Assembly (NCBI GenBank): GCA_045588365.1
Contig: JAZNEB010000013.1
Span: 128,803-192,802 of the forward strand
DNA from: Clostridia bacterium
GTDB lineage: Bacteria > Bacillota > Clostridia > CAKSNL01 > HGM11501
Direction of reading: 5' to 3'
Length of the DNA: 64,000 nucleotides
Made by a program: the position numbers and the translations under genes. Positions 1 to 64,000 of the stretch are shown here, piece by piece. Under the pieces are notes generated by a model. The model was not told the origin of the DNA. It saw only the letters and a program-made list of their open reading frames with translations, and did no database searches. How positions within the stretch are numbered: the first letter of the stretch is position 1; each line of letters begins with the position of its first letter.

Positions 1-121
1 AAATTATGATTACAACAATTGAGTGGAAAACAATAATAGATGACTATGGTAGTCTTTCTATATCATACAAGAAAAATTAGTATTAATTCAGAATTAAATA
101 TAAATAAGGGGGAGCATAATC

Positions 122-1165
122 ATGAAAAAAATATTATGTATATTTTTAGGTGTAGCAATAATTTTTTCACTTGCTGCTTGTGGAAAAAGTGAGGAAGTTC
201 TCAATGTTGAAAGTGCTATTAATGAAATCGGAGTTGTTACGATAGATAGTGAGTCAAAAATCATTAATGCTGAAAATGCATTAAATGATTTGGAAGAAAA
301 GGAAAAAGAGAAAATAGAAAACATAGGCATATTAAATGACGCTCGTTCCACTTATAACGATTTGAAAAAAGAGCAAGTTGAGATAGCAATACAAAATATA
401 GGGACAGTTAGTCTTGAAAATGAAGAATTAATAAAAACTATTCGTAAGCAATACGATGATTGTAATGATGCAATAAAAAAATCAATTATTAATTATCAAA
501 TACTTGTTGATGCTGAAATAGAATTAAGCAAACAAAGAGCGAGTCGGATAATTGATATGATTGAAAAAATAGGGACTATTACATTAAATGATGAAGAAAT
601 AATTACAGAGGCTAAAGCGGCATATGATAAGCTTTCTAACGAAGAAAAGAAATTAGTAACAAATAGAGAAATATTATTAGATGCTCCTGATAAACTTAAA
701 GAATTAAAACTTAATTCGGCAAAAGCTGGCTTAAAAGTTACAACAGATAAAGTTGAAGGAATAACATGGTACGAATCTAAAAGTCAGCCATATTATGCAG
801 ATACTAGAAGTTATGTATTGCCATACATTGGACAATCTTCCAGCAATACATGGCTTAAATTGCAATACCGATATACAGGAGATAGCTGGATTTTTTTTGA
901 TAGTGTAACTATAGTAATAGATGGTGAAAAATACACAAAAACATTTGGATATAACGAAGTTGACAGAGATAATGATACTGAAGTGTGGGAGTGGGTTCAT
1001 GTTAACCCGACTAGTTCAGATATTGACATGTTATGGAAGATTGCAAATTCAAAAGAAACAATCGTGAGATTTCAAGGGGATACAAAACATTATGATATGA
1101 CAGTAAGTTCTGCTGATAAAAAAGGGATTAAAGATGTATTAACTGCGTATGAACTAATGAAGTGA
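122..1165 (+). CDS. Secreted lipoprotein of unknown function with three internal ~55-aa repeats
   Basis: GGGGGAG RBS lies upstream of the ATG. The signal peptide ends in the lipobox LAAC. Three tandem repeats share I-x-x-IG-x-V/I-S/T-L ... Y-D/N-x-L ... L-x-DA. A distinct C-terminal ~130-aa domain follows. Confidence 0.6.
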   Translation: MKKILCIFLGVAIIFSLAACGKSEEVLNVESAINEIGVVTIDSESKIINAENALNDLEEKEKEKIENIGILNDARSTYNDLKKEQVEIAIQNIGTVSLENEELIKTIRKQYDDCNDAIKKSIINYQILVDAEIELSKQRASRIIDMIEKIGTITLNDEEIITEAKAAYDKLSNEEKKLVTNREILLDAPDKLKELKLNSAKAGLKVTTDKVEGITWYESKSQPYYADTRSYVLPYIGQSSSNTWLKLQYRYTGDSWIFFDSVTIVIDGEKYTKTFGYNEVDRDNDTEVWEWVHVNPTSSDIDMLWKIANSKETIVRFQGDTKHYDMTVSSADKKGIKDVLTAYELMK

Positions 1166-1208
1166 TTTAGATAGTGTATGCCATCTAAATCGTTCGCCTC
1201 TTCCAAAT

Positions 1209-1266
1209 AAACAGACACCCTAATTTGAACTATGAATGTTCGATATAAGGTGTCTGTTTTCATTTT
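1209..1266 (+). terminator. Hairpin after the lipoprotein gene (11-bp stem, long loop, partial U-run)
   Basis: aaacagacacc (1209-1219) pairs perfectly with ggtgtctgttt (1249-1259) and is followed by tcatttt. Confidence 0.35.
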
Positions 1267-1378
1267 ACCCAGCACAAATAAAGGCTTTAGAAGCATTTTA
1301 CTTTAAAGATGTTAATGCTACACTAAAACCATTTTAGGTTAAAAATTGAATTGGATTGTGAAAAAAGTTTCTAACGAA

Positions 1379-2196
1379 CTACTCTTGTTCGATTGAAACT
1401 TTTTCTTTTTGTCTTAAATAGTGATAAAAATCAGCCTCTGCTTTATTTGGTGTACGATACCTCAAAAAAGTGTGCGGTCTCTTGTCATTATAGAACACTA
1501 CATAATCGGACAAAGCCTTCCGTAAATGCTCTTCAGATTTATAATTTGTCTTATATAATTCTTCTTGTTTTAAAGTTTTGAAAAACGATTCACAGACGGA
1601 ATTGTCGTAGGGAACGGCTCTCCTTGAAAATGATTGTTGAATACCGAATGAAAGGAGAGAAGTTCTGAAAGCTTTTGCAGTATAATTTTTTCCTTGGTCA
1701 CTATGAAATAACAGTTTTGAAGGATCCGGTTTTCTTTCTTCGTATGCGTTAATTAAACTTGTTTTCGTCAACCATGTGGAATTTCGTTTTGATACAGTAA
1801 GTGAAATTATTTTCCTTGCATATAGGTCTAATATAACACAAATATAATATGTTTTATCCTTTAACTTGAAATATGTAACATCACTAACCCAAACTTCGTT
1901 AGGTGCTTGAGGATTGAATTGCTGATTCAGAATGTTCTGTTTGCGCTTTTGGTTTTGAAGATATATAGTTTTGGAACTTGATTTAATACTAAACCAACCA
2001 TTTTCGTGCATTATTTTGGCGACAGTTTTCTCTGTTGTTTTATAGCCTCTGTCATTCATTATTGCAGCGACTTTGCCAGAACCAAAGGTTTGCTTACTTT
2101 CGTTATAAATTTCCTCTACAATGGGGGTTAATTCTTTAATCCTTTGTGCGGCTAATGTGTTGTCATTTTTGTTTCGTAGAATGTGATTGTAGTATC
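1379..2196 (-). mobile_element. IS3-family transposase OrfB (DDE/rve integrase core) remnant; orfA and the upstream IS end are missing
   Basis: ORF 1379-2059 carries IS3 OrfB hallmarks (WVSDVTY, HSDQGKNY, NSVCESFFKTLKQE). The frame stays open upstream to ~2196 with no start codon, as expected for a frameshift-fused OrfAB. No orfA/HTH ORF or slippery site precedes it; the XRE gene's terminator abuts directly. Confidence 0.8.
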
Positions 2197-2214
2197 ATAA
2201 AATTACGAAATAGA

Positions 2215-2262
2215 CAAAAAAATAAAAGCAAACAAGTTTTAAAAACTAATTGCTTTTATTTT
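2215..2262 (-). terminator. Intrinsic terminator of the XRE gene
   Basis: On the minus strand aaaagcaa ... ttgctttt forms a hairpin followed by a U-run. Confidence 0.4.
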
Positions 2263-2270
2263 TGAGAAAA

Positions 2271-2885
2271 TTAGTCTCTGTTTTCATTTTTAAGAACTTC
2301 CGAAGAGGAATGGCGGATTAAGAAACCAAACAAATCGGAGGAGGAGTTATCAATGATATTGATGAGTTCCTTTTTGCTTGCTTCCATTTTTTTATAAAAT
2401 TTAAATATATCATTTTCCTCGATACCTTGTTCTAAATCAGAATTATTTACGGTATCTGAAAAGGTGCGAAAAAGGTCAGTGAACTCTATAATTATGTTTA
2501 TAAATTTATCAATCATATAATTTTTATCAGAAGTAAGTTGATTTACTGCAAAGTTATCTTGCAGCAACCAATTTATTGCTGAAATCAACTCGTTTTTATA
2601 TTTTTCAGGCAACATGTTGAGTCCTAATTCAAGCGTATTTGATGAAGTAATCCATTGGGTATAATGTTCATTGTTTTTGAAAGGACTGATTCCAAAAATA
2701 TAATCTGGAGTACAGTTAAAAAATTGACAAGCCTTGGATATAAATATGCTGTCAGGGGGGCGTTTTCCAAGCTCATATCCTGCAATTGTCATTCTGGTAA
2801 CTCCCAGCTCGGCAGCAAGTTTTTCTTGCGAAATATTTTGTTCTTCTCTTAAACTGCGTAAACGTTCTTTGACTGTATCATTCAT
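2271..2885 (-). CDS. XRE-family HTH transcriptional regulator with a ~130-aa C-terminal domain of unknown function
   Basis: N-terminal HTH_XRE signature QEKLAAELGVTRMTIAGYELGKRPP. The gene is divergently oriented from the toxin operon. Confidence 0.8.
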   Translation of the reverse strand: MNDTVKERLRSLREEQNISQEKLAAELGVTRMTIAGYELGKRPPDSIFISKACQFFNCTPDYIFGISPFKNNEHYTQWITSSNTLELGLNMLPEKYKNELISAINWLLQDNFAVNQLTSDKNYMIDKFINIIIEFTDLFRTFSDTVNNSDLEQGIEENDIFKFYKKMEASKKELINIIDNSSSDLFGFLIRHSSSEVLKNENRD

Positions 2886-2959
2886 TAGTAAATCACCTCT
2901 TATATGATCATATCATTTATTGAATAAAAAATCAAGCATAAAATATTTATCAAAAACCA

Positions 2960-2988
2960 TTGGCAAGATTAAAAATATATGCTATAAT
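2960..2988 (+). promoter_or_regulatory. Sigma-A-type promoter of the toxin/immunity operon
   Basis: -35 TTGGCA (2960-2965), 17-nt spacer, -10 TATAAT (2983-2988). Confidence 0.5.
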
Positions 2989-3028
2989 TTATAATGATAA
3001 ATATTTTAGGCAAGAATGGAGGTGAAAA

Positions 3029-3538
3029 ATGAGATATAGTTCAAAATGGAAAATGTGGAAGGCGATTCTTGATTTTAAAATTTGCTTGAATTGTCGTAAG
3101 AATCATGGTAAAATATACGAAATAAATGAATTTGTATATCCCGAACCACCGCTTCATCCAAATTGTAGATGTGAAATTGAAAGACTTAGAGTTTTGCTTG
3201 CTGGAACTGCAACAAATGATGGAATAGAGGGAGCAGACTTACATTTGAAACTCTATGGAAAACTACCAAGTTATTACATATCAAAAGAAGTTGCTGAGCA
3301 ACTTGGGTATAAGTCATATTTGGGAAATTTATCAAGAGTTGCACCAAATAAAATGCTTTTTAAGGGGTTTTATGAAAATAGAGATGGACATTTACCATCT
3401 GCTCCAGGCAGAATATGGTACGAAGCAGATATAAATTACGAGGTAGGTTATAGGGGAACAGAGAGAATATTGTTTTCAAATGACGGATTGATTTTTGTAA
3501 CTTATGACCATTATCATACTTTTGTCGAAATTGAATAA
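3029..3538 (+). CDS. Barnase-family ribonuclease toxin fused to a short MuF C-terminal (CxxC...PLHPNCRC) segment
   Basis: GGAGG RBS. aa 1-55 contain CLNC ... PLHPNCRC. aa ~62-169 align to B. amyloliquefaciens barnase, including the K27, E73 (WYEADI), R83/R87 (GYRGTERIL) and H102 (DHYHTF) equivalents. No signal peptide. Confidence 0.85.
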   Translation: MRYSSKWKMWKAILDFKICLNCRKNHGKIYEINEFVYPEPPLHPNCRCEIERLRVLLAGTATNDGIEGADLHLKLYGKLPSYYISKEVAEQLGYKSYLGNLSRVAPNKMLFKGFYENRDGHLPSAPGRIWYEADINYEVGYRGTERILFSNDGLIFVTYDHYHTFVEIE

Positions 3539-3549
3539 GGAGGGATTCT

Positions 3550-3879
3550 ATGAATTACGAAGAACACATAAAACGGTATGCATTTAAACCAATAAAAGAA
3601 AATCCAATTATATTAGATTTTACAGGTTGCAAATATTTAGGGGAAATACATTTGATATTGAAAACAAAATTTGGCTTGCCTGAATATTATGGTGAAAATT
3701 GGGATGCGCTATGGGATTGCTTGCAGGGACTTTTTAATCAAAGAGGAAACTTTAAGGTTAATATATATGGTTTTTTTTCATTGCCTGATGATTTAAGGGA
3801 ATATTGTAAAACTATGCTTGAAATTTTTGATGATGTACATGAAGAAACCCCTAATGTATTGTTTGAACTTATTTCATGA
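3550..3879 (+). CDS. Barstar-family ribonuclease inhibitor (immunity protein)
   Basis: LPEYYGENWDALWDCL matches the barstar helix-2 inhibitory motif (Y29, D35, D39 equivalents). It starts 11 nt after the toxin stop and has an AGGAGGG RBS. Confidence 0.85.
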   Translation: MNYEEHIKRYAFKPIKENPIILDFTGCKYLGEIHLILKTKFGLPEYYGENWDALWDCLQGLFNQRGNFKVNIYGFFSLPDDLREYCKTMLEIFDDVHEETPNVLFELIS

Positions 3880-4065
3880 GTTGCATCTATTTTGTACGTG
3901 AAAGCCATAAAAACAAAGAATTTGTAATATGGGAGAAAGTTCAGCAGTTACAAAATCACCCATAAGCCTTATAGGGTTCGACACCCTTTGGCTTAAGGAT
4001 ACGCTGCTTTTTTATTTGACAAAAAATTCTTCCTATATTATAATGAATAAAAAGGAGTGGGGAAT

Positions 4066-4746
4066 ATGAAAAAAATTATCAGTATGCTTTTGGCTTTATT
4101 AATGCTGGCATCAATGGGGATTAGCTCTTTTGCGGTAGAGAGTGAAGAAGCTGCGGCAAAGGATTTATCCAAGTATGGAATTATGAGTGGTTTCCCTGAC
4201 GGAAGCTTTGGTCTTGACCAGACCATAACCCGTGCACAGATAGCAAAAATGATAGTAACGGCTCTGGGGTTTAGTGATATGGACATGGGCAGAAGCTATT
4301 TTATGGATGTGCCTGATACCCACTGGGCAAAAAACTATATCAACTATGCCCGTGATGAACAGATAGTGGGCGGCTTTGAAGACGGTACATTTAAACCGGA
4401 TGAGAGTGTAACCACAAATCAGGCAATTAAAATGGTTGTAAGTATGATGTCATACGACAAGTATGCCGTAGGGGATTATGATAAGAATTTTTATTCGCAC
4501 ATCAGCATCTTGAAATATCCCTACGATTATGTTACTATTGCAAAAAAACGCAATTTGTTGGCAGCGGACTATTTGCCGGTGGATGCGCCCGCAACCCGTG
4601 GCTTTGTGGCAACTTTAATTGCGACGGCTCTTGACCTTCCTATAGCAAAAGCGGTAGGATATACTGAGAGAGGTAAAGGCTATGCCCTTATGGACGGCAC
4701 TAACGGAAGAAGCGTTATAACCTTAAGAGGAAACTTAGAAAAATAA
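4066..4746 (+). CDS. SLH-domain cell-surface protein
   Basis: AAAGGAG RBS and a signal peptide (MKKIISMLLALLMLASMGISSFA). Two clear SLH repeats are present (GIMSGFPDGSFGLDQTITRAQIAKMIV and HWAKNYINYARDEQIVGGFEDGTFKPDESVTTNQAIKMVV). Confidence 0.75.
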   Translation: MKKIISMLLALLMLASMGISSFAVESEEAAAKDLSKYGIMSGFPDGSFGLDQTITRAQIAKMIVTALGFSDMDMGRSYFMDVPDTHWAKNYINYARDEQIVGGFEDGTFKPDESVTTNQAIKMVVSMMSYDKYAVGDYDKNFYSHISILKYPYDYVTIAKKRNLLAADYLPVDAPATRGFVATLIATALDLPIAKAVGYTERGKGYALMDGTNGRSVITLRGNLEK

Positions 4747-4756
4747 TTTCTGCATT

Positions 4757-4786
4757 TAAAAAGCACCCGTTGGGTGCTTTTTTATT
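4757..4786 (+). terminator. Intrinsic terminator
   Basis: gcaccc gtt gggtgc hairpin followed by a T-run. Confidence 0.7.
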
Positions 4787-4892
4787 TTAGAATAAAGATA
4801 GTTTTACAAAAAACAACTTTTTTATTTACAAAAGTCTTATTCTATGGTAATATATCCAATTGAAGCAATAAATAAAATTGGAGGAATATATA

Positions 4893-5639
4893 ATGGAAGG
4901 AAAGATTTTGGCGAGAGTAGGTACTCTTACCGTAACAGAGAACGAAGTAAATGAAATGATAATGTCTTTCATGCAGAGAGGACAGAATCTTGACAATCCC
5001 GAAGGCAGAAAAATGATTTTGCAAAGATTAGTTGAAAACAAGCTGTTTTTGCTTGATGCCCAGAAAAATATGTACGAATTCAATGCAGAATTCAAGGCGC
5101 AGTTCCAGAGAATAAAGGAAGATATGCTTGTGAAATTTGCCATGGGAAAAGCTATGGAAGCAATAAAGCCCGCTACAGATGATGAGGTTAAAAAGTTCTA
5201 CGAAGAAAACAAGGAAATCTTCGTAAAGGAAGAATCCGTAAACGCAAGCCACATTTTAGTTGATTCTGAGGATAAAGCAAATGAGATTTTAGCTAAAATA
5301 AATAATGGTGAGGTTTCCTTTGAAGATGCGGCAAGAGAAAACAGCTCCTGCCCCTCTAAAGACAACGGAGGAAACCTTGGAGAATTTACCAAAGGTCAGA
5401 TGGTTAAGGAGTTTGACGAGGCGGTATTTTCCATGGCAGTAGGTGAGATAAAGGGGCCCGTTAAAACCCAGTTCGGCTATCACTTAATTAAGCTTTGTGC
5501 TAAGAACGAAGCAAAAACCTACGAATTTGATGAAATTAAAGAACAGCTTTTTGAAATGACAATGAAGGATAAGCAGCAGAAAGCTTATCAGAGCAAAATC
5601 AATCAGCTTAAAATACTTTATCCCGTTGATATTGCGTAA
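4893..5639 (+). CDS. Parvulin-type peptidyl-prolyl cis-trans isomerase (PpiC/SurA-like), no obvious signal peptide
   Basis: PPIC rotamase motifs are present (ASHILV ... GGNLGEFTKGQMVKEFDEAVF ... GPVKTQFGYHLIKL). The start is moved to ATG 4893, 9 nt after GGAGG. Confidence 0.8.
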   Translation: MEGKILARVGTLTVTENEVNEMIMSFMQRGQNLDNPEGRKMILQRLVENKLFLLDAQKNMYEFNAEFKAQFQRIKEDMLVKFAMGKAMEAIKPATDDEVKKFYEENKEIFVKEESVNASHILVDSEDKANEILAKINNGEVSFEDAARENSSCPSKDNGGNLGEFTKGQMVKEFDEAVFSMAVGEIKGPVKTQFGYHLIKLCAKNEAKTYEFDEIKEQLFEMTMKDKQQKAYQSKINQLKILYPVDIA

Positions 5640-5649
5640 AAGAAGTTGA

Positions 5650-5678
5650 AAAAGACACCTTCGGGTGTCTTTTTTTGC
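5650..5678 (+). terminator. Intrinsic terminator
   Basis: aaaagacacc ttcg ggtgtctttttt. Confidence 0.75.
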
Positions 5679-5770
5679 GGTAAAATATCTGAAAATGTTA
5701 TTTTCCTATCTGTTTTTTATGTTTTATGCAAAATTTTTCTGTGTTTTTGTTATTTTTTCTTTGAAAACTA

Positions 5771-5799
5771 TTGATTTTTTTGAAACTATGTAGTATAAT
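5771..5799 (+). promoter_or_regulatory. Sigma-A-type promoter of the GRE-aldolase operon
   Basis: -35 TTGATT (5771-5776), 17-nt spacer, -10 TATAAT (5794-5799). The ORF-track TTG start at 5771 is this -35 box. Confidence 0.5.
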
Positions 5800-5830
5800 T
5801 AAAATTGTCAAAAAATCGGGAGGTTTAAAT

Positions 5831-8362
5831 ATGAAGACGATTTACACTACTGAAATTTCAAAATCCGATCGTATCCAGAAGCTTATAGATGATTTATATT
5901 CGGGAACTCCCACCATCGAATCCACCCGTGCGGAAATTATCACAGAAAGCTTTAAGGCAACAGAGGACAAACCTTTACATATAAGAAAGTCCCGTGCTTT
6001 TTATGCTCTTTGCGAAAAGCTGCCCGTGGTTATCCGTGATGATGAACTTATTGTAGGCTGTAACTGCTTTGCAAGAAGAGGTTGTCCTACATTCCCCGAA
6101 TTTTCCAATAAGTGGCTTGAGGACGAATTTGATACAGTTGCTAAAAGAAGTGCAGACCCCTTTTATATAACTGATGAAACAAAGGCAAAGCTTAAGGAAA
6201 TTCACAAGTACTGGCAGGGAAGAACCACCAGTGAGCTTGCTACATCCTACATGGCACCCGAGGCGATTTCCGCCATTGAGCACAATATCTTTACCGTAGG
6301 AAACTATTTCTACAATGGTATCGGCCATGTTAACGTGGACTATGCAAAGGTTCTCGCAATCGGTTACGAGGGAATATATGCCCAGGCTAAGGCGGAGCGT
6401 GATAAGTGCAACGTATATGACAAAGACTATGCAGAAAGATTTAATTTCTTAACTTCAGTTATGGAAAGCTGCGAGGGTGCTATGCTCTTTGCCAAGCGCT
6501 ACTCTGACGAAGCTAAGAAAATGGCTGAAAGTGAAACAAACCCCGAGAGAAAGAAAGAGCTCTTAAAAATTGCAGAGGTTTGTGCTAAAGTTCCTTCAAA
6601 GGGTGCAGAAAGCTTTTATGAAGCCTGCCAGTCTTTCTGGTTTATACAGCTTTTGATACAGACCGAATCTTCGGGACATTCCGTTTCTCCCGGTCGATTC
6701 GACCAGTATATGTATCCTTATTATAAGAATGATTTGGATAAGGGTGTAATGACAAGAGAAGAAGCTCAGGAATTAATCGACTGTGTATGGGTAAAGCTCA
6801 ACAGCTTGAACAAGGTTCGTGATGCCTTATCTGCAGAGGGATTTGCAGGATACAGTATGTTCCAGAACTTGATTGTTGGCGGACAGGACACTGAGGGAAG
6901 AGACGCCACCAACGATTTATCCTATATGTGCATAAGTGCATCAATGCATGTAAATCTTCCTCAGCCCTCGCTTTCCATGAGAGTGTGGAACGGAACTCCT
7001 CACGAGCTTATGGTGAAAGCAGCGGCACTTACCAAGACAGGTATCGGACTTCCCGCTTACTATAACGACGAAATTATTATCCCTGCTCTTATTTCAAGAG
7101 GTCTTTCCTTAAAGGATGCAAGAGATTACTGTGTAATCGGTTGTGTTGAGCCTCAGAAGGGCGGAAAGACAGACGGCTGGCATGATGCGGCATTCTTCAA
7201 TATGTGCCGTCCTATGGAGCTTGTTTTCTCAAACGGTGTGGATAAGGGCGTTCAGGTTGGTCCCAAAACCGGAAGTGTAGAAGAACTGGACACCTACGAA
7301 AAATTCTTTGACGCTTATAAAAAGCAGATGGATTATGCAATCCGTCTCATGGTAAATGCAGATAATGCCATAGACAAGGCTCATGCAGAAAGATGTCCCT
7401 TGCCTTACCTTTCTTCAATGCTTGATGATTGTATCAAGAGAGGAAAGTCAGCGCAGGAGGGCGGCTGTGTATATAACTTTACAGGTCCTCAGGGCTTCGG
7501 TATCGCCAACGTGGCAGACGGTCTTTATGCAATAGACTATCTTGTATATAAGAATAAGGAAGTTTCATTGAAAGACTTTGCAGACGCACTGAGAAACAAC
7601 TTCGGTATGCCTCTTGACGATAAATATGCAACAAGCCTTACCGTTGAAGTTGTAAAGGAAATCGTTAAAAAGGGCGTAGAGCTTTCAAATGAAGAGATTT
7701 CCGAAATATTCAGACAGATAAAGGAAAACAAGGTAGAAGATTCTCTTAAGAGAAAGTATCAGGCACTCTATGACAGAATAAAAGAGCTTCCTAAATTCGG
7801 TAATGATTTAGACGAGGTTGACCTTTACGGAAGAGAGGCAGCTTACACTTATACAAAGCCTGTTGAAAAGTATTTGAACCCCAGAGGCGGCACATACCAT
7901 GCAGGACTTTATCCCGTATCTGCTAACGTTCCCCTGGGCGCTCAGACAGGTGCTACTCCTGATGCAAGACTTGCGGGAACACCCATTGCCGACGGCGTAT
8001 CTCCTGTAGCAGGAAGCGACGTAAAGGGCCCCACCGCTGCGGCTAACTCCGTTGCAAAGCTTGACCACGGTATTGCATCCAACGGAACACTTTTCAATAT
8101 GAAATTCCACCCCTCAGCATTAAAGGGAGCTTCGGGAATAGAAGGCTTTATCGCTTTAATCCGTGCTTTCTTTGACCAGAAGGGAATGCATATGCAGTTT
8201 AACGTAGTAAGCAGAGAAACACTTCGTGATGCTCAGGCACATCCTGAAAATTATAAGAGCCTTGTGGTACGAGTTGCAGGTTATTCGGCGCTTTTCACAA
8301 CCCTTTCAAAGTCACTTCAGGATGACATTATAAACAGAACCGAACAGGGCGACATAAATTAA
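5831..8362 (+). CDS. Glycyl radical enzyme of the PFL2 / diol-dehydratase / C-X lyase clade; substrate unknown
   Basis: GGGAGG RBS before ATG 5831. It has the C-terminal glycyl radical motif VVRVAGYSALF and the thiyl loop VIGCVEPQ (Cys-x-Glu). Length is ~843 aa. Confidence 0.85.
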   Translation: MKTIYTTEISKSDRIQKLIDDLYSGTPTIESTRAEIITESFKATEDKPLHIRKSRAFYALCEKLPVVIRDDELIVGCNCFARRGCPTFPEFSNKWLEDEFDTVAKRSADPFYITDETKAKLKEIHKYWQGRTTSELATSYMAPEAISAIEHNIFTVGNYFYNGIGHVNVDYAKVLAIGYEGIYAQAKAERDKCNVYDKDYAERFNFLTSVMESCEGAMLFAKRYSDEAKKMAESETNPERKKELLKIAEVCAKVPSKGAESFYEACQSFWFIQLLIQTESSGHSVSPGRFDQYMYPYYKNDLDKGVMTREEAQELIDCVWVKLNSLNKVRDALSAEGFAGYSMFQNLIVGGQDTEGRDATNDLSYMCISASMHVNLPQPSLSMRVWNGTPHELMVKAAALTKTGIGLPAYYNDEIIIPALISRGLSLKDARDYCVIGCVEPQKGGKTDGWHDAAFFNMCRPMELVFSNGVDKGVQVGPKTGSVEELDTYEKFFDAYKKQMDYAIRLMVNADNAIDKAHAERCPLPYLSSMLDDCIKRGKSAQEGGCVYNFTGPQGFGIANVADGLYAIDYLVYKNKEVSLKDFADALRNNFGMPLDDKYATSLTVEVVKEIVKKGVELSNEEISEIFRQIKENKVEDSLKRKYQALYDRIKELPKFGNDLDEVDLYGREAAYTYTKPVEKYLNPRGGTYHAGLYPVSANVPLGAQTGATPDARLAGTPIADGVSPVAGSDVKGPTAAANSVAKLDHGIASNGTLFNMKFHPSALKGASGIEGFIALIRAFFDQKGMHMQFNVVSRETLRDAQAHPENYKSLVVRVAGYSALFTTLSKSLQDDIINRTEQGDIN

Positions 8363-8390
8363 AATAAATAACAACTTAGGAGGATGAGTT

Positions 8391-9335
8391 ATGTTAGTAA
8401 ATATGAATGAGGTTTTAAGACCCGCAAAACAGGGGAAATATGCAGTTGGTCTTTTCAATGCAGTTAACTTGGAGCTTGCAAGAGGTATTATAAATGCTGC
8501 CGAAGCTTCAAGATCGCCGGTAATCATGGGAACAGCGGAGGTTTTACTTCCCTACGGCCCCTTAGAAGAGGTTTCGTACTATCTTATTCCCATGGCTAAA
8601 AAGGCTTCTGTGCCCGTTGTTGTACATCTTGACCACGGACTTTCCTATGACCTTTGTATCAAGGCTTTAGAGCTTGGGTTCTCTTCTGTAATGTATGACT
8701 GCTCCACAGATTCTTACGAAGAAAATGTAAGAAAGGTTAAGGAAATGGCAGAAATTGCCCATTCTTACGGAGCAACAATCGAAGGTGAGCTTGGTCACGT
8801 AGGAGATAATGAAGGTTCTGCAGAGGGAAGCTCTCACCTTGCGGACCCCTCTAAATTCTTTACAGATCCCTCCATGGCGAAGGATTTTGTAGATAAGACA
8901 AAGGTTGACGCTCTGGCAATCGCAGTTGGTAACGCTCACGGTGCATATAAGCTTCCTCCCAAGCTTGATTTTGAGAGAATAAGAACTATTGCAAATACTG
9001 TTGATGTTCCTCTGGTTCTTCACGGAGGTTCAGGTCTTACGGATAACGACTTCAAGCAGGCTATAAAAGAAGGTATCAGCAAGGTTAATATATTCACAGA
9101 TATAAACGTTGCAGCAGTTGAAGCGGAATTCAAGAAATTCCACAGCATGGACAAGGGTATAATCGACCTTATTCCTGCAGCAGTTGAAGCTGTAAAGCTT
9201 GAAACCTTAAATAAGATGAAGCTTTTCGGAAGCGACGGAAAGGCTGATATAAAACATAACAGCGGTTCTTTGGATAACATAGAACTCCTTACAAAGCTAG
9301 TTGCCCAGGAAGTTGCAAAGTACTTAAATAAATAA
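8391..9335 (+). CDS. Class II (metal-dependent) ketose-bisphosphate aldolase family protein (Fba/GatY/KbaY/IolJ-like)
   Basis: Motifs HLDHG, GELGHVG, NAHG and VLHGGSG. AGGAGG RBS. It starts 28 nt after the GRE stop. Confidence 0.8.
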   Translation: MLVNMNEVLRPAKQGKYAVGLFNAVNLELARGIINAAEASRSPVIMGTAEVLLPYGPLEEVSYYLIPMAKKASVPVVVHLDHGLSYDLCIKALELGFSSVMYDCSTDSYEENVRKVKEMAEIAHSYGATIEGELGHVGDNEGSAEGSSHLADPSKFFTDPSMAKDFVDKTKVDALAIAVGNAHGAYKLPPKLDFERIRTIANTVDVPLVLHGGSGLTDNDFKQAIKEGISKVNIFTDINVAAVEAEFKKFHSMDKGIIDLIPAAVEAVKLETLNKMKLFGSDGKADIKHNSGSLDNIELLTKLVAQEVAKYLNK

Positions 9336-9338
9336 AAA

Positions 9339-9372
9339 TAAGACCCAATGCACTGCATTGGGTCTTATTTTT
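9339..9372 (+). terminator. Intrinsic terminator of the GRE-aldolase operon
   Basis: aagacccaatgca ctg cattgggtctt followed by attttt. Confidence 0.75.
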
Positions 9373-9373
9373 G

Positions 9374-9410
9374 AAAAAGGGAGTGAAACGAAAGTTTCAC
9401 TCCCTTTTAA
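9374..9410 (-). terminator. Intrinsic terminator of the kdgK-eda operon (convergent)
   Basis: gggagtgaaac ... gtttcactccc hairpin with a U-run on the minus strand. Confidence 0.7.
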
Positions 9411-9411
9411 T

Positions 9412-10440
9412 TTATCTCTGCACTCTGCCTGAACCGTCTCCGCCCATTAAGGCTTCAACTTCCTTAACGGTAACTCTGTTAAAGTCGCCTATTATTGTAT
9501 GCTTTAAGCAGCTTGCTGCAACTGCAAATTCAAGAGCCTTCTTGGGATCTTCATAGTTAAGAAGTCCGTAGATAAGACCGCCGCCGAAGCTGTCGCCACC
9601 GCCAACTCTGTCAACGATATCCTTAATTTCATATTTTTTGGAAACGTAGAATTCGTTTCTGTCATAGATGCAGGCAGACCAGTCATTGTGGTTTGCGCTC
9701 TTGCTCTCACGAAGGGTAATGGCAATTTTTGAAGCATTTGGATAAATTGTCAGAACTTCCTTTGCCAAAGCTTCATACTTGGAAGTATCAAGCTTTCCGC
9801 CTGTAACGTCGCTTCCGATTTCAATGCCCAAGGATTTCTGACAGTCTTCTTCGTTTGCGATAATTACGTCAACGTATTTAACAAGCTCTGCCATAACCTC
9901 TTTAGCCTGCTTGCCGTATTTCCAGAGGTTCTTTCTGTAGTTAAGGTCGCAGGAAACTGTAAGTCCCATTTCCTTTGCAGCTTTAACTGCTGCAAGTGAT
10001 ACATCAGCGGCACTCTGGCTTAAAGCGGGAGTGATACCGGTAATGTGGAACCACTGGGCATCAGCAAAGATTTTCTTGAAATCGAAAAGGTCAGGAGTTG
10101 CCATAGCGATAGAGGAATATTCTCTGTCGTAAATAACCTTGGAAGGTCTCTGGTTTGAACCGGTTTCAAGATAGTATGTTCCAAGTCTTCCGTCAGAATA
10201 TACGATGTCGGAAATGTCAATGCCGAAACCGCGAAGCTGGCAGGTAAGAGCGTAGGTAATGTCGTTTTTGGGAATTGCAGTAGCGTACTTAACGTCCATA
10301 CCGTAGTTGGCCAAGGATACAGCAACGTTTGCTTCACCGCCACCGAAGGTAGCCTCAAGCATGGGGGACTGCATAAATCTCTCTAAAGCGGGAGATTTGA
10401 ATCTCAACATAATTTCGCCTAAAGTAACAATCTTTTTCAT
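9412..10440 (-). CDS. kdgK: 2-dehydro-3-deoxygluconokinase (PfkB family)
   Basis: PfkB signatures ([13 protein letters not shown]-terminal, [17 protein letters not shown]-terminal). It is operonic with a KDPG aldolase. Confidence 0.8.
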
Positions 10441-10456
10441 AATAAAAATCCCTTTC

Positions 10457-11413
10457 TTATTTCTGTATAAGGTGAACAGCGAAGCCGCCGAATTCGCCCT
10501 TTATGTATATGAACTTCATAGAACCGTCAGCATTGAAGGTTGCAGTATCCTCTTCAAATTCAACACCCTGGCTCTTTAAGTGGTAAACCGCTCTGTCAAC
10601 AGAGTTTGTCTTAATTGCAATATGGCCGTGAGTTCCCTTGCCCTGGGACTTCATGATTTCCATAATGTCGCCTGCCCAGAAGCTTGAGTTTCCTTCTTTT
10701 GTGGTAAGTCCGCCGAAAAGAACGGAGAACTGGTCTGCCACGGATTTTGAGGTAGCGGCATCGGGGGTATTAACGCCGATATGACCGATGGAGAATCCAA
10801 GCATAACGGAAACTGCCTTCTTTGTAAGCTCTGTAATCTTGTCCCATTCTTCGTTTTCGATAAATTCTTCCTTAACCATGAAGCTTCCGCCGCAAGCTAA
10901 GATTTTCTTGTTTGTGATATATGTAGTTAAGTTGTCAAGACCGATACCGCCTGTGGGAATGAATTTAAGATTTCCGTAGGGTGCGGATAAAGCCTTGATT
11001 TTATCAATTCCGCCGCTCTGCTCAGCAGGGAAGAACTTAACAACCTTAAGGCCTAATTCCAGAGCCTGCTCAATTTCAGAGGGGGATGTGCAGCCGGGAG
11101 TGGGGATTAAGTCGTTTTCCAGACACCAGGAAACAACCTTGGGATTGAAGCCGGGGCTAACGATAAACTTAGCGCCTGCCTCCTTGGCACGCTTTGCCTG
11201 GTCAATGGTTAAAACAGTACCTGCACCAACCAGCATTTCGGGAAAAGCAGAAGAAACTCTTTTAATAGCCTCTTCGGCAGCCTCAGTTCTGAAGGTGATT
11301 TCCGCAATGGGAAGACCGCCGTCAATCAAAGCCTTTGCCAGAGGAACTGCTTTTTCCACATCGTTGATTTTGATAACCGGAACAATACCGATATCGGAAA
11401 TTTTTTTAAGCAT
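10457..11413 (-). CDS. eda: KDPG/KHG aldolase (Eda) fused to a C-terminal VOC/glyoxalase-like domain
   Basis: aa 1-~205 are Eda-like (IVPVIKI ... GAGTVL ... FIVSPG ... KFFPA ... GG). aa ~206-318 form an extra beta-alpha-beta-rich module (HIGVNT ... [24 protein letters not shown] ... [10 protein letters not shown]). Confidence 0.75.
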
Positions 11414-11449
11414 TTAAAACACCTCTTAATATAAATATATTCGTGTAAT

Positions 11450-11478
11450 ATAATACTACAATTTACAAAAATAGTCAA
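11450..11478 (-). promoter_or_regulatory. Sigma-A-type promoter for eda-kdgK
   Basis: Minus strand: -35 TTGACT (11473-11478), 17-nt spacer, -10 TATTAT (11450-11455). Confidence 0.45.
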
Positions 11479-11554
11479 TAGATTATTGCTGATTTTAGAC
11501 AAGAAAAACCGGATTTTTTAATGTTACAAAAACTTATCAAAAGCTAAAAATCTA

Positions 11555-11583
11555 TTGACAGCAGGGCGTATTTGTTATAGAAT
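11555..11583 (+). promoter_or_regulatory. Sigma-A-type promoter for the DUF1292 gene
   Basis: -35 TTGACA (11555-11560), 17-nt spacer, -10 TAGAAT (11578-11583). A 5'-UTR hairpin ccgagg ... cctcgg follows. Confidence 0.5.
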
Positions 11584-11640
11584 TAAAATAACGCAATCCG
11601 AGGAGTCGTTTCCCCTCGGCTATAGAAAAGAGGTATTGTT

Positions 11641-11952
11641 ATGGCAGAGAATAAAAAAGACGAAATTTTAGAAGAATATGAAGAAAGAGTAATCGTTCTT
11701 TACGACCAGGAAGAGGATAAGGACATAAAGTGCGAATGGCTTGACGAAGTGGAATACGAAGGCAGACATTATGCTGTTGTGCTTCCCTTGGATAATGAAG
11801 ACGGAACGGTTATGATTATGGAAATGATTCCCGATGATGATTCTGATGACGATGAAACCTGGCTTTTTGCAGGTGTTGAAGACCAGGAATTGCTGGGCAA
11901 GATTTATGAGCTTTTCAAGGAAGCAAACGCCGAAGAATTTGATTTTGAATAA
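11641..11952 (+). CDS. DUF1292-family small acidic protein
   Basis: Typical DUF1292 layout (short acidic protein with ...D..EYEG..Y.V.LP ... D.. EL....F). Confidence 0.6.
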   Translation: MAENKKDEILEEYEERVIVLYDQEEDKDIKCEWLDEVEYEGRHYAVVLPLDNEDGTVMIMEMIPDDDSDDDETWLFAGVEDQELLGKIYELFKEANAEEFDFE

Positions 11953-12039
11953 AAGAGAATTCTTTTTATAAAAAGGGGAAAAATAAATAAAATTCTCCCT
12001 GCATTTCACGAGAGCGTGCGCACTATTTAAACCAACACA

Positions 12040-12184
12040 TTTATTAAGGGAGTTTCGGAAGATGTCTGTGGCGTGCAGGCCTCCTACGGGGAGGAAGCCC
12101 AGGAGCAGACACAGAGACGCCCACCTGCTTTGGGGCAGGTTTGAATATACGCACAATACGGTTTTTGCGGGGGTAAAAAGAATA
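12040..12184. ncRNA. Candidate structured RNA element; class and strand unassigned
   Basis: A ~100-nt island that looks markedly more GC-rich than the AT-rich spacer around it (by eye). Local hairpins: cctcc-tacgg-ggagg, acctgc-tttggg-gcaggt, and tgtctg/cagaca. A possible closing helix pairs ccctgca (11997-12003) with tgcgggg (12166-12172). It is bounded by terminator-like hairpins on both sides. Confidence 0.3.
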
Positions 12185-12217
12185 AAAAGCCTGTTTCGTG
12201 AGAAACAGGCTTTTTTG
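12185..12217 (+). terminator. Intrinsic terminator (bidirectional in shape)
   Basis: gcctgttt cgtgag aaacaggc flanked by an A-run and a T-run. Confidence 0.75.
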
Positions 12218-12286
12218 TGGTTTTTGTAAAAAAGAAAATGCCACATTTTTTCTTTTTATACAAGTTGTAGAATTTCTCTGAATACA

Positions 12287-12315
12287 TTGACAAAAAAACA
12301 ACAATGTGATAAAAT
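12287..12315 (+). promoter_or_regulatory. Sigma-A-type promoter of the 13-gene dehydrogenase-hdr-flx-frd-fum operon
   Basis: -35 TTGACA (12287-12292), 17-nt spacer, extended -10 TGaTAAAAT (12307-12315). Confidence 0.55.
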
Positions 12316-12379
12316 AAAATAGTATGAATTTGCAGAAAAACAGAGAAAAAGTAATAAAAATATTGAAAGGAATAAAGCT

Positions 12380-13327
12380 ATGAGCAGAAAAATTACCATT
12401 ATCGGAGCGGGAAGTGTAGGTGCTACAATAGCCTATACACTTTCTATGGAAGACTTAGCAAATGAAATTGTTTTGATTGATGTAAACAAGCAAAAGGCAG
12501 AGGGCGAGGTTATGGACATTATCCAGGGAACCTGCTTCCGTGATCCTATTTCCGTTATAACGGGAGATTATGAAGATGCAAAGGATTCCGACATCGTAAT
12601 AATTACCTCTGGAATAGCGAGACAGCCCGGACAGACACGCCTTGAGCTTACACAGACAAATGTGGATATCATAAAAGAAATCACTCCCAAAATTGTAAAG
12701 GTTGCTCCCAAGGCTTTATATGTTGTGGTAAGTAACCCTGTTGATATAATTACCTATGTGTTCACTAAAATTTCGGGTCTTCCCGAAAATCAGATTATAG
12801 GCTCGGGAACCTTACTTGATACTGCAAGACTTCGTTTTGCTCTTTCTGAGCACTTTAATATAGCACAGAAAAACATTCACGCCTATGTTTTCGGCGAGCA
12901 CGGAGATTCTTCCTTTGTACCTTGGTCCTGCACTCAGATATCTGGTGCTATGCTGGATGAATACATCGAGGTTATGACCGAGGCAGGAAGATATAAGGGA
13001 GAGCTTGACAGAGATGCTATGGAGGAGTACGTTCATACATCAGGCGGAGAAATTATAAAATATAAGGGCGCAACCTACTATGCAGTATCTGTGTCCGTAT
13101 GCCGTCTTTGCAGAATGCTTTTGTCTGCATATGATTCCATAAACACCGTATCTTCCATGATGCACGGAGAATACGGACTTTCCGACATTTGCCTGAGCAC
13201 ATTAAGTATAATCGGCCCTGAGGGCGTTAGGGGCAAGATGCCTGTACGACTTACCAATGAAGAACTTGCAAAGCTTCACGAAAGTGCCGAGAAATTAAGA
13301 GAGACCATGAGACATATTAAATTGTAA
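12380..13327 (+). CDS. LDH/MDH-family 2-hydroxyacid dehydrogenase (LDH-type scaffold with Arg at the Q102 specificity position; possibly malate dehydrogenase)
   Basis: IIGAGSVGATIAY Rossmann fold, LDTARLRF (R171) and GEHGDS (H195). The SGIARQPGQTRLEL loop aligns with LDH [13 protein letters not shown] and puts Arg81 at position 102. Confidence 0.8.
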   Translation: MSRKITIIGAGSVGATIAYTLSMEDLANEIVLIDVNKQKAEGEVMDIIQGTCFRDPISVITGDYEDAKDSDIVIITSGIARQPGQTRLELTQTNVDIIKEITPKIVKVAPKALYVVVSNPVDIITYVFTKISGLPENQIIGSGTLLDTARLRFALSEHFNIAQKNIHAYVFGEHGDSSFVPWSCTQISGAMLDEYIEVMTEAGRYKGELDRDAMEEYVHTSGGEIIKYKGATYYAVSVSVCRLCRMLLSAYDSINTVSSMMHGEYGLSDICLSTLSIIGPEGVRGKMPVRLTNEELAKLHESAEKLRETMRHIKL

Positions 13328-13339
13328 GGAAGTGTGAAT

Positions 13340-14134
13340 ATGAATTTCAGTTATTATCCCGGCTGCACCCTTAAAACAAAAGCCAAAGAGCTTGATGTAT
13401 ATGCGAAAAAGTGTGCAGAAGTTCTGGGCTTTACATTAAATGAAATAGACAACTGGCAGTGCTGCGGCGGAGTTTATCCTTTGGGTAAGGATGAAATCGC
13501 AACAAAGCTTTCATCTGTTCGTGTCCTTAATTACGCAAAGGAAAATGGGGAGGATCTTGTTACTGTTTGTTCTGCCTGCCATCATGTAATAAAAAGAGTA
13601 AACGACGATATGAAAAACGATGCTGATATAGCAAAAAAGGCAAATAACTATTTAAGTCTTGACGAGCCTTATAATGGAGAAGCCAATGTTTTTCATTACC
13701 TTGAGGTTTTAAGGGACAAAATTGGTTTTGACAATCTTAAGAAGGCAGTTAAAAATCCTCTTACGGGAAAAAAGATTGGTGCATATTACGGATGCCTCTT
13801 GCTTCGACCCGGAAAGGTTATGGCTTTTGACGATCCTGAAAATCCCACTGTTTTTGAGGACTTCATAAAGGCTCTGGGTGCCGAGGCGGTAGTTTATCCC
13901 TACAGAAACGAATGCTGCGGCGGATATATCCCCGTAAAGGACGATGCTACAAGTGAAAAGATGTGCAAAAAAATCAGCGAAAGCGCAAAGGGCTTTTCAT
14001 GTGATATGTTAATCACTGCTTGTCCCTTATGTATGTATAACTTAAGGAAAAAGGGCATAGATATTCCTGTTTACTATTTTACAGAGCTTTTGGCAGAAGC
14101 TTTGGGAGTAAAGGAGGAAAACATAAATGGATAA
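13340..14134 (+). CDS. hdrB: Heterodisulfide reductase subunit B-like protein (two CCG domains)
   Basis: YYPGC start and two CCG motifs (NWQCCGG, NECCGG), each followed by downstream CxxC-type cysteines. ATG 13340 follows AAGGAAG. Confidence 0.75.
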   Translation: MNFSYYPGCTLKTKAKELDVYAKKCAEVLGFTLNEIDNWQCCGGVYPLGKDEIATKLSSVRVLNYAKENGEDLVTVCSACHHVIKRVNDDMKNDADIAKKANNYLSLDEPYNGEANVFHYLEVLRDKIGFDNLKKAVKNPLTGKKIGAYYGCLLLRPGKVMAFDDPENPTVFEDFIKALGAEAVVYPYRNECCGGYIPVKDDATSEKMCKKISESAKGFSCDMLITACPLCMYNLRKKGIDIPVYYFTELLAEALGVKEENING

Positions 14135-14510
14135 GAATGTAAAAGAAAAGGTAATGGAATTAAGCGGAATAAATACTTCTAAGTGTATGAAGTGCGGAAA
14201 ATGCTCAGCTACATGTCCTGCCTTTGATGAAATGGATATAAAGCCCCATATGTTTGTGTCATATGTTGAAAAGGGAAACGTTAAGGCACTTTCCGAGAGC
14301 AATGGTATTTACCGTTGTCTTTCGTGCTTTGCCTGTGTTGAACGTTGCCCCAGGGGGGTTGAACCCGGAAAAGTTATTGACGCTGTAAGACAGATGATCA
14401 TAAGAGAAAAAGGAATGGACTATTTTAAGGCGGATGAAGTACCCGCTTTAGCTGATGAAGATACTCCTCAGCAGCTTTTGGTAAGTGCATTCAGAAGATT
14501 CAGGAGGTGA
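14127..14510 (+). CDS. hdrC: Heterodisulfide reductase subunit C-like 4Fe-4S protein
   Basis: CMKCGKCSATCP and CLSCFACVERCP ferredoxin motifs. It overlaps the hdrB stop. Confidence 0.7.
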   Translation: MDKNVKEKVMELSGINTSKCMKCGKCSATCPAFDEMDIKPHMFVSYVEKGNVKALSESNGIYRCLSCFACVERCPRGVEPGKVIDAVRQMIIREKGMDYFKADEVPALADEDTPQQLLVSAFRRFRR

Positions 14511-14514
14511 AACT

Positions 14515-16503
14515 ATGCAGAGAATCGGTGTATTTGTATGCCATTGCGGAAGTAACATTGCCGCAACGGTTGACGTAAAAAAGGTTGTAGAAGTAATTAA
14601 AGAAGAACCCGGTGTTGTTCATGCCGAGGATTATGCATATATGTGCTCCGAGGCAGGACAGGCTTTGATAGCAGGGGCAATTAAAGAAAAAAATCTTACG
14701 GGTATTGTTGTTTGCTCCTGCTCTCCCAGAATGCATGAGGCTACATTCAGAAAGGCAGCTCTTCGTGCAGGAATAAACCCCTACATGGTGGAAATAGCCA
14801 ACATAAGAGAGCATTGTTCATGGATTCATAAGGATATAGAGGAAGCAACAGAGAAGGCTGTTATTTTGGCTCGTGCTGCAGTTGCTAAGGTGAATTTGAA
14901 TACTCCTTTGCAACCCGGAGAAAGCCTTGTTACAAAAAGAGCTTTGGTAATAGGTGGCGGTATTGCCGGAATTCAGACAGCTCTTGATATTGCCGATGCA
15001 GGATATGAGGTGGATATAGTAGAAAAGACTCCCTCTATCGGCGGAAGAATGTCCCAGCTTGATAAAACCTTCCCCACACTTGACTGTTCCGCTTGTATTC
15101 TGACTCCCAAAATGGTGGAAGCGGCAGCCCACGAGAAAATCACAATTTATACCTACAGTGAAGTAGATAAGGTTTCAGGATTTGTCGGGGACTTTACGGT
15201 AGATATTAAAAAGAAGGCAAGAAGTGTGGATATGACAAAGTGTACAGGATGTGGCGTTTGTCAGGAAAAATGCCCCTCTAAAAAGGCTCCCAGCGAGTTT
15301 AACAGAGGTCTTAATTTAAGAAGTGCCATCTACACTCCTTTTGCTCAGGCTATTCCCAATGTTCCTGTTATTGACAGGGATTCGTGCATAAAGTTCAAGA
15401 CAGGAAAGTGCGGAATTTGTGAAAAGGTTTGTCAGGCAAAGGCAATAGATTATAACCAGACTGATGAAATTATCACACAGAAATACGGCGCTATTGTGGT
15501 TGCCACAGGCTTTGATATGATAAAGCTTGATAAGTACGGCGAATATGCATATAACGAAAGCAAGGATGTTATAACTTCTTTAGAACTTGAAAGAATTATG
15601 AATGCGGCAGGTCCTACCAAGGGTCATCTGGAGAGACTTTCTGACGGAAAAGCTCCAAAGGAAATGGTATTCATTCAGTGCGTGGGAAGTAGATGCTCCG
15701 ACGACAGGGGAAAGAGCTACTGCTCTAAAATCTGCTGTATGTATACAGCAAAACACGCTATGCTCATAAAGGATAAATATCCTGACGTAAATGTAACTGT
15801 TTTCTATATAGATGTAAGAACTCCCGGTAAAAACTTTGACGAGTTTTACAGAAGAGCAGTTGAAGAATACGGCGTAAATTATATAAAGGGTCAGGTGGGC
15901 AAGGTTTGCCCCGAGCCTGACGGAAGCTTACTTGTTAACGGTGTTGATTTAATAAGCAATGAGCAGATAAAAATAAAGGCTGATATGGTTGTGCTTGCAG
16001 CGGCAATAGAGCCTGAGGAATCTGTGAGAGGTATCGCTACAATGCTTACTGCAAGCATTGATACAAATAACTTCTTAACAGAAGCACATCCCAAGCTTCG
16101 TCCTGTAGAGTCTCCCACAGCAGGAGTATTTTTATCAGGCGTGTGTCAGGGACCTAAGGATATTCCCGAAACTGTTGCCCAGGCAGGTGCTGCGGCAGTT
16201 AAGGCTATAGGTTTACTTGCTAAAGATAAGCTTATGACAAATCCCTGTACAGCCAAGGCAGACGAGCTTATGTGTAACGGCTGCGGAAACTGCGCAAAGG
16301 TTTGTCCTTACGGTGCTATTTCCTACGAAACAAAGCTTATAAACGACCACGGAATAAAGGAAGAGAGAAGAATTGCCGTAGTAAACAATGCTCTTTGTCA
16401 GGGCTGCGGTGCTTGTACTGTAACCTGTCCTTCAGGCTCTATGGACCTTCAGGGCTTCTCTAACAGACAAATATTAGCGGAGGTGGATGCAATATGCCGA
16501 TAA
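14515..16503 (+). CDS. hdrA: Heterodisulfide reductase subunit A-like flavoprotein (FAD plus multiple Fe-S clusters)
   Basis: GGGIAGIQTALDIADAGYEV dinucleotide fold, N-terminal CHCGSN cysteines, and CTGCGVCQEKCP, CGICEKVCQ, CNGCGNCAKVCP and CQGCGACTVTCP motifs. AGGAGG lies before ATG 14515. Confidence 0.8.
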   Translation: MQRIGVFVCHCGSNIAATVDVKKVVEVIKEEPGVVHAEDYAYMCSEAGQALIAGAIKEKNLTGIVVCSCSPRMHEATFRKAALRAGINPYMVEIANIREHCSWIHKDIEEATEKAVILARAAVAKVNLNTPLQPGESLVTKRALVIGGGIAGIQTALDIADAGYEVDIVEKTPSIGGRMSQLDKTFPTLDCSACILTPKMVEAAAHEKITIYTYSEVDKVSGFVGDFTVDIKKKARSVDMTKCTGCGVCQEKCPSKKAPSEFNRGLNLRSAIYTPFAQAIPNVPVIDRDSCIKFKTGKCGICEKVCQAKAIDYNQTDEIITQKYGAIVVATGFDMIKLDKYGEYAYNESKDVITSLELERIMNAAGPTKGHLERLSDGKAPKEMVFIQCVGSRCSDDRGKSYCSKICCMYTAKHAMLIKDKYPDVNVTVFYIDVRTPGKNFDEFYRRAVEEYGVNYIKGQVGKVCPEPDGSLLVNGVDLISNEQIKIKADMVVLAAAIEPEESVRGIATMLTASIDTNNFLTEAHPKLRPVESPTAGVFLSGVCQGPKDIPETVAQAGAAAVKAIGLLAKDKLMTNPCTAKADELMCNGCGNCAKVCPYGAISYETKLINDHGIKEERRIAVVNNALCQGCGACTVTCPSGSMDLQGFSNRQILAEVDAICR

Positions 16504-16934
16504 CAAATGAAGAATTCAGACCTAAAATAGTGGCATTTTGCTGCAACTGGTGTTCTTATGCAGGTGCTGACCTGGCAGGAAGCAGCAGACTTTCCTACAG
16601 TGCAGATGTAAAAATCATAAGAGTGCCCTGCTCCTGCAGAGTTAATCCTATGTTTATCTTAAGGGCCTTTGAAAAAGGTGCTGACGGTGTAATTATCTGC
16701 GGTTGCCACCCCGGGGACTGCCATTATTCCACGGGCAACTACTATGCAAGACGCAGAATGACTCTTTTATTCTCAATGCTTGACTTTTTAGGCATTGAAA
16801 GAGGCAGAACCAGAGTTGAATGGGTTTCTGCTGCGGAGGGTGTTAAATTCTCCCAGACAATGACAGAGTTTGTGGATACAATTAAATCTCTGGGTAAAAA
16901 CAAAAGATTGGAGGACTTAAGATGCAAAGACTGA
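16494..16934 (+). CDS. MvhD/FlxD-like 2Fe-2S electron-transfer protein
   Basis: FCCNWCSYAGADLAG ... RVPCSCRV ... GCHPGDCHY signature. It overlaps the hdrA stop. Confidence 0.8.
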   Translation: MPITNEEFRPKIVAFCCNWCSYAGADLAGSSRLSYSADVKIIRVPCSCRVNPMFILRAFEKGADGVIICGCHPGDCHYSTGNYYARRRMTLLFSMLDFLGIERGRTRVEWVSAAEGVKFSQTMTEFVDTIKSLGKNKRLEDLRCKD

Positions 16935-17887
16935 TAAAAAGAGCAAAAGAGCTCATTAAAAGCGGTGAAGTAGATAGAGTCCTCGGCTGGAAAATGGGGG
17001 ATTTAGGCTATAACCCCGAACCTTATATGTTTGAAAGTGAAGAGGCTCTTGACAGTTTTTTATATGACGGATTTTCTGGAGCAAACCTCAGCAAATTTAT
17101 GATAGAGGCATCCAAAAAAGAGGGTAAGACTTTGGTTTTCTTAAAGCCCTGCGATACCTACAGCTTTAATCAGCTTATAAAAGAAAACAGAGTTATAAGA
17201 GAAAAAGCTTATATCATAGGTGTAGGCTGCAAAGGAAAACTCGACATTGAAAAAATAAAAGCCAAGGGAATTACAGGCATTACTAAAGTAGAGGGATGCG
17301 AAGAATTCTCGGAAAATGATGAACTTAAAATCACCACTCTTTACGGCGAGGAAAAAGCATCTTATAAAGAAAACCTTTTGGGAAGATGCTATATGTGTAA
17401 AGGAAAAGAGCACAGAATTTATGAAGAAGTAATAGGAGAGAGCATGGATACCAAGACTTCAGAGAGATTTTCTGAAGTTGAAAAAATCGAAGCCATGACT
17501 CCCGAAGAAAGATTTGCGTTTTTCAAAAGCGAGCTTTCTAAGTGTATCCGCTGTAACGCCTGCAGAAATGTGTGCCCTGCCTGCTCTTGCAGAAAGTGTG
17601 TATTCGATTCTGAAAAGTTTGATTCATCACAGAAAGCAAATTCCGATTCCTTTGAAGAAAAGATGTTCCATATAATAAGATCTTTCCATGTGGCCGGAAG
17701 ATGCACAGACTGCGGAGAATGCAGTCGTGTATGCCCCCAGGGAATTCCCTTATATCTTTTCAACAAGAAGTTTATTAAAGATATTGACACCTACTATGGT
17801 GAATATAACGCAGGTGAAAACATTGAAGATGAAGCTCCTTTAACAAGCTTTACCTTTGATGATTTAGAGCCGGGGGAAAGGAGATAA
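16922..17887 (+). CDS. 4Fe-4S dicluster protein, FlxC-like
   Basis: CIRCNACRNVCPAC and CTDCGECSRVCP motifs in the C-terminal half. It overlaps the mvhD-like stop. Confidence 0.5.
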   Translation: MQRLIKRAKELIKSGEVDRVLGWKMGDLGYNPEPYMFESEEALDSFLYDGFSGANLSKFMIEASKKEGKTLVFLKPCDTYSFNQLIKENRVIREKAYIIGVGCKGKLDIEKIKAKGITGITKVEGCEEFSENDELKITTLYGEEKASYKENLLGRCYMCKGKEHRIYEEVIGESMDTKTSERFSEVEKIEAMTPEERFAFFKSELSKCIRCNACRNVCPACSCRKCVFDSEKFDSSQKANSDSFEEKMFHIIRSFHVAGRCTDCGECSRVCPQGIPLYLFNKKFIKDIDTYYGEYNAGENIEDEAPLTSFTFDDLEPGERR

Positions 17888-17891
17888 AGCT

Positions 17892-18920
17892 ATGAAAAAG
17901 ACGAATAAAAGTAATCTTTCCAAAATTTTCGCATTTATAAGCGAAAAAGAAGAGCTTTATGTTCCTTCTAAAATCGGAAGCGGAACTAATTTCGCTCTCT
18001 TTCAGGATGAAGTTTCGGTAGATTTGGAGACCCTTAAGACAGTTAAGTCTCCTAAGGATATATTCTTCCCTCAGTGTGAAAATTTATACTCCTGCACCAA
18101 AGAAGAGGGCAAAATGAAAATCACTCCCGAGGACCTTAAAGCCCGTGATTTCGTGGTTTTCGGTATGCGTGGTTGCGACCTTAAGGGAATGGAGGTTTTA
18201 GATAAGGTTTTCTTATCTGAGCCCGTTGACTCTTTCTATGCATCAAGAAGGAGCCACGGAACCATCGTTACTTTAGCTTGTGCAAAGCCTTCCGAATCCT
18301 GCTTCTGCTCTGTTTTCGGAATTGATGCGGCGGCACCTTCAGGTGATGTGGAAGCATTTATGATAGAAGATGAAATCTTCTTTGATGCAAAGAGCAAAAA
18401 GGGTGAAGAGCTCTTAGCTTTAATAGCTGAGTTTTTGGAAGATGCAGATGAAAATAAGGTAGAAAAAGAAAAGGAAAAAATCCGTGAAATTATAAAAAAG
18501 CTTCCCTATGCAAATCTTTCTTTAGAGGGATGGAACGGGGACGCTACAGAGGAAAAGTTTGATTCTCCTATTTGGGAAGAACTTTACAAGGGCTGTCTTG
18601 CCTGCGGAACCTGTACTTTTTCCTGCCCTACCTGTCAGTGCTATGACATAAAGGACTATGATACGGGAAAAGGCGTTATGCGTTACCGCTGCTGGGACTC
18701 CTGTATGTATTCTGACTTTACTATGATGGCTCACGGCAATAACAGAACAAGTCAGATGCAGCGTTTCCGTCAGAGATTTATGCATAAGCTGGTGTATTTC
18801 CCGAAAAACAACGACGGAATGTACTCCTGCGTAGGCTGCGGAAGATGTGTTGACAGATGTCCTTCCTCACTTAATATAGTGAAGGTAATAAAAGCTTTCG
18901 GAAAGGACGGTAATAAGTAA
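17892..18920 (+). CDS. 4Fe-4S protein, FlxB / AsrA / sulfhydrogenase-beta-like
   Basis: CLACGTCTFSCPTC and CVGCGRCVDRCP motifs. Length and layout resemble AsrA. Confidence 0.6.
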   Translation: MKKTNKSNLSKIFAFISEKEELYVPSKIGSGTNFALFQDEVSVDLETLKTVKSPKDIFFPQCENLYSCTKEEGKMKITPEDLKARDFVVFGMRGCDLKGMEVLDKVFLSEPVDSFYASRRSHGTIVTLACAKPSESCFCSVFGIDAAAPSGDVEAFMIEDEIFFDAKSKKGEELLALIAEFLEDADENKVEKEKEKIREIIKKLPYANLSLEGWNGDATEEKFDSPIWEELYKGCLACGTCTFSCPTCQCYDIKDYDTGKGVMRYRCWDSCMYSDFTMMAHGNNRTSQMQRFRQRFMHKLVYFPKNNDGMYSCVGCGRCVDRCPSSLNIVKVIKAFGKDGNK

Positions 18921-19774
18921 TGTGCGAATGTAACTGCCATGATAAATATTATGAGGATGTTTTAATTCCGAAGGTTGGAATCATAACCGATATAAAGGAG
19001 CAGACTCCCGATGTTAAAACCTTCAGGGTAAATGCTCCGGGCGGCGGAAAGCTCTTTGAGCATAAGAGCGGTCAGTGTGCCATGGTGTGCGCTCCGGGTG
19101 TAGGAGAGGGTATGTTTTCCATAACAAGCTCTCCCACAAATACCGAATATCAGGAATTCAGCATTAAAAAATGCGGAAAATTAACAGATTATCTTCACTC
19201 CCTTTCTGTAGGCAGTGAAATTGCTGTAAGAGGCCCCTACGGAAATCATTTCCCCGTGGACAGCGAATTAAAGGGGAAAGACCTTCTCTTTATAGCAGGC
19301 GGTATAGGTTTTGCCCCCTTACGTTCGGTTATAAATTATGTCTTTGATAAAAGAGAAGACTACGGCAAGGTTGATATTTTATACGGTTCCAGAAGTAAAG
19401 AGGACTTGGTTGGTCTTGACGAGATAGAAAACGTATGGAAAAATAAGAAGGATACAAATGTGTACCTTACCATTGACCGTGAGCAGGAAAACTGGGACGG
19501 ACACGTGGGCTTTGTTCCCTCTTATCTTAAGGAAATCGGCTTTGACAACAATAAAACCGTTTTGGTTTGCGGACCTCCCATTATGATTAAATTTGTTCTT
19601 CAGGCTTTAATTGAACTGGGTTTTTCGAAAGAGCAGGTTTATACAACATTGGAGCTTCGTATGAAATGCGGAGTAGGAAAATGCGGAAGATGCAACATTG
19701 GTTCAAAGTATGTTTGTAAAGACGGACCCGTATTTCGTTGCGACGAAATTGACGAGTTACCCGATGAATATTGA
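18920..19774 (+). CDS. FAD/NAD(P)H-binding 2Fe-2S oxidoreductase, FlxA / AsrB / PyrK / sulfhydrogenase-gamma-like
   Basis: Ferredoxin-reductase fold (FSITSSP, LFIAGGIGFAPL, VLVCGPPIM) plus C-terminal CGVGKCGRC. The start overlaps the preceding stop (TAATG). Confidence 0.7.
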   Translation: MCECNCHDKYYEDVLIPKVGIITDIKEQTPDVKTFRVNAPGGGKLFEHKSGQCAMVCAPGVGEGMFSITSSPTNTEYQEFSIKKCGKLTDYLHSLSVGSEIAVRGPYGNHFPVDSELKGKDLLFIAGGIGFAPLRSVINYVFDKREDYGKVDILYGSRSKEDLVGLDEIENVWKNKKDTNVYLTIDREQENWDGHVGFVPSYLKEIGFDNNKTVLVCGPPIMIKFVLQALIELGFSKEQVYTTLELRMKCGVGKCGRCNIGSKYVCKDGPVFRCDEIDELPDEY

Positions 19775-19789
19775 TAAGGAGGTCATATA

Positions 19790-20464
19790 ATGGAAAACAT
19801 GGTAAATATATATTTATACGGCAAAAAATACTCTGTACCTTCAGAACTTACCATTATGACTGCTATGGAGTATGCAGGCTATACCTTAAAGAGAGGTTGC
19901 GGCTGCCGCCACGGTTTTTGCGGAGCTTGTGCCACAATTTACCGTATAAAAGGACAAAATGAATTAAAGACCTGTCTTGCCTGTCAGACACAGGTTCAGG
20001 AGGGAATGTATATAGCAAGCATTCCGTTCTTCCCCACGGACAAGAGAACTTACAGCATAGATGAAATCCGTCCCGATGCAAAGGTTATGATGGAGCTTTA
20101 TCCTGAAATATACAGCTGTATCGGATGTAACGCCTGCACAAAGGCTTGCACCCAGAGTCTTAACGTTATGCAGTATATTGCTTATGCACAGAGAGGCGAC
20201 TTTGAAAAGTGTGCAGAGGAGTCCTTTGACTGTGTAGGCTGCGGCTGCTGTTCTGTTCGTTGCCCTGCAGGTATTTCTCATCCAATGGTGGGACTTTTAT
20301 CAAGAAGACTTACAGGTAAATATATCGCTCCCGAATGTGAGCATCTTGAAGAAAGAGTTGAAGAGGTTAATAAGGGCGAATTTGATGAGCTTATTGAAAA
20401 GATTATGCAAAAGCCCATAACAGAGATGAAAGAGCTTTACAACTCAAGAGATATCGAGAAATAA
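19790..20464 (+). CDS. SdhB/FrdB-like iron-sulfur subunit (2Fe-2S plus two cubane sites)
   Basis: N-terminal CGCRHGFCGAC ... C, then CIGCNACTKAC and CVGCGCCSVRCP. AGGAGG RBS. Confidence 0.65.
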   Translation: MENMVNIYLYGKKYSVPSELTIMTAMEYAGYTLKRGCGCRHGFCGACATIYRIKGQNELKTCLACQTQVQEGMYIASIPFFPTDKRTYSIDEIRPDAKVMMELYPEIYSCIGCNACTKACTQSLNVMQYIAYAQRGDFEKCAEESFDCVGCGCCSVRCPAGISHPMVGLLSRRLTGKYIAPECEHLEERVEEVNKGEFDELIEKIMQKPITEMKELYNSRDIEK

Positions 20465-20475
20465 GGAGGGATAAT

Positions 20476-22068
20476 ATGTTTACAGAAAAAATGCTTGAAT
20501 CAATAAAAAAAGTTGAAGCTACAAGAGAAGAAAGAATGAAGACTGAGCCCAGACGTATGACAGCAGAAGAAAAGGAAGAGCTTCTTAAGGCATATCATCC
20601 CGATTTCAGAGAAGATGGATTTTCTGAAATTAAGATAGGGCCCAATAAGGGAGAAAAAGCGCCCCGCGAACTTTGCGAGCTTTTATCCTCAAACAGCCGT
20701 ATTTTAGGACAGGATATAGACCTTTCAAAGGTTGACTATGACGTTGACGTTCTGGTTATAGGCGGCGGCGGTGCAGGCTCTTCGGCGGCAATCGAGGCTA
20801 AAAGAGCGGGAGCAGACGTAATGATAGTTACAAAGCTTCGTATAGGCGACGCCAATACCATGATGGCAGAGGGCGGTATTCAGGCAGCTGACAAGCCTAA
20901 CGACTCTCCCGTTCAGCACTATCTGGATGCTTTCGGCGGTGGTCATTTTGCAGCTCGTCCCGAGCTACTCCGCCGTCTGGTTATGGAAGCTCCCGATGCT
21001 ATCAAGTGGCTCAGCGACCTTGGTGTTATGTTCGATAAGGATAAAGACGGAAATATGGTTACAACCCACGGCGGCGGAACTTCAAGAAAGAGAATGCACG
21101 CAGCCAAGGACTATTCCGGTGCTGAAATCATGAGAACTCTTCGTGATGAAGTTATAAACTTAAAGATTCCCGTAGTGGAATTTACTTCGGCGATAGAGCT
21201 TATAAAAGATGAAAACGGTCTTGTTGCAGGTGCGGTGCTTCTTAATATGGAAACAGACGAGCTTTTGATAGCAAAGGCTAAAACCGTAATTATAGCAACA
21301 GGCGGTGCGGGAAGACTTCACTATCAGAATTTCCCCACATCAAACCATTACGGAGCAACGGCAGACGGACTTATTTTAGGTTACAGAGCGGGAGCACCCT
21401 TGCTTTATCAGGATACCATTCAGTATCATCCGACGGGTGTTGCATTTCCCTCTCAGATTTTCGGTGCACTGGTAACTGAAAAGGTAAGATCACTTGGTGC
21501 GATGCTTGTAAATAAAGACGGCGAAGCTTATGCTCATCCCTTGGAGACAAGAGACGTTTCCGCTTCTGCAATTATCCGTGAATGTGCAAACGGAAAAGGT
21601 GTTGACACACCTTTGGGCAGCGGCGTATGGCTTGATACTCCCATGATAGAAATTCTCCACGGGGAGGGAACAATCGAGAAGAGAATTCCCGCCATGATGA
21701 GAATGTATTTAAACTACGGTATAGATATGAGAAAAGAACCTATTTTGGTATATCCCACACTTCACTACCAGAACGGTGGTCTTGAAATCGGAGGCGAAGG
21801 CTTTACAAAGACTATTCCTAACCTTCTTGTTGCAGGTGAGGCTGTTGGCGGTATTCACGGAAGAAACAGACTTATGGGTAACTCACTTTTGGATATCATC
21901 GTATTCGGCAGAAATGCAGGTAAGGCTGCAGCTAAGAAAGCGGGAGAGGTAGCACTCGGCAAGATGACACTTTCCCACATTGACGAATATGCAAAAGAGC
22001 TCGAAAAAGCAGGTCTTGATACCGGAAAAGTATCTCCCTTGCTTTTACCTGACTACAAAAGAAAGTGA
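20476..22068 (+). CDS. SdhA/FrdA-family flavoprotein (soluble fumarate-reductase-like; NadB-like not excluded)
   Basis: VIGGGGAGSSAA FAD fold. Dicarboxylate-site motifs QYHPTG, ETRDV, LHYQNGG and HGRNRLMGNSL are present. Asn replaces the covalent-FAD His (ANTMMAEGG). Confidence 0.7.
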   Translation: MFTEKMLESIKKVEATREERMKTEPRRMTAEEKEELLKAYHPDFREDGFSEIKIGPNKGEKAPRELCELLSSNSRILGQDIDLSKVDYDVDVLVIGGGGAGSSAAIEAKRAGADVMIVTKLRIGDANTMMAEGGIQAADKPNDSPVQHYLDAFGGGHFAARPELLRRLVMEAPDAIKWLSDLGVMFDKDKDGNMVTTHGGGTSRKRMHAAKDYSGAEIMRTLRDEVINLKIPVVEFTSAIELIKDENGLVAGAVLLNMETDELLIAKAKTVIIATGGAGRLHYQNFPTSNHYGATADGLILGYRAGAPLLYQDTIQYHPTGVAFPSQIFGALVTEKVRSLGAMLVNKDGEAYAHPLETRDVSASAIIRECANGKGVDTPLGSGVWLDTPMIEILHGEGTIEKRIPAMMRMYLNYGIDMRKEPILVYPTLHYQNGGLEIGGEGFTKTIPNLLVAGEAVGGIHGRNRLMGNSLLDIIVFGRNAGKAAAKKAGEVALGKMTLSHIDEYAKELEKAGLDTGKVSPLLLPDYKRK

Positions 22069-22077
22069 GGCAAGGCA

Positions 22078-23232
22078 ATGGATACACTTATTTCCTGGTT
22101 TACAGAATCAATAATGGGAAATTCCCTTATGATAGCTTTTTTAATTCTGTCTCTTGGCTATATCATAGGCAGCATAAAAATAGCGGGACTTGAGCTTGGA
22201 ACGGCAGGAGTGCTTTTGGTCGCTCTCGTTTTCGGCCATTTCGGATATAGCGTTCCCTCGGTTGTGGGAGATTTGGGACTTATAGCCTTTGTTACATCAG
22301 TTGGCTTTATTGCAGGCCCTAAATTTTTCAGAAATTTCAAGGTAAATGCAAAATCCTATATACTTCTTGGTATAATCATAATCGCCGCAGGAAGCCTTGC
22401 GACTATAGGTGTTATAAAAATATTTAATATTCCTACAGACATTTCCGTGGGTATGATGGCAGGTGCGCTTACAAGCACTCCCGGTCTCGGTGCAGCAATC
22501 GAAGCAACTGGCTCCGACCTTGCATCGGTAGGCTACGGAATAGCATATCCTTTTGGAGTTATCGGCGTTGTGCTTTTTGTTCAGCTCATTCCGAAAATTC
22601 TCAAAATTGACATTGATAAGGAAAAGGAAAAGTTTGAAGCGGCATCCGGCGTGGAAGTAAAGGAAGAAAATAAAAAGCTTTTCTGTCTTGATTCTTTCGG
22701 GTTTGGTGCTTTTGCAATCGCTGTTGTAATTGGAATTATACTTGCGAAAATCACAATTCCTCTGCCCGGCGGAACAAGCTTTGCTCTTGGTACATCAGGC
22801 GGTCCTTTAATAGCAGGTCTTATAATGGGACACTTTGGAAATCTTGGCAGAGTATCCTTGAAGGTAAAGAAAACTGTTCTTGAATCACTTCGTGAATTCG
22901 GTCTTGCACTTTTCTTAATGGGTGCAGGCATAAAGGGCGGAGCAGGCTTTGTTGACACTTTAGCACAGCACGGAGCAATGCTTTTCGTTTACGGTGCGAT
23001 AATTACTCTTGTGCCTATGCTTATCGGATATTTCTTTGCAGCAAAGGTGCTGAAGCTTTCTGTATTCAATAACCTTGGCTCAATATGCGGTGGTATGACA
23101 TCAACACCTGCCCTTGGTACTTTGGTAAAGGTTACAAAAACCGATGACGTGGCATCGGCCTATGCGGCAACCTATCCCGTTGCCCTGGTTTTGGTGGTGC
23201 TTACCTGTCAGTTTATCGGAAAATTCTTATAA
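22078..23232 (+). CDS. AAEx-family (YidE/YbjL/AspT/SucE-like) transporter lacking the central TrkA-C domains
   Basis: Two homologous ~170-aa membrane halves (GLELGTAGVLLVAL... and the second-half repeat) are joined by a short charged linker (DIDKEKEKFEAASGVEVKEENKK). Confidence 0.6.
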   Translation: MDTLISWFTESIMGNSLMIAFLILSLGYIIGSIKIAGLELGTAGVLLVALVFGHFGYSVPSVVGDLGLIAFVTSVGFIAGPKFFRNFKVNAKSYILLGIIIIAAGSLATIGVIKIFNIPTDISVGMMAGALTSTPGLGAAIEATGSDLASVGYGIAYPFGVIGVVLFVQLIPKILKIDIDKEKEKFEAASGVEVKEENKKLFCLDSFGFGAFAIAVVIGIILAKITIPLPGGTSFALGTSGGPLIAGLIMGHFGNLGRVSLKVKKTVLESLREFGLALFLMGAGIKGGAGFVDTLAQHGAMLFVYGAIITLVPMLIGYFFAAKVLKLSVFNNLGSICGGMTSTPALGTLVKVTKTDDVASAYAATYPVALVLVVLTCQFIGKFL

Positions 23233-23247
23233 TAAAGGAGAAACACT

Positions 23248-24090
23248 ATGCGTGAAATAAATGTTGCTCTTATAACGGATGTGGTTGAAAAGCTCTGTAT
23301 TGAAGCAAATAATCATCTTCCCTCCGACGTAAAATGTGCCATCAAAAAGTGCAGAAGTGAGGAAGACGGAGAAATTGCAAAGGGCATTTTGGATAACATC
23401 ATCGAAAATTTTGACATAGCAGATGCAGAAGATGTTCCTGTTTGTCAGGATACAGGTATGGCTTGTGTATTTCTGGAAATCGGTCAGGATGTACACCTTA
23501 CGGGCGGCGACTTAAGGGAAGCCGTTGACGAGGGTGTAAGACGAGGCTACGACAAGGGCTATTTAAGAAAGTCCGTTGTGGCTGACCCCGTGAGACGAGG
23601 TAATACCGGAGATAACACTCCTGCTATGTTATATACCGAAATCGTTCCCGGTGAAAATGTAAAAATCACTGTTGGTCCCAAGGGATTCGGCAGTGAAAAC
23701 ATGAGCATGATAAGAATGTTCAAGCCTTCAGCAGGTCTTCAGGGTATCAAGGACTTTATCCTGGAGGTTGTTGAAACCGCAGGCCCAAATCCCTGCCCTC
23801 CCATGGTAATCGGTGTTGGTATCGGCGGAACCTTTGATAAGTGTGCACTTTTAGCAAAGAAAGCTTTGATGAGAAGCTTAGATTCTGAAAATCCCGATCC
23901 TTACTATGCCGACCTTGAAAAGGAAATGCTCGAAAAGGTTAACAAGCTTGGTATAGGTCCTCAGGGCTTTGGTGGAAAGACCACAGCCATCGGCCTTAAT
24001 ATTGAAACTCTGCCCACACACATTGCGGGAATGCCCTGTGCAGTAAATATAAACTGCCATGTAACCCGTCATAAGTCGGAGGTGATATAA
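23248..24090 (+). CDS. Class I Fe-S hydro-lyase alpha subunit (fumarate hydratase; tartrate dehydratase TtdA-type not excluded)
   Basis: VCQDTGMA motif and the N-terminal-domain layout of two-subunit class I fumarases. Confidence 0.8.
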   Translation: MREINVALITDVVEKLCIEANNHLPSDVKCAIKKCRSEEDGEIAKGILDNIIENFDIADAEDVPVCQDTGMACVFLEIGQDVHLTGGDLREAVDEGVRRGYDKGYLRKSVVADPVRRGNTGDNTPAMLYTEIVPGENVKITVGPKGFGSENMSMIRMFKPSAGLQGIKDFILEVVETAGPNPCPPMVIGVGIGGTFDKCALLAKKALMRSLDSENPDPYYADLEKEMLEKVNKLGIGPQGFGGKTTAIGLNIETLPTHIAGMPCAVNINCHVTRHKSEVI

Positions 24091-24647
24091 TGGAAAAGCA
24101 CATTACTCTTCCTTTAACAAAGGAGCTTGCAAAAACATTAAAAGCAGGGGACAAGGTTTATCTTACAGGAACCATTTATACCTCCCGTGATGCAGGACAT
24201 AAAAGAATGTGCGAAGCACTGGAAAGAGGGGAGAGCCTTCCCTTTGACCCCACCGATGCCACAATCTATTATGTAGGTCCCACTCCTGCAAAGCCAGGAA
24301 AGGTAATCGGCTCTGCAGGTCCTACCACCAGCGGAAGAATGGACGCTTATGCTCCTACAATGATGAAGGTTGGAGCAAGAGGTATGATAGGAAAGGGAGC
24401 TCGTCTTCCCGAAGTAATAGAGGCTATGAAGGAAAATTCAGGCGTTTACTTCGGTGCTATCGGCGGAGCAGGTGCACTTTTAGCCAAGTGCATTAAAAAG
24501 TGCGAGCTTATCGCATATGAAGACCTTGGTGCAGAAGCACTCCGTAAGCTCTATGTTGAAGATATGCCTCTGGTTGTAATTATCGATTCTGAGGGCAATA
24601 ACTTATACGAGCTTGGCAGAAAAGAATATCTGGAAAACAGAAAATAA
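24090..24647 (+). CDS. Class I Fe-S hydro-lyase beta subunit (fumarate hydratase beta)
   Basis: GTIYTSRDAGHKR and GPTTSGRMD motifs. The start overlaps the alpha stop (TAATG). Confidence 0.8.
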   Translation: MEKHITLPLTKELAKTLKAGDKVYLTGTIYTSRDAGHKRMCEALERGESLPFDPTDATIYYVGPTPAKPGKVIGSAGPTTSGRMDAYAPTMMKVGARGMIGKGARLPEVIEAMKENSGVYFGAIGGAGALLAKCIKKCELIAYEDLGAEALRKLYVEDMPLVVIIDSEGNNLYELGRKEYLENRK

Positions 24648-24688
24648 AAAAATGCAGACATACGGCGGTATGTCTGCATTTTTTTTGT
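24645..24688 (+). terminator. Intrinsic terminator ending the 13-gene operon
   Basis: atgcagacata cggcgg tatgtctgcat followed by T8. Confidence 0.8.
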
Positions 24689-24740
24689 GAATGTACGAAG
24701 GCTATATTTAGTTGTCAATAAAATAGTGCCAAAACAAGTA

Positions 24741-24826
24741 CGTCCCCAAGTGGCTTGCCACGTCCCCAAGTGGCTTGCGTCCCCAAGTGGCTTGCCCCTA
24801 TTTGCAAGTGGCTCCCAAGTGGCTTC
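24741..24826. repeat. GC-rich tandem repeat with five copies of the core CAAGTGGCT (three full units CGTCCCCAAGTGGCTTG)
   Basis: Core at 24748, 24768, 24785, 24805 and 24817 (spacings 20, 17, 20, 12). The core is a small imperfect palindrome, CAAG-TGG-CTTG. Confidence 0.9.
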
Positions 24827-24832
24827 AGTGAC

Positions 24833-25213
24833 TCAGCCAAATTCCTTTTCAAATTCGACATCATGTTCTATGTCAGGATGTCCATAATAAAAGTGTCTAA
24901 AAGTATTCTTATAGTCATCATTATCAGGATCATTTTTAATAGCATCTATTTGGTGAAAATAGCTCAACTGTATCATCCCTTCTATATCGTTAAAAAAATT
25001 CAATGATATAAATGCGGCCGCATCTGATAATTTTGATATTAGATTTTTATTATTGCATTTGCAATAATTTATCATTGAAATCAGAAATACATATGATCGT
25101 ATGTCTTCCTCTTGTGCTAGCATATGAATTTCTGTAAGCGAATCATCTAATTTATCTACCAAAATATCAATTTTATTTAAATCACAAGTATTTATTATTT
25201 CAAAACAGTTCAT
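24833..25213 (-). CDS. Putative immunity protein for the RHS C-terminal toxin
   Basis: 126-aa ORF. ATG 25213 lies 6 nt after AGGAGG, and that RBS overlaps the RHS stop region. No signal peptide. The position immediately downstream of the toxin is the canonical immunity slot. Confidence 0.6.
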   Translation of the reverse strand: MNCFEIINTCDLNKIDILVDKLDDSLTEIHMLAQEEDIRSYVFLISMINYCKCNNKNLISKLSDAAAFISLNFFNDIEGMIQLSYFHQIDAIKNDPDNDDYKNTFRHFYYGHPDIEHDVEFEKEFG

Positions 25214-25223
25214 AATACACCTC

Positions 25224-28200
25224 CTATGGTTGTACCCATGCATCTGTAACTTCAATAGCACCATCAATTATGTTATATGTAACCTCTACAGTTTTTCCGT
25301 TAAAATTTTTTACACAAGTATACACTTCTGTAGTTACATTGCTAGTGGTGTAAGTTTTTACAGATGTAATAGTACCGTTATCAATTGTATTAGATATAAA
25401 CTTTTTAATAGTATTCCAATTTACGTTATCAGTAACAGTTTTCCACAAATGGTCTTTGCCTTTGGAACCATTTATTATATGCGATATTCTTTTAGATGAC
25501 ACATTGGATACTGCTTTAATTCCTGGACTTCCAAGTTCTTGTGTTATTTCATCAAAATACTTCCTTATAGCCTTAGGAACCGCTTTAGAGCCACTGATTC
25601 CCGGAGCCAAAATATCTACAACATCAAAAGCGGCCGAAACATAATCCCCTTGCGATATATCATAAGCAAGCATTTGCATATCATACTGTAAGTCAGGCGA
25701 TGTTATAACTGCCTGAGCATAACTATATAATGCCAATAATACCCATTCGGAAATCTGACCACTTGAATCAACATATCTTACCGGATTATTCATACAATAA
25801 GCAAACAAATTGCTACTTTGCATTATTGCATCCATTTCGGGAATTTTTGTATCTCCGTCTTTATCCCCATAAATCATATTAGACGGAGTCCAATGAGTAT
25901 CTTCCGAAATAAACCTACCTACTGATGGGTCATAATAGCGTGCTCTTAAATAGGTAAATCCAGTTTCGCTATCCTGATACTCCCCACAGTATCTGAAGGG
26001 ATTATCATCGGTAGCAGATGAGGTTTTTTCGTTTCCGTAAGCATCATAGTCATAATCTCTTATAACCTCGTTGCCTACGGTTTTTCTTACAACATCTCCA
26101 TGACCGTCTTTATATAATATAGCCTCTGTATTTTCCGACGCTCGCTTGAAAACTCCGCCTGCACCGAAATAGTTGGTTACTTCAATGTCGTTTGAGCTGC
26201 CTTCGTTTATTACTTTTCCGTTTTCAAGATAAAGCTTTGTAACAACTCCGTCTACAGTTTTTGAAACACGTTCTCCGTTTCCGTTATATGTATAGCTTGC
26301 CTTTGTCACTTCGCCTATCTTATATTCGGTCATTCTTCCAAAGGCATCATAAATATAGCTTTCTGTTTTTGCTTCATAGTCACCGCCGGTTGTTTTAGCC
26401 GTAAGATTTCCGTTGTCATCGTAGGTGTAGCTTTTTGTTCCCGAAAAGTCAGAGCTTCCCTCCACGGCTTCCGTTTCGGTTAAAATCCTGTTTTTCGCAT
26501 CGTAAGTATAGGTGACTATATGGCTTGTAACATCTGACAGGGAAGTCTCACCTTGGGTAAATACATATCCTTCGGGGTGAAGTACCGTCTTTGAAGCTAT
26601 ATTTCCGTTTGTATCAAAGGTATAGCTTGTTACAGTTCCGTCAGGCTCGGTCACCTGTGAGAGACGGGATAAAGCATCGTAGGTATACGTGGTAACAAGG
26701 CTTTCACCGTTCTTTATCTCGGTCTTCTTTGTTTGATTTCCTCTTGAGTCATATTCATAGGAATACTGTCCTATATTGCCCGAAGCCCCCGAAAGAGTGG
26801 AGGTGAGAGAGGTTAATCTCATTGCATTATCGTAAGTATAAACCGTGCTTCCGTTTTCATATTGTGCCTTTTCCAAAAGAGTGCCGCCGTAAGAGAAGCT
26901 TGCTATATCAAGGTCGTCTTCAGTAACTATCCTTTCTCTTCCGAGAGAATCAAAGGCCGAAACTGTTGTTTCTCCACGGTAGTTTTCCTTTGTGACAATA
27001 TTGTTTTCGGGCTGATATGTATAGAACATAGCATTTTCGTCGGGATAGGTTACACTTTCAAGAAGATTATCAAAGGTATAGCTATATTCTGTTGTTCCCG
27101 TGCTGTCTGTAACGGAGAGAAGATTATCAAATGCATCATAGGTATACGAAACCGAAAGTGCTCCGCTGCTCTTTGATAAGGGCCTATTACGCACATCGTA
27201 GGCAGTGGTTATAATATTGCCGTTTCTGTCCTTAAAGCCCGTGACATTTCCGTTTGCATCATAACGGTAATATTCTGTTTTGTCAAGAGCGTCTGTTTCG
27301 CTCAGCACTCTGTTTAAAGTATCGTAGGTATACTCCGTCACGCTTCCACCGGGTGTTGTTACAGTGGAAATATTACCGCTTAAGTCGTATGTATAGCTTG
27401 TTACATTTAATTCTGCATCTGTTGTGCTGAGAAGCTGACCTAAGTCATTATAACTATAGCTTGTAACGTTGCCGTCTCCGTCGGTTTCGGTAAGAACATT
27501 ACCCATATAGTTATAGGTGTACGAAATGCTTTCCATGGCGGTATCATCAGAAAAACCGTTTTCTACTTTTATTGTTCTTCCCATTAAATCATAGGTAGTA
27601 ACGCTTCTTCCAACCTCGGTCTCCTGTGAATCTGTACCGTCAAATACAAGCTTTTTTGTTATAGATGTATCAGTTCTTAAAACATCATCACGTTCATTAT
27701 ATATTATTACACCGTCAGAGTCAAATGCATTTTGTGAGATTGTCTTTTTAAGATTTCCAAAGCCGTCATAAGAATATACTTCCAGATTATCTCCGATACT
27801 TTCCTTGGCTACCAAATTGCTTCCGTCATAGGTGTACTCTGATAAAATGCGTCCCACCCTTCCGTCAGCTTTATCGCTTTCTCTGGCAATACGTCCGAGA
27901 TTATCATAGTAGGCGATTGTAATATAATCCCCGTTGTTATAGCTTGTTGTTGTTTTATTATTACCTTCGCCTATCTGATAGGTTATATCAACGCTTTGTC
28001 CTCCGGGATATTCTGCTGAAGTAATCCATCCTTTTCGGTTGTATGTATAGCTTGTTGTGTTTCCGTTGGCATCGGTTTGGGTTTCAACAAGGCCCAGTCT
28101 GTTATAAGTATATTCTGTCGAAACATCTGCACTGTCTGCTAAAGCAAAGCTTTCATTGTTTGTTGAAACATCCTCTATAATTGTTTCGGCTAAAAGGCTG

Positions 28201-31200
28201 TGTGTGGAATCATATACATAAGAAATATTTTTTACTACAGCACTTTCAGAGCCTTTGGTAACAGTTACTTTTTCATTTGTAACATTTCCAAGATAGCTTA
28301 CAAGGGTGTCGCCTTCTCCTTCGCTGTCTTCATATAAATACTCTGTCAGTATCGTTCTGTCGTCATAAGTTTCTACTTTGGATATGGTTTTGTCTTTATC
28401 GGCAGACAGGGTATATGTAATTGTTACTTTTCCGCTTTCTCCGTCATAAAGGATTTCCTTTGTGGGGAGATAGTATGTTGTGTCGTAGGTATAACTTGTT
28501 ATATGCCCTTCCGGGTCGGTGTATTTTGTAACTCGTTTTGTTCCGGCACTATAAGTCCATTTCTCCACAAAATCGTCAATTACATTTTCACCTTTATAAT
28601 ATTTAACTGTTTTTTCGACAGGTATATGATAGGTGGTGTTATATTCGTTCACGACTACTTTTCTTTCGGTTTCATCGCTTGGGAAAATGTTTATCTTTTC
28701 GTAGCCACCACTGTTTGGCAATTCACTTTCCCCGGGATATTCCACACTGAAATAAAGGTTATAATTTTCCCATAAAGCGTCTCCGTCTTCATTTATAAAC
28801 ATACGGTGGGTAACAAATTCAAATGCGTTTTCTTCGGGATTAAACCTGAAAATTTCTCCTTTATGGCTTGCGAAATAAATTTTTCTGTCGGGCCCCAAGC
28901 CAAGCATATTTGCTTGTTTATAGAGAAGACCGCGTGAACTGCTCAACGTATATGCTGTTGTATCATAAATCCATAGCAACTTGTTATTGGTACAATATAT
29001 TTTCCCGTCAAGAACACATCCGTTTTTCAAAGGATAGTTTGCAAGAGCAGAATATGCCTTTCTGGTAAAGCTTCCTGTTTCGAAATTATAAATTATAATA
29101 GCATTAGCCACCCCAAAATATGCATTAGCTCCGTCATTACCGAGGTGATATGCTGCGGTCTCTGTCAGGCTGGAGTGCGAATAAGTGCCAAGTGTCCATG
29201 TGTTTTCTGTGGGGCTATACACATATATGTACAAATTTGATCCAGTTGAACTGCAGTTAGCGACATAAAAAGCTTCTCCGTTATAATAAACCTTACCCTT
29301 TGGGGCATGGTCTGTATCACGATATCCGCTGAGCTTTATCCAGGAATCTTCAGGGATATTATATTTATAAACGCTTGTTAAACAATAGGAGGTTGTCGAA
29401 TAATAGATAAATACATATAGGTCATCCCCTATGTTCTTAAAGCCATTTATTTTTAAGACTTTAGGGGTGCCGGGAATGTTTGTCTCATAAGATTTGAGGA
29501 ATTCTGTATTTCCGTCGCTGTCTATTCTGTATAATGTTATAAAAGGAGTATCTATATCTACTCGATAAAAATATCCGTCCTTTAATAAGGTCTGATCTAC
29601 ACTGCCGTACATAGGTATATATCTGTTTGAGGCCTTATCTAAATCGTATGAAATTTCTTCAATCAAATCGTGATAATGGTCAAATTTATAAATTGATACA
29701 GACCCCTCCTGACAGGAGGCATCGGTGTATTTTGTAACAGTGGTATAGTATTCGACAGAGGTGTCCTTTATATAGTCATAAGAACCGGAAGGATAGCTAT
29801 ATGGATATCCGGAATAGTCTCCTTCATAATCATAGACACTTACCATTCCTTCACTGTTTTCGCTTTTTACTACTTTATACACATCATATTGAGCAGTTTC
29901 CAAGGCTCTCTGATGCTTTTCGTAAGTATATTCGTTGTATCCTCCTGTAGGATAAATGATTTTATTTAAAAGCAGGCACTCGCCAAAAAGAGAATATGTA
30001 TCCAATGAAGAATTATATATTTTAGTTGTTTTTTCGTCATACTCGAAGGATGTTGTAATTGTTTGGCTATTATCTAAATATTCAATTATCTCTGTAACGT
30101 AGGTATAGTATCCAAAAGAATTTTCACCGGTGCTTAATTTGATTTCAGCACATTTTTTTACAGTTCCGTCTACTTCTGTGGATACTTTTATAGAATTTAT
30201 AAATATACCATCCCATTTTCTTGTTGTGCTATATTCAAAATTTATCTTTCGTCCAGCACTGTCTGTTATAGATTTGAGAATCTGCACATTTCTTATAAAT
30301 GAAGAAGGAATGTTAAAATATTCGGTGAAAGTTCCTCTGAAATATTCAAGTGTATCATATTCAAATACAATACTGTTTCCAAATCTGTCTGTTCTGGATA
30401 ATATAACTCCGCTCTCCGTATCAAACTTTTCTGAGGTTCCGTCTAAAAAATTCAATGTGTAAAAATTTTTATTTCCAACCAAAGACATTTCTTTCAGCAA
30501 ATTACCCTTTATTCCAACAGCCTTGTCGGTTGTTGAAAGATTTACGGAATTGAGTTCGTAAACCTCTCCTGACGACAAAATCAAAGAAGCAGCTCTATGC
30601 TTTTTCTTCAAAAGCAGTGTATCAAAACCAAAATTCCAGCCGTTTGCAAAGGAATAACCGTTTTTCAAGGCTTCGCCTCTGCCTTTTACAAATTCGGCTT
30701 CATTGGTAACGGCTGAATCAGAACTGTATTTAAGAGTTAAATTGAAATCAAGACCGTTTCTTCCGGGCAAGGATAGCAAAGGGTGCTCATAATTCAGCCC
30801 ACCCGTTGAAAGAGACACATTTTCATTACCATAATTTGTTATATTAAACGGAGCGTTTACCGGGTCTAACAAAATGTCATCATTTGCAGTTGATGTGGTG
30901 GCAGTAGTTGCCGTTGCAGTGATTTCAGCTTCAGAAGGTTTTATTGTCTTTATATCTTCTTCCTCTAAGGTTTCGCCCTCTATGAGATTTAAGTCTGAAG
31001 CATTACTTATGTTTTCGGATATTGATATATCAGAAGAAACATCAAGAACGAGCGAATCCGTAGAGTAGTTATTGTTGATATATTCAAGCCATTCGGAATC
31101 GGATTTTTCGCTTTTGCTTGTTTCTTGGTCTTTTTCCAATACATCTAATAAATCTTCAACCGTAATTCCGTTTTTCGTATCAACATCTTTTGCAAATACA

Positions 31201-31259
31201 GAAATGCCTGATGTAAATAGAATTGTGATGCATAAAAATAAACTGATTACCTTTTTCAT
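25224..31259 (-). CDS. RHS/YD-repeat cocoon protein (TcB/TcC-like) with Sec signal peptide, beta-propeller insert and polymorphic C-terminal toxin
   Basis: GAGGAG RBS and signal peptide MKKVISLFLCITILFTSGISVFA. SpvB/TcB-type motif LSLPGRNGLDFNLTLKYSS ... FANGWNFGF. Dozens of YD repeats (YTYDxxGNxxS). RHS core YCGEYQDSETGFTYLRARYYDPSVGRFISEDT, then NPVRYVDSSGQ, then a 176-aa variable tail. Confidence 0.9.
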   Translation of the reverse strand: MKKVISLFLCITILFTSGISVFAKDVDTKNGITVEDLLDVLEKDQETSKSEKSDSEWLEYINNNYSTDSLVLDVSSDISISENISNASDLNLIEGETLEEEDIKTIKPSEAEITATATTATTSTANDDILLDPVNAPFNITNYGNENVSLSTGGLNYEHPLLSLPGRNGLDFNLTLKYSSDSAVTNEAEFVKGRGEALKNGYSFANGWNFGFDTLLLKKKHRAASLILSSGEVYELNSVNLSTTDKAVGIKGNLLKEMSLVGNKNFYTLNFLDGTSEKFDTESGVILSRTDRFGNSIVFEYDTLEYFRGTFTEYFNIPSSFIRNVQILKSITDSAGRKINFEYSTTRKWDGIFINSIKVSTEVDGTVKKCAEIKLSTGENSFGYYTYVTEIIEYLDNSQTITTSFEYDEKTTKIYNSSLDTYSLFGECLLLNKIIYPTGGYNEYTYEKHQRALETAQYDVYKVVKSENSEGMVSVYDYEGDYSGYPYSYPSGSYDYIKDTSVEYYTTVTKYTDASCQEGSVSIYKFDHYHDLIEEISYDLDKASNRYIPMYGSVDQTLLKDGYFYRVDIDTPFITLYRIDSDGNTEFLKSYETNIPGTPKVLKINGFKNIGDDLYVFIYYSTTSYCLTSVYKYNIPEDSWIKLSGYRDTDHAPKGKVYYNGEAFYVANCSSTGSNLYIYVYSPTENTWTLGTYSHSSLTETAAYHLGNDGANAYFGVANAIIIYNFETGSFTRKAYSALANYPLKNGCVLDGKIYCTNNKLLWIYDTTAYTLSSSRGLLYKQANMLGLGPDRKIYFASHKGEIFRFNPEENAFEFVTHRMFINEDGDALWENYNLYFSVEYPGESELPNSGGYEKINIFPSDETERKVVVNEYNTTYHIPVEKTVKYYKGENVIDDFVEKWTYSAGTKRVTKYTDPEGHITSYTYDTTYYLPTKEILYDGESGKVTITYTLSADKDKTISKVETYDDRTILTEYLYEDSEGEGDTLVSYLGNVTNEKVTVTKGSESAVVKNISYVYDSTHSLLAETIIEDVSTNNESFALADSADVSTEYTYNRLGLVETQTDANGNTTSYTYNRKGWITSAEYPGGQSVDITYQIGEGNNKTTTSYNNGDYITIAYYDNLGRIARESDKADGRVGRILSEYTYDGSNLVAKESIGDNLEVYSYDGFGNLKKTISQNAFDSDGVIIYNERDDVLRTDTSITKKLVFDGTDSQETEVGRSVTTYDLMGRTIKVENGFSDDTAMESISYTYNYMGNVLTETDGDGNVTSYSYNDLGQLLSTTDAELNVTSYTYDLSGNISTVTTPGGSVTEYTYDTLNRVLSETDALDKTEYYRYDANGNVTGFKDRNGNIITTAYDVRNRPLSKSSGALSVSYTYDAFDNLLSVTDSTGTTEYSYTFDNLLESVTYPDENAMFYTYQPENNIVTKENYRGETTVSAFDSLGRERIVTEDDLDIASFSYGGTLLEKAQYENGSTVYTYDNAMRLTSLTSTLSGASGNIGQYSYEYDSRGNQTKKTEIKNGESLVTTYTYDALSRLSQVTEPDGTVTSYTFDTNGNIASKTVLHPEGYVFTQGETSLSDVTSHIVTYTYDAKNRILTETEAVEGSSDFSGTKSYTYDDNGNLTAKTTGGDYEAKTESYIYDAFGRMTEYKIGEVTKASYTYNGNGERVSKTVDGVVTKLYLENGKVINEGSSNDIEVTNYFGAGGVFKRASENTEAILYKDGHGDVVRKTVGNEVIRDYDYDAYGNEKTSSATDDNPFRYCGEYQDSETGFTYLRARYYDPSVGRFISEDTHWTPSNMIYGDKDGDTKIPEMDAIMQSSNLFAYCMNNPVRYVDSSGQISEWVLLALYSYAQAVITSPDLQYDMQMLAYDISQGDYVSAAFDVVDILAPGISGSKAVPKAIRKYFDEITQELGSPGIKAVSNVSSKRISHIINGSKGKDHLWKTVTDNVNWNTIKKFISNTIDNGTITSVKTYTTSNVTTEVYTCVKNFNGKTVEVTYNIIDGAIEVTDAWVQP

Positions 31260-31516
31260 AAAATAGTCTCCTCACATTTCTTTTGTATGATTTTTTGTGT
31301 TACTTTGAGAAAGTAGTTATTTTGGATTTCTATTTTGGCATATATTGCTTTTTCATCACCCCTTTAAATACAGTATACATCAAAAAATATAAACAATCAA
31401 TATGTAATAATGAAAGGGTGAACTTTAGCTCATCTTTTTTCTATATTTTTGTATTAAATATAAAGGATTTTTGCACTTTACGTCGAATTTAACTATTTGA
31501 ATGTTATTTTGCATAA

Positions 31517-32239
<723 letters not shown>

Positions 32240-32255
32240 TAAGGAGGATAACAAA

Positions 32256-32807
32256 ATGGATACAATGATGGAACTTAAAAACAAAATTGAAAAGAGCATA
32301 AACTATTTCCAGGAGGACTTAAACACAATAAGAGTGGGAAAGGCTTCTCCCAGCGTACTTGATAGAATAATGGTAAGCTATTACGGAACAGATACTCCCA
32401 TAAATCAGATGGCAACCGTTTCCGCAACAGATGCACACACTCTTATAATTCAGCCCTGGGATGCTTCAACCTTAAAGGAAATTGAAAAGGCAATCCAGAA
32501 GTCTGAGCTGGGTATAAATCCTGCAAACGACGGCAAGGTAATCCGTCTTGTTTTCCCCTCTCTTACAGAGGAATCAAGAAAAGAGCTTGTAAAGACATTA
32601 AATAAGAAAACAGAAGATGCAAAGGTTATGGTGAGAAACATCCGTCGTGATATTCTTGAAGTTTTCAAAAAGCAGAAAAAGGAAGGCATCCTGACAGAGG
32701 ACGATATGAAGAATGTTGAAAAGGACGTTCAGAAGATAATTGATGACAGCATTAAGGAAATTGACTCAATAGCACAGAATAAAGAAAAATCCATAATGGC
32801 GATATAA
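32256..32807 (+). CDS. frr: Ribosome recycling factor
   Basis: Conserved RRF sequence (IRVGKASPSVLD ... NIRRD) and pyrH-frr synteny. Confidence 0.9.
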   Translation: MDTMMELKNKIEKSINYFQEDLNTIRVGKASPSVLDRIMVSYYGTDTPINQMATVSATDAHTLIIQPWDASTLKEIEKAIQKSELGINPANDGKVIRLVFPSLTEESRKELVKTLNKKTEDAKVMVRNIRRDILEVFKKQKKEGILTEDDMKNVEKDVQKIIDDSIKEIDSIAQNKEKSIMAI

Positions 32808-32808
32808 G

Positions 32809-33549
32809 ATGTTCGGCAGAAGAAAGAAATTAGAGTCTCTGATAGATAAGGAAAGGCTTCCACGCCACATAGGAATAATCATGGACGGCAACGGCAGATG
32901 GGCTAAAAAAAGGGGATTACCCCGTTCTTTGGGCCACAGTGCAGGGGCTAAAACCTTTGATAAAATCATTGACTTTGCAGGAAATTTCGGAATTAAAATA
33001 GTTACCGTATATGCCTTTTCCACAGAAAACTGGTCAAGACCAAAGGAAGAGGTTGACGCCTTGATGGAGCTTTTGTGCGACTATCTTGAAAACGGTCTCA
33101 AAAAGCTTGAGGGCAAGGATACAAAGGTTAAGATAATAGGAGACATAGAAAGCCTTCCTGAAAAAATAAAAAAAGGCATTTTCCATATAGAGGAAAGTAC
33201 CAAAGACGGTAAGAGTATGCTTGTGCAGATAGCCGTAAATTACGGAGGAAGACTTGAAATTGTAAGTGCGGCAAAAAAAGCTTCTGAGATGGTAAAGGCA
33301 GGCGAGATAGAGCCTGATGATATTACTGAAGAACTTATGTCTTCTCTTATGTATAATCCTGAAGTTCCCGATCCTGACCTTATAATAAGACCCAGCGGGG
33401 AATTAAGGCTCAGCAATTTCCTTCTTTGGGGAAGCGCCTATTCCGAGCTTTGGTTTTCGGACATTTTATGGCCTGATTTTACGGGAGAGGATTTGCTTAA
33501 AGCAATTTATGATTATCAACAGCGACAGCGTCGCTTCGGTGGGGTATAA
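32809..33549 (+). CDS. uppS: Isoprenyl transferase (undecaprenyl diphosphate synthase)
   Basis: HIGIIMDGNGRWA ... FSTENW ... RPSGELRLSNFLLW motifs. Confidence 0.9.
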   Translation: MFGRRKKLESLIDKERLPRHIGIIMDGNGRWAKKRGLPRSLGHSAGAKTFDKIIDFAGNFGIKIVTVYAFSTENWSRPKEEVDALMELLCDYLENGLKKLEGKDTKVKIIGDIESLPEKIKKGIFHIEESTKDGKSMLVQIAVNYGGRLEIVSAAKKASEMVKAGEIEPDDITEELMSSLMYNPEVPDPDLIIRPSGELRLSNFLLWGSAYSELWFSDILWPDFTGEDLLKAIYDYQQRQRRFGGV

Positions 33550-33552
33550 GTT

Positions 33553-34383
33553 ATGAAAAAAAGAATTATAGCCGCTTTTTTCATGATTATAGCGGTGGTA
33601 TTCATATTGTGTTCGAATGAAGCGGTGATACTGAGTGCCGTAGGGTTGATTGCCCTTTTATCAGCCTATGAGGTGAGCGGAGCTTTCGGGTTGTGCAATA
33701 AGGAAAAATGGCCCGTATGCCTTTATATTATACTTTTCATTCCCGCTATCTGCCTTTCTGGTATGTACCTTATAAAAGATTCGGGAAAGGATATGATTTC
33801 CCTCATCGCTTGCATATACATACTTCTGGGCTTTCTGATTTTGCTTTTGTATAACAGAAAAGTAAAGGCATCAGAACTGTTTTCAGCGCTTATAATAAGC
33901 TCTGTTCTCATTTATTTTTTGAGCTATACGGTGAGAATAAGATTTATGATAGAGGGCGGAAAATACCTTCTCTGGGCAGTTTTGGTGGGAGCGTGCCTCA
34001 CTGATACTTTTGCATATTTTACGGGCAGATTTTTCGGCAAAAGACATCTTGCTCCGAAAATCAGTCCCAACAAAACGGTTGAAGGTGCCATCGGTGGTCT
34101 TTTTGGCGGAATAATTTCCATGCTGATTTACGGACTTATTATAGGGCTTATAAATCCCAAGCTTGAAATAAATTTCTTAAATCTCGGTATTTTGGGATTT
34201 TTATCAGCCATTTTCGCACAGATGGGAGATTTATCCCTGTCTTTGATAAAGAGAGAAACTGACATAAAGGATTTTGGCAGCTTTATTCCGGGTCATGGGG
34301 GCATTTTAGACAGAATTGACAGTATAATATTTGTAGCTCCCGTTACTTATTATTTTCTTCTGTATATGCCCGTTATAATATGA
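33553..34383 (+). CDS. cdsA: Phosphatidate cytidylyltransferase
   Basis: Polytopic membrane protein with the C-terminal signature SLIKRETDIKDFGSFIPGHGGILDRIDS. Confidence 0.9.
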   Translation: MKKRIIAAFFMIIAVVFILCSNEAVILSAVGLIALLSAYEVSGAFGLCNKEKWPVCLYIILFIPAICLSGMYLIKDSGKDMISLIACIYILLGFLILLLYNRKVKASELFSALIISSVLIYFLSYTVRIRFMIEGGKYLLWAVLVGACLTDTFAYFTGRFFGKRHLAPKISPNKTVEGAIGGLFGGIISMLIYGLIIGLINPKLEINFLNLGILGFLSAIFAQMGDLSLSLIKRETDIKDFGSFIPGHGGILDRIDSIIFVAPVTYYFLLYMPVII

Positions 34384-34399
34384 CAGGAAAGAGGTAGCT

Positions 34400-35539
34400 A
34401 TGAAACGACTCTCTGTTTTAGGATCCACAGGTTCCATAGGAACACAGACACTTGATATAGTAAGAAGAGACAGCGAAAATTTTTCGGTGGCTTCCCTTAC
34501 TGCAGGCAAAAATGTGGATTTAATGGAAAAACAAGCCAGGGAATTTATGCCCGAGGTAGTTTCCATGGCATCGGAGGAGTCGGCAAAGGAACTTAAATTA
34601 AGACTGGCGGATACACCTATTAAGGTGCTTTCAGGAAATGAAGGACTCACTGTGGCTTCAACCATTCCCTCTGCCAATATGGCGGTGGGAGCGATTGTGG
34701 GCATTGCGGGTCTTTTGCCCGTTTTATGCGCTATAGGTGCAGGAAAGGACATAGCACTTGCCAACAAGGAAACCCTGGTTACCGCAGGTGATATCGTAAT
34801 GGCTGCGGCAAAGGATAACGGGGTAAACATTCTTCCCGTGGACTCGGAGCACAGTGCCATTTTCCAGTGCCTTAAAGGACACGGGGAAATGAAGAAGATA
34901 TATCTCACCGCATCGGGAGGCCCCTTTTTCGGAAAGAATAAGGATTATCTTGCCTCCGTTACGGCAAAGGAAGCCTTAAAGCATCCTACCTGGTCTATGG
35001 GAGCTAAGGTTACCATAGACAGTGCAACATTGGCTAACAAGGGACTTGAGGTTATTGAAGCAACCCATCTTTTTTCCGTAAGTGCGGATAAAATAGAGGT
35101 GGTTGTTCACAGACAGAGTATAGTTCACTCTATGGTGGAATTTACGGACGGTGCCGTTCTGGCACAGTTAGGTTCAACGGACATGAGAACTCCCATAAGC
35201 GTTGCGCTTAACTATCCTGAAAGGAGCAAAATTTCAGGAAGTGAGCTTGATATCTTTTCAATGGGAAGTTTAACCTTTGAAAAACCCGATACGGAAACAT
35301 TTAAATCCTTGGCTTTAGCATATAAAGCCTCACGATTGGGCGGTACAATGCCTGCCGTTATGAACGGAGCCAACGAAGAGGCGGTTAATTTATTCTTATC
35401 GGGGAAAATTAAATTTTTGGACATAGCAGATACGGTAGAGGGAGCAATGGAAAATCACAAAATAAAGAAAAACCCCACGCTTTCCGAAATTTTTGATGCA
35501 GACGGAGAAGCAAGGGAGTTTGTAAAATCAAAATTCTGA
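34400..35539 (+). CDS. dxr: 1-deoxy-D-xylulose 5-phosphate reductoisomerase
   Basis: LGSTGSIGTQTLD ... LANKE ... PVDSEHSAIFQC ... motifs. Confidence 0.9.
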   Translation: MKRLSVLGSTGSIGTQTLDIVRRDSENFSVASLTAGKNVDLMEKQAREFMPEVVSMASEESAKELKLRLADTPIKVLSGNEGLTVASTIPSANMAVGAIVGIAGLLPVLCAIGAGKDIALANKETLVTAGDIVMAAAKDNGVNILPVDSEHSAIFQCLKGHGEMKKIYLTASGGPFFGKNKDYLASVTAKEALKHPTWSMGAKVTIDSATLANKGLEVIEATHLFSVSADKIEVVVHRQSIVHSMVEFTDGAVLAQLGSTDMRTPISVALNYPERSKISGSELDIFSMGSLTFEKPDTETFKSLALAYKASRLGGTMPAVMNGANEEAVNLFLSGKIKFLDIADTVEGAMENHKIKKNPTLSEIFDADGEAREFVKSKF

Positions 35540-35556
35540 TTTGAAAGGACTTTTCC

Positions 35557-36594
35557 ATGAATATAATTTGGACCATATTGATTTTAGGCGTTATGATTTT
35601 CATTCATGAGCTGGGACATTTTATCTCTGCCAGAATTTTCGGCGTAAGGGTAAATGAATTCGCTCTTGGTATGGGCCCTGCCATTATAAAAAAGCAGGGG
35701 AAAGAAACCTTGTATTCCTTAAGGCTTTTCCCCATTGGCGGCTACTGTGCCATGGTGGGAGAGGATGAGAAAACTGATGAAGAAGGTTCATTTTCGGCAC
35801 TTTCTCCCTGGAAGCGATTTATCATTTTAGCCTCCGGTGCACTTATGAATATTTTGCTGGCACTTTTGCTTTTCATGATAATAAGCTTCAGCCAGAAGTT
35901 TGTCATAACTCCTTCAATCGGGGAAATTCCCGATGAAAATGCACCGATTTCCGTTTTCTGTGTAGGGGACAGAATTGTAAAGATGGATAATACAAAAATA
36001 AATATCTATTCTGACCTTACCTTGAAAATGTATGAAAACAAAGGCGAAAGCGTGAAAATAACCGTTGAACGTGATGGCGAATATATAACCGAAAACGTAA
36101 CGCCATACGAAACGCCTTCGGGCTATAAATTTGGTTTCACTCCAAAAATTGTGGAAAATACACCGCTTCTGGCACTTAAAAACGGATTTTACGAAACGGC
36201 ATTCAGCGTAAAGAGTGTTTTCTGGACAATAAAGAATTTAGCTATTGGAAATCTCGGGGTTGATGCAGTGTCGGGACCCATCGGAATTGCTTCGGTTGTG
36301 GATGAAGTGGTGGACGAAGTAAATAAGGAAGAAGACATAAAGGCAAGAAGTCTTTTGATGTTTTTGAATATTGCCAATCTGATGGCGCTTATAGGAGCAA
36401 ATTTAGGTGTAATGAACCTTTTGCCCCTGCCTGCATTGGATGGCGGAAGAATTTTATTTACACTTATTGAAATGGTTACAAGAAAAAAAGTGCCTGAAAA
36501 GTTTGAAGCTTTGGTGCATGGGGCAGGATTTATACTTTTTATGCTTTTTGCACTTTTTATAACATGGTCGGACATTTTGAAATTGATAAAGTAA
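35557..36594 (+). CDS. rseP: RIP (site-2) zinc metalloprotease RseP
   Basis: HELGHF motif in TM1, a PDZ-like middle domain, and the C-terminal NLLPLPALDGG motif. Confidence 0.9.
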   Translation: MNIIWTILILGVMIFIHELGHFISARIFGVRVNEFALGMGPAIIKKQGKETLYSLRLFPIGGYCAMVGEDEKTDEEGSFSALSPWKRFIILASGALMNILLALLLFMIISFSQKFVITPSIGEIPDENAPISVFCVGDRIVKMDNTKINIYSDLTLKMYENKGESVKITVERDGEYITENVTPYETPSGYKFGFTPKIVENTPLLALKNGFYETAFSVKSVFWTIKNLAIGNLGVDAVSGPIGIASVVDEVVDEVNKEEDIKARSLLMFLNIANLMALIGANLGVMNLLPLPALDGGRILFTLIEMVTRKKVPEKFEALVHGAGFILFMLFALFITWSDILKLIK

Positions 36595-36607
36595 AGAGGG
36601 GATATAA

Positions 36608-37042
36608 ATGAGCAGAAAAACAGCCAGAGAAAATGCTTTTAAAATGCTTTTTGCCATGATAACCAAGGGCGACGAGCGTATTCCGGAGGGCTTTTATGAA
36701 GAAGCGGCAGATGGTGAAATCTGGTCAGGAAAAGAAGCAGGAAAAGACGATAAGGATTATATAGAAAAGGTTTGTCCCGGGGTATCCGAAAAGGAAGAAG
36801 CGATTGATGATATAATCAAAAAATATCTTAAAAACTGGACTATAGACCGAATTAACAGGGTTTCTCTTGCGGCATTACGCCTTTCTATCTATGAAATTCT
36901 CTATATGGAGGATATTCCGGTAAAGGTAAGCGTAAGCGAAACAGTTGAAATTGTCAAAAAGTACGCAGGGGAAGAAGACTCTAAATTTGTAAACGGAGTT
37001 TTAGGAGAATTTATAAGAAAAGAATTAGATACCAAAGAATAA
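36608..37042 (+). CDS. nusB: Transcription antitermination factor NusB
   Basis: NusB fold motifs (SRKTARENAFKMLF ... WTIDRINRVSLAALRLSIYE ... FVNGVL). Confidence 0.85.
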   Translation: MSRKTARENAFKMLFAMITKGDERIPEGFYEEAADGEIWSGKEAGKDDKDYIEKVCPGVSEKEEAIDDIIKKYLKNWTIDRINRVSLAALRLSIYEILYMEDIPVKVSVSETVEIVKKYAGEEDSKFVNGVLGEFIRKELDTKE

Positions 37043-37052
37043 AGGTGTTTTT

Positions 37053-38258
37053 ATGGATCAGCTTAAAATGACAGTTTCCGAGCTTAATTCCAATATGAAA
37101 AAGCTGTTGGATTCAAGAGCGGGACTTAAGGATATATGGATTCAGGGGGAAATATCAAACTTCAAGCAGAATATGCCCTCGGGACACATGTATCTTACTC
37201 TTAAGGACGAAAAAAGCGTGCTTAAGGCCTGTATGTTCAAGGGAGCAAATATAAATCTTGCTTTCAGACCTGAAGACGGGATGAAGGTTCTTGCCCGTGG
37301 TAGGGTTACGGTTTATGAGCCGGGCGGAACATATCAGCTTTACATAGAGGAGCTGATTTTGGATGGACTCGGAGAGCTTTATGCTGCTTTTAATCAGCTT
37401 AAAGAAAAGCTTCGTGCCGAGGGACTGTTTGATGAAGATAAGAAAAAGCCGATACCCAAATACCCCAAAAAAGTCGGGGTTATAACAAGCGATACGGGTG
37501 CGGCGGTAAGAGATATAATAAACGTAATGACAAGGCGTTTTCCCTATGCAGATATAATTTTATATCCTTCCAAGGTTCAGGGAGAGGGAGCAGCAGAAAA
37601 CGTATGCAGGGGTATAGAATTTTTCAACGAAACAAAGATGGTTGATGTTATAATAGCAGGACGTGGCGGCGGGTCTATCGAGGATTTATGGGCTTTCAAC
37701 GAGGAAATAACAGCAAGGGCAATATTTAATAGCGAAATCCCGATAATTTCTGCAGTGGGCCACGAAATTGATTTTACCATCGCTGACTTTGTGGCTGATT
37801 TGAGAGCACCTACGCCCTCGGCGGCGGCAGAACTGGCGGTTCCCTCGTCAGAGGAAATATTGCAAAACCTTAAAATAAACGAATCAAGAATGAAAAACGC
37901 TCTTATGACAAGCCTTAAAAGAAAGAAAGATAAGCTTACCTATGCAAGTAAAATGCTTTCTAAAGAGAGATTTTTGGATAAAATCGAACAGATGATGATT
38001 ATGCTTGATACCAAAGCTGAACACAGATTAAAAATCATGGAAAACATTTTATCGGAAAAAGGCAAGAAACTTGCGGTTTTGGTGGCTAAGCTTGACTCCA
38101 TGTCGCCCCTCAAGGTTCTTTCAAGGGGCTATGGAATAATAACGGATTACAGAGAAAAGGTAATAAAGAGCGTGTCAAATCTCGATAAAGGAATGAGAGT
38201 CGGAATTAAGTTTGCCGACGGAGAGGCAAAGGCTCGGATTGAGGAGGTTTCCAAGTGA
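37053..38258 (+). CDS. xseA: Exodeoxyribonuclease VII large subunit
   Basis: N-terminal OB fold (VSELN ... IWIQGEISNF ... SGHMYLTLKD) and catalytic-core motifs (GVITS ... RGGGSIEDLW). Confidence 0.9.
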   Translation: MDQLKMTVSELNSNMKKLLDSRAGLKDIWIQGEISNFKQNMPSGHMYLTLKDEKSVLKACMFKGANINLAFRPEDGMKVLARGRVTVYEPGGTYQLYIEELILDGLGELYAAFNQLKEKLRAEGLFDEDKKKPIPKYPKKVGVITSDTGAAVRDIINVMTRRFPYADIILYPSKVQGEGAAENVCRGIEFFNETKMVDVIIAGRGGGSIEDLWAFNEEITARAIFNSEIPIISAVGHEIDFTIADFVADLRAPTPSAAAELAVPSSEEILQNLKINESRMKNALMTSLKRKKDKLTYASKMLSKERFLDKIEQMMIMLDTKAEHRLKIMENILSEKGKKLAVLVAKLDSMSPLKVLSRGYGIITDYREKVIKSVSNLDKGMRVGIKFADGEAKARIEEVSK

Positions 38259-38479
38259 AAGATTTTGAAAAAATGATAGAAGAGCTTTCCCTTATTACTG
38301 AAAAGTTAGAGGGAGGAGAGCTTTCTTTGGCAGATTCTGTTGAACTTTTTGAAAAGGGAGTTACCTTGACAAAAAAGTGCAACGAAATTTTATCTGAGGC
38401 AGAGGGTAAAATTGTAAAAATAACAAAGGATGCAGAAGGAAATGTAAAGGAAGTTCCTTTCAGCGTGGAGGAAGCGTAA
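38255..38479 (+). CDS. xseB: Exodeoxyribonuclease VII small subunit
   Basis: 74-aa helical protein (FEKMIEELSLITEKLEGGELSLADSVELFEKG). It overlaps the xseA stop. Confidence 0.85.
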   Translation: MKDFEKMIEELSLITEKLEGGELSLADSVELFEKGVTLTKKCNEILSEAEGKIVKITKDAEGNVKEVPFSVEEA

Positions 38480-39336
38480 TGTCTTTTGCGAAAAAGCTTT
38501 CAGAAAAGCAGGAAAAGATAAATACCTATCTTGAAAATATAATTCCCGAAAGTGCGGGGGAGCTTAAAAAAGCTATGGATTACAGCCTTTTAGCAGGCGG
38601 AAAAAGGATAAGACCCGTACTTTTAATGGCAACGGTGGAGGCTCTTGGTGGCAGGGAGGATGAAATGCTTCCTTTTGCGGCAGCCCTTGAAATGATACAC
38701 ACCTATTCACTGATTCACGACGACTTGCCTTCTATGGACAATGATGACTTAAGACGTGGCAAGCCCACAAATCATGTGGTTTTCGGTGAGGCTACGGCAA
38801 CTTTGGCAGGAGATGCTCTTTTGAACTTTGCCTTTGAAACGGCGTTGAATGCAAAGTTTGATGCCACAAAAAAGGTGGAAATTATAAAGGCTTTAGCCAA
38901 AGCGTCGGGAGTTTTCGGTATGATAGGCGGTCAGGTTCTGGACTTAGAGGGGGAAAAACGAACTCTTTCAGAGGATGAACTTACAAATATGCACCGATTA
39001 AAAACAGGAGCTTTGATAAAAGCCGCCGTTTCCATGGGTTGTATTGCCGTGGGACAGGACAAGGATTATCTTAATGACTATGCCGACAATTTAGGTCTTG
39101 CCTTTCAGTTAAAGGACGATATTCTTGATATAACCTCATCTGATGAGGAGCTGGGGAAAAATGTAGGCAGTGATAATAAAAACGAAAAAACTACATTTAT
39201 AACCTTGTATGGAATAAAGAAAGCAGAAAAAATGCTTGAAGAAAAGACAAAAAAGGCAATAGAGACACTTGAGAAAACAGAAAATAAAGAGTTCTTGAAA
39301 GAATTTGCTTTATATCTTTTGAAAAGGAAGAATTAA
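38479..39336 (+). CDS. ispA: Polyprenyl (farnesyl/geranylgeranyl) diphosphate synthase
   Basis: First and second Asp-rich motifs LIHDDLPSMDNDDLRRG and FQLKDDILD. Confidence 0.9.
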   Translation: MSFAKKLSEKQEKINTYLENIIPESAGELKKAMDYSLLAGGKRIRPVLLMATVEALGGREDEMLPFAAALEMIHTYSLIHDDLPSMDNDDLRRGKPTNHVVFGEATATLAGDALLNFAFETALNAKFDATKKVEIIKALAKASGVFGMIGGQVLDLEGEKRTLSEDELTNMHRLKTGALIKAAVSMGCIAVGQDKDYLNDYADNLGLAFQLKDDILDITSSDEELGKNVGSDNKNEKTTFITLYGIKKAEKMLEEKTKKAIETLEKTENKEFLKEFALYLLKRKN

Positions 39337-39337
39337 A

Positions 39338-39775
39338 ATGAATTTTTGGAAAGAAATAGCAGCCAATAAAGTGCTCATAGCGGCTCTTTTGGGTTGGTTT
39401 ATAGCCCAGGCACTCAAGGTAGTATATATACTTATTACCGAAAAGAAATTTAATATAAAAAAATTCGTTGAATCAGGCGGAATGCCCAGCTCCCACAGTG
39501 CTTTTGTTAGTGCAATGGCAGTGGCTGTAGGCTTTACGGAGGGGTTTGCATCATCCTTTTTTGGCATTTCCTTTGTGCTTGCTTTTATAGTTATGTATGA
39601 TGCATCAGGAGTAAGGAAGGCTGCGGGAGACCAGGCAAAGGTAATAAACAGTATTCAGGAAATGTTCTCCTTTGAGGCTCCCGTATATCTAAAGGAGATT
39701 TTGGGACATACCTGGCTTGAAGTTATAGTGGGCTCGGTTTTGGGAATTATAATATCGCTGATTATGTTTTTATAA
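39338..39775 (+). CDS. Divergent PAP2-family membrane protein (YuiD-like)
   Basis: Motifs GGMPSSHSAF and YDASGVR in a small polytopic protein. Confidence 0.75.
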   Translation: MNFWKEIAANKVLIAALLGWFIAQALKVVYILITEKKFNIKKFVESGGMPSSHSAFVSAMAVAVGFTEGFASSFFGISFVLAFIVMYDASGVRKAAGDQAKVINSIQEMFSFEAPVYLKEILGHTWLEVIVGSVLGIIISLIMFL

Positions 39776-39788
39776 GGAGTGATTTTTC

Positions 39789-40778
39789 TTGACCGTAAGA
39801 GAAATGCTTGAAAAAAGAGAAAGAGAAACCCTGTCGCCCTTTGCCGCTTTGTCGGAAAACTCAAAAGGGAGAAGAAAAGAGGTTGATCCCTGCGATTTAA
39901 GAACAGAATTTCAGAGAGACAGAGACAGGATTATCTATTCCAAAGCCTTCAGGCGACTTAAACATAAAACCCAGGTTTTTATAGCACCTTTGGGAGACCA
40001 CTATCGTACAAGACTTACCCACACCCTTGAGGTTGCCCAGATAGCGAGAAGTATAAGCAGAGCTCTTTGCTTAAATGAAGATTTAACTGAAGCAATCGCC
40101 ATGGGGCACGACCTGGGGCATACACCCTTTGGCCATGCAGGTGAAAGGGCATTGGATTCCTTATCTGAAAAAGGCTTCAGGCATAACATTCAAAGCTTAA
40201 GGATAGTAAGGGAATTAGAGGGCGGAAGCGGTATAAATTTAACCTTCGAGGTAGAGGACGGAATTCTTAACCATGTGGGAGCTAAATACCCTTCAACCTT
40301 AGAGGGCAGAATTTGCCGTCTGGCAGATAAAATTGCCTATATAAATCACGATATTGATGATGCTAAAAGAGCGGGCATTTTAACGGAAGAGGATTTGCCC
40401 AAAGAATGCACAAAGGTACTTGGGCATTCACACGGAAAAAGAATAGATAAAATAGTAAGAGACTGTATAGAGATGAGCGAAAGTGACATTATTTTAAGCT
40501 CCGAGGTTTACGGTGCCATGATGGAGCTTGAAAAATTTATGTTTTCCAATGTGTATATAGACTCAGAAGCAAAAAAAGAAGAAAAAAAGGTATATGGAAT
40601 AGTAAAGTCTCTTTACGAGTACTTTATGGAAAATCATGAGCTTTTGAAAAATGAGCCGGGCTACGACGAAAAGGACCCTGAAATAAGTGTCTGCGACTAT
40701 ATTTCGGGAATGACGGATATCTTTTGCCTACATAAGTACAATGAGCTTTTCGTCCCCGAATCGTGGCATAAGAGATAA
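39789..40778 (+). CDS. dgt: dGTP triphosphohydrolase-like HD-domain protein
   Basis: FQRDRDRIIYSKAFRRLKHKTQVF ... RTRLTHTLEVAQI ... HDLGHTPFGH. TTG 39789 lies 9 nt after AAGGAG (ATG 39804 is the alternative). Confidence 0.85.
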   Translation: MTVREMLEKRERETLSPFAALSENSKGRRKEVDPCDLRTEFQRDRDRIIYSKAFRRLKHKTQVFIAPLGDHYRTRLTHTLEVAQIARSISRALCLNEDLTEAIAMGHDLGHTPFGHAGERALDSLSEKGFRHNIQSLRIVRELEGGSGINLTFEVEDGILNHVGAKYPSTLEGRICRLADKIAYINHDIDDAKRAGILTEEDLPKECTKVLGHSHGKRIDKIVRDCIEMSESDIILSSEVYGAMMELEKFMFSNVYIDSEAKKEEKKVYGIVKSLYEYFMENHELLKNEPGYDEKDPEISVCDYISGMTDIFCLHKYNELFVPESWHKR

Positions 40779-40930
40779 ATTTTCAACAAAGAAATTTTAT
40801 CTCTGAGTCTTTCTTTTTAAGTAAAGTTTTTGTCGAAAAAATCCTGTTCGGATTTTTCATTGTATCGTCTTTCGCTTCAACGCTACAGACGATGTCGAGA
40901 AAAATTTTCTTTGTTGAAAATTTTATCTCT
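40771..40930. repeat. Nested inverted-repeat element between dgt and dnaG
   Basis: The 34-nt arm AGAGATAAATTTTCAACAAAGAAATTTTATCTCT (40771-40804) recurs as an inverted copy at 40897-40930 (about 28 of 34 matches by hand, two 1-nt indels). A 13-nt perfect direct repeat AAATTTTATCTCT is also present (40792-40804 and 40918-40930). The 92-bp spacer holds two hairpins (gaaaaaatcc/ggatttttc and atcgtct/agacgat). Confidence 0.85.
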
Positions 40931-40997
40931 TAAAGGATTTTACGTTAATTTGTCGAAATATTATACTATAGGAGTTATAAAGAAGGGATGGTGAATT

Positions 40998-42767
40998 ATG
41001 GCTGCTATATATCCCGAGGAAGTTATATCGGAGGTTTTGTCCGCAACTGACATTGTCGGTCTTGTGGGAAGCTATGTAAAGCTTAAACGTTCGGGCCGTG
41101 GCTATATGGGGCTTTGCCCGTTTCACCGTGAAAAATCCCCGTCCTTTCATGTATCTGAGGACAAGCAGCTCTACCATTGCTTCGGCTGTGGTGTAGGCGG
41201 CAATGCAATTCATTTCGTAATGGCGGCAGAAAACCTTGATTTTGTGGAGGGTCTTAAATATCTTGCAGATAAGTCGGGAATAATATTGCCTGAACCAAAC
41301 GAGATATCAAGAGATTCCCAAAAGCATGAAATGAAGAAGAAAATGTACGAAGCCAATCTTTCGGTAGCTCGCTTTTTCAGAGAAAAGTTTCACGAGGAAG
41401 TTGGAAAGGGAGCCAGAGAGTACGTGGAAAAAAGGCAAATAGCAGATTCCACGGTTGCACACTTCGGTATTGGCTATGCTCCTGACGGCAATGCACTTTT
41501 GAGCTTTGCTGAAAAAAATAATATAGGAAAAGATGTGCTTTTGAGTCTCGGTCTTATTATGCGCACAGAGCGGGGAAATTATATAGACAGATTCAGAAAC
41601 CGTCTTATGGTTCCCATAATTGACGTGAGGAAGAATATAATCGGCTTTGGCGGAAGAGCATTATCTCCCGACGAAAAGGCAAAATATATGAATTCTCCCG
41701 AAAGCCAGGTGTTCTTAAAAGGAAGGGAGCTTTTCGCTCTTAACTATGCCAAGAACACAAAGAATTTAGAAATCATTCTCTGCGAGGGATATATGGACGT
41801 AATAAGCCTCCATCAGGCAGGCTATACGGGAGCCGTTGCTTCAATGGGAACGGCACTCACGGGAGAGCAGGCGAGGATGATTAAAAAATATTCGTCAACA
41901 GTTTACCTTTGCTATGACTCGGACGGACCGGGTCAAAAGGCAACGGAGGCGGCAATAGAAATACTGCAGCCTTTGGATATTAAAGTAAAGGTTATAAGCC
42001 TTCCTGAGGGTAAAGACCCGGATGAATTTATCAAGCTCAGGGGCAAAGAAGCTTTTATGTCAGTTTTGAAAAAAGCAAAAATTGTTACTGATTACAGAAT
42101 AGACAAGCTTAAAAACACTTTTGACATAAAGGATATTGAACAGAAAATTGAATTTACAAAAGCGGCTTCAGAGGTTTTACTTAAAATAAAAAATCCCATA
42201 GAAAAGGAAGCATACATTAAAAAGGTTTCCGAGGAAACGGGGATTTCAGAGGATTCCATAATTGCGGAAATAATGAAACGGGACAGCTCTTATAAAAAAA
42301 GAGAGGAAAAGAAAATTTTCGCCCGCCCGGTTCTGGAAAGAAAAACAGAGGAAAACAAGGTTGTTTCGGGAAAGCTCTACGAAGCAGAAAAAATCCTGCT
42401 TAACTTAATGGTAAAGGACAAAAAAGTTTACGAAAAGTATGCAAAAGAAATGTCCTTTGAAGAGTTTTCCACAGAGGCTCTTAAAAATCTGGCAAAGGCG
42501 GTTTACGAGGCATCTGAAAGTAAAAAAGAAGTGGATGTATCCTTGATTATAACAATGCTCCCCCAGGAATTTTCAGGGGAAGCATCATCGGTTTTCACGG
42601 ATGACGACTACGGCGATAATATAAAGGCGGCAGAAGATGCTTTTTGTACCATAGAAGATGAGAGATTTGAAGTATTAAGTAAAAAATATATCGAAGAGAA
42701 GAATATAACAAAGCTTAATGAGCTTATCAGGAAAAAGGCAGAAAAGAAACGGAAAGAGGGTATGTGA
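40998..42767 (+). CDS. dnaG: DNA primase
   Basis: Zinc-ribbon [13 protein letters not shown] ... YHCFGCG, a TOPRIM domain (EGYMDVISL ... DSDGPGQKA) and dnaG-rpoD synteny. Confidence 0.9.
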
Positions 42768-42768
42768 T

Positions 42769-43857
42769 ATGAGCGAAAATATCATGTCCGCAAGAAAACT
42801 TGCAATTAAAGAACTTGTTGAAAAAGGAAAGAAAAAAGGACTTTTGTCATATAAGGAAATTGCCGATGCTCTTGCTGAATTTGAGCTTGAAGAGGAGCAG
42901 ATGGAAAAAGTCTATGATTCTTTAGACAGAGAGGGTATCGAAGTTGTAGGCGACCTTGATAAGGAACTGGAACAGCTTGAACCCGTTCAGGTAGAAGAAG
43001 AAATTGACATGAATATGCCTGACGGCACCAATGTGGATGACCATGTAAGAATGTACTTAAAGGAAATCGGTAAGGTGCCGCTGCTGACGGCAGATGAAGA
43101 GCATGAACTTGCAAGAAAGATGGCGGAAGGGGACGAGGAAGCAAAACAGCGTCTCATTGAAACCAACTTAAGACTGGTTGTAAGTATAGCCAAAAAGTAT
43201 GTGGGAAGAGGACTTTTGTTCCTTGATTTAATCCAGGAGGGTAACTTAGGTCTTATAAAGGCTGTTGAAAAGTTTGACTATTCCAAGGGCTATAAGTTTT
43301 CCACCTATTCCACCTGGTGGATTCGCCAGTCCATAACAAGAGCTATTGCCGACCAGGCAAGAACTATCCGTGTACCCGTTCACATGGTTGAAACCATAAA
43401 TAAGCTTATCAGGGTATCACGTCAGCTTTTGCAGGAATACGGAAGAGATGCAACTCCCGAGGAAATTGCAAGGGAGATGAATATGCCCATTGAAAAGGTA
43501 AGGGAGATTATGAAAATCGCTCAGGAGCCTGTTTCTCTGGAAATGCCCATAGGCGAGGAAGAGGATACAAGACTCGGGGAATTCATTCCCGACGAGGATG
43601 CTCCCGCTCCCAGTGAGGCGGCATCATTCATGCTCTTAAAAGAGCAGCTTGTAGATGTGCTTGACACCTTAACCCCCAGAGAAGAAAGGGTGCTTCGTCT
43701 CCGCTTCGGCTTGGACGACGGAAGAAGCCGCACACTTGAAGAAGTGGGAAAGGTGTTCAACGTAACAAGAGAGAGAATTCGTCAGATAGAGGCAAAGGCT
43801 CTCCGTAAGCTTCGCCATCCGTCAAGAAGCAGAAAGCTTAAGGACTTTTTGGCATAA
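42769..43857 (+). CDS. rpoD: Primary RNA polymerase sigma factor (sigma-70/SigA)
   Basis: Regions 1.2 to 4.2 are present, including [28 protein letters not shown] and [21 protein letters not shown] 42769 is chosen right after the dnaG stop. Confidence 0.9.
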
Positions 43858-43888
43858 AGGGTGCTTAAACCCAATAGGGCTTAAACAT

Positions 43889-43917
43889 AAGGGAGGAGGG
43901 AACTTCTCCCTTTTTTG
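43889..43917 (+). terminator. Intrinsic terminator after rpoD
   Basis: aagggag ... ctccctt hairpin followed by ttttgtg. Confidence 0.6.
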
Positions 43918-43928
43918 TGAGGTAAGAT

Positions 43929-44576
43929 ATGAAAATTCATTTTACAGAGAGAATGAAAGCTATTATAAGCTTGATAGACCCTTGTGAAGCTCTGGCGGAC
44001 ATCGGTGCCGACCACGGTCTTGTGTCAGTTTTCATTGCAGAAAACAATCTGGCGAAATTAGTCTATGCCTGCGATGTAAACCCGCTGCCTTTGGAAAAGG
44101 CAAAAATAAATATTGAAAAAAGCGGGCTTAGGGGTAAGGTTATTCCCGTTCTTGCAGACGGTCTTTCCTATGTATGGGACAAAGCGGACACCGTCTTGAT
44201 TGCAGGACTCGGGGGCGAGGTTATATCGGAAATTCTTAAAAAAGACGATATAAAAAACATAAAAACCTTTATTCTGCAACCAATGACAAGGGCAGATAAG
44301 CTACGGGAAACCCTGGTTTTACTGGGACTTAAAATTGATAAGGAAATTCTCATAAAGGATGCGGGTAAAATCTACTCGATAATAAAAGCATCAAAGGGAA
44401 TGGAAAAGTACAGCCCTCTCCAGCTTAAGGTGGGGCCACGTGTACTTGAAAACAGGGGCGAACTTTTTACCCCTTACGTAGAGAAAATTTTAAGATACGA
44501 AGAAAGCAAAGCTAAGGGAAATGAGGAAAAAAGCCATGAGAATCTTCTGTCTGAGCTTAAAAACTTATTGAAATAA
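43929..44576 (+). CDS. trmK: tRNA (adenine22-N1)-methyltransferase
   Basis: TrmK-like SAM-MTase N-terminus (LADIGADHGLVSVF ... ACDVNPLPL ... AGLGGE) and a position downstream of rpoD, as in many Firmicutes. Confidence 0.75.
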   Translation: MKIHFTERMKAIISLIDPCEALADIGADHGLVSVFIAENNLAKLVYACDVNPLPLEKAKINIEKSGLRGKVIPVLADGLSYVWDKADTVLIAGLGGEVISEILKKDDIKNIKTFILQPMTRADKLRETLVLLGLKIDKEILIKDAGKIYSIIKASKGMEKYSPLQLKVGPRVLENRGELFTPYVEKILRYEESKAKGNEEKSHENLLSELKNLLK

Positions 44577-44594
44577 AATAAGGTTTGTTATATA

Positions 44595-45700
44595 ATGGAA
44601 ATAAGGGAAAGGATGGTTTGCGTGATTAAAGAAATGATTGAAAAAAGAAACCTGCCCGAATTTACGGACAGAGAGAAAATGATAAAAATTCTCCTTGATG
44701 AGGAATATGGTCATTTGCCCCAAATTCCTTATGAAGTCAAGGTTTCAGAACCTGAGATTATAGAAAAAAGATATGTGGCGGGAACTGCCTGCCATTCCAA
44801 AGTGGATTTTACTGTTACAACTCATCTTGGCACTCACACCTTCAAGGTTGACAGGCTCCTTCATACAGACGGGAAAAAGCACCCATTTTTTGTTTTCTTA
44901 AGCAACTTTACTGAGGTTCCCAACAGAACTATCCCTTAGAGGAAATTGCCGACAGAGGCTTTTCGGTGCTTTCGGTGGGATATAAGGATATAACAACCGA
45001 CGATGGGGATTTTGAAAACGGTCTTGCCAAAGTCTTTTATAAAGACGGGGAAAGGGAGGATAACCAGGCAGGAAAGATAATGCTCTGGTCCTTTGCCTTA
45101 AGAAGAATTTTGGATTATGCAAAGAGCATCCCTGAACTTGATATTGAAAATGCGGCGGTGGTTGGACATTCAAGGCTTGGTAAAACGGCACTGGTAACGG
45201 GAATGCTGGATGAAAGATTTAAGTTTGTGTTTTCCAATAATTCGGGCTGCAGCGGTGCTGCCATTACCAAAGGCGGAATGGGTCATCTTGGAATAGTGGG
45301 CGAATATCAGCCGGGCGAGAGCATAAGGGTAATTACCAAAGTATTTCCCTATTGGTTTTGCAAAAACTACTTGAAATATGCCGAGGCTAACTATCCTGAA
45401 AACTTCGACCAACACTATCTTTTAGCCACAATCGCACCCAGATTTTTATATGTTGCATCTGCATCGATGGACCAGTGGGCTGACCCTGATTCTGAATTTT
45501 TGGGTTGTGTCAAGGCAACGGAAGTCTATGAAAAAATGGGACTTTCGGGACTTATACATAAAGATAAGCTTCCTGGGGTGGGCGAGGTGTATAACGAGGG
45601 AAGAGTGGGCTATCACAGAAGATACGGACTTCACTTTTTATCCAGATACGACTGGAATCGCTATATGGACTTTATAGAGCTTCACAAGGATGAAAAATAA
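44595..45700 (+). pseudogene. CE15-like (glucuronoyl-esterase-type) alpha/beta hydrolase split by a frameshift near 44925-44935
   Basis: ORF 44595-44939 ends in ...FVFLSNFTEVPNRTIP*. The next frame is open from 44915 and reads ...YPLEEIADRGFSVLSVGYKDI..., continuing into ORF 44966-45700 with the nucleophile motif GHSRLGK. The two halves read as one protein if 1 nt is gained or lost. Confidence 0.55.
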
Positions 45701-45722
45701 TTTATATAAAGGAGTGTTTTTT

Positions 45723-46619
45723 ATGAAAAAAATCTTTGCACTACTGCTTTTATTTGTGCTTTTATTTATGTTTACCGCCTGCGGAGAAAAGTCAGAGCTT
45801 TTATTTAAAAATGATGAGCTTTTAAAAAGCACTTCGGTTTATTATGACATAAATTCTGACGGGAAAGATGAAGAAATTGAATTCACCGTAACTGATGACG
45901 GATTTCTTTTAATAAGAGCCAACGATTGGGTTACGGACTTGGGAGAGGGATATCTTTATGCTCTTAATGCAGTTTACGGTCTTGATATAGACAAAAATGA
46001 CGGAGAAAAGGAAATAGCCGTAATAACCTATGAAATGAGCGACGACGCTTTTTTACGAGTTTTAAGATGGGGTGAAGAAGGCCTTTATACCTTGGATTTC
46101 AAGGTGGGAGATTATGTTTCCGATGATGCTTATATAGGCTACGAAGCTGAAATTACCTTAAACGGAAAAAACAGAATAAAAACCTCTGAAAGAGGTTATC
46201 TGGGTATGTGGACCATAGAGGCGGAATATGTCTTTGACGGAGAAGCCTTCGTAAAGGAAGAAAAAATGGTAAATGACATTGTCCGTTCATCCTACGCTTA
46301 CTATGAAAATGAAGAAGCGGCTGAACTGATGGGCGGGGATTTAATTGACTACGGAATTTTACAGAATGAAGAAGAAATTGAATTACTTAAAAAAGGCTAC
46401 GTTATGGCACATGCCGACCACAACGGAACAGAACTTAAATGTCCCTACGGCAATTCCGTGAGGCTGTTAAAAGGGGATATATTCAAAATAACAAAGGAAT
46501 CAAGGGACGGATTTTTGTATATCGAGAAAAAAGGCGGAAAATCAGGCTGGATATATCTGGGTGATTTTGCCGATAACAGATACGACGTTTCTCCCCTGGC
46601 GTTCTTTATGGCAGACTAA
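45723..46619 (+). CDS. Lipoprotein of unknown function
   Basis: AAAGGAG RBS. The signal peptide has the lipobox FTAC (MKKIFALLLLFVLLFMFTAC). Confidence 0.6.
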   Translation: MKKIFALLLLFVLLFMFTACGEKSELLFKNDELLKSTSVYYDINSDGKDEEIEFTVTDDGFLLIRANDWVTDLGEGYLYALNAVYGLDIDKNDGEKEIAVITYEMSDDAFLRVLRWGEEGLYTLDFKVGDYVSDDAYIGYEAEITLNGKNRIKTSERGYLGMWTIEAEYVFDGEAFVKEEKMVNDIVRSSYAYYENEEAAELMGGDLIDYGILQNEEEIELLKKGYVMAHADHNGTELKCPYGNSVRLLKGDIFKITKESRDGFLYIEKKGGKSGWIYLGDFADNRYDVSPLAFFMAD

Positions 46620-46622
46620 TAG

Positions 46623-46657
46623 AAAGTCATTTCCGCTTTTTGCGGAAATGACTTTTA
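46623..46657 (+). terminator. Intrinsic terminator
   Basis: aaagtcatttccgc ttttt gcggaaatgacttt followed by T-rich sequence. Confidence 0.75.
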
Positions 46658-46673
46658 TAAAAGAGGTGTTTTT

Positions 46674-47456
46674 ATGGTAACGGTTTTTGATATTGCAGAA
46701 AAAATTGAAAAAGTGGCTCCCCAAAATCTTAAAGAGGATTTTGACAATGTGGGACTTTTGTTTGGAAGAAGCGATAAAGAGGTTAAAAGGGTGCTTTTAT
46801 CCCTGGACTCCACAGAAGAAACTGTGGACGAAGCAATCGAGAAGGGGGCGGATTTGATAATCTGCCATCACCCTTTGATTTTCAATCCGCTAAAGGCCAT
46901 AACAAGCGAGGACGCTTTAGGACGAAGCCTTATAAAGCTTGGAAAGAATGATATTTCCGTCTATTCGGCACACACCAATTTGGACAAGGCAAAGGGCGGA
47001 CTTAACGATTTGTTCTTAAAAAAGCTCTCTCTTACTGCAAGCGAAAATCTTGAAGGCGACGGGGCAGAGGACGGAATAGGAAGGATAAGCCTCTGTGAAA
47101 CAACTCTTTTTGAAATGATTAAAAGGGTAAAGGATGCCTTTGATTTACCTGTTGTGAGATACTCGGGAAATGATGGAGAAATCAAAAAAATCGCCGTCTG
47201 CACAGGGTCGGGAAGAAGTCTTGTTTCAGAATGTATAAGAAAAAAATGCGACCTTTATATAACAGGTGAACTTCATCATTCTGACATAAATGAGCTTTTG
47301 GCTGACAAAGTAAGCTATATTGAGGTTACCCATTTCGACTCCGAAGTAATCGTTACGGAGCTTTTTTCGGATATTATCAGTAAAAATTTCCCCGAGGTTG
47401 AAATTTTAATTTTCAAGGAAGAAAATAAAATAAAGAATTTCTTTACCAAGACTTGA
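46674..47456 (+). CDS. Nif3-like dinuclear metal centre protein (YqfO/GTP cyclohydrolase 1 type 2 family)
   Basis: NVGLLFG ... DLIICHHPLIF ... SAHTNLD ... C-terminal THF(D)SE motifs. Confidence 0.85.
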   Translation: MVTVFDIAEKIEKVAPQNLKEDFDNVGLLFGRSDKEVKRVLLSLDSTEETVDEAIEKGADLIICHHPLIFNPLKAITSEDALGRSLIKLGKNDISVYSAHTNLDKAKGGLNDLFLKKLSLTASENLEGDGAEDGIGRISLCETTLFEMIKRVKDAFDLPVVRYSGNDGEIKKIAVCTGSGRSLVSECIRKKCDLYITGELHHSDINELLADKVSYIEVTHFDSEVIVTELFSDIISKNFPEVEILIFKEENKIKNFFTKT

Positions 47457-47950
47457 CACGAGTCGAAATGTGTCGAAGGATGAAGAATGTTGTTAAAAAT
47501 GCAAAGGAGATAGCTTTATATATTTTTAATGCTGAAACTCATATAGCAAAGGCGATATCCACATTATCATTGGAGTATAACCCTGAAATATATTTGTGCA
47601 AGAATAATCTCATATTAGAGGGAAATATTTCAGGCGGGGAATTTATAATTATTAGCAAAAATGGTAGTATGCCTTTTGCAGCATTTCGTCAAGGAGAAGA
47701 TGAAGAAACTATAATCAATCCCAATGAAATGGAATGGAAGAGCTTGGAAGAGTGGTAATTTTTCCTCGTGTCAAGTCTATAAAATTTAAAACATTTGTCT
47801 GCCGATTTATGATATTTACATAAAAAAGTCGGAGCGAGAAAATCCAGTATTCTCGCGGGTTCTAAGGAATTTTGTTCAGAAAAAACACAGTGAAAAAATT
47901 AGAAAAAATAGTAGGTCCTATTATTCACTGTTCACCAGACTTGACACGAG
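47449..47950. repeat. 14-nt repeat AGACTTGACACGAG in direct, inverted and direct arrangement around a small ORF
   Basis: Copy A 47449-47462 (+) overlaps the nif3 stop codon. Copy B 47765-47778 is inverted. Copy C 47937-47950 (+). A and C also share flanks (ACCAAGACTTGACACGAGT versus ACCAGACTTGACACGAGT, a 1-nt indel) and a second box (ATGTGTCGAAGGA versus ATATGTCGAAAGGA). A degenerate pair ACTTGATACGA ... ATGTGTCGCAA lies at 48371-48430. Confidence 0.85.
47468..47758 (+). CDS. Hypothetical small protein (start uncertain: 47468 or 47480)
   Basis: ORF between repeat copies A and B. The ORF-track TTG start at 47453 is the TTGACA inside repeat A. No family recognised. Confidence 0.35.
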   Translation: MCRRMKNVVKNAKEIALYIFNAETHIAKAISTLSLEYNPEIYLCKNNLILEGNISGGEFIIISKNGSMPFAAFRQGEDEETIINPNEMEWKSLEEW

Positions 47951-47978
47951 TATTATGGATATGTCGAAAGGAGTTATG

Positions 47979-48357
47979 TATGAATATAGAAAAAGCTAAA
48001 AAGATTATTTATGATAATTGTTATGGAGTAGAAGGAAGTTTTACGGACTCTTTGTATAATGAAAATATGTTTTCAGAAGAAAAATTTTGGGATTATTATG
48101 ATAGTATAGTTGTGTTGGCAGGGTTAAAGAAAGAAGAAAAAGACCTTGAATTGTCAATGACATTAAGTAGAAGCTACCAAAGAATATTAAAGGAGTTTGT
48201 GTGTCACTTTGTTCCAAGTGATATTGCTGATTTTGATTGTTTCCCCGAAAATTATAACGAGTACATAGAAAGGTTAGATTTTGCAATACTTGCATATGCA
48301 GAAGGTAATTTATCATTGGTAAGAGATGATAGATTTGATTTGAAACGAAACAAATAA
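47979..48357 (+). CDS. Hypothetical 126-aa cytoplasmic protein (immunity-protein-like size and composition)
   Basis: ATG 47979 lies 6 nt after AAAGGAG, directly downstream of repeat copy C. No signal peptide and no recognised motif. Confidence 0.5.
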
Positions 48358-48475
48358 TTTTCAACTCTAACTTGATACGAACTGCTTAAAAAATAAGTTT
48401 GCATCTAAACCTTATGTGTCGCAATAATTTTGTCAAATGGAAGGAAATATATATTGGAAAAATGGAGGCAAAATA

Positions 48476-49495
48476 ATGAATGCATTAAAAAAGATAGGAA
48501 ATATAATTCCGGGGTTAGCAATATCGATGCTGATAGCTTTTGTGGCAAAAACCATAGAAGGTTTATTACCCGTACATATTATAGGGGCATCGGTCATTGC
48601 TCTGTTTCTGGGAATGACGGTAAACTACTTCTGGAGACCTGAATTTTTTAAACCGGGCATTAAATTTACATCGAAAAAAGTATTAAAGTTTGCGATTATA
48701 CTTCTTGGCGCTTCCCTCAGCGTGAGAGTTATTCTTTCTGTAGGAAAATTGTCGTTGATGGTGATGGTTTTCACTCTTTTAACCTGCTTTGGGGGCGGAT
48801 ATTTTATAGGAAAAGCCCTCGGACTGAACTGGAAATTGTCAAACCTTATTTCTGCCGGAACGGGAATTTGCGGAGGCTCTGCCATTGCCGCAATCGCTCC
48901 TGTTATTGATGCAGAAGATTCTGATATTGCATATGCTATGTCTGCTACTTTTTTGTTTGACATGGCAATGATTCTTCTGTTTCCCGTTATGGGCAGAATG
49001 ATGAACCTTACTGATATGGCTTACGGATTATGGGCAGGAACAGCAGTTAATGACACCTCCAGTGTAGTTGCGGCAGGGTATGCATTTAGTGAAGGTGCAG
49101 GAGATTTTGCCACTATGGTAAAGCTTACAAGAACTCTGTCTATTATACCTACCGTTCTTATTTTTTCTTTTGTTAATTTAAGAATTAAAAAGAAAGAATC
49201 GGCAAATGCCCAATATAAAAAGGTGAACATCTGGAAGCTTTTCCCCTGGTTTATCTTATGCTTCCTTGCTTTAGCTGCCGTTAACAGCTTAGGGTTAATT
49301 CCTGCAGAAGTTTCAGCGGGTGCAAAAGACATAAGCAAGTTTCTGATGGTTGCAGCGCTCAGTGCCATAGGATTGAATACAAGCTTTAGGGATATGAAAA
49401 AATCGGGTATAAATCCCATGATTCACGGATTTATTATATCGGCACTTGTTGTTGTGGTTGCCATAGGCGTTGAATGGCTTATGGGTTTGGTATAA
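48476..49495 (+). CDS. YeiH/UPF0324-family membrane protein (putative sulfate exporter family)
   Basis: Polytopic protein with family-typical GICGGSAIAA and AGTAVNDTSSVVAAG segments. ATG 48476 follows GGAGG. Confidence 0.75.
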   Translation: MNALKKIGNIIPGLAISMLIAFVAKTIEGLLPVHIIGASVIALFLGMTVNYFWRPEFFKPGIKFTSKKVLKFAIILLGASLSVRVILSVGKLSLMVMVFTLLTCFGGGYFIGKALGLNWKLSNLISAGTGICGGSAIAAIAPVIDAEDSDIAYAMSATFLFDMAMILLFPVMGRMMNLTDMAYGLWAGTAVNDTSSVVAAGYAFSEGAGDFATMVKLTRTLSIIPTVLIFSFVNLRIKKKESANAQYKKVNIWKLFPWFILCFLALAAVNSLGLIPAEVSAGAKDISKFLMVAALSAIGLNTSFRDMKKSGINPMIHGFIISALVVVVAIGVEWLMGLV

Positions 49496-49643
49496 AACAC
49501 ATCAGTCTGTTTGCCCGTCTTGACAAAAGCCTGAACTACGTTGCATTTTGCAGATACAATGAGATGGTTTTGTTGTAGGGGGACTTAAGGGGTGCTCTCA
49601 GAACTTTGTGAATTCAATTATTTTTTATGAAAAGAGGAAGCAT

Positions 49644-50291
49644 ATGACCGAAATAATCAAAATAACGGAAATAATAGGAACTCTTGCCTTTGCACTTTCA
49701 GGCTCTCTGGTGGCAATAGGCTCAGGTCTGGATATTTTCGGCGTTGTTTTTCTGGCGTGCATCACTGCTTTTGGCGGCGGAATTGTAAGAGATATATTAC
49801 TTGGGATAAATCTGCCCGGGATTTTTTCGGACCTTACAATTTTTTTAACAGCAATGTTTGTTGCCGTAATTACCTTTACAATAGCATATATATTTAAGAC
49901 AAAATTTGCTTTACTTAAGGCAAGGATAGAAACAGTCAACAATGTGTTTGATGCAATAGGGTTGGCTGCTTTCGTTGTAATCGGGTCTGAAATTGCCTGC
50001 ATTAACGGTCTTTCGGATAATGGATTTGCAGTTATCTTCTCAGGGATGATTACGGGAATCGGAGGCGGTATTTTCAGAGATATACTGATAGATACGACGC
50101 CATACATATTTAAAAAGCATATTTATGCAGTGGCGGCAATTGTTGGAGGCATTGCATATTTTGCTTTGAGAGAAGGCACGGGAAATATAAACTTGGCATC
50201 TCTTTTGTCGATGCTTTTGATATTTGTGATAAGGATGCTTGCCACAAAATACAGATGGAGCTTGCCGAAAATACATATAGATAATGATTAG
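49644..50291 (+). CDS. TRIC-type (UPF0126/YadS) cation channel family protein
   Basis: Duplicated UPF0126 halves, each with a GGG-x-x-RD motif (FGGGIVRDILLG and IGGGIFRDILID). Confidence 0.8.
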   Translation: MTEIIKITEIIGTLAFALSGSLVAIGSGLDIFGVVFLACITAFGGGIVRDILLGINLPGIFSDLTIFLTAMFVAVITFTIAYIFKTKFALLKARIETVNNVFDAIGLAAFVVIGSEIACINGLSDNGFAVIFSGMITGIGGGIFRDILIDTTPYIFKKHIYAVAAIVGGIAYFALREGTGNINLASLLSMLLIFVIRMLATKYRWSLPKIHIDND

Positions 50292-50347
50292 TGATTTAGC
50301 TTTCCAGAAGAAAGCCACACCAGAGAAGAAAACAAAGGAGAAAGATA

Positions 50348-50875
50348 TTGAAAGTTAAGCTTGATAAAAAGATGTTTTATAATAATCTTTATAATATGCT
50401 TCGTGATGTTACGCCCCTTAGAGTTGACTGCGGAAAGCTTTGTAATGGTGCCTGCTGCGCCGTAACAGACGAAATTACGGGAATGTATCTTTTTCCCGGG
50501 GAAAAGGTGATGTATGACCCTTGCCCTTCCTGGGCAGAATTTTTCGATGTGGACTTTACATATAATGGCGGGAAAAAAGTCAAGCTCATTACCTGCCCGG
50601 GCACCTGCGACAGGGATTTACGCCCTCTTTCCTGCAGAATTTTCCCTCTCGTACCCTACGCAAAAAGGGGAGAAAAATTAAAGATTATAATGGACGTACG
50701 TGGCAAAGGTCTTTGCCCCCTTGCCACCGCCATGAAAACCTCTGACCTTAATCCTCTGTTTGTAGAAAGAGTAAAAAGAGCCATGGAAATATGCATGAAA
50801 ATCAGAGAAACAAGAGAATTTATATATTCTCTTTCAGAATCACTTGACGAAATGCAAAAAGTATTTTTGCCGTAA
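50348..50875 (+). CDS. Cysteine-cluster protein (YkgJ/CxxCxxCC-like putative Fe/Zn-binding)
   Basis: DCGKLCNGACC cluster plus downstream conserved Cys. TTG start lies 7 nt after AAAGGAG. Confidence 0.45.
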   Translation: MKVKLDKKMFYNNLYNMLRDVTPLRVDCGKLCNGACCAVTDEITGMYLFPGEKVMYDPCPSWAEFFDVDFTYNGGKKVKLITCPGTCDRDLRPLSCRIFPLVPYAKRGEKLKIIMDVRGKGLCPLATAMKTSDLNPLFVERVKRAMEICMKIRETREFIYSLSESLDEMQKVFLP

Positions 50876-50890
50876 TTTTGGTATTATAAC

Positions 50891-50919
50891 TTGAAGTAAA
50901 TAAAATAATATGTTAAAAT
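50891..50919 (+). promoter_or_regulatory. Sigma-A-type promoter for the P-type ATPase
   Basis: -35 TTGAAG (50891-50896), 17-nt spacer, extended -10 TGtTAAAAT (50911-50919). Confidence 0.5.
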
Positions 50920-50937
50920 GAAAATCACATTGAAAAT

Positions 50938-53580
50938 ATGGAGGGACCTTTGTTGGAAATACTGAGTAAAACCAAAGAAGAAGTTGTAAGTTTATTTAAT
51001 TCTGATATAAATGAGGGGCTTACGAGCCAAAAGGCGGCAGAGCTTCTTATAAAAAACGGAGAAAACAAGCTTAAGGAAAAAAAGAAAAAGTCTATGGCTT
51101 CCCGTTTCTTTGAGCAGTTCAAGGACGTAATGATTATAATTCTTTTAATAGCGGCGGCAGTGTCCTTCGGTATCGCCTGCTATGAGGGTGAGCCTAAGGA
51201 GTTTTTCGAGCCCGGACTTATAATTTTAATTGTAATATTAAATGCTCTTATGGGCGTAATGCAGGAGAGCAAGGCAGAAAAGGCACTTGAAGCATTAAAA
51301 GGGCTTTCTGCTCCTCATGCCAAGGTTATAAGAGACGGAGCTACACAGGTAATTGAAGCATCAAAGCTCGTGGTGGGAGATATTATACTTCTTGAAGCGG
51401 GAGATTTTGTTCCCGCTGATGCCCGACTTATTGAAAGTTCAAGCTTAAAAAGTGAAGAATCTGCCCTTACGGGAGAATCGGTAAGCGCTGAGAAGGACGC
51501 AGAGGCTCTTGTAAACGAAGATGCTCCTTTGGGAGACAGATGTAACATGGTATATTCCTCCTGCATAATCACCTACGGAAGTGCAAAGGCGATAGTTACC
51601 GCAACGGGCATGAATACGGAAATGGGTAAAATCGCAAACCTTTTGGAAAGCGAAAAGGAAACCCGTACACCCTTGCAGAAAAAACTGGCTGATTTAGGTA
51701 AAATTCTTGGTATTGTTGCGATTTTTGCCTGTGCGATAATTTTTGTTATCGGTCTTTTAAATGACATTCCGCCTCTTGAAATATTTATGACATCAGTATC
51801 TTTGGCAGTATCGGCAATTCCCGAGGGACTTCCTGCCATAGTTACCATTGTCTTATCCATCGGAGTTCAGAGAATGGCGAAGAAAAACGCCCTTATAAGA
51901 AGACTTCCTGCAGTTGAAACCTTAGGCGGAGCCTCTGTTATATGCTCGGATAAAACAGGAACCTTAACCCAGAACAGAATGACACTTCTCAAAGCCTATA
52001 CAGAAGGCGGAAAAGTGGAAGAAATAAACGAAGATATATCGGACAAGGTGAAAACCCTTTTATGCTACGGAACACTTTGCTCCGACGGAAGCGTGGTATT
52101 CCATGAGGACGGAAAGGTAGAGCATATAGGCGATCCTACGGAGACAGCTATTGTTATGGCGGCACACAACGCAGGCATGGATAAAAAAGAGCTTAATATG
52201 GCGTATAGCCGTCTTGCTTCACTGCCCTTTGATTCTGACAGAAAGCTGATGTCAACCATAAATGAAATTGACGGAAGAAAAGTGGTTATCGTAAAGGGTG
52301 CCTTTGACATAATGGAAAAGCGTTGCATCAAGGGAGACCTTGTAAAGGGACGTGAAATAACAGAGGCTTTGAGCCGTGAAGCATTAAGAGTTATAGCGGT
52401 GGGCTATAAATATATTGATGAAATTCCCTCTGAATTAACCGGCGAAAATCTTGAAAATGACCTTAATTTCATGGGTCTTTTGGGGATGATTGACCCGCCG
52501 AGACCCGAGGCTAAAGCGGCAGTTGCCATTGCAAAGAAAGCAGGAATCAAGCCTGTAATGATAACGGGCGACCACATAATTACCGCCTCTGCCATAGCGA
52601 AAGAGCTTGGAATTATGGAAGAGGGAGATTTAGCCATAACAGGAGCGGAGCTTGATTTAATGAGCGATGAGGAGCTTTCTGAGAAGGTTTCTTCCATTTC
52701 TGTTTATGCAAGAGTGTCCCCTGAAAACAAAATAAGAATCGTCAAGGCATGGAAGGAAAAGGACAAGGTCGTTGCCATGACAGGGGACGGCGTAAATGAT
52801 GCTCCTGCCTTAAAGGCGGCGGACATCGGCTGTGCTATGGGTATTACGGGAACAGATGTGGCAAAGGGTGCCGCCGATATGACGCTGACGGACGATAATT
52901 TCGCAACAATTGTAGATGCAGTATCGGAAGGACGTGGCATTTACGCCAACATCAAAAAAGTGGTAGGCTTCTTACTCGGTACAAACATAGGTGAAGTAAT
53001 AGCTGTATTTGTAGCAATGCTCCTATGGCATAAAACGCCTCTTTTATCAATGCAGCTTTTGTGGATAAACTTAGTTACGGATTCACTTCCTGCAATAGCT
53101 CTTGGTATGGAAAAGGTAGAAGCTGATGTTATGGAAAAATCGCCCAAGCCCAAAAACGAGGGAATTTTCGCTCATGGCTTTGGCGTAAGGATTGTGCTTC
53201 AGGGCGTGATGTTTGCAGTTTTAAGCCTGACGGCTTATGTAATCGGTGCAGGCTCCTTAAATCCTTCGGAAATGAACGAGGGAAGAGGACAGACCATGGC
53301 TTTCATGGTGCTGGCTCTTTCCCAGGTTATTCAGGCATTTAATATGAGAAGTGAACACTCCCTTTTCTCCATAGGCTTTTTTACAAATAAAAAGCTCAAT
53401 ATGGCAGTATTGTCTTCAATAGTTTTGGTTGCACTTGTGCTTTTCACACCCGTAAAGGTTGCTTTCGGTCTTGAAACACTTTCTTTATGGAACTACCTTT
53501 CGGCTTTGGGACTTATACTGGTTCCCTTGGTTGTGATGGAATTTTCAAAGGCAATCGGCTTAATAAAGCATCATAAATAA
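50938..53580 (+). CDS. P-type Ca2+-transporting ATPase (PMCA/SERCA-like, P2 type)
   Basis: Motifs TGES, CSDKTGTLTQN, MITGD and TGDGVNDAPALK. The start is ambiguous (ATG 50938, or TTG 50950/50953 behind GGAGGG). Confidence 0.9.
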   Translation: MEGPLLEILSKTKEEVVSLFNSDINEGLTSQKAAELLIKNGENKLKEKKKKSMASRFFEQFKDVMIIILLIAAAVSFGIACYEGEPKEFFEPGLIILIVILNALMGVMQESKAEKALEALKGLSAPHAKVIRDGATQVIEASKLVVGDIILLEAGDFVPADARLIESSSLKSEESALTGESVSAEKDAEALVNEDAPLGDRCNMVYSSCIITYGSAKAIVTATGMNTEMGKIANLLESEKETRTPLQKKLADLGKILGIVAIFACAIIFVIGLLNDIPPLEIFMTSVSLAVSAIPEGLPAIVTIVLSIGVQRMAKKNALIRRLPAVETLGGASVICSDKTGTLTQNRMTLLKAYTEGGKVEEINEDISDKVKTLLCYGTLCSDGSVVFHEDGKVEHIGDPTETAIVMAAHNAGMDKKELNMAYSRLASLPFDSDRKLMSTINEIDGRKVVIVKGAFDIMEKRCIKGDLVKGREITEALSREALRVIAVGYKYIDEIPSELTGENLENDLNFMGLLGMIDPPRPEAKAAVAIAKKAGIKPVMITGDHIITASAIAKELGIMEEGDLAITGAELDLMSDEELSEKVSSISVYARVSPENKIRIVKAWKEKDKVVAMTGDGVNDAPALKAADIGCAMGITGTDVAKGAADMTLTDDNFATIVDAVSEGRGIYANIKKVVGFLLGTNIGEVIAVFVAMLLWHKTPLLSMQLLWINLVTDSLPAIALGMEKVEADVMEKSPKPKNEGIFAHGFGVRIVLQGVMFAVLSLTAYVIGAGSLNPSEMNEGRGQTMAFMVLALSQVIQAFNMRSEHSLFSIGFFTNKKLNMAVLSSIVLVALVLFTPVKVAFGLETLSLWNYLSALGLILVPLVVMEFSKAIGLIKHHK

Positions 53581-53582
53581 TA

Positions 53583-53617
53583 AAAAAGGTCTTTCTCTTT
53601 TGAGAAAGACCTTTTTG
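53583..53617. terminator. Bidirectional intrinsic terminator between the ATPase and the M23 peptidase genes
   Basis: aaaaaggtctttctc tttt gagaaagaccttttt. Confidence 0.8.
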
Positions 53618-53623
53618 CGTTCC

Positions 53624-54382
53624 CTATTTTATATATTCCTTTGGATTAACTCTCTTTCCGTCCTTAATGAGCTCGAAATGAAGATGGGGCTCATCCTTTG
53701 ATTCTGAAAGGGCACTTTCGCCCACATAGCCTATTATGTGCCCTTTTTCTATCTCCTGATTTTCAATAACGGTTGTTTCCGCATGCAGGTTTGCATATAA
53801 ACTTTCAAAACCGCCGCTATGCTTTATTCTTATATAAATTCCCAAAAACGGATCTTTTCCCAAGGATACTACAGTTCCTTTTTCTATGCAGGAAACCTTG
53901 CTTCCCAAAGGAGCACTTATATCAAGAGCCTCATGGCTTCGCCAGTCTTCCATGGTTTCGGAGTATAAAGGGGAAAGTGAAAATATCTTGGATATACCGC
54001 CTGATAAGGGCATTTTGGGAGAAAACAAATTATCCGAAGCGGTTTTAAGTGTTTTTCGTTCCTTTTCAAGGTCCTCTTTTTTTACCAGGGGCTCTTTTGG
54101 GATAGTGCTTTCAGGAAAAGCCTCGGGAATTATAATATCTTCTTTTTTCACTCTTTCGTCGGGAGTTGTAACTATGGTGTTTTCCTTATATACTCTGTCC
54201 GTTGAAACCTCTTTTCCCTCGGCGGAAAAAGCGTAGTCGTTGTTTTTTATAAGTTCATTTTCTCTTTTTATACTTTCCATTTGTGTAATAAATCCCGCAA
54301 TAAGGGCGAAAATAAAGGAAAGGGAAAAGACTATGGGTGTTTTATATTTTTTAAGGAATTTTTTAATTTTTTCCAAAATCAT
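53624..54382 (-). CDS. M23-family peptidoglycan metalloendopeptidase with an N-terminal membrane anchor
   Basis: HEALDI ... GHIIGYVG ... PHLHFELIKDGKRVNP M23 motifs, plus an N-terminal TM helix. Confidence 0.8.
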   Translation of the reverse strand: MILEKIKKFLKKYKTPIVFSLSFIFALIAGFITQMESIKRENELIKNNDYAFSAEGKEVSTDRVYKENTIVTTPDERVKKEDIIIPEAFPESTIPKEPLVKKEDLEKERKTLKTASDNLFSPKMPLSGGISKIFSLSPLYSETMEDWRSHEALDISAPLGSKVSCIEKGTVVSLGKDPFLGIYIRIKHSGGFESLYANLHAETTVIENQEIEKGHIIGYVGESALSESKDEPHLHFELIKDGKRVNPKEYIK

Positions 54383-54465
54383 TCAATCCTTTCGTTTGTT
54401 TTAATATTTATTCTGTATTATGGGTAAAAATCAGGCGAAATATACCGATAAATTTCAATTACTGC

Positions 54466-54494
54466 TTGAAATATTGTTTTTTTTGGTGTATAAT
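54466..54494 (+). promoter_or_regulatory. Sigma-A-type promoter for lon
   Basis: -35 TTGAAA (54466-54471), 17-nt spacer, -10 TATAAT (54489-54494). Confidence 0.5.
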
Positions 54495-54504
54495 ATAAGT
54501 TATG

Positions 54505-54538
54505 CTAAAATGCCTTATTAGACGTATTTGCATTTTAG
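54505..54538 (+). promoter_or_regulatory. Perfect 9-bp inverted repeat in the lon leader (operator or 5'-UTR hairpin)
   Basis: CTAAAATGC (54505-54513) and GCATTTTAG (54530-54538) are separated by 16 nt and lie between the -10 box and the RBS. Confidence 0.4.
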
Positions 54539-54557
54539 ATGTAAGGAGGATAAAAAA

Positions 54558-56933
54558 GTGGCAAATATAAGAAAGAACTACACTTTGCCTTTAATACCTG
54601 TAAGAGGGCTTGTGGTGTTTCCTTTTATGGTGCTTCATTTTGATGTGGCAAGAGAAAAATCCATAAAGGCTCTGGAAGCAGCTATGCAGAAAGACCAGCT
54701 GGTACTTCTTTCAGCACAGAAAAATATTTCGCTGGAAGAGCCCTCGGCAGAAGATATATATTCTATCGGTTGTGTTGCAAAGGTTAAACAGATGCTTAAA
54801 GTTCCGGGAGGAACCATAAGGGTTTTAGTTGAGGGAATAAAAAGAGCAAAAATAAAGAAAATTGATTTTTCAAAGGACCATCTTGTGGCTTCGGCAACGG
54901 CATTTGACTCTGTTGCTGCAAGCTTTGAAGAAAACGATTATGAGGCGGTTTTAAGAAGAATTCACGAGCTTTTGAAAAAAGTTTCACAGCTTTCGGGACA
55001 GATAAATATAGATGTTATAAATAACATTTCCTTAAAGGACGACCCTTGTCAGCTTACAGATTCCATAGCAACAAATGTTTTCGTAAAGGTTGAGGACAAA
55101 CAGGCGGTTTTGGAGGAAGAGTCTGTGGCAGAACGTCTTTCTCTGGTAGTAAAGATTTTGTCAAGGGAAGCTGAGGTTTATGAATTAGAGCAGAAAATAG
55201 CAATAAAGACCAAAAAGCAGATTGATAAAAATCAAAAGGATTATCTTTTGAGAGAACAGATGAAGGTTATAAAAACCGAGCTTGGAGACGAAGAGGATGA
55301 GGGTGAATATTTAGAGCTTTTAGAAAAAGTTTATCTTCCTCCTGAGGTAAAAAAGAAAGCGGAGAAAGAAATAAAGCGTTTATCGACAATGCCCTTCGGA
55401 ACGGCGGAGATAGGCGTAATCAGACAGTGGCTTGATACGGTTTTTGAGCTTCCCTGGAAAGAGGAGGAGCTTTCAGAACCCTCCCTTGAAGAAGCCTGGG
55501 ACATACTGGAAAAAGACCACTATGGACTGTCCAAGGTAAAGGAAAGAATTATAGAATATCTTGCGGTTAGAAAGCTTTCGGATAATTTAAAAGGCCCCAT
55601 CATCTGCTTATACGGACCTCCCGGGGTGGGTAAAACCTCTATCGCCAGGTCTATAGCAAGAGCTACAGGCAGAGAATATGTAAGAATGAGTCTCGGCGGC
55701 ATAAAGGATGAGGCTGAAATAAGAGGGCACAGAAAAACCTATGTAGGAGCTATGCCCGGAAGAATTATAAATGCGGTAAAGCAGGCAAAGAGCAAAAACG
55801 CTTTAATATTGCTTGACGAAATAGATAAGCTCGGAAACGATTTTAAGGGAGACCCTGCGTCAGCAATGCTTGAGGTTTTGGACGGAGCGCAGAATTTTGC
55901 ATTCAGGGACCATTACCTGGAGCTTCCTTATGACTTATCCAAAATTTTATTTATAACCACAGCCAACAGCTTAAGTACAATTCCTCCTGCACTTTTAGAC
56001 AGACTTGAGGTAATTGAAATTTCAAGCTATACCAACGAGGAAAAATTAAAGATTGCAAAGAATTATTTAATTCCGAAGCTTCTTTTGGAAAACGGCCTTA
56101 AAAAGAAAGATGTAAGACTTTCCGATTCGGTGGTGGCAGAAATAATAGACGGCTACACAAAGGAAGCGGGAGTGAGAAACTTGGAAAGGGAGCTTTCCAC
56201 AGTTTTAAGAAAGGCAGCGACCTTAATTGTAAAGGGCGAGGGTAAGATAATTTCCATAACAGAGAAAAATCTCAAAAATTTCCTTGGAGTAAGAAAGTAC
56301 GAAAAGGATATTTTGGAAAAGGAAAATCCTCCGGGAGTTGTTACGGGCCTTGCCTGGACAAGTGTGGGAGGCGTTACCCTTACTGTTGAAGTCAGTGTCA
56401 TGGAAGGAACGGGAAAAATTGAACTCACGGGTTCACTTGGCGATGTTATGAAAGAATCTGCAAAGGCTTCCGTAAGTTATATAAGAAGCAGGGCAGAAGA
56501 TTTTCTTATTGACCCCGACTTTTACAAAAATAAGGATATTCACATTCATTTCCCCGAGGGTGCAACCCCCAAGGACGGACCTTCTGCAGGAATCACCATG
56601 GTAACTGCACTGGTAAGCGCCCTGACTAAAAAAAGTGCAAGGGCAGATGTTGCCATGACAGGTGAAATCACCTTGACTGGCAGAGTTCTTCCTATAGGAG
56701 GGCTTAAAGAAAAAATGCTCGCTGCGTACAGGGCAGGGGCGAAGAATGTGATAATTCCCTTTGACAACAAAAAGAACTTAGAGGATATCCCAAAAGAAAT
56801 TTTGGATAGAATAAAGGTTTATCCCGTTAAATATATAGACCAGGTAATAGAATTTGCCATAGGAGACTTAAAAAGGGAAAAGCTTTTAATAGTTCCTGAA
56901 AAGGGAAGCGAAGAAGTAAAAATAACCAACTGA
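54558..56933 (+). CDS. lon: ATP-dependent Lon protease
   Basis: LON N-domain, Walker A GPPGVGKTS, and the protease Ser-Lys site PKDGPSAGITM ... K. GTG 54558 lies 7 nt after AAGGAGGA. Confidence 0.9.
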   Translation: MANIRKNYTLPLIPVRGLVVFPFMVLHFDVAREKSIKALEAAMQKDQLVLLSAQKNISLEEPSAEDIYSIGCVAKVKQMLKVPGGTIRVLVEGIKRAKIKKIDFSKDHLVASATAFDSVAASFEENDYEAVLRRIHELLKKVSQLSGQINIDVINNISLKDDPCQLTDSIATNVFVKVEDKQAVLEEESVAERLSLVVKILSREAEVYELEQKIAIKTKKQIDKNQKDYLLREQMKVIKTELGDEEDEGEYLELLEKVYLPPEVKKKAEKEIKRLSTMPFGTAEIGVIRQWLDTVFELPWKEEELSEPSLEEAWDILEKDHYGLSKVKERIIEYLAVRKLSDNLKGPIICLYGPPGVGKTSIARSIARATGREYVRMSLGGIKDEAEIRGHRKTYVGAMPGRIINAVKQAKSKNALILLDEIDKLGNDFKGDPASAMLEVLDGAQNFAFRDHYLELPYDLSKILFITTANSLSTIPPALLDRLEVIEISSYTNEEKLKIAKNYLIPKLLLENGLKKKDVRLSDSVVAEIIDGYTKEAGVRNLERELSTVLRKAATLIVKGEGKIISITEKNLKNFLGVRKYEKDILEKENPPGVVTGLAWTSVGGVTLTVEVSVMEGTGKIELTGSLGDVMKESAKASVSYIRSRAEDFLIDPDFYKNKDIHIHFPEGATPKDGPSAGITMVTALVSALTKKSARADVAMTGEITLTGRVLPIGGLKEKMLAAYRAGAKNVIIPFDNKKNLEDIPKEILDRIKVYPVKYIDQVIEFAIGDLKREKLLIVPEKGSEEVKITN

Positions 56934-56948
56934 AAAGAAAGGGTGGTT

Positions 56949-57545
56949 ATGATGAATTTGAATAATGCCTCTTTGGTTATAAGTGCGGTAAAGGAGGCAC
57001 AGTACCCCAAGACAAAAATGCCTGAGGTGGCTTTTGCAGGCAGGTCAAATGTGGGTAAAAGCTCTTTCATAAATAAAATATTGGGTCGTAAAAATCTGGC
57101 AAGAACCTCCTCCAAGCCGGGAAAAACAGCTACCATAAATTTTTACAACATTGATGAAACCCTGATGCTTGTGGATTTGCCGGGTTACGGCTATGCTGAG
57201 GTTTCCAAGGCAGAAAAAGCCAAATGGGGTGAAATGATAAACCACTACCTATATACAAGAGAAAATTTAATGACTACATTTTTAGTGGTGGACTCACGGC
57301 ACAAGCCTACGAAAGACGATATTTCCATGTATGCATTCTTAAAAGAAAGTCAGGATTGTGTAATCGTAATTGCAACCAAGTGCGACAAGGTGAAAAAGTC
57401 AGAGCTTTCTAAAAATATCGAAACAATAAAGGAAACGCTTTCGCTAAACGAAGATGATTTGCTTATACCTTTTTCTTCGGAAACGGGATTGGGAGTAGAT
57501 GAGGCATGGGAGGTACTCAATGACATTGTTAGCCAAAGCCTTTGA
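56949..57545 (+). CDS. engB: Ribosome-biogenesis GTPase EngB/YsxC/YihA
   Basis: GRSNVGKSS (G1), DLPGYG (G3) and TKCDK (G4), plus lon-engB synteny. Confidence 0.9.
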   Translation: MMNLNNASLVISAVKEAQYPKTKMPEVAFAGRSNVGKSSFINKILGRKNLARTSSKPGKTATINFYNIDETLMLVDLPGYGYAEVSKAEKAKWGEMINHYLYTRENLMTTFLVVDSRHKPTKDDISMYAFLKESQDCVIVIATKCDKVKKSELSKNIETIKETLSLNEDDLLIPFSSETGLGVDEAWEVLNDIVSQSL

Positions 57546-57966
57546 AATCGCCTTCAATCAGGCGGAAATTGCCCTGTCTGAGGGAGAAATACCTGTAGGA
57601 GCGGTGGTTTTTTCGGACCAGAAAATTATAGCTTTTGCTCACAACAAAAGAGAGGGAGATAAAAGCCCCACGGCTCACGCTGAAATTTTAGCGATAGAAG
57701 AGGCAGCAAGAAAAGTGGGGGACTGGCGTCTTTCAGATTTGAGCATTGCCGTAACCTTAGAGCCGTGTGTAATGTGTACAGGTGCAATCATAAATTCAAG
57801 AATTAAAAATGTATATTTTTCCGCATATGACCGTGATGCAGGAGCTATGGGAGGAAAAATCAATGTACTTCCCAGAAGGGTAATGGTATGCGGAGGGATT
57901 TTTAAGGAAAAAGGAGAAGAAATATTAGCTCGCTTTTTCAAGGAAGTAAGAAAGGGGAAAGAATAA
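57520..57966 (+). CDS. tadA: tRNA adenosine(34) deaminase
   Basis: HAEILAI and PCVMCTGA zinc-binding motifs. ATG 57520 follows GGGAGG. Confidence 0.9.
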   Translation: MTLLAKAFEIAFNQAEIALSEGEIPVGAVVFSDQKIIAFAHNKREGDKSPTAHAEILAIEEAARKVGDWRLSDLSIAVTLEPCVMCTGAIINSRIKNVYFSAYDRDAGAMGGKINVLPRRVMVCGGIFKEKGEEILARFFKEVRKGKE

Positions 57967-59885
57967 TGGAAAAGGAAAAATTTTATATAACCACAGCCAT
58001 TGCCTACACCTCAAGAAAGCCTCATATAGGAAATACCTACGAGGTTGTTTTAACTGATGCAATAGCAAGATATAACCGTTTAATCGGTAAGGATGTGTTC
58101 TTTCTGACAGGCACGGATGAGCATGGTCAGAAAATCGAGGACTGCGCAAGGGAAGCAGGAATAACACCCAAGGCATATGTTGATAAGGTGGCAGGGGAAA
58201 TAAAGGACATCTGGGATTTGATGGGTGCAAGCTATGACAAGTTTATAAGAACAACAGATGCTGACCATGAAGCAGTTGTTCAGAAGATATTCAAAAAGTT
58301 CTACGACCAGGGGGATATCTATAAAGGCTCCTACGAGGGACTTTACTGTGTGCCCTGCGAATCTTTCTTTACCGAAACCCAGGCAGAGGGAGGAATTTGT
58401 CCCGACTGCGGAAGACCTGTGAAGAAAACCCATGAAGAAGCATACTTTTTCAAAATGAGCAAATATCAGGACAGACTCATGAAGCATATTGAGGAAAATC
58501 CCGATTTCATTCAGCCTGAAGCAAGAAAGAAGGAAATGATAAATAACTTCTTAAAGCCGGGACTTCAGGATTTGTGCGTATCAAGAACATCATTTAAATG
58601 GGGCGTTCCGGTTTCTTTCGATGACAAGCACGTTATTTATGTGTGGATTGACGCTTTATCCAACTATATCACTGCTTTAGGTTATGACACGGAAGGATCA
58701 AAGGAACTTTATAAAAAGTACTGGCCTGCAAACGTTCACATTATTGGTAAAGACATTCTTCGTTTCCACACCATATACTGGCCCATAATGCTTATGGCAT
58801 TAGGCGAGCCTCTGCCCAAGCAGATTTTCGGTCATCCCTGGCTTTTATCAGGGGGAGACAAGATGAGTAAGTCCAAGGGCAACGTTTTGTATGCCGATGA
58901 TCTTGTCCGCCATTTCGGGGTTGATGCAATCCGCTATTATGTACTTCGTGAAATGCCCTTTGCATCTGACGGAACTATCACTTTGGAAACTATTATCTCA
59001 AGATATAATTCCGACCTTGCTAATACCTTGGGTAACTTAGTTAACCGTACCGTTGCCATGATAAATAAATATTTTGGCGGCGAGGTTGAAAATAAGGGCG
59101 TAGCAGAAGCGGTTGACGCTGAATTAAAGGCAGAGGGTGTAAATACCGTTAAGGCTGTAGCTGAATCCATGGCATCATTGCGTGTGGCAGATTCCCTGGA
59201 GGCTATATTCAATCTGGCAAGAAGAAGCAATAAATATATTGACGAAACTCTTCCCTGGGCACTTGCCAAGGATGAGGACAAGAAAGACCGACTTATGACA
59301 GTTTTATATAATCTGGCAGAGTCTTTGAGAGTTATAGGTGTCCTTCTTTCAGCATTTATGCCCGAGACAGGAAAGAGCATTTTAGAGGTTTTGGGAGCAA
59401 CGGATTCTGCCTACGATTCCATCTTGTTCTTTGATGAGGAAAGATGCGTTAAGGTAGGAGCGGCCCATCCTCTTTTCGCAAGACTTGACGAAGCAAAGAA
59501 GCTTGAAGAAGTATCAAATGACCTTTTCAAAGAAGAGGTAAAAGAAGAAATTAAGATTGATGATACCATCTCCATTGAAGATTTTGCTAAAATCAAGCTT
59601 AAAACAGCTAAGGTGCTTTCTGCAGAAAGGGTAGAAAAGGCAGATAAGCTTTTGAAACTTACCGTTCAGCTCGGCGATGAAGTAAGATGTGTGGTTTCGG
59701 GAATTGCAAAAAGCTATACACCCGAAGATATGGTAGGTAAGACGGTTATTTTAATATCCAACTTAAAGCCTGCAAAAATCCGTGGAATTGAGTCAAACGG
59801 AATGATTCTGGCAACTTGTGATGACGGGGAAATCAACTTAATTACCACCGACAAAGAAGGAAAGAGTGGCTTGGAGGTTGGCTGA
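57966..59885 (+). CDS. metG: Methionine--tRNA ligase with a C-terminal tRNA-binding (EMAP/Trbp111-like) domain
   Basis: HIGN (HIGH variant) and KMSKS motifs, a zinc knuckle CVPCESF ... CPDCG, and a C-terminal OB domain. Confidence 0.9.
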   Translation: MEKEKFYITTAIAYTSRKPHIGNTYEVVLTDAIARYNRLIGKDVFFLTGTDEHGQKIEDCAREAGITPKAYVDKVAGEIKDIWDLMGASYDKFIRTTDADHEAVVQKIFKKFYDQGDIYKGSYEGLYCVPCESFFTETQAEGGICPDCGRPVKKTHEEAYFFKMSKYQDRLMKHIEENPDFIQPEARKKEMINNFLKPGLQDLCVSRTSFKWGVPVSFDDKHVIYVWIDALSNYITALGYDTEGSKELYKKYWPANVHIIGKDILRFHTIYWPIMLMALGEPLPKQIFGHPWLLSGGDKMSKSKGNVLYADDLVRHFGVDAIRYYVLREMPFASDGTITLETIISRYNSDLANTLGNLVNRTVAMINKYFGGEVENKGVAEAVDAELKAEGVNTVKAVAESMASLRVADSLEAIFNLARRSNKYIDETLPWALAKDEDKKDRLMTVLYNLAESLRVIGVLLSAFMPETGKSILEVLGATDSAYDSILFFDEERCVKVGAAHPLFARLDEAKKLEEVSNDLFKEEVKEEIKIDDTISIEDFAKIKLKTAKVLSAERVEKADKLLKLTVQLGDEVRCVVSGIAKSYTPEDMVGKTVILISNLKPAKIRGIESNGMILATCDDGEINLITTDKEGKSGLEVG

Positions 59886-60646
59886 TGATTTTCGATACCC
59901 ATGCTCACTATTATTCAGAGGAATATGACCAAGACAGAGGCGAGGTACTTAATACCTTAGCTGAAAAGGGCGTAGGCTATGTAATAAACTGCGGATGTGA
60001 TGTAGAGACCACCGAAAAATGCCTTGCCATGGCAGAGGAATACGACTTTTTATATGCTTCTGCAGGCTTTCATCCCGGGCATATGGAACTTTTTAAGGAA
60101 GGGACTTTAGATGAGATAGAAAAGCTTTCTTTCCATAAAAAATGTGTAGCAATAGGAGAAATCGGTCTTGACTATCACTACGGCAAGGATTACAAGGAAG
60201 AACAAAAACTGATTTTTGCAAAGCAGATAGAAATTGCAAACAGAAGAAATCTTCCCATAATTGTCCATGAAAGAGAAGCATTTTCCGACTGTATGGAAAT
60301 CTTAAAAAGGGAAAACCCGAAAAGCGGAGTTATGCACAGCTTTTCAGGGAACAAGGTAACCTTGTTTGAGGTTCTGGAATTGGGAATGTATATAGGCGTC
60401 GGGGGAATGCTCACCTTCAAGAACAATGTGAAAACCGTAGAGATGTGTCCTTTAATACCAAAGGACAGGCTTTTGCTTGAAACCGATTGTCCTTATCTTG
60501 CACCCACTCCCATGAGGGGAAAGAGAAATCATTCAGCCTATATAGATTATGTGGCAGAGAAGGTGGCCCAGCTCTGGAAAACCACCAAAGAAGAGGTTTT
60601 GGAAGCTTCCTTTAAAAATGCAAAAAGATTATTCAATATTAGATAG
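59885..60646 (+). CDS. tatD: TatD-family metal-dependent hydrolase
   Basis: FDTHAH ... IGEIGLDY ... HEREA ... HSFSG ... ETDCPYL motifs. Confidence 0.9.
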   Translation: MIFDTHAHYYSEEYDQDRGEVLNTLAEKGVGYVINCGCDVETTEKCLAMAEEYDFLYASAGFHPGHMELFKEGTLDEIEKLSFHKKCVAIGEIGLDYHYGKDYKEEQKLIFAKQIEIANRRNLPIIVHEREAFSDCMEILKRENPKSGVMHSFSGNKVTLFEVLELGMYIGVGGMLTFKNNVKTVEMCPLIPKDRLLLETDCPYLAPTPMRGKRNHSAYIDYVAEKVAQLWKTTKEEVLEASFKNAKRLFNIR

Positions 60647-60771
60647 CCTTAAAAATTCAAAAAAGGAGGCGTGCGGTGTTGCTTGCCTGAGTAGTGCCGT
60701 TGCCTTCTTGTTTTTTTGGTAAATGTATATAAAAGGGAATAAAAAAATAATTTTTTTGGTTAAAAATTTCA

Positions 60772-60800
60772 TTGACGAATAGATTTTTTCGTGTTATAAT
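60772..60800 (+). promoter_or_regulatory. Sigma-A-type promoter of the ACT-hom-thrB-ask operon
   Basis: -35 TTGACG (60772-60777), 17-nt spacer, -10 TATAAT (60795-60800). Confidence 0.55.
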
Positions 60801-60841
60801 CTATTCATTAAGCACATTTGTTTTTGGGAGGTGGACAAAAT

Positions 60842-61276
60842 ATGAGCAAAAATTCTTTGGTTTTAGTTGACTTAAAGGTTCTTCCTGAGGTTTATCAGAA
60901 GGTGCTTTCGGCAAAAAAGCTTCTGGCAGACGGAGAGTGCAGGGAGATAAGCGATGCAGTCAAGAAGGTGGGCCTGTCAAGAAGCGCCTATTATAAATAT
61001 AAGGACTATGTTTTCCCCTTTAATCAGATGCAGGGAATAATAACCTTGTTTTTCGTGGTTTCGGATATAACAGGCGTGCTTTCTTCAATTTTGTCCTTAC
61101 TTGCTGAAGCGAGAATAAATGTACTTACAATAAATCAGAGCATTCCCGTAAATTCTGTTGCCAATGTTACCATAAGCGTGCAGAATAATTTATCGGATGT
61201 ACCTCTGCAGGAGCTCATTGACAACTTAGGAAGCCTTAAAGGCGTTAAGGATGTCAAGGTTCTGGCAAGACAATAA
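60842..61276 (+). CDS. ACT-domain protein (UPF0735/PheB-like)
   Basis: N-terminal HTH-like segment (AVKKVGLSRSAYYKYKD) plus a C-terminal ACT fold. ATG 60842 follows GGGAGG. Confidence 0.75.
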   Translation: MSKNSLVLVDLKVLPEVYQKVLSAKKLLADGECREISDAVKKVGLSRSAYYKYKDYVFPFNQMQGIITLFFVVSDITGVLSSILSLLAEARINVLTINQSIPVNSVANVTISVQNNLSDVPLQELIDNLGSLKGVKDVKVLARQ

Positions 61277-61292
61277 AAAGGAGAATAACACA

Positions 61293-62504
61293 ATGAAAAA
61301 AGTAGCAATATTAGGTTTTGGAACTGTGGGCAGCGGAGTGTATGAGGTTCTTTGTCAAAACAAGGAAAATGTGGCAAGAACCGTGGGAGAAGAGGTATCT
61401 GTCAAGTATATTCTTGATATAAGAGATTTTTCTGACAGAGAAGATGCTCACATTTTCACAAAAAATTTTGATGATATATTAAATGATAAAGAAATTTCGG
61501 TAGTAGCAGAAGTGATAGGCGGAATAAATCCTGCCTATGACTTTACAAAAAAGGCTCTTGAAAATGGTAAAAATGTTGTTACCTCAAATAAAGAGCTGGT
61601 TGCAACAAAGGGTGTGGAGCTTTTAGAGATTGCAAGAAAAAATAAGGTTAATTACCTTTTTGAAGCATCTGTGGGCGGCGGAATTCCCGTTATTGCTCCC
61701 ATACACGAATTTCTTTGCCAGAATGAGATAAAGGAAGTGGGCGGTATATTAAACGGCACCACTAATTACATCCTGACCGAGATGTTTGAAAAGGGCAGGG
61801 ATTTTTCCGAAGCTTTGGCGGAGGCTCAGGAGCTTGGATATGCAGAAAGAAACCCCGAAGCTGACGTTGAAGGACACGATGCCTGCCGTAAGATTGCAAT
61901 TTTAATGTCTATGATAACTGGCAAATTTTTGGATTCTGCGTATATTAAAACCAAGGGAATAACAGATATTGATAAGGTGGACGTGGCATATGCTGAAAAG
62001 CTTGACTCGGTAATTAAGCTTGTGGCATACGGCAGAAATACCGAAGAAGGCTTGTACGCCCATGTATCTCCTGCCTTGGTTAAAAAGGATGATCCCTTAG
62101 CATCTGTAAGAAGCGTTTTCAATGCAGTTTATGCAGTGGGTAATGCGGTGGGAAAGGTTATGTTCTACGGCAGAGGTGCAGGAAAAATGCCCACAGCAAG
62201 CGCAGTAGTAGCGGATATTTGCTCATCTCTTAAGGACAACAAGGATAAAGGGTATTTCTGGGAAGAAAAGAAAGATGCCTATATACCCTTCAGCGAGGCA
62301 TATGAAAGCTATTTTATAAGAGTTGATGCAAAAGATAAGGATAAGGTTTTAATTAAATTTTCTGATGTTTCATTCGTAAAGCTTACGGGAAGGGAAGATG
62401 AAGTTGCATTTATAAGTCCCGTTATTAAAAACAAGGACCTGGCAGAGCTTCTTTCAGATATTAACGTTATAAAGAAAATACGCATTTTCGGGGCAGACGA
62501 ATGA
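61293..62504 (+). CDS. hom: Homoserine dehydrogenase
   Basis: ILGFGTVGSG Rossmann fold, catalytic-domain motifs (NGTTNYIL ... GYAE.DP..DV.G.DA) and a C-terminal ACT-like domain. Confidence 0.9.
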   Translation: MKKVAILGFGTVGSGVYEVLCQNKENVARTVGEEVSVKYILDIRDFSDREDAHIFTKNFDDILNDKEISVVAEVIGGINPAYDFTKKALENGKNVVTSNKELVATKGVELLEIARKNKVNYLFEASVGGGIPVIAPIHEFLCQNEIKEVGGILNGTTNYILTEMFEKGRDFSEALAEAQELGYAERNPEADVEGHDACRKIAILMSMITGKFLDSAYIKTKGITDIDKVDVAYAEKLDSVIKLVAYGRNTEEGLYAHVSPALVKKDDPLASVRSVFNAVYAVGNAVGKVMFYGRGAGKMPTASAVVADICSSLKDNKDKGYFWEEKKDAYIPFSEAYESYFIRVDAKDKDKVLIKFSDVSFVKLTGREDEVAFISPVIKNKDLAELLSDINVIKKIRIFGADE

Positions 62505-63394
62505 TAAAGGTAAGAGTTCCGGCAACCAGTGCTAATTTAGGACCGGGCTTTGACTCATTGGGAGTGGCGTTAGAACTTTATAACGAAATAGAAATAGAAG
62601 AAACAGAAAAAGGGATTGAGATTATTCAGGAGGGACTTTATAAAAGAAGCTTCCCTCCGGAGCAAAATCTCTTATACAGATCCATGAAGACGGTTTTTGA
62701 CCAATGCGGAAAACATCCTCATGGACTTAAGATAAAGGTTAAAACAAACATTCCTCCCACAAGGGGATTAGGCTCAAGTGCAGCCTGCATTATAGGGGGA
62801 ATGGTGGGAGCCAATGCCATATACGGACTTTTGGGACCAAAGGATATACTTGCTCTTGCTTCAAAAATGGAAAACCATCCCGATAATGTGGTTCCCTGCC
62901 TTATCGGAGGCTTTGCAGTAAGCTATTTTGACGGAGAAAATGTGATTTACAATAAAATAAATATGCCCCGGGAGCTTAGTCTTCTTGCGGTTTATCCCGA
63001 CTCTAAGTTAAATACGGGAAAATCAAGGGGGGCTTTACCGAAAACCGTTTCCCTTAAGGATGCGGCATATACGGGAGCACACAGTGCCCTTTTGGTTTCG
63101 GCTCTGGCAACAGGCAAATTTAATCTTTTATCCGAGGCTATGGAAGACAGGATTCATCAGCCCTACAGAAAGAAAATCATTCCCTATATGGAAGAAATAT
63201 TTTCCTTATATAAGGACATAAACGTTCTTGGTTCCTATTTAAGCGGAAGCGGACCTTCAGTTGCGGCAATTATAAAGGCCAAGGATAAGGAAAAAATAAA
63301 AAAAGAAGTAAGCAAAAGATTAGAGGGTAAAAATCTGAATGTCGAAATTTTTAATTTTAACAATTCAGGCACCTTCGTTCAAAAAATAAATTAG
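62501..63394 (+). CDS. thrB: Homoserine kinase
   Basis: GHMP kinase motifs VPATSANLGPGFD and PPTRGLGSSAA. It overlaps the hom stop. Confidence 0.9.
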   Translation: MIKVRVPATSANLGPGFDSLGVALELYNEIEIEETEKGIEIIQEGLYKRSFPPEQNLLYRSMKTVFDQCGKHPHGLKIKVKTNIPPTRGLGSSAACIIGGMVGANAIYGLLGPKDILALASKMENHPDNVVPCLIGGFAVSYFDGENVIYNKINMPRELSLLAVYPDSKLNTGKSRGALPKTVSLKDAAYTGAHSALLVSALATGKFNLLSEAMEDRIHQPYRKKIIPYMEEIFSLYKDINVLGSYLSGSGPSVAAIIKAKDKEKIKKEVSKRLEGKNLNVEIFNFNNSGTFVQKIN

Positions 63395-63419
63395 ACCTAT
63401 AAAGAAAGGATTGATAAAT

Positions 63420-64000
63420 ATGTTGATAGTGCAAAAGTTCGGCGGAAGCTCTGTTGCAAATAAAGAAAGAGTTTTCAATGTTGCCGAGAGAATTGCGGAA
63501 ACTTACAGAAACGGAAACAGCGTAGTAGTAACAGTTTCTGCCCAGGGCGATACAACAGATGAATTGATTGAAAAGGCAATGGAAATCAATGAAAAGCCTT
63601 CCAGGAGAGAAATGGATATGCTTCTTTCCACAGGTGAGCAGATTTCAATTTCACTTCTTGCTATGGCTTTAGAAAAGCTGGGAGTGCCCGCTATTTCCTT
63701 AACAGGCTGGCAGGCAGGTGTTCATACGGACTCGAAATATTCCGTTGCAAAAATCAAGAAAATAAATACGGAAAGAATTTTATCTGAGCTTGATGCAAAA
63801 AAGGTTGTTATCGTTGCAGGCTTCCAGGGTATAAATAAGTACGACGACATCACAACTTTAGGTCGAGGCGGAAGCGATACATCTGCAGTGGCGCTGGCAG
63901 CTGCACTTCATGCAGACCGCTGTCAGATTTATACAGATGTTGACGGCGTATTCACAACAGACCCCAGAATTTGTCCCGAGGCTAAAAAGCTTTCTGAAAT
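63420..64000 (+). CDS. Aspartate kinase (3' end truncated by the window edge)
   Basis: MLIVQKFGGSSV ... VVVTVSAQGDTTDEL ... GRGGSDTSA motifs. The ORF runs to the end of the window. Confidence 0.85.
   Translation, partial: MLIVQKFGGSSVANKERVFNVAERIAETYRNGNSVVVTVSAQGDTTDELIEKAMEINEKPSRREMDMLLSTGEQISISLLAMALEKLGVPAISLTGWQAGVHTDSKYSVAKIKKINTERILSELDAKKVVIVAGFQGINKYDDITTLGRGGSDTSAVALAAALHADRCQIYTDVDGVFTTDPRICPEAKKLSE

Follow-up and report, generated by a model that had tools for sequence, protein, structure and literature searches.

Gene content and boundaries of the operon

The window, that is the whole stretch of 64,000 nucleotides of Clostridia bacterium DNA that was analysed, contains a 13-gene operon (12287-24685) with intergenic gaps of at most 15 nt or overlaps. 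A single strong promoter-like site stands at its start and a single terminator at its end, and its features are listed here in window coordinates.

12287-12315, + strand: promoter-like site (TTGACA, 17 nt spacer, TAAAAT, with TG ahead of the second hexamer)
12380-13327, + strand: mdh, malate/lactate dehydrogenase family (Ldh_1_N 151.9 bits, Ldh_1_C 87.9 bits)
13334-14134, + strand: HdrB-like protein with two CCG cysteine motifs (Pfam CCG, two stretches)
14127-14510, + strand: HdrC-like 2x[4Fe-4S] protein (Fer4_8 and Fer4_17 dicluster domains)
14485-16503, + strand: HdrA (FAD and Fe-S), presumed bifurcating flavoprotein (HdrA2 787.8 bits, Pyr_redox_2, Fer4)
16494-16934, + strand: MvhD/FlxD-like protein (Pfam FlpD 183.1 bits)
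16922-17887, + strand: FlxC-like Fe-S protein (C-terminal 4Fe-4S dicluster domain)
17892-18920, + strand: FlxB-like Fe-S protein of the AsrA/HydB type (Fer4_22 103.4 bits)
18920-19774, + strand: FlxA-like NAD(P)H-binding flavoprotein with a 2Fe-2S site (NAD_binding_1, FAD_binding_6, DHODB_Fe-S_bind)
19790-20464, + strand: FrdB', iron-sulfur subunit of 224 aa (one 2Fe-2S and two 4Fe-4S motifs, helical C-terminal tail of about 60 aa)
20476-22068, + strand: FrdA', flavoprotein of 530 aa (intact fumarate site, Asn127, N-terminal extension, no C-terminal domain)
22078-23232, + strand: AAEx-family transporter (Asp-Al_Ex 254.8 bits, eight hydrophobic segments)
23248-24090, + strand: class I fumarate hydratase alpha (PRK06246 416 bits, over the cut-off; Pfam Fumerase)
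24090-24647, + strand: class I fumarate hydratase beta (PRK06842 298.4 bits, over the cut-off; Pfam Fumerase_C)
24646-24685, no strand assigned: terminator hairpin (palindromic, 18 pairs, flanked by A and T runs)

With 11 of 12 matches the promoter-like site has the top score in the region, and it is preceded by a bidirectional hairpin (12184-12215). The terminator is listed by the scan on the - strand; it is symmetric, with T runs on either side. The mdh gene occupies its position in the operon in 32 of 80 related loci, which is many of those whose contig extends to it.

The HdrB-like translation contains all ten cysteines of the two CCG motifs, and its best NCBIfam matches, MFR SdhE (145.7 bits) and HdrB (133.5 bits), are both below their cut-offs. 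HdrA has 672 aa with ferredoxin-type domains, residues 13-670 of which are covered by the NCBIfam HdrA2 match. For the FlxC-like protein no Pfam family matched the N-terminal half, the FlxB-like protein matched ShyB (189 bits) and AsrA (150 bits) below the cut-offs, and the NCBIfam matches of the FlxA-like protein were of the HydG/AsrB type.

The AAEx transporter, a likely succinate exporter, is the sole hydrophobic protein among the operon products, which bears out the first-pass annotation in its claim that the operon lacks a membrane anchor gene. An anchor encoded elsewhere had been named beforehand as evidence against a soluble enzyme, and none was found. Since the genome is only 92% complete, such absences are to be read as "not found". 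Sdh_cyt gave nothing over its cut-off of 25.8 bits in the genome (two weak matches, 15.2 and 14.5 bits), the b558 family and Ni_hydr_CYTB (cytochrome b561-type anchor) gave no match, and tblastn with E. coli FrdC/D and SdhC/D gave nothing below E 0.5. A hidden membrane anchor was rejected on these profile and tblastn searches. Neither menA nor a counterpart of a ferredoxin::cytochrome b gene that occurs in relatives (see below) was found in the same genome. On the other hand, it encodes RnfC (522.8 bits) and, outside the operon, a GTP-dependent PEP carboxykinase (GTP-PEPCK, 545 bits).

The FrdB' and FrdA' subunits

Both open reading frames of the first-pass annotation were recovered at exactly its coordinates. 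In FrdB', described there as having an SdhB-like 2Fe-2S motif and two cubane motifs, the cluster-ligand check found three cysteine groups in SdhB order (C39/44/47/65, C110/113/116/120 and C148/151/154/158). These 12 cysteines are invariant in 93 sequences and would suffice to ligate one 2Fe-2S cluster and two of the 4Fe-4S type. In the third group there are four cysteines versus three in E. coli FrdB and SdhB. The match to the SdhB family reached 20.2 bits, far under the cut-off of 88, and FrdB' does not classify as a complex II Fe-S subunit with 2Fe-2S, 4Fe-4S and 3Fe-4S clusters. Pfam found no CCG domain in FrdB' and matched no family to its C-terminal tail. When the whole predicted model was compared by Foldseek the TM values were only 0.25-0.31, because its two domains are oriented unlike those of the solved chains; domain-wise alignment was informative. 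A natural FrdB'::FrdA' fusion protein was also found (P0124).

The motifs QYHPTG, ETRDV, LHYQNGG, HGRNRLMGNSL and ANTMMAEGG all lie within the 530-aa product of frdA'. FrdA' was aligned by MAFFT with E. coli FrdA, SdhA and NadB, and separately with solved structures. Both approaches place Asn127 where the FAD-linking histidine was said to be replaced, and it corresponds to His44 of E. coli FrdA and His45 of SdhA. The residues H318, T320, E335, R338, R359, H430 and R465 align with the catalytic residues of E. coli FrdA and SdhA, and FrdA' thus has the dicarboxylate-binding and proton-transfer residues of complex II. All eight positions are kept in 100 of 100 collected family members. The asparagine is a trait of the whole clade. 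It is also present in relatives with a cytochrome b anchor gene, and alone is therefore not diagnostic of a soluble enzyme.

FrdA' had further been called short, which needs some qualification. About 41 residues remain beyond the last FAD-domain helix, versus 130-190 in canonical enzymes (165-187 residues after the FAD domain in the E. coli counterparts), and Succ_DH_flav_C (PF02910) had no Pfam match. At the other end FrdA' has a conserved extension of 89 aa, matched by no Pfam family, and the core comprises about 400 aa. The best-scoring curated family was TfrA (NF004900), with 339.9 bits versus a cut-off of 718 and coverage of profile positions 6-426 of 546. The complex II flavoprotein family TIGR01812 gave 275.5 bits (cut-off 567.3), and flavo_cyto_c (TIGR01813) gave 205.3 bits (cut-off 285.45). 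The latter score and the missing N-terminal tetrahaem domain set FrdA' apart from Fcc3.

Compared with E. coli FrdABCD and SdhABCD, the present enzyme thus differs in having no covalent-FAD histidine, C-terminal domain or anchor, and four cysteines in the third motif. FrdA' is without a haem domain and would receive electrons via a separate Fe-S subunit, in contrast to the soluble enzymes Fcc3/Ifc3 of Shewanella (flavocytochrome c3) and Osm1 of yeast. Methanogen TfrAB is similar to FrdB'A' in being soluble, in the 2Fe-2S motif and the two 4Fe-4S motifs of its B subunit, and in that CCG-type clusters feed the chain. However, FrdA' belongs to another clade than TfrA, with the N-terminal extension and without the C-terminal domain, and the CCG domains, which are part of TfrB, are here on the separate HdrB-like protein (13334-14134), unfused to the B subunit.

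Relatives and gene neighbourhoods

Close relatives of the pair were found in at least 592 species representatives, and among 400 genomes sampled from the phylum about 43 (about one in nine) had a full-length relative. Cultivable carriers include Blautia schinkii and Porcincola intestinalis, and the clade with the N-terminal extension is present also in Gammaproteobacteria/Thiotrichales MAGs. The order hdrB-hdrC-hdrA-mvhD-flxC-flxB-flxA-frdB-frdA-(transporter)-fumAB was kept in every sufficiently long locus (80 species loci). In two complete genomes with a FrdA' 59-60% identical, the order is instead frdB-frdA-hdrB-hdrC-hdrA-mvhD-flxC-flxB-flxA, so the linkage of the Hdr/Flx genes to frdB-frdA survives rearrangement. 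Judged from gene order, the Hdr/Flx-frdBA arrangement is genuine and widespread among gut Clostridia.

More distant relatives are less uniform. In 9 of 20 no Hdr/Flx genes are near frdB'-frdA', and in two of these nine loci only a small HdrC-like ferredoxin gene adjoins the pair, which indicates that the pair can work with other donors. In some a ferredoxin::cytochrome b gene follows directly 3' of frdB'-frdA', and the genomes with this variant mostly carry menA. In one relative (L120) the adjoining genes encode a 2-oxoacid:ferredoxin oxidoreductase. The ferredoxin::cytochrome b neighbour is a new observation, whereas the idea of an Hdr/Flx-linked FrdBA dates from publications of 2019-2020.

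A previous study of Pseudoclostridium thermosuccinogenes described a "succinate operon" (CDQ83_RS03315-03365) with genes for a fumarate hydratase, seven Flx-Hdr proteins, two fumarate reductase subunits and a putative succinate transporter, co-regulated and about 4-fold up at CO2 limitation, and proposed NADH-driven fumarate reduction coupled to ferredoxin reduction (PMC7282089). The same study refers to a preprint (Koendjbiharie and van Kranenburg 2019, doi 10.20944/preprints201912.0288.v1), which we cite as it is quoted there. The operon in the window is of this kind, with frdB-frdA contiguous with hdrABC, mvhD/flxD and flxCBA, and with fumarase and a putative transporter included. By gene content, the only level of this comparison, the two share the parts list, a GTP-dependent PEPCK and the proposed function. 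The differences are that two separate genes at the 3' end encode fumarase here, that mdh opens the operon, and that the host, a gut Clostridium of the Oscillospirales type, is uncultured.

A similar bifurcation proposal was made for tubeworm symbionts (PMC6315080) and repeated in 2026 (PMC13147460), on the basis of tfrAB-flxABCD-hdrABC-korABCD clusters in Ca. Endoriftia persephone and Thioflavicoccus mobilis. Again compared by gene content, these clusters share with ours an AB-type fumarate reductase among Flx-Hdr genes, albeit they serve autotrophic carbon fixation by the reverse TCA cycle and not fermentation. The FlxABCD-HdrABC NADH dehydrogenase/heterodisulfide reductase of Desulfovibrio vulgaris, as far as it is summarised in PMC7282089 (Ramos et al. 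2015), has the same seven kinds of subunit in inverted gene order, and the fumarate reductase pair appears here in the place of its acceptor.

Proposed electron path from NADH to fumarate

The first-pass annotation proposed a soluble fumarate reductase that takes electrons from the neighbouring Hdr/Flx Fe-S chain and not from quinol. This proposal is strengthened by the conserved catalytic residues, by the failure to find an anchor or menA, and by the Hdr/Flx linkage in 80 species and in the two rearranged genomes. We consider it likely that a cytoplasmic multi-subunit complex has FrdB' and FrdA' as its fumarate-reducing head, and in this complex electrons from NADH would pass via Flx-Hdr to fumarate with bifurcation to ferredoxin. 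The presence of HdrA suggests bifurcation, and reduction of ferredoxin probably takes place; it is inferred together with the order of the carriers and the docking of FrdB' on HdrB/HdrC.

In the proposed mechanism NADH would be oxidised at FlxA (FAD and 2Fe-2S), and HdrA would receive the electrons at its FAD after their passage through FlxB, FlxC and FlxD/MvhD. There the electron pair would be split. One electron would move uphill, via the ferredoxin-type domains of the same protein, and end on free ferredoxin. The other would move downhill via HdrC and the CCG clusters of HdrB into FrdB', with its two 4Fe-4S clusters and one 2Fe-2S cluster, and on to the non-covalently bound FAD of FrdA', where fumarate would be reduced to succinate. 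The overall equation would then read 2 NADH + oxidised ferredoxin + fumarate -> 2 NAD+ + reduced ferredoxin + succinate. With potentials of -320 mV for NADH, +30 mV for fumarate/succinate and about -400 to -500 mV for ferredoxin, this reaction would be strongly favourable.

Fumarate could be supplied by the malate dehydrogenase and the two-subunit fumarase of the operon, with oxaloacetate from the GTP-dependent PEP carboxykinase encoded elsewhere, and succinate would probably leave via the AAEx transporter. The Rnf complex could turn the reduced ferredoxin into an ion gradient, and a quinone-free organism would thereby gain energy from fumarate reduction. If so, flavin-based electron bifurcation would gain a new class, one in which fumarate is the high-potential acceptor, and it would become clear how the reductive branch of the TCA cycle can yield energy in such bacteria. 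Fermentation in the gut has succinate as one of its major products, and many Clostridia are without quinones and the classical membrane-bound fumarate reductase. A literature search found no biochemical characterisation of any family member, but cultivable strains that carry the genes exist and the hypothesis is thus directly testable. For P. thermosuccinogenes, CRISPRi tools are available (PMC9044749).

More tentatively, and with slightly less than even confidence, FrdB'A' may be viewed as a portable fumarate-reducing head with a clade of its own, swapped among different electron-input modules. These would be the full Flx-Hdr set, known in two gene orders, Hdr modules combined with other partners, and a ferredoxin::di-haem cytochrome b fusion. 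The last of these would represent a type of membrane anchor not yet described among complex II-like enzymes. The Flx-Hdr form would then be the bifurcating one, giving Rnf-coupled fumarate reduction in quinone-free gut Clostridia.

The gene set would equally permit a non-bifurcating NADH:fumarate reductase, in which Flx/Hdr is a mere wire and ferredoxin stays unreduced. The enzyme of Hydrogenobacter thermophilus, which would be comparable, is said to consist of five subunits, Hdr-like ones among them. That a soluble multi-subunit NADH-fumarate reductase is known in this organism is taken from a later paper that cites the work (Miura et al. 2008, via PMC13147460). We nevertheless regard a plain wire as unlikely. 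A 672-aa HdrA with ferredoxin-type domains would be costly for that purpose, and it is retained together with MvhD in all 80 loci. Furthermore, in an organism with Rnf but without detectable quinone synthesis, energy would be gained only if ferredoxin is reduced. In P. thermosuccinogenes, succinate formation was abolished by added H2, from which the authors infer coupling to ferredoxin (PMC7282089).

The operon could also encode two independent enzymes, with FrdB'A' fed by reduced ferredoxin or a small carrier and Flx-Hdr serving another acceptor. The nine distant pairs without Hdr/Flx genes, and especially the two with just an HdrC-like ferredoxin gene, agree with such a division. For the present operon we find it improbable, given the Hdr/Flx linkage in 80 species and across two gene orders. 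In D. vulgaris the acceptor proposed for Flx-Hdr is reportedly a disulfide, DsrC; no gene for DsrC or another alternative electron acceptor was seen among the 13 genes here.

A split thiol:fumarate reductase, in which Flx-Hdr would reduce a disulfide and HdrB plus FrdB'A' would re-oxidise the thiol, as TfrAB does with CoM-SH/CoB-SH, is more improbable still. It would account for TfrA being the top curated family for FrdA', and for the match of the TfrB N-terminus to FrdB' and of the TfrB CCG part to the HdrB-like protein. However, with only one CCG protein in the operon, production and consumption of the thiol would have to share one site, the Tfr scores are all far under their cut-offs (718 and 385), and genes for a thiol cofactor were not seen among the 13.

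The flavoprotein could, finally, have belonged to the L-aspartate oxidases, an outcome set beforehand as contrary to a fumarate reductase. Instead, the tree separated the NadB clade from FrdA' (SH-aLRT 99), and the AU test rejected joining the two (lnL difference 135, p 5e-5). That FrdA' is NadB, or a reductase of another enoate such as urocanate or methacrylate and not of fumarate, is hardly credible: NadB is contradicted by the tree and the AU test, by a family score (TIGR00551) of 263 bits against a cut-off of 452.75, and by the failure to find NadA (PF02445) in the 92%-complete genome with a search whose control run recovered NadA from 12 of 14 known genomes, while fumarate as substrate agrees with the neighbouring genes (Fe-S partner, fumarase, Mdh and a dicarboxylate-type transporter) and with the pair of dicarboxylate-binding arginines and the pair of histidines, all invariant in the 100 family members.

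In the same tree FrdA' forms a distinct clade, and the TfrA representative (P0209), which has Gly and not His at the FAD-linking site, falls in another. The marks of the FrdA' clade are the N-terminal extension, the invariant asparagine at the FAD site and the missing C-terminal domain.

The operon and its FrdB'/FrdA' pair

The Fe-S subunit FrdB' and the flavoprotein FrdA' are encoded by adjacent genes, the ninth and tenth in a row of 13 in which neighbours overlap or lie at most 15 nt apart. The order is mdh, hdrB-like, hdrC, hdrA, mvhD/flxD, flxC-like, flxB-like, flxA-like, frdB', frdA', an AAEx-family transporter gene, fumarase alpha and fumarase beta. HdrA (672 aa) scores 787.8 bits to HdrA2, and both CCG motifs are present in the HdrB-like protein.

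Features of the operon
12287-12315: promoter-like site, the best of the region (11 of 12 matches, with TG)
19790-20464, + strand: frdB', ORF of 224 aa
20476-22068, + strand: frdA', ORF of 530 aa
24646-24685: 18-pair palindromic hairpin with T runs, adjoining the 3' end of the last gene

The preceding divergent region is closed by a bidirectional terminator-like hairpin of 14 pairs (12184-12215), which lies immediately before the operon promoter.

The first-pass annotation described an anchorless pair with an intact dicarboxylate site and Asn in place of the His that links FAD covalently, and this observation is confirmed. All five motifs on which it relied (QYHPTG, ETRDV, LHYQNGG, HGRNRLMGNSL and ANTMMAEGG) were located in the FrdA' translation. 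FrdA' was aligned with solved structures by HMMER, and by MAFFT with E. coli FrdA, SdhA and NadB from the annotated K-12 record. In these alignments Asn127 falls at the position of the covalent-FAD His, and H318, T320, E335, R338, R359, H430 and R465 match the residues of dicarboxylate binding and proton transfer. These eight positions are invariant in 100 of 100 family sequences from other genomes. E. coli FrdA variants that lack covalent FAD attachment, in work attributed to Blaut et al. in 1989, reportedly still reduce fumarate and barely oxidise succinate, which would fit FrdA' as a one-way reductase.

The description of FrdA' as short, at 530 aa, calls for qualification. Only about 41 residues lie beyond residue 490, compared with 130-187 in E. 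coli SdhA, FrdA and NadB, and no Succ_DH_flav_C domain was detected. At the N-terminus, by contrast, an 89-aa extension absent from canonical enzymes precedes the FAD_binding_2 domain (residues 91-471). The extension matches no Pfam family, has AlphaFold pLDDT values of 93-98, and is kept in relatives down to 50% identity with motifs including E..R..R, HPD and GPN.G.

In FrdB', the SdhB-like 2Fe-2S and two cubane motifs proposed earlier were borne out by the cluster ligands. Twelve cysteines (C39/44/47/65, C110/113/116/120 and C148/151/154/158) are invariant in 93 sequences, and in the alignment their groups coincide with the 2Fe-2S and two cubane groups of E. coli FrdB and SdhB. The last group holds four cysteines (C-x2-C-x2-C-x3-C-P), as against three in the E. 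coli proteins, and thus predicts a second 4Fe-4S cluster replacing the quinone-facing 3Fe-4S cluster of complex II. This domain-level description of FrdB' is new here. A natural FrdB'::FrdA' fusion (cluster representative P0124, 727 aa; residues 1-222 38% identical to FrdB' and the FrdA' part 54% identical) supports a physical complex of the two subunits, in which the C-terminus of B would adjoin the N-terminal extension of A.

The lack of a frdC/frdD-type anchor gene in the operon was also upheld, the AAEx transporter being the only product with hydrophobic segments. No anchor encoded elsewhere was found in the organism's own genome (1.98 Mb), which at 92% completeness is not proof of absence. 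There, Sdh_cyt gave two weak matches (15.2 and 14.5 bits, against a family cut-off of 25.8), the b558 anchor family and Ni_hydr_CYTB gave none, and tblastn with E. coli FrdC, FrdD, SdhC and SdhD returned nothing below E 0.5. The quinone gene menA was likewise not found in this 92%-complete genome, nor in one other genome of the Flx-Hdr type.

Family placement of FrdA'

No curated NCBIfam model passes for FrdA'. The best score is to TfrA (339.9 bits, cut-off 718), followed by the Sdh/Frd models (about 276) and NadB (263, cut-off 452.75). Relatives were sought among 1.84 billion cluster representatives and labelled by NCBIfam scans, and a maximum likelihood tree of 65 core sequences was built by a quick method with SH-aLRT support. 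The tree puts FrdA' into a clade with 20 representatives (support 96), apart from the NadB clade (99), the clade of E. coli FrdA and SdhA (99), and the TfrA and PRK07803 groups. The N-terminal extension is present in ten members, of 480-550 aa, and missing from the other ten, which are short at about 400-415 aa.

A tree constrained to group FrdA' with seven NadB rows was rejected by the AU test (lnL lower by 135, p 5e-5). FrdA' is moreover the only full-length FAD_binding_2 protein in its own genome, and NadA was not found there (92% complete), so a role in NAD synthesis is unlikely. The formal placement of FrdB'A' in a clade of its own and the rejection of the NadB alternative are new here.

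The short sister clade (P0164, P0169, P0174, P0181, P0191, P0193, P0200, P0205, P0216 and P0225) also lacks the C-terminal domain; most members retain the fumarate-site residues and carry either Asn or Lys in place of the FAD-linking His. The clade with the extension includes proteins from marine Gammaproteobacteria/Thiotrichales MAGs and Prochlorococcus sp. MIT 1201 (P0129, P0136), annotated merely as 'FAD-binding protein', and the family thus ranges well past Clostridia.

Gene context in close and distant relatives

With one genome per prokaryotic species, at least 592 stretches encode a FrdA' relative. The best 80 of these (77-95% identical) belong to MAGs and isolates of Oscillospirales and Lachnospirales, including Blautia schinkii, Porcincola intestinalis and Ohessyouella blattaphilus, and among them every sufficiently long locus has its genes arranged as hdrB-hdrC-hdrA-mvhD-flxC-flxB-flxA-frdB-frdA-(transporter)-fumA-fumB. 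Of 400 genomes sampled evenly from the same phylum, about 43 hold a full-length relative with the extension.

Among 20 more distant loci (50-74% identity) frdB' lies directly upstream of frdA' in all, and the partners vary. The full operon recurs in the same order in two. In two complete genomes (loci L124 and L128 of G059; L125 and L129 of G085) the reductase pair stands first instead of last (frdB-frdA-hdrB-hdrC-hdrA-mvhD-flxC-flxB-flxA), showing that the linkage to Flx/Hdr survives rearrangement. Hdr genes and MvhD occur with other large Fe-S flavoproteins in three loci. One of these, L120, additionally encodes 2-oxoacid:ferredoxin oxidoreductase, malic enzyme and a dicarboxylate transporter of the TRAP type. 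In nine loci the pair has no neighbour recognisable as a partner; four of the nine carry fumarase genes within the stretch, and pyruvate carboxylase adjoins the pair in one.

At L120:2125-19545 (- strand) the pair lies between Hdr-type genes (hdrC, hdrB, hdrA and the genes of an HdrA-like Fe-S flavoprotein of 1092 aa and of a 472-aa protein lacking a Pfam match) and three 2-oxoacid:ferredoxin oxidoreductase genes, with the DctM transporter and malic enzyme upstream; no FlxA or FlxB homologue was found at this locus.

In the remaining four distant loci, where FrdA' is 50-54% identical to that of the window, frdA' is followed immediately by a gene for a protein of about 328 aa, in which a 2x[4Fe-4S] domain is joined to a membrane domain of the cytochrome b561 type (PF01292); eight Cys and four His are conserved in it.

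Ferredoxin::cytochrome b genes
L106, about 4074-4964, - strand
L107, 3981-4967, - strand
L108, about 4049-4933, - strand
L111, about 4878-5801, + strand

Three of the four genomes, which are few and related to each other, have menA. The product could be an undescribed type of anchor for a complex II-like enzyme. The evidence that this reductase head pairs with several kinds of electron-input module, this putative anchor included, is also new here. At L107, aconitase and isocitrate dehydrogenase genes come next.

Proposed electron path and its rivals

The earlier proposal of a soluble fumarate reductase fed by the Hdr/Flx chain finds support within the limits of sequence analysis. The fumarate site with FAD of the non-covalent type, the three-cluster FrdB' without the quinone-facing 3Fe-4S motif, the failure to find an anchor or menA, the full Flx-Hdr set and its rearrangement-proof linkage together suggest that the operon most likely serves NADH:fumarate reduction with a split to ferredoxin. 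Electrons from NADH would enter at FlxA and pass through FlxB, FlxC and FlxD to the flavin of HdrA, where they would part, one going to ferredoxin and the other through HdrC, HdrB and FrdB' to the FAD of FrdA' and on to fumarate. Methanogen TfrAB, a fused form of these parts, passes electrons from its CCG clusters to a fumarate-reducing FAD by way of an Fe-S chain, a precedent with which the NCBIfam matches are consistent. Given potentials of -320 mV for NADH, +30 mV for fumarate and about -450 mV for ferredoxin, the reaction would be strongly downhill, comparable to crotonyl-CoA-dependent bifurcation by Bcd-Etf. Mdh and fumarase within the operon and a GTP-PEPCK elsewhere (545 bits) would supply the remaining pathway, and the AAEx family includes the Corynebacterium succinate exporter SucE. 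As RnfC is present (522.8 bits), reduced ferredoxin could power an ion pump through Rnf.

Next in rank stands a plain NADH:fumarate wire through the same proteins without bifurcation, followed by independent enzymes within one operon and then by a thiol shuttle. Last comes NadB or another substrate, the AU test (p 5e-5) and the failure to find NadA in the genome standing against NadB.

The operon is a new member of a kind already proposed, and the idea of bifurcation is not new. Pseudoclostridium thermosuccinogenes has a co-regulated 'succinate operon' of the same architecture, in which seven Flx-Hdr genes accompany a single fumarase gene, two genes for fumarate reductase and one for a putative succinate transporter; it was proposed to link succinate formation with ferredoxin reduction (PMC7282089, which cites a preprint of 2019). 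A related proposal concerns the tubeworm symbionts and Thioflavicoccus, with their tfrAB-flxABCD-hdrABC-korABCD clusters (PMC6315080). A 2026 survey still terms this a suggestion (PMC13147460), and we found no biochemical test of the proposed Flx-Hdr-linked fumarate reductase in the literature. Whether fumarate-driven bifurcation exists is directly testable.

The same genome has another RnfC-like frame outside the window (214.7 bits; G000:C11:56279-57760, - strand). It contains four in-frame TAG codons, and may be a pseudogene or a gene in which TAG is specially read.
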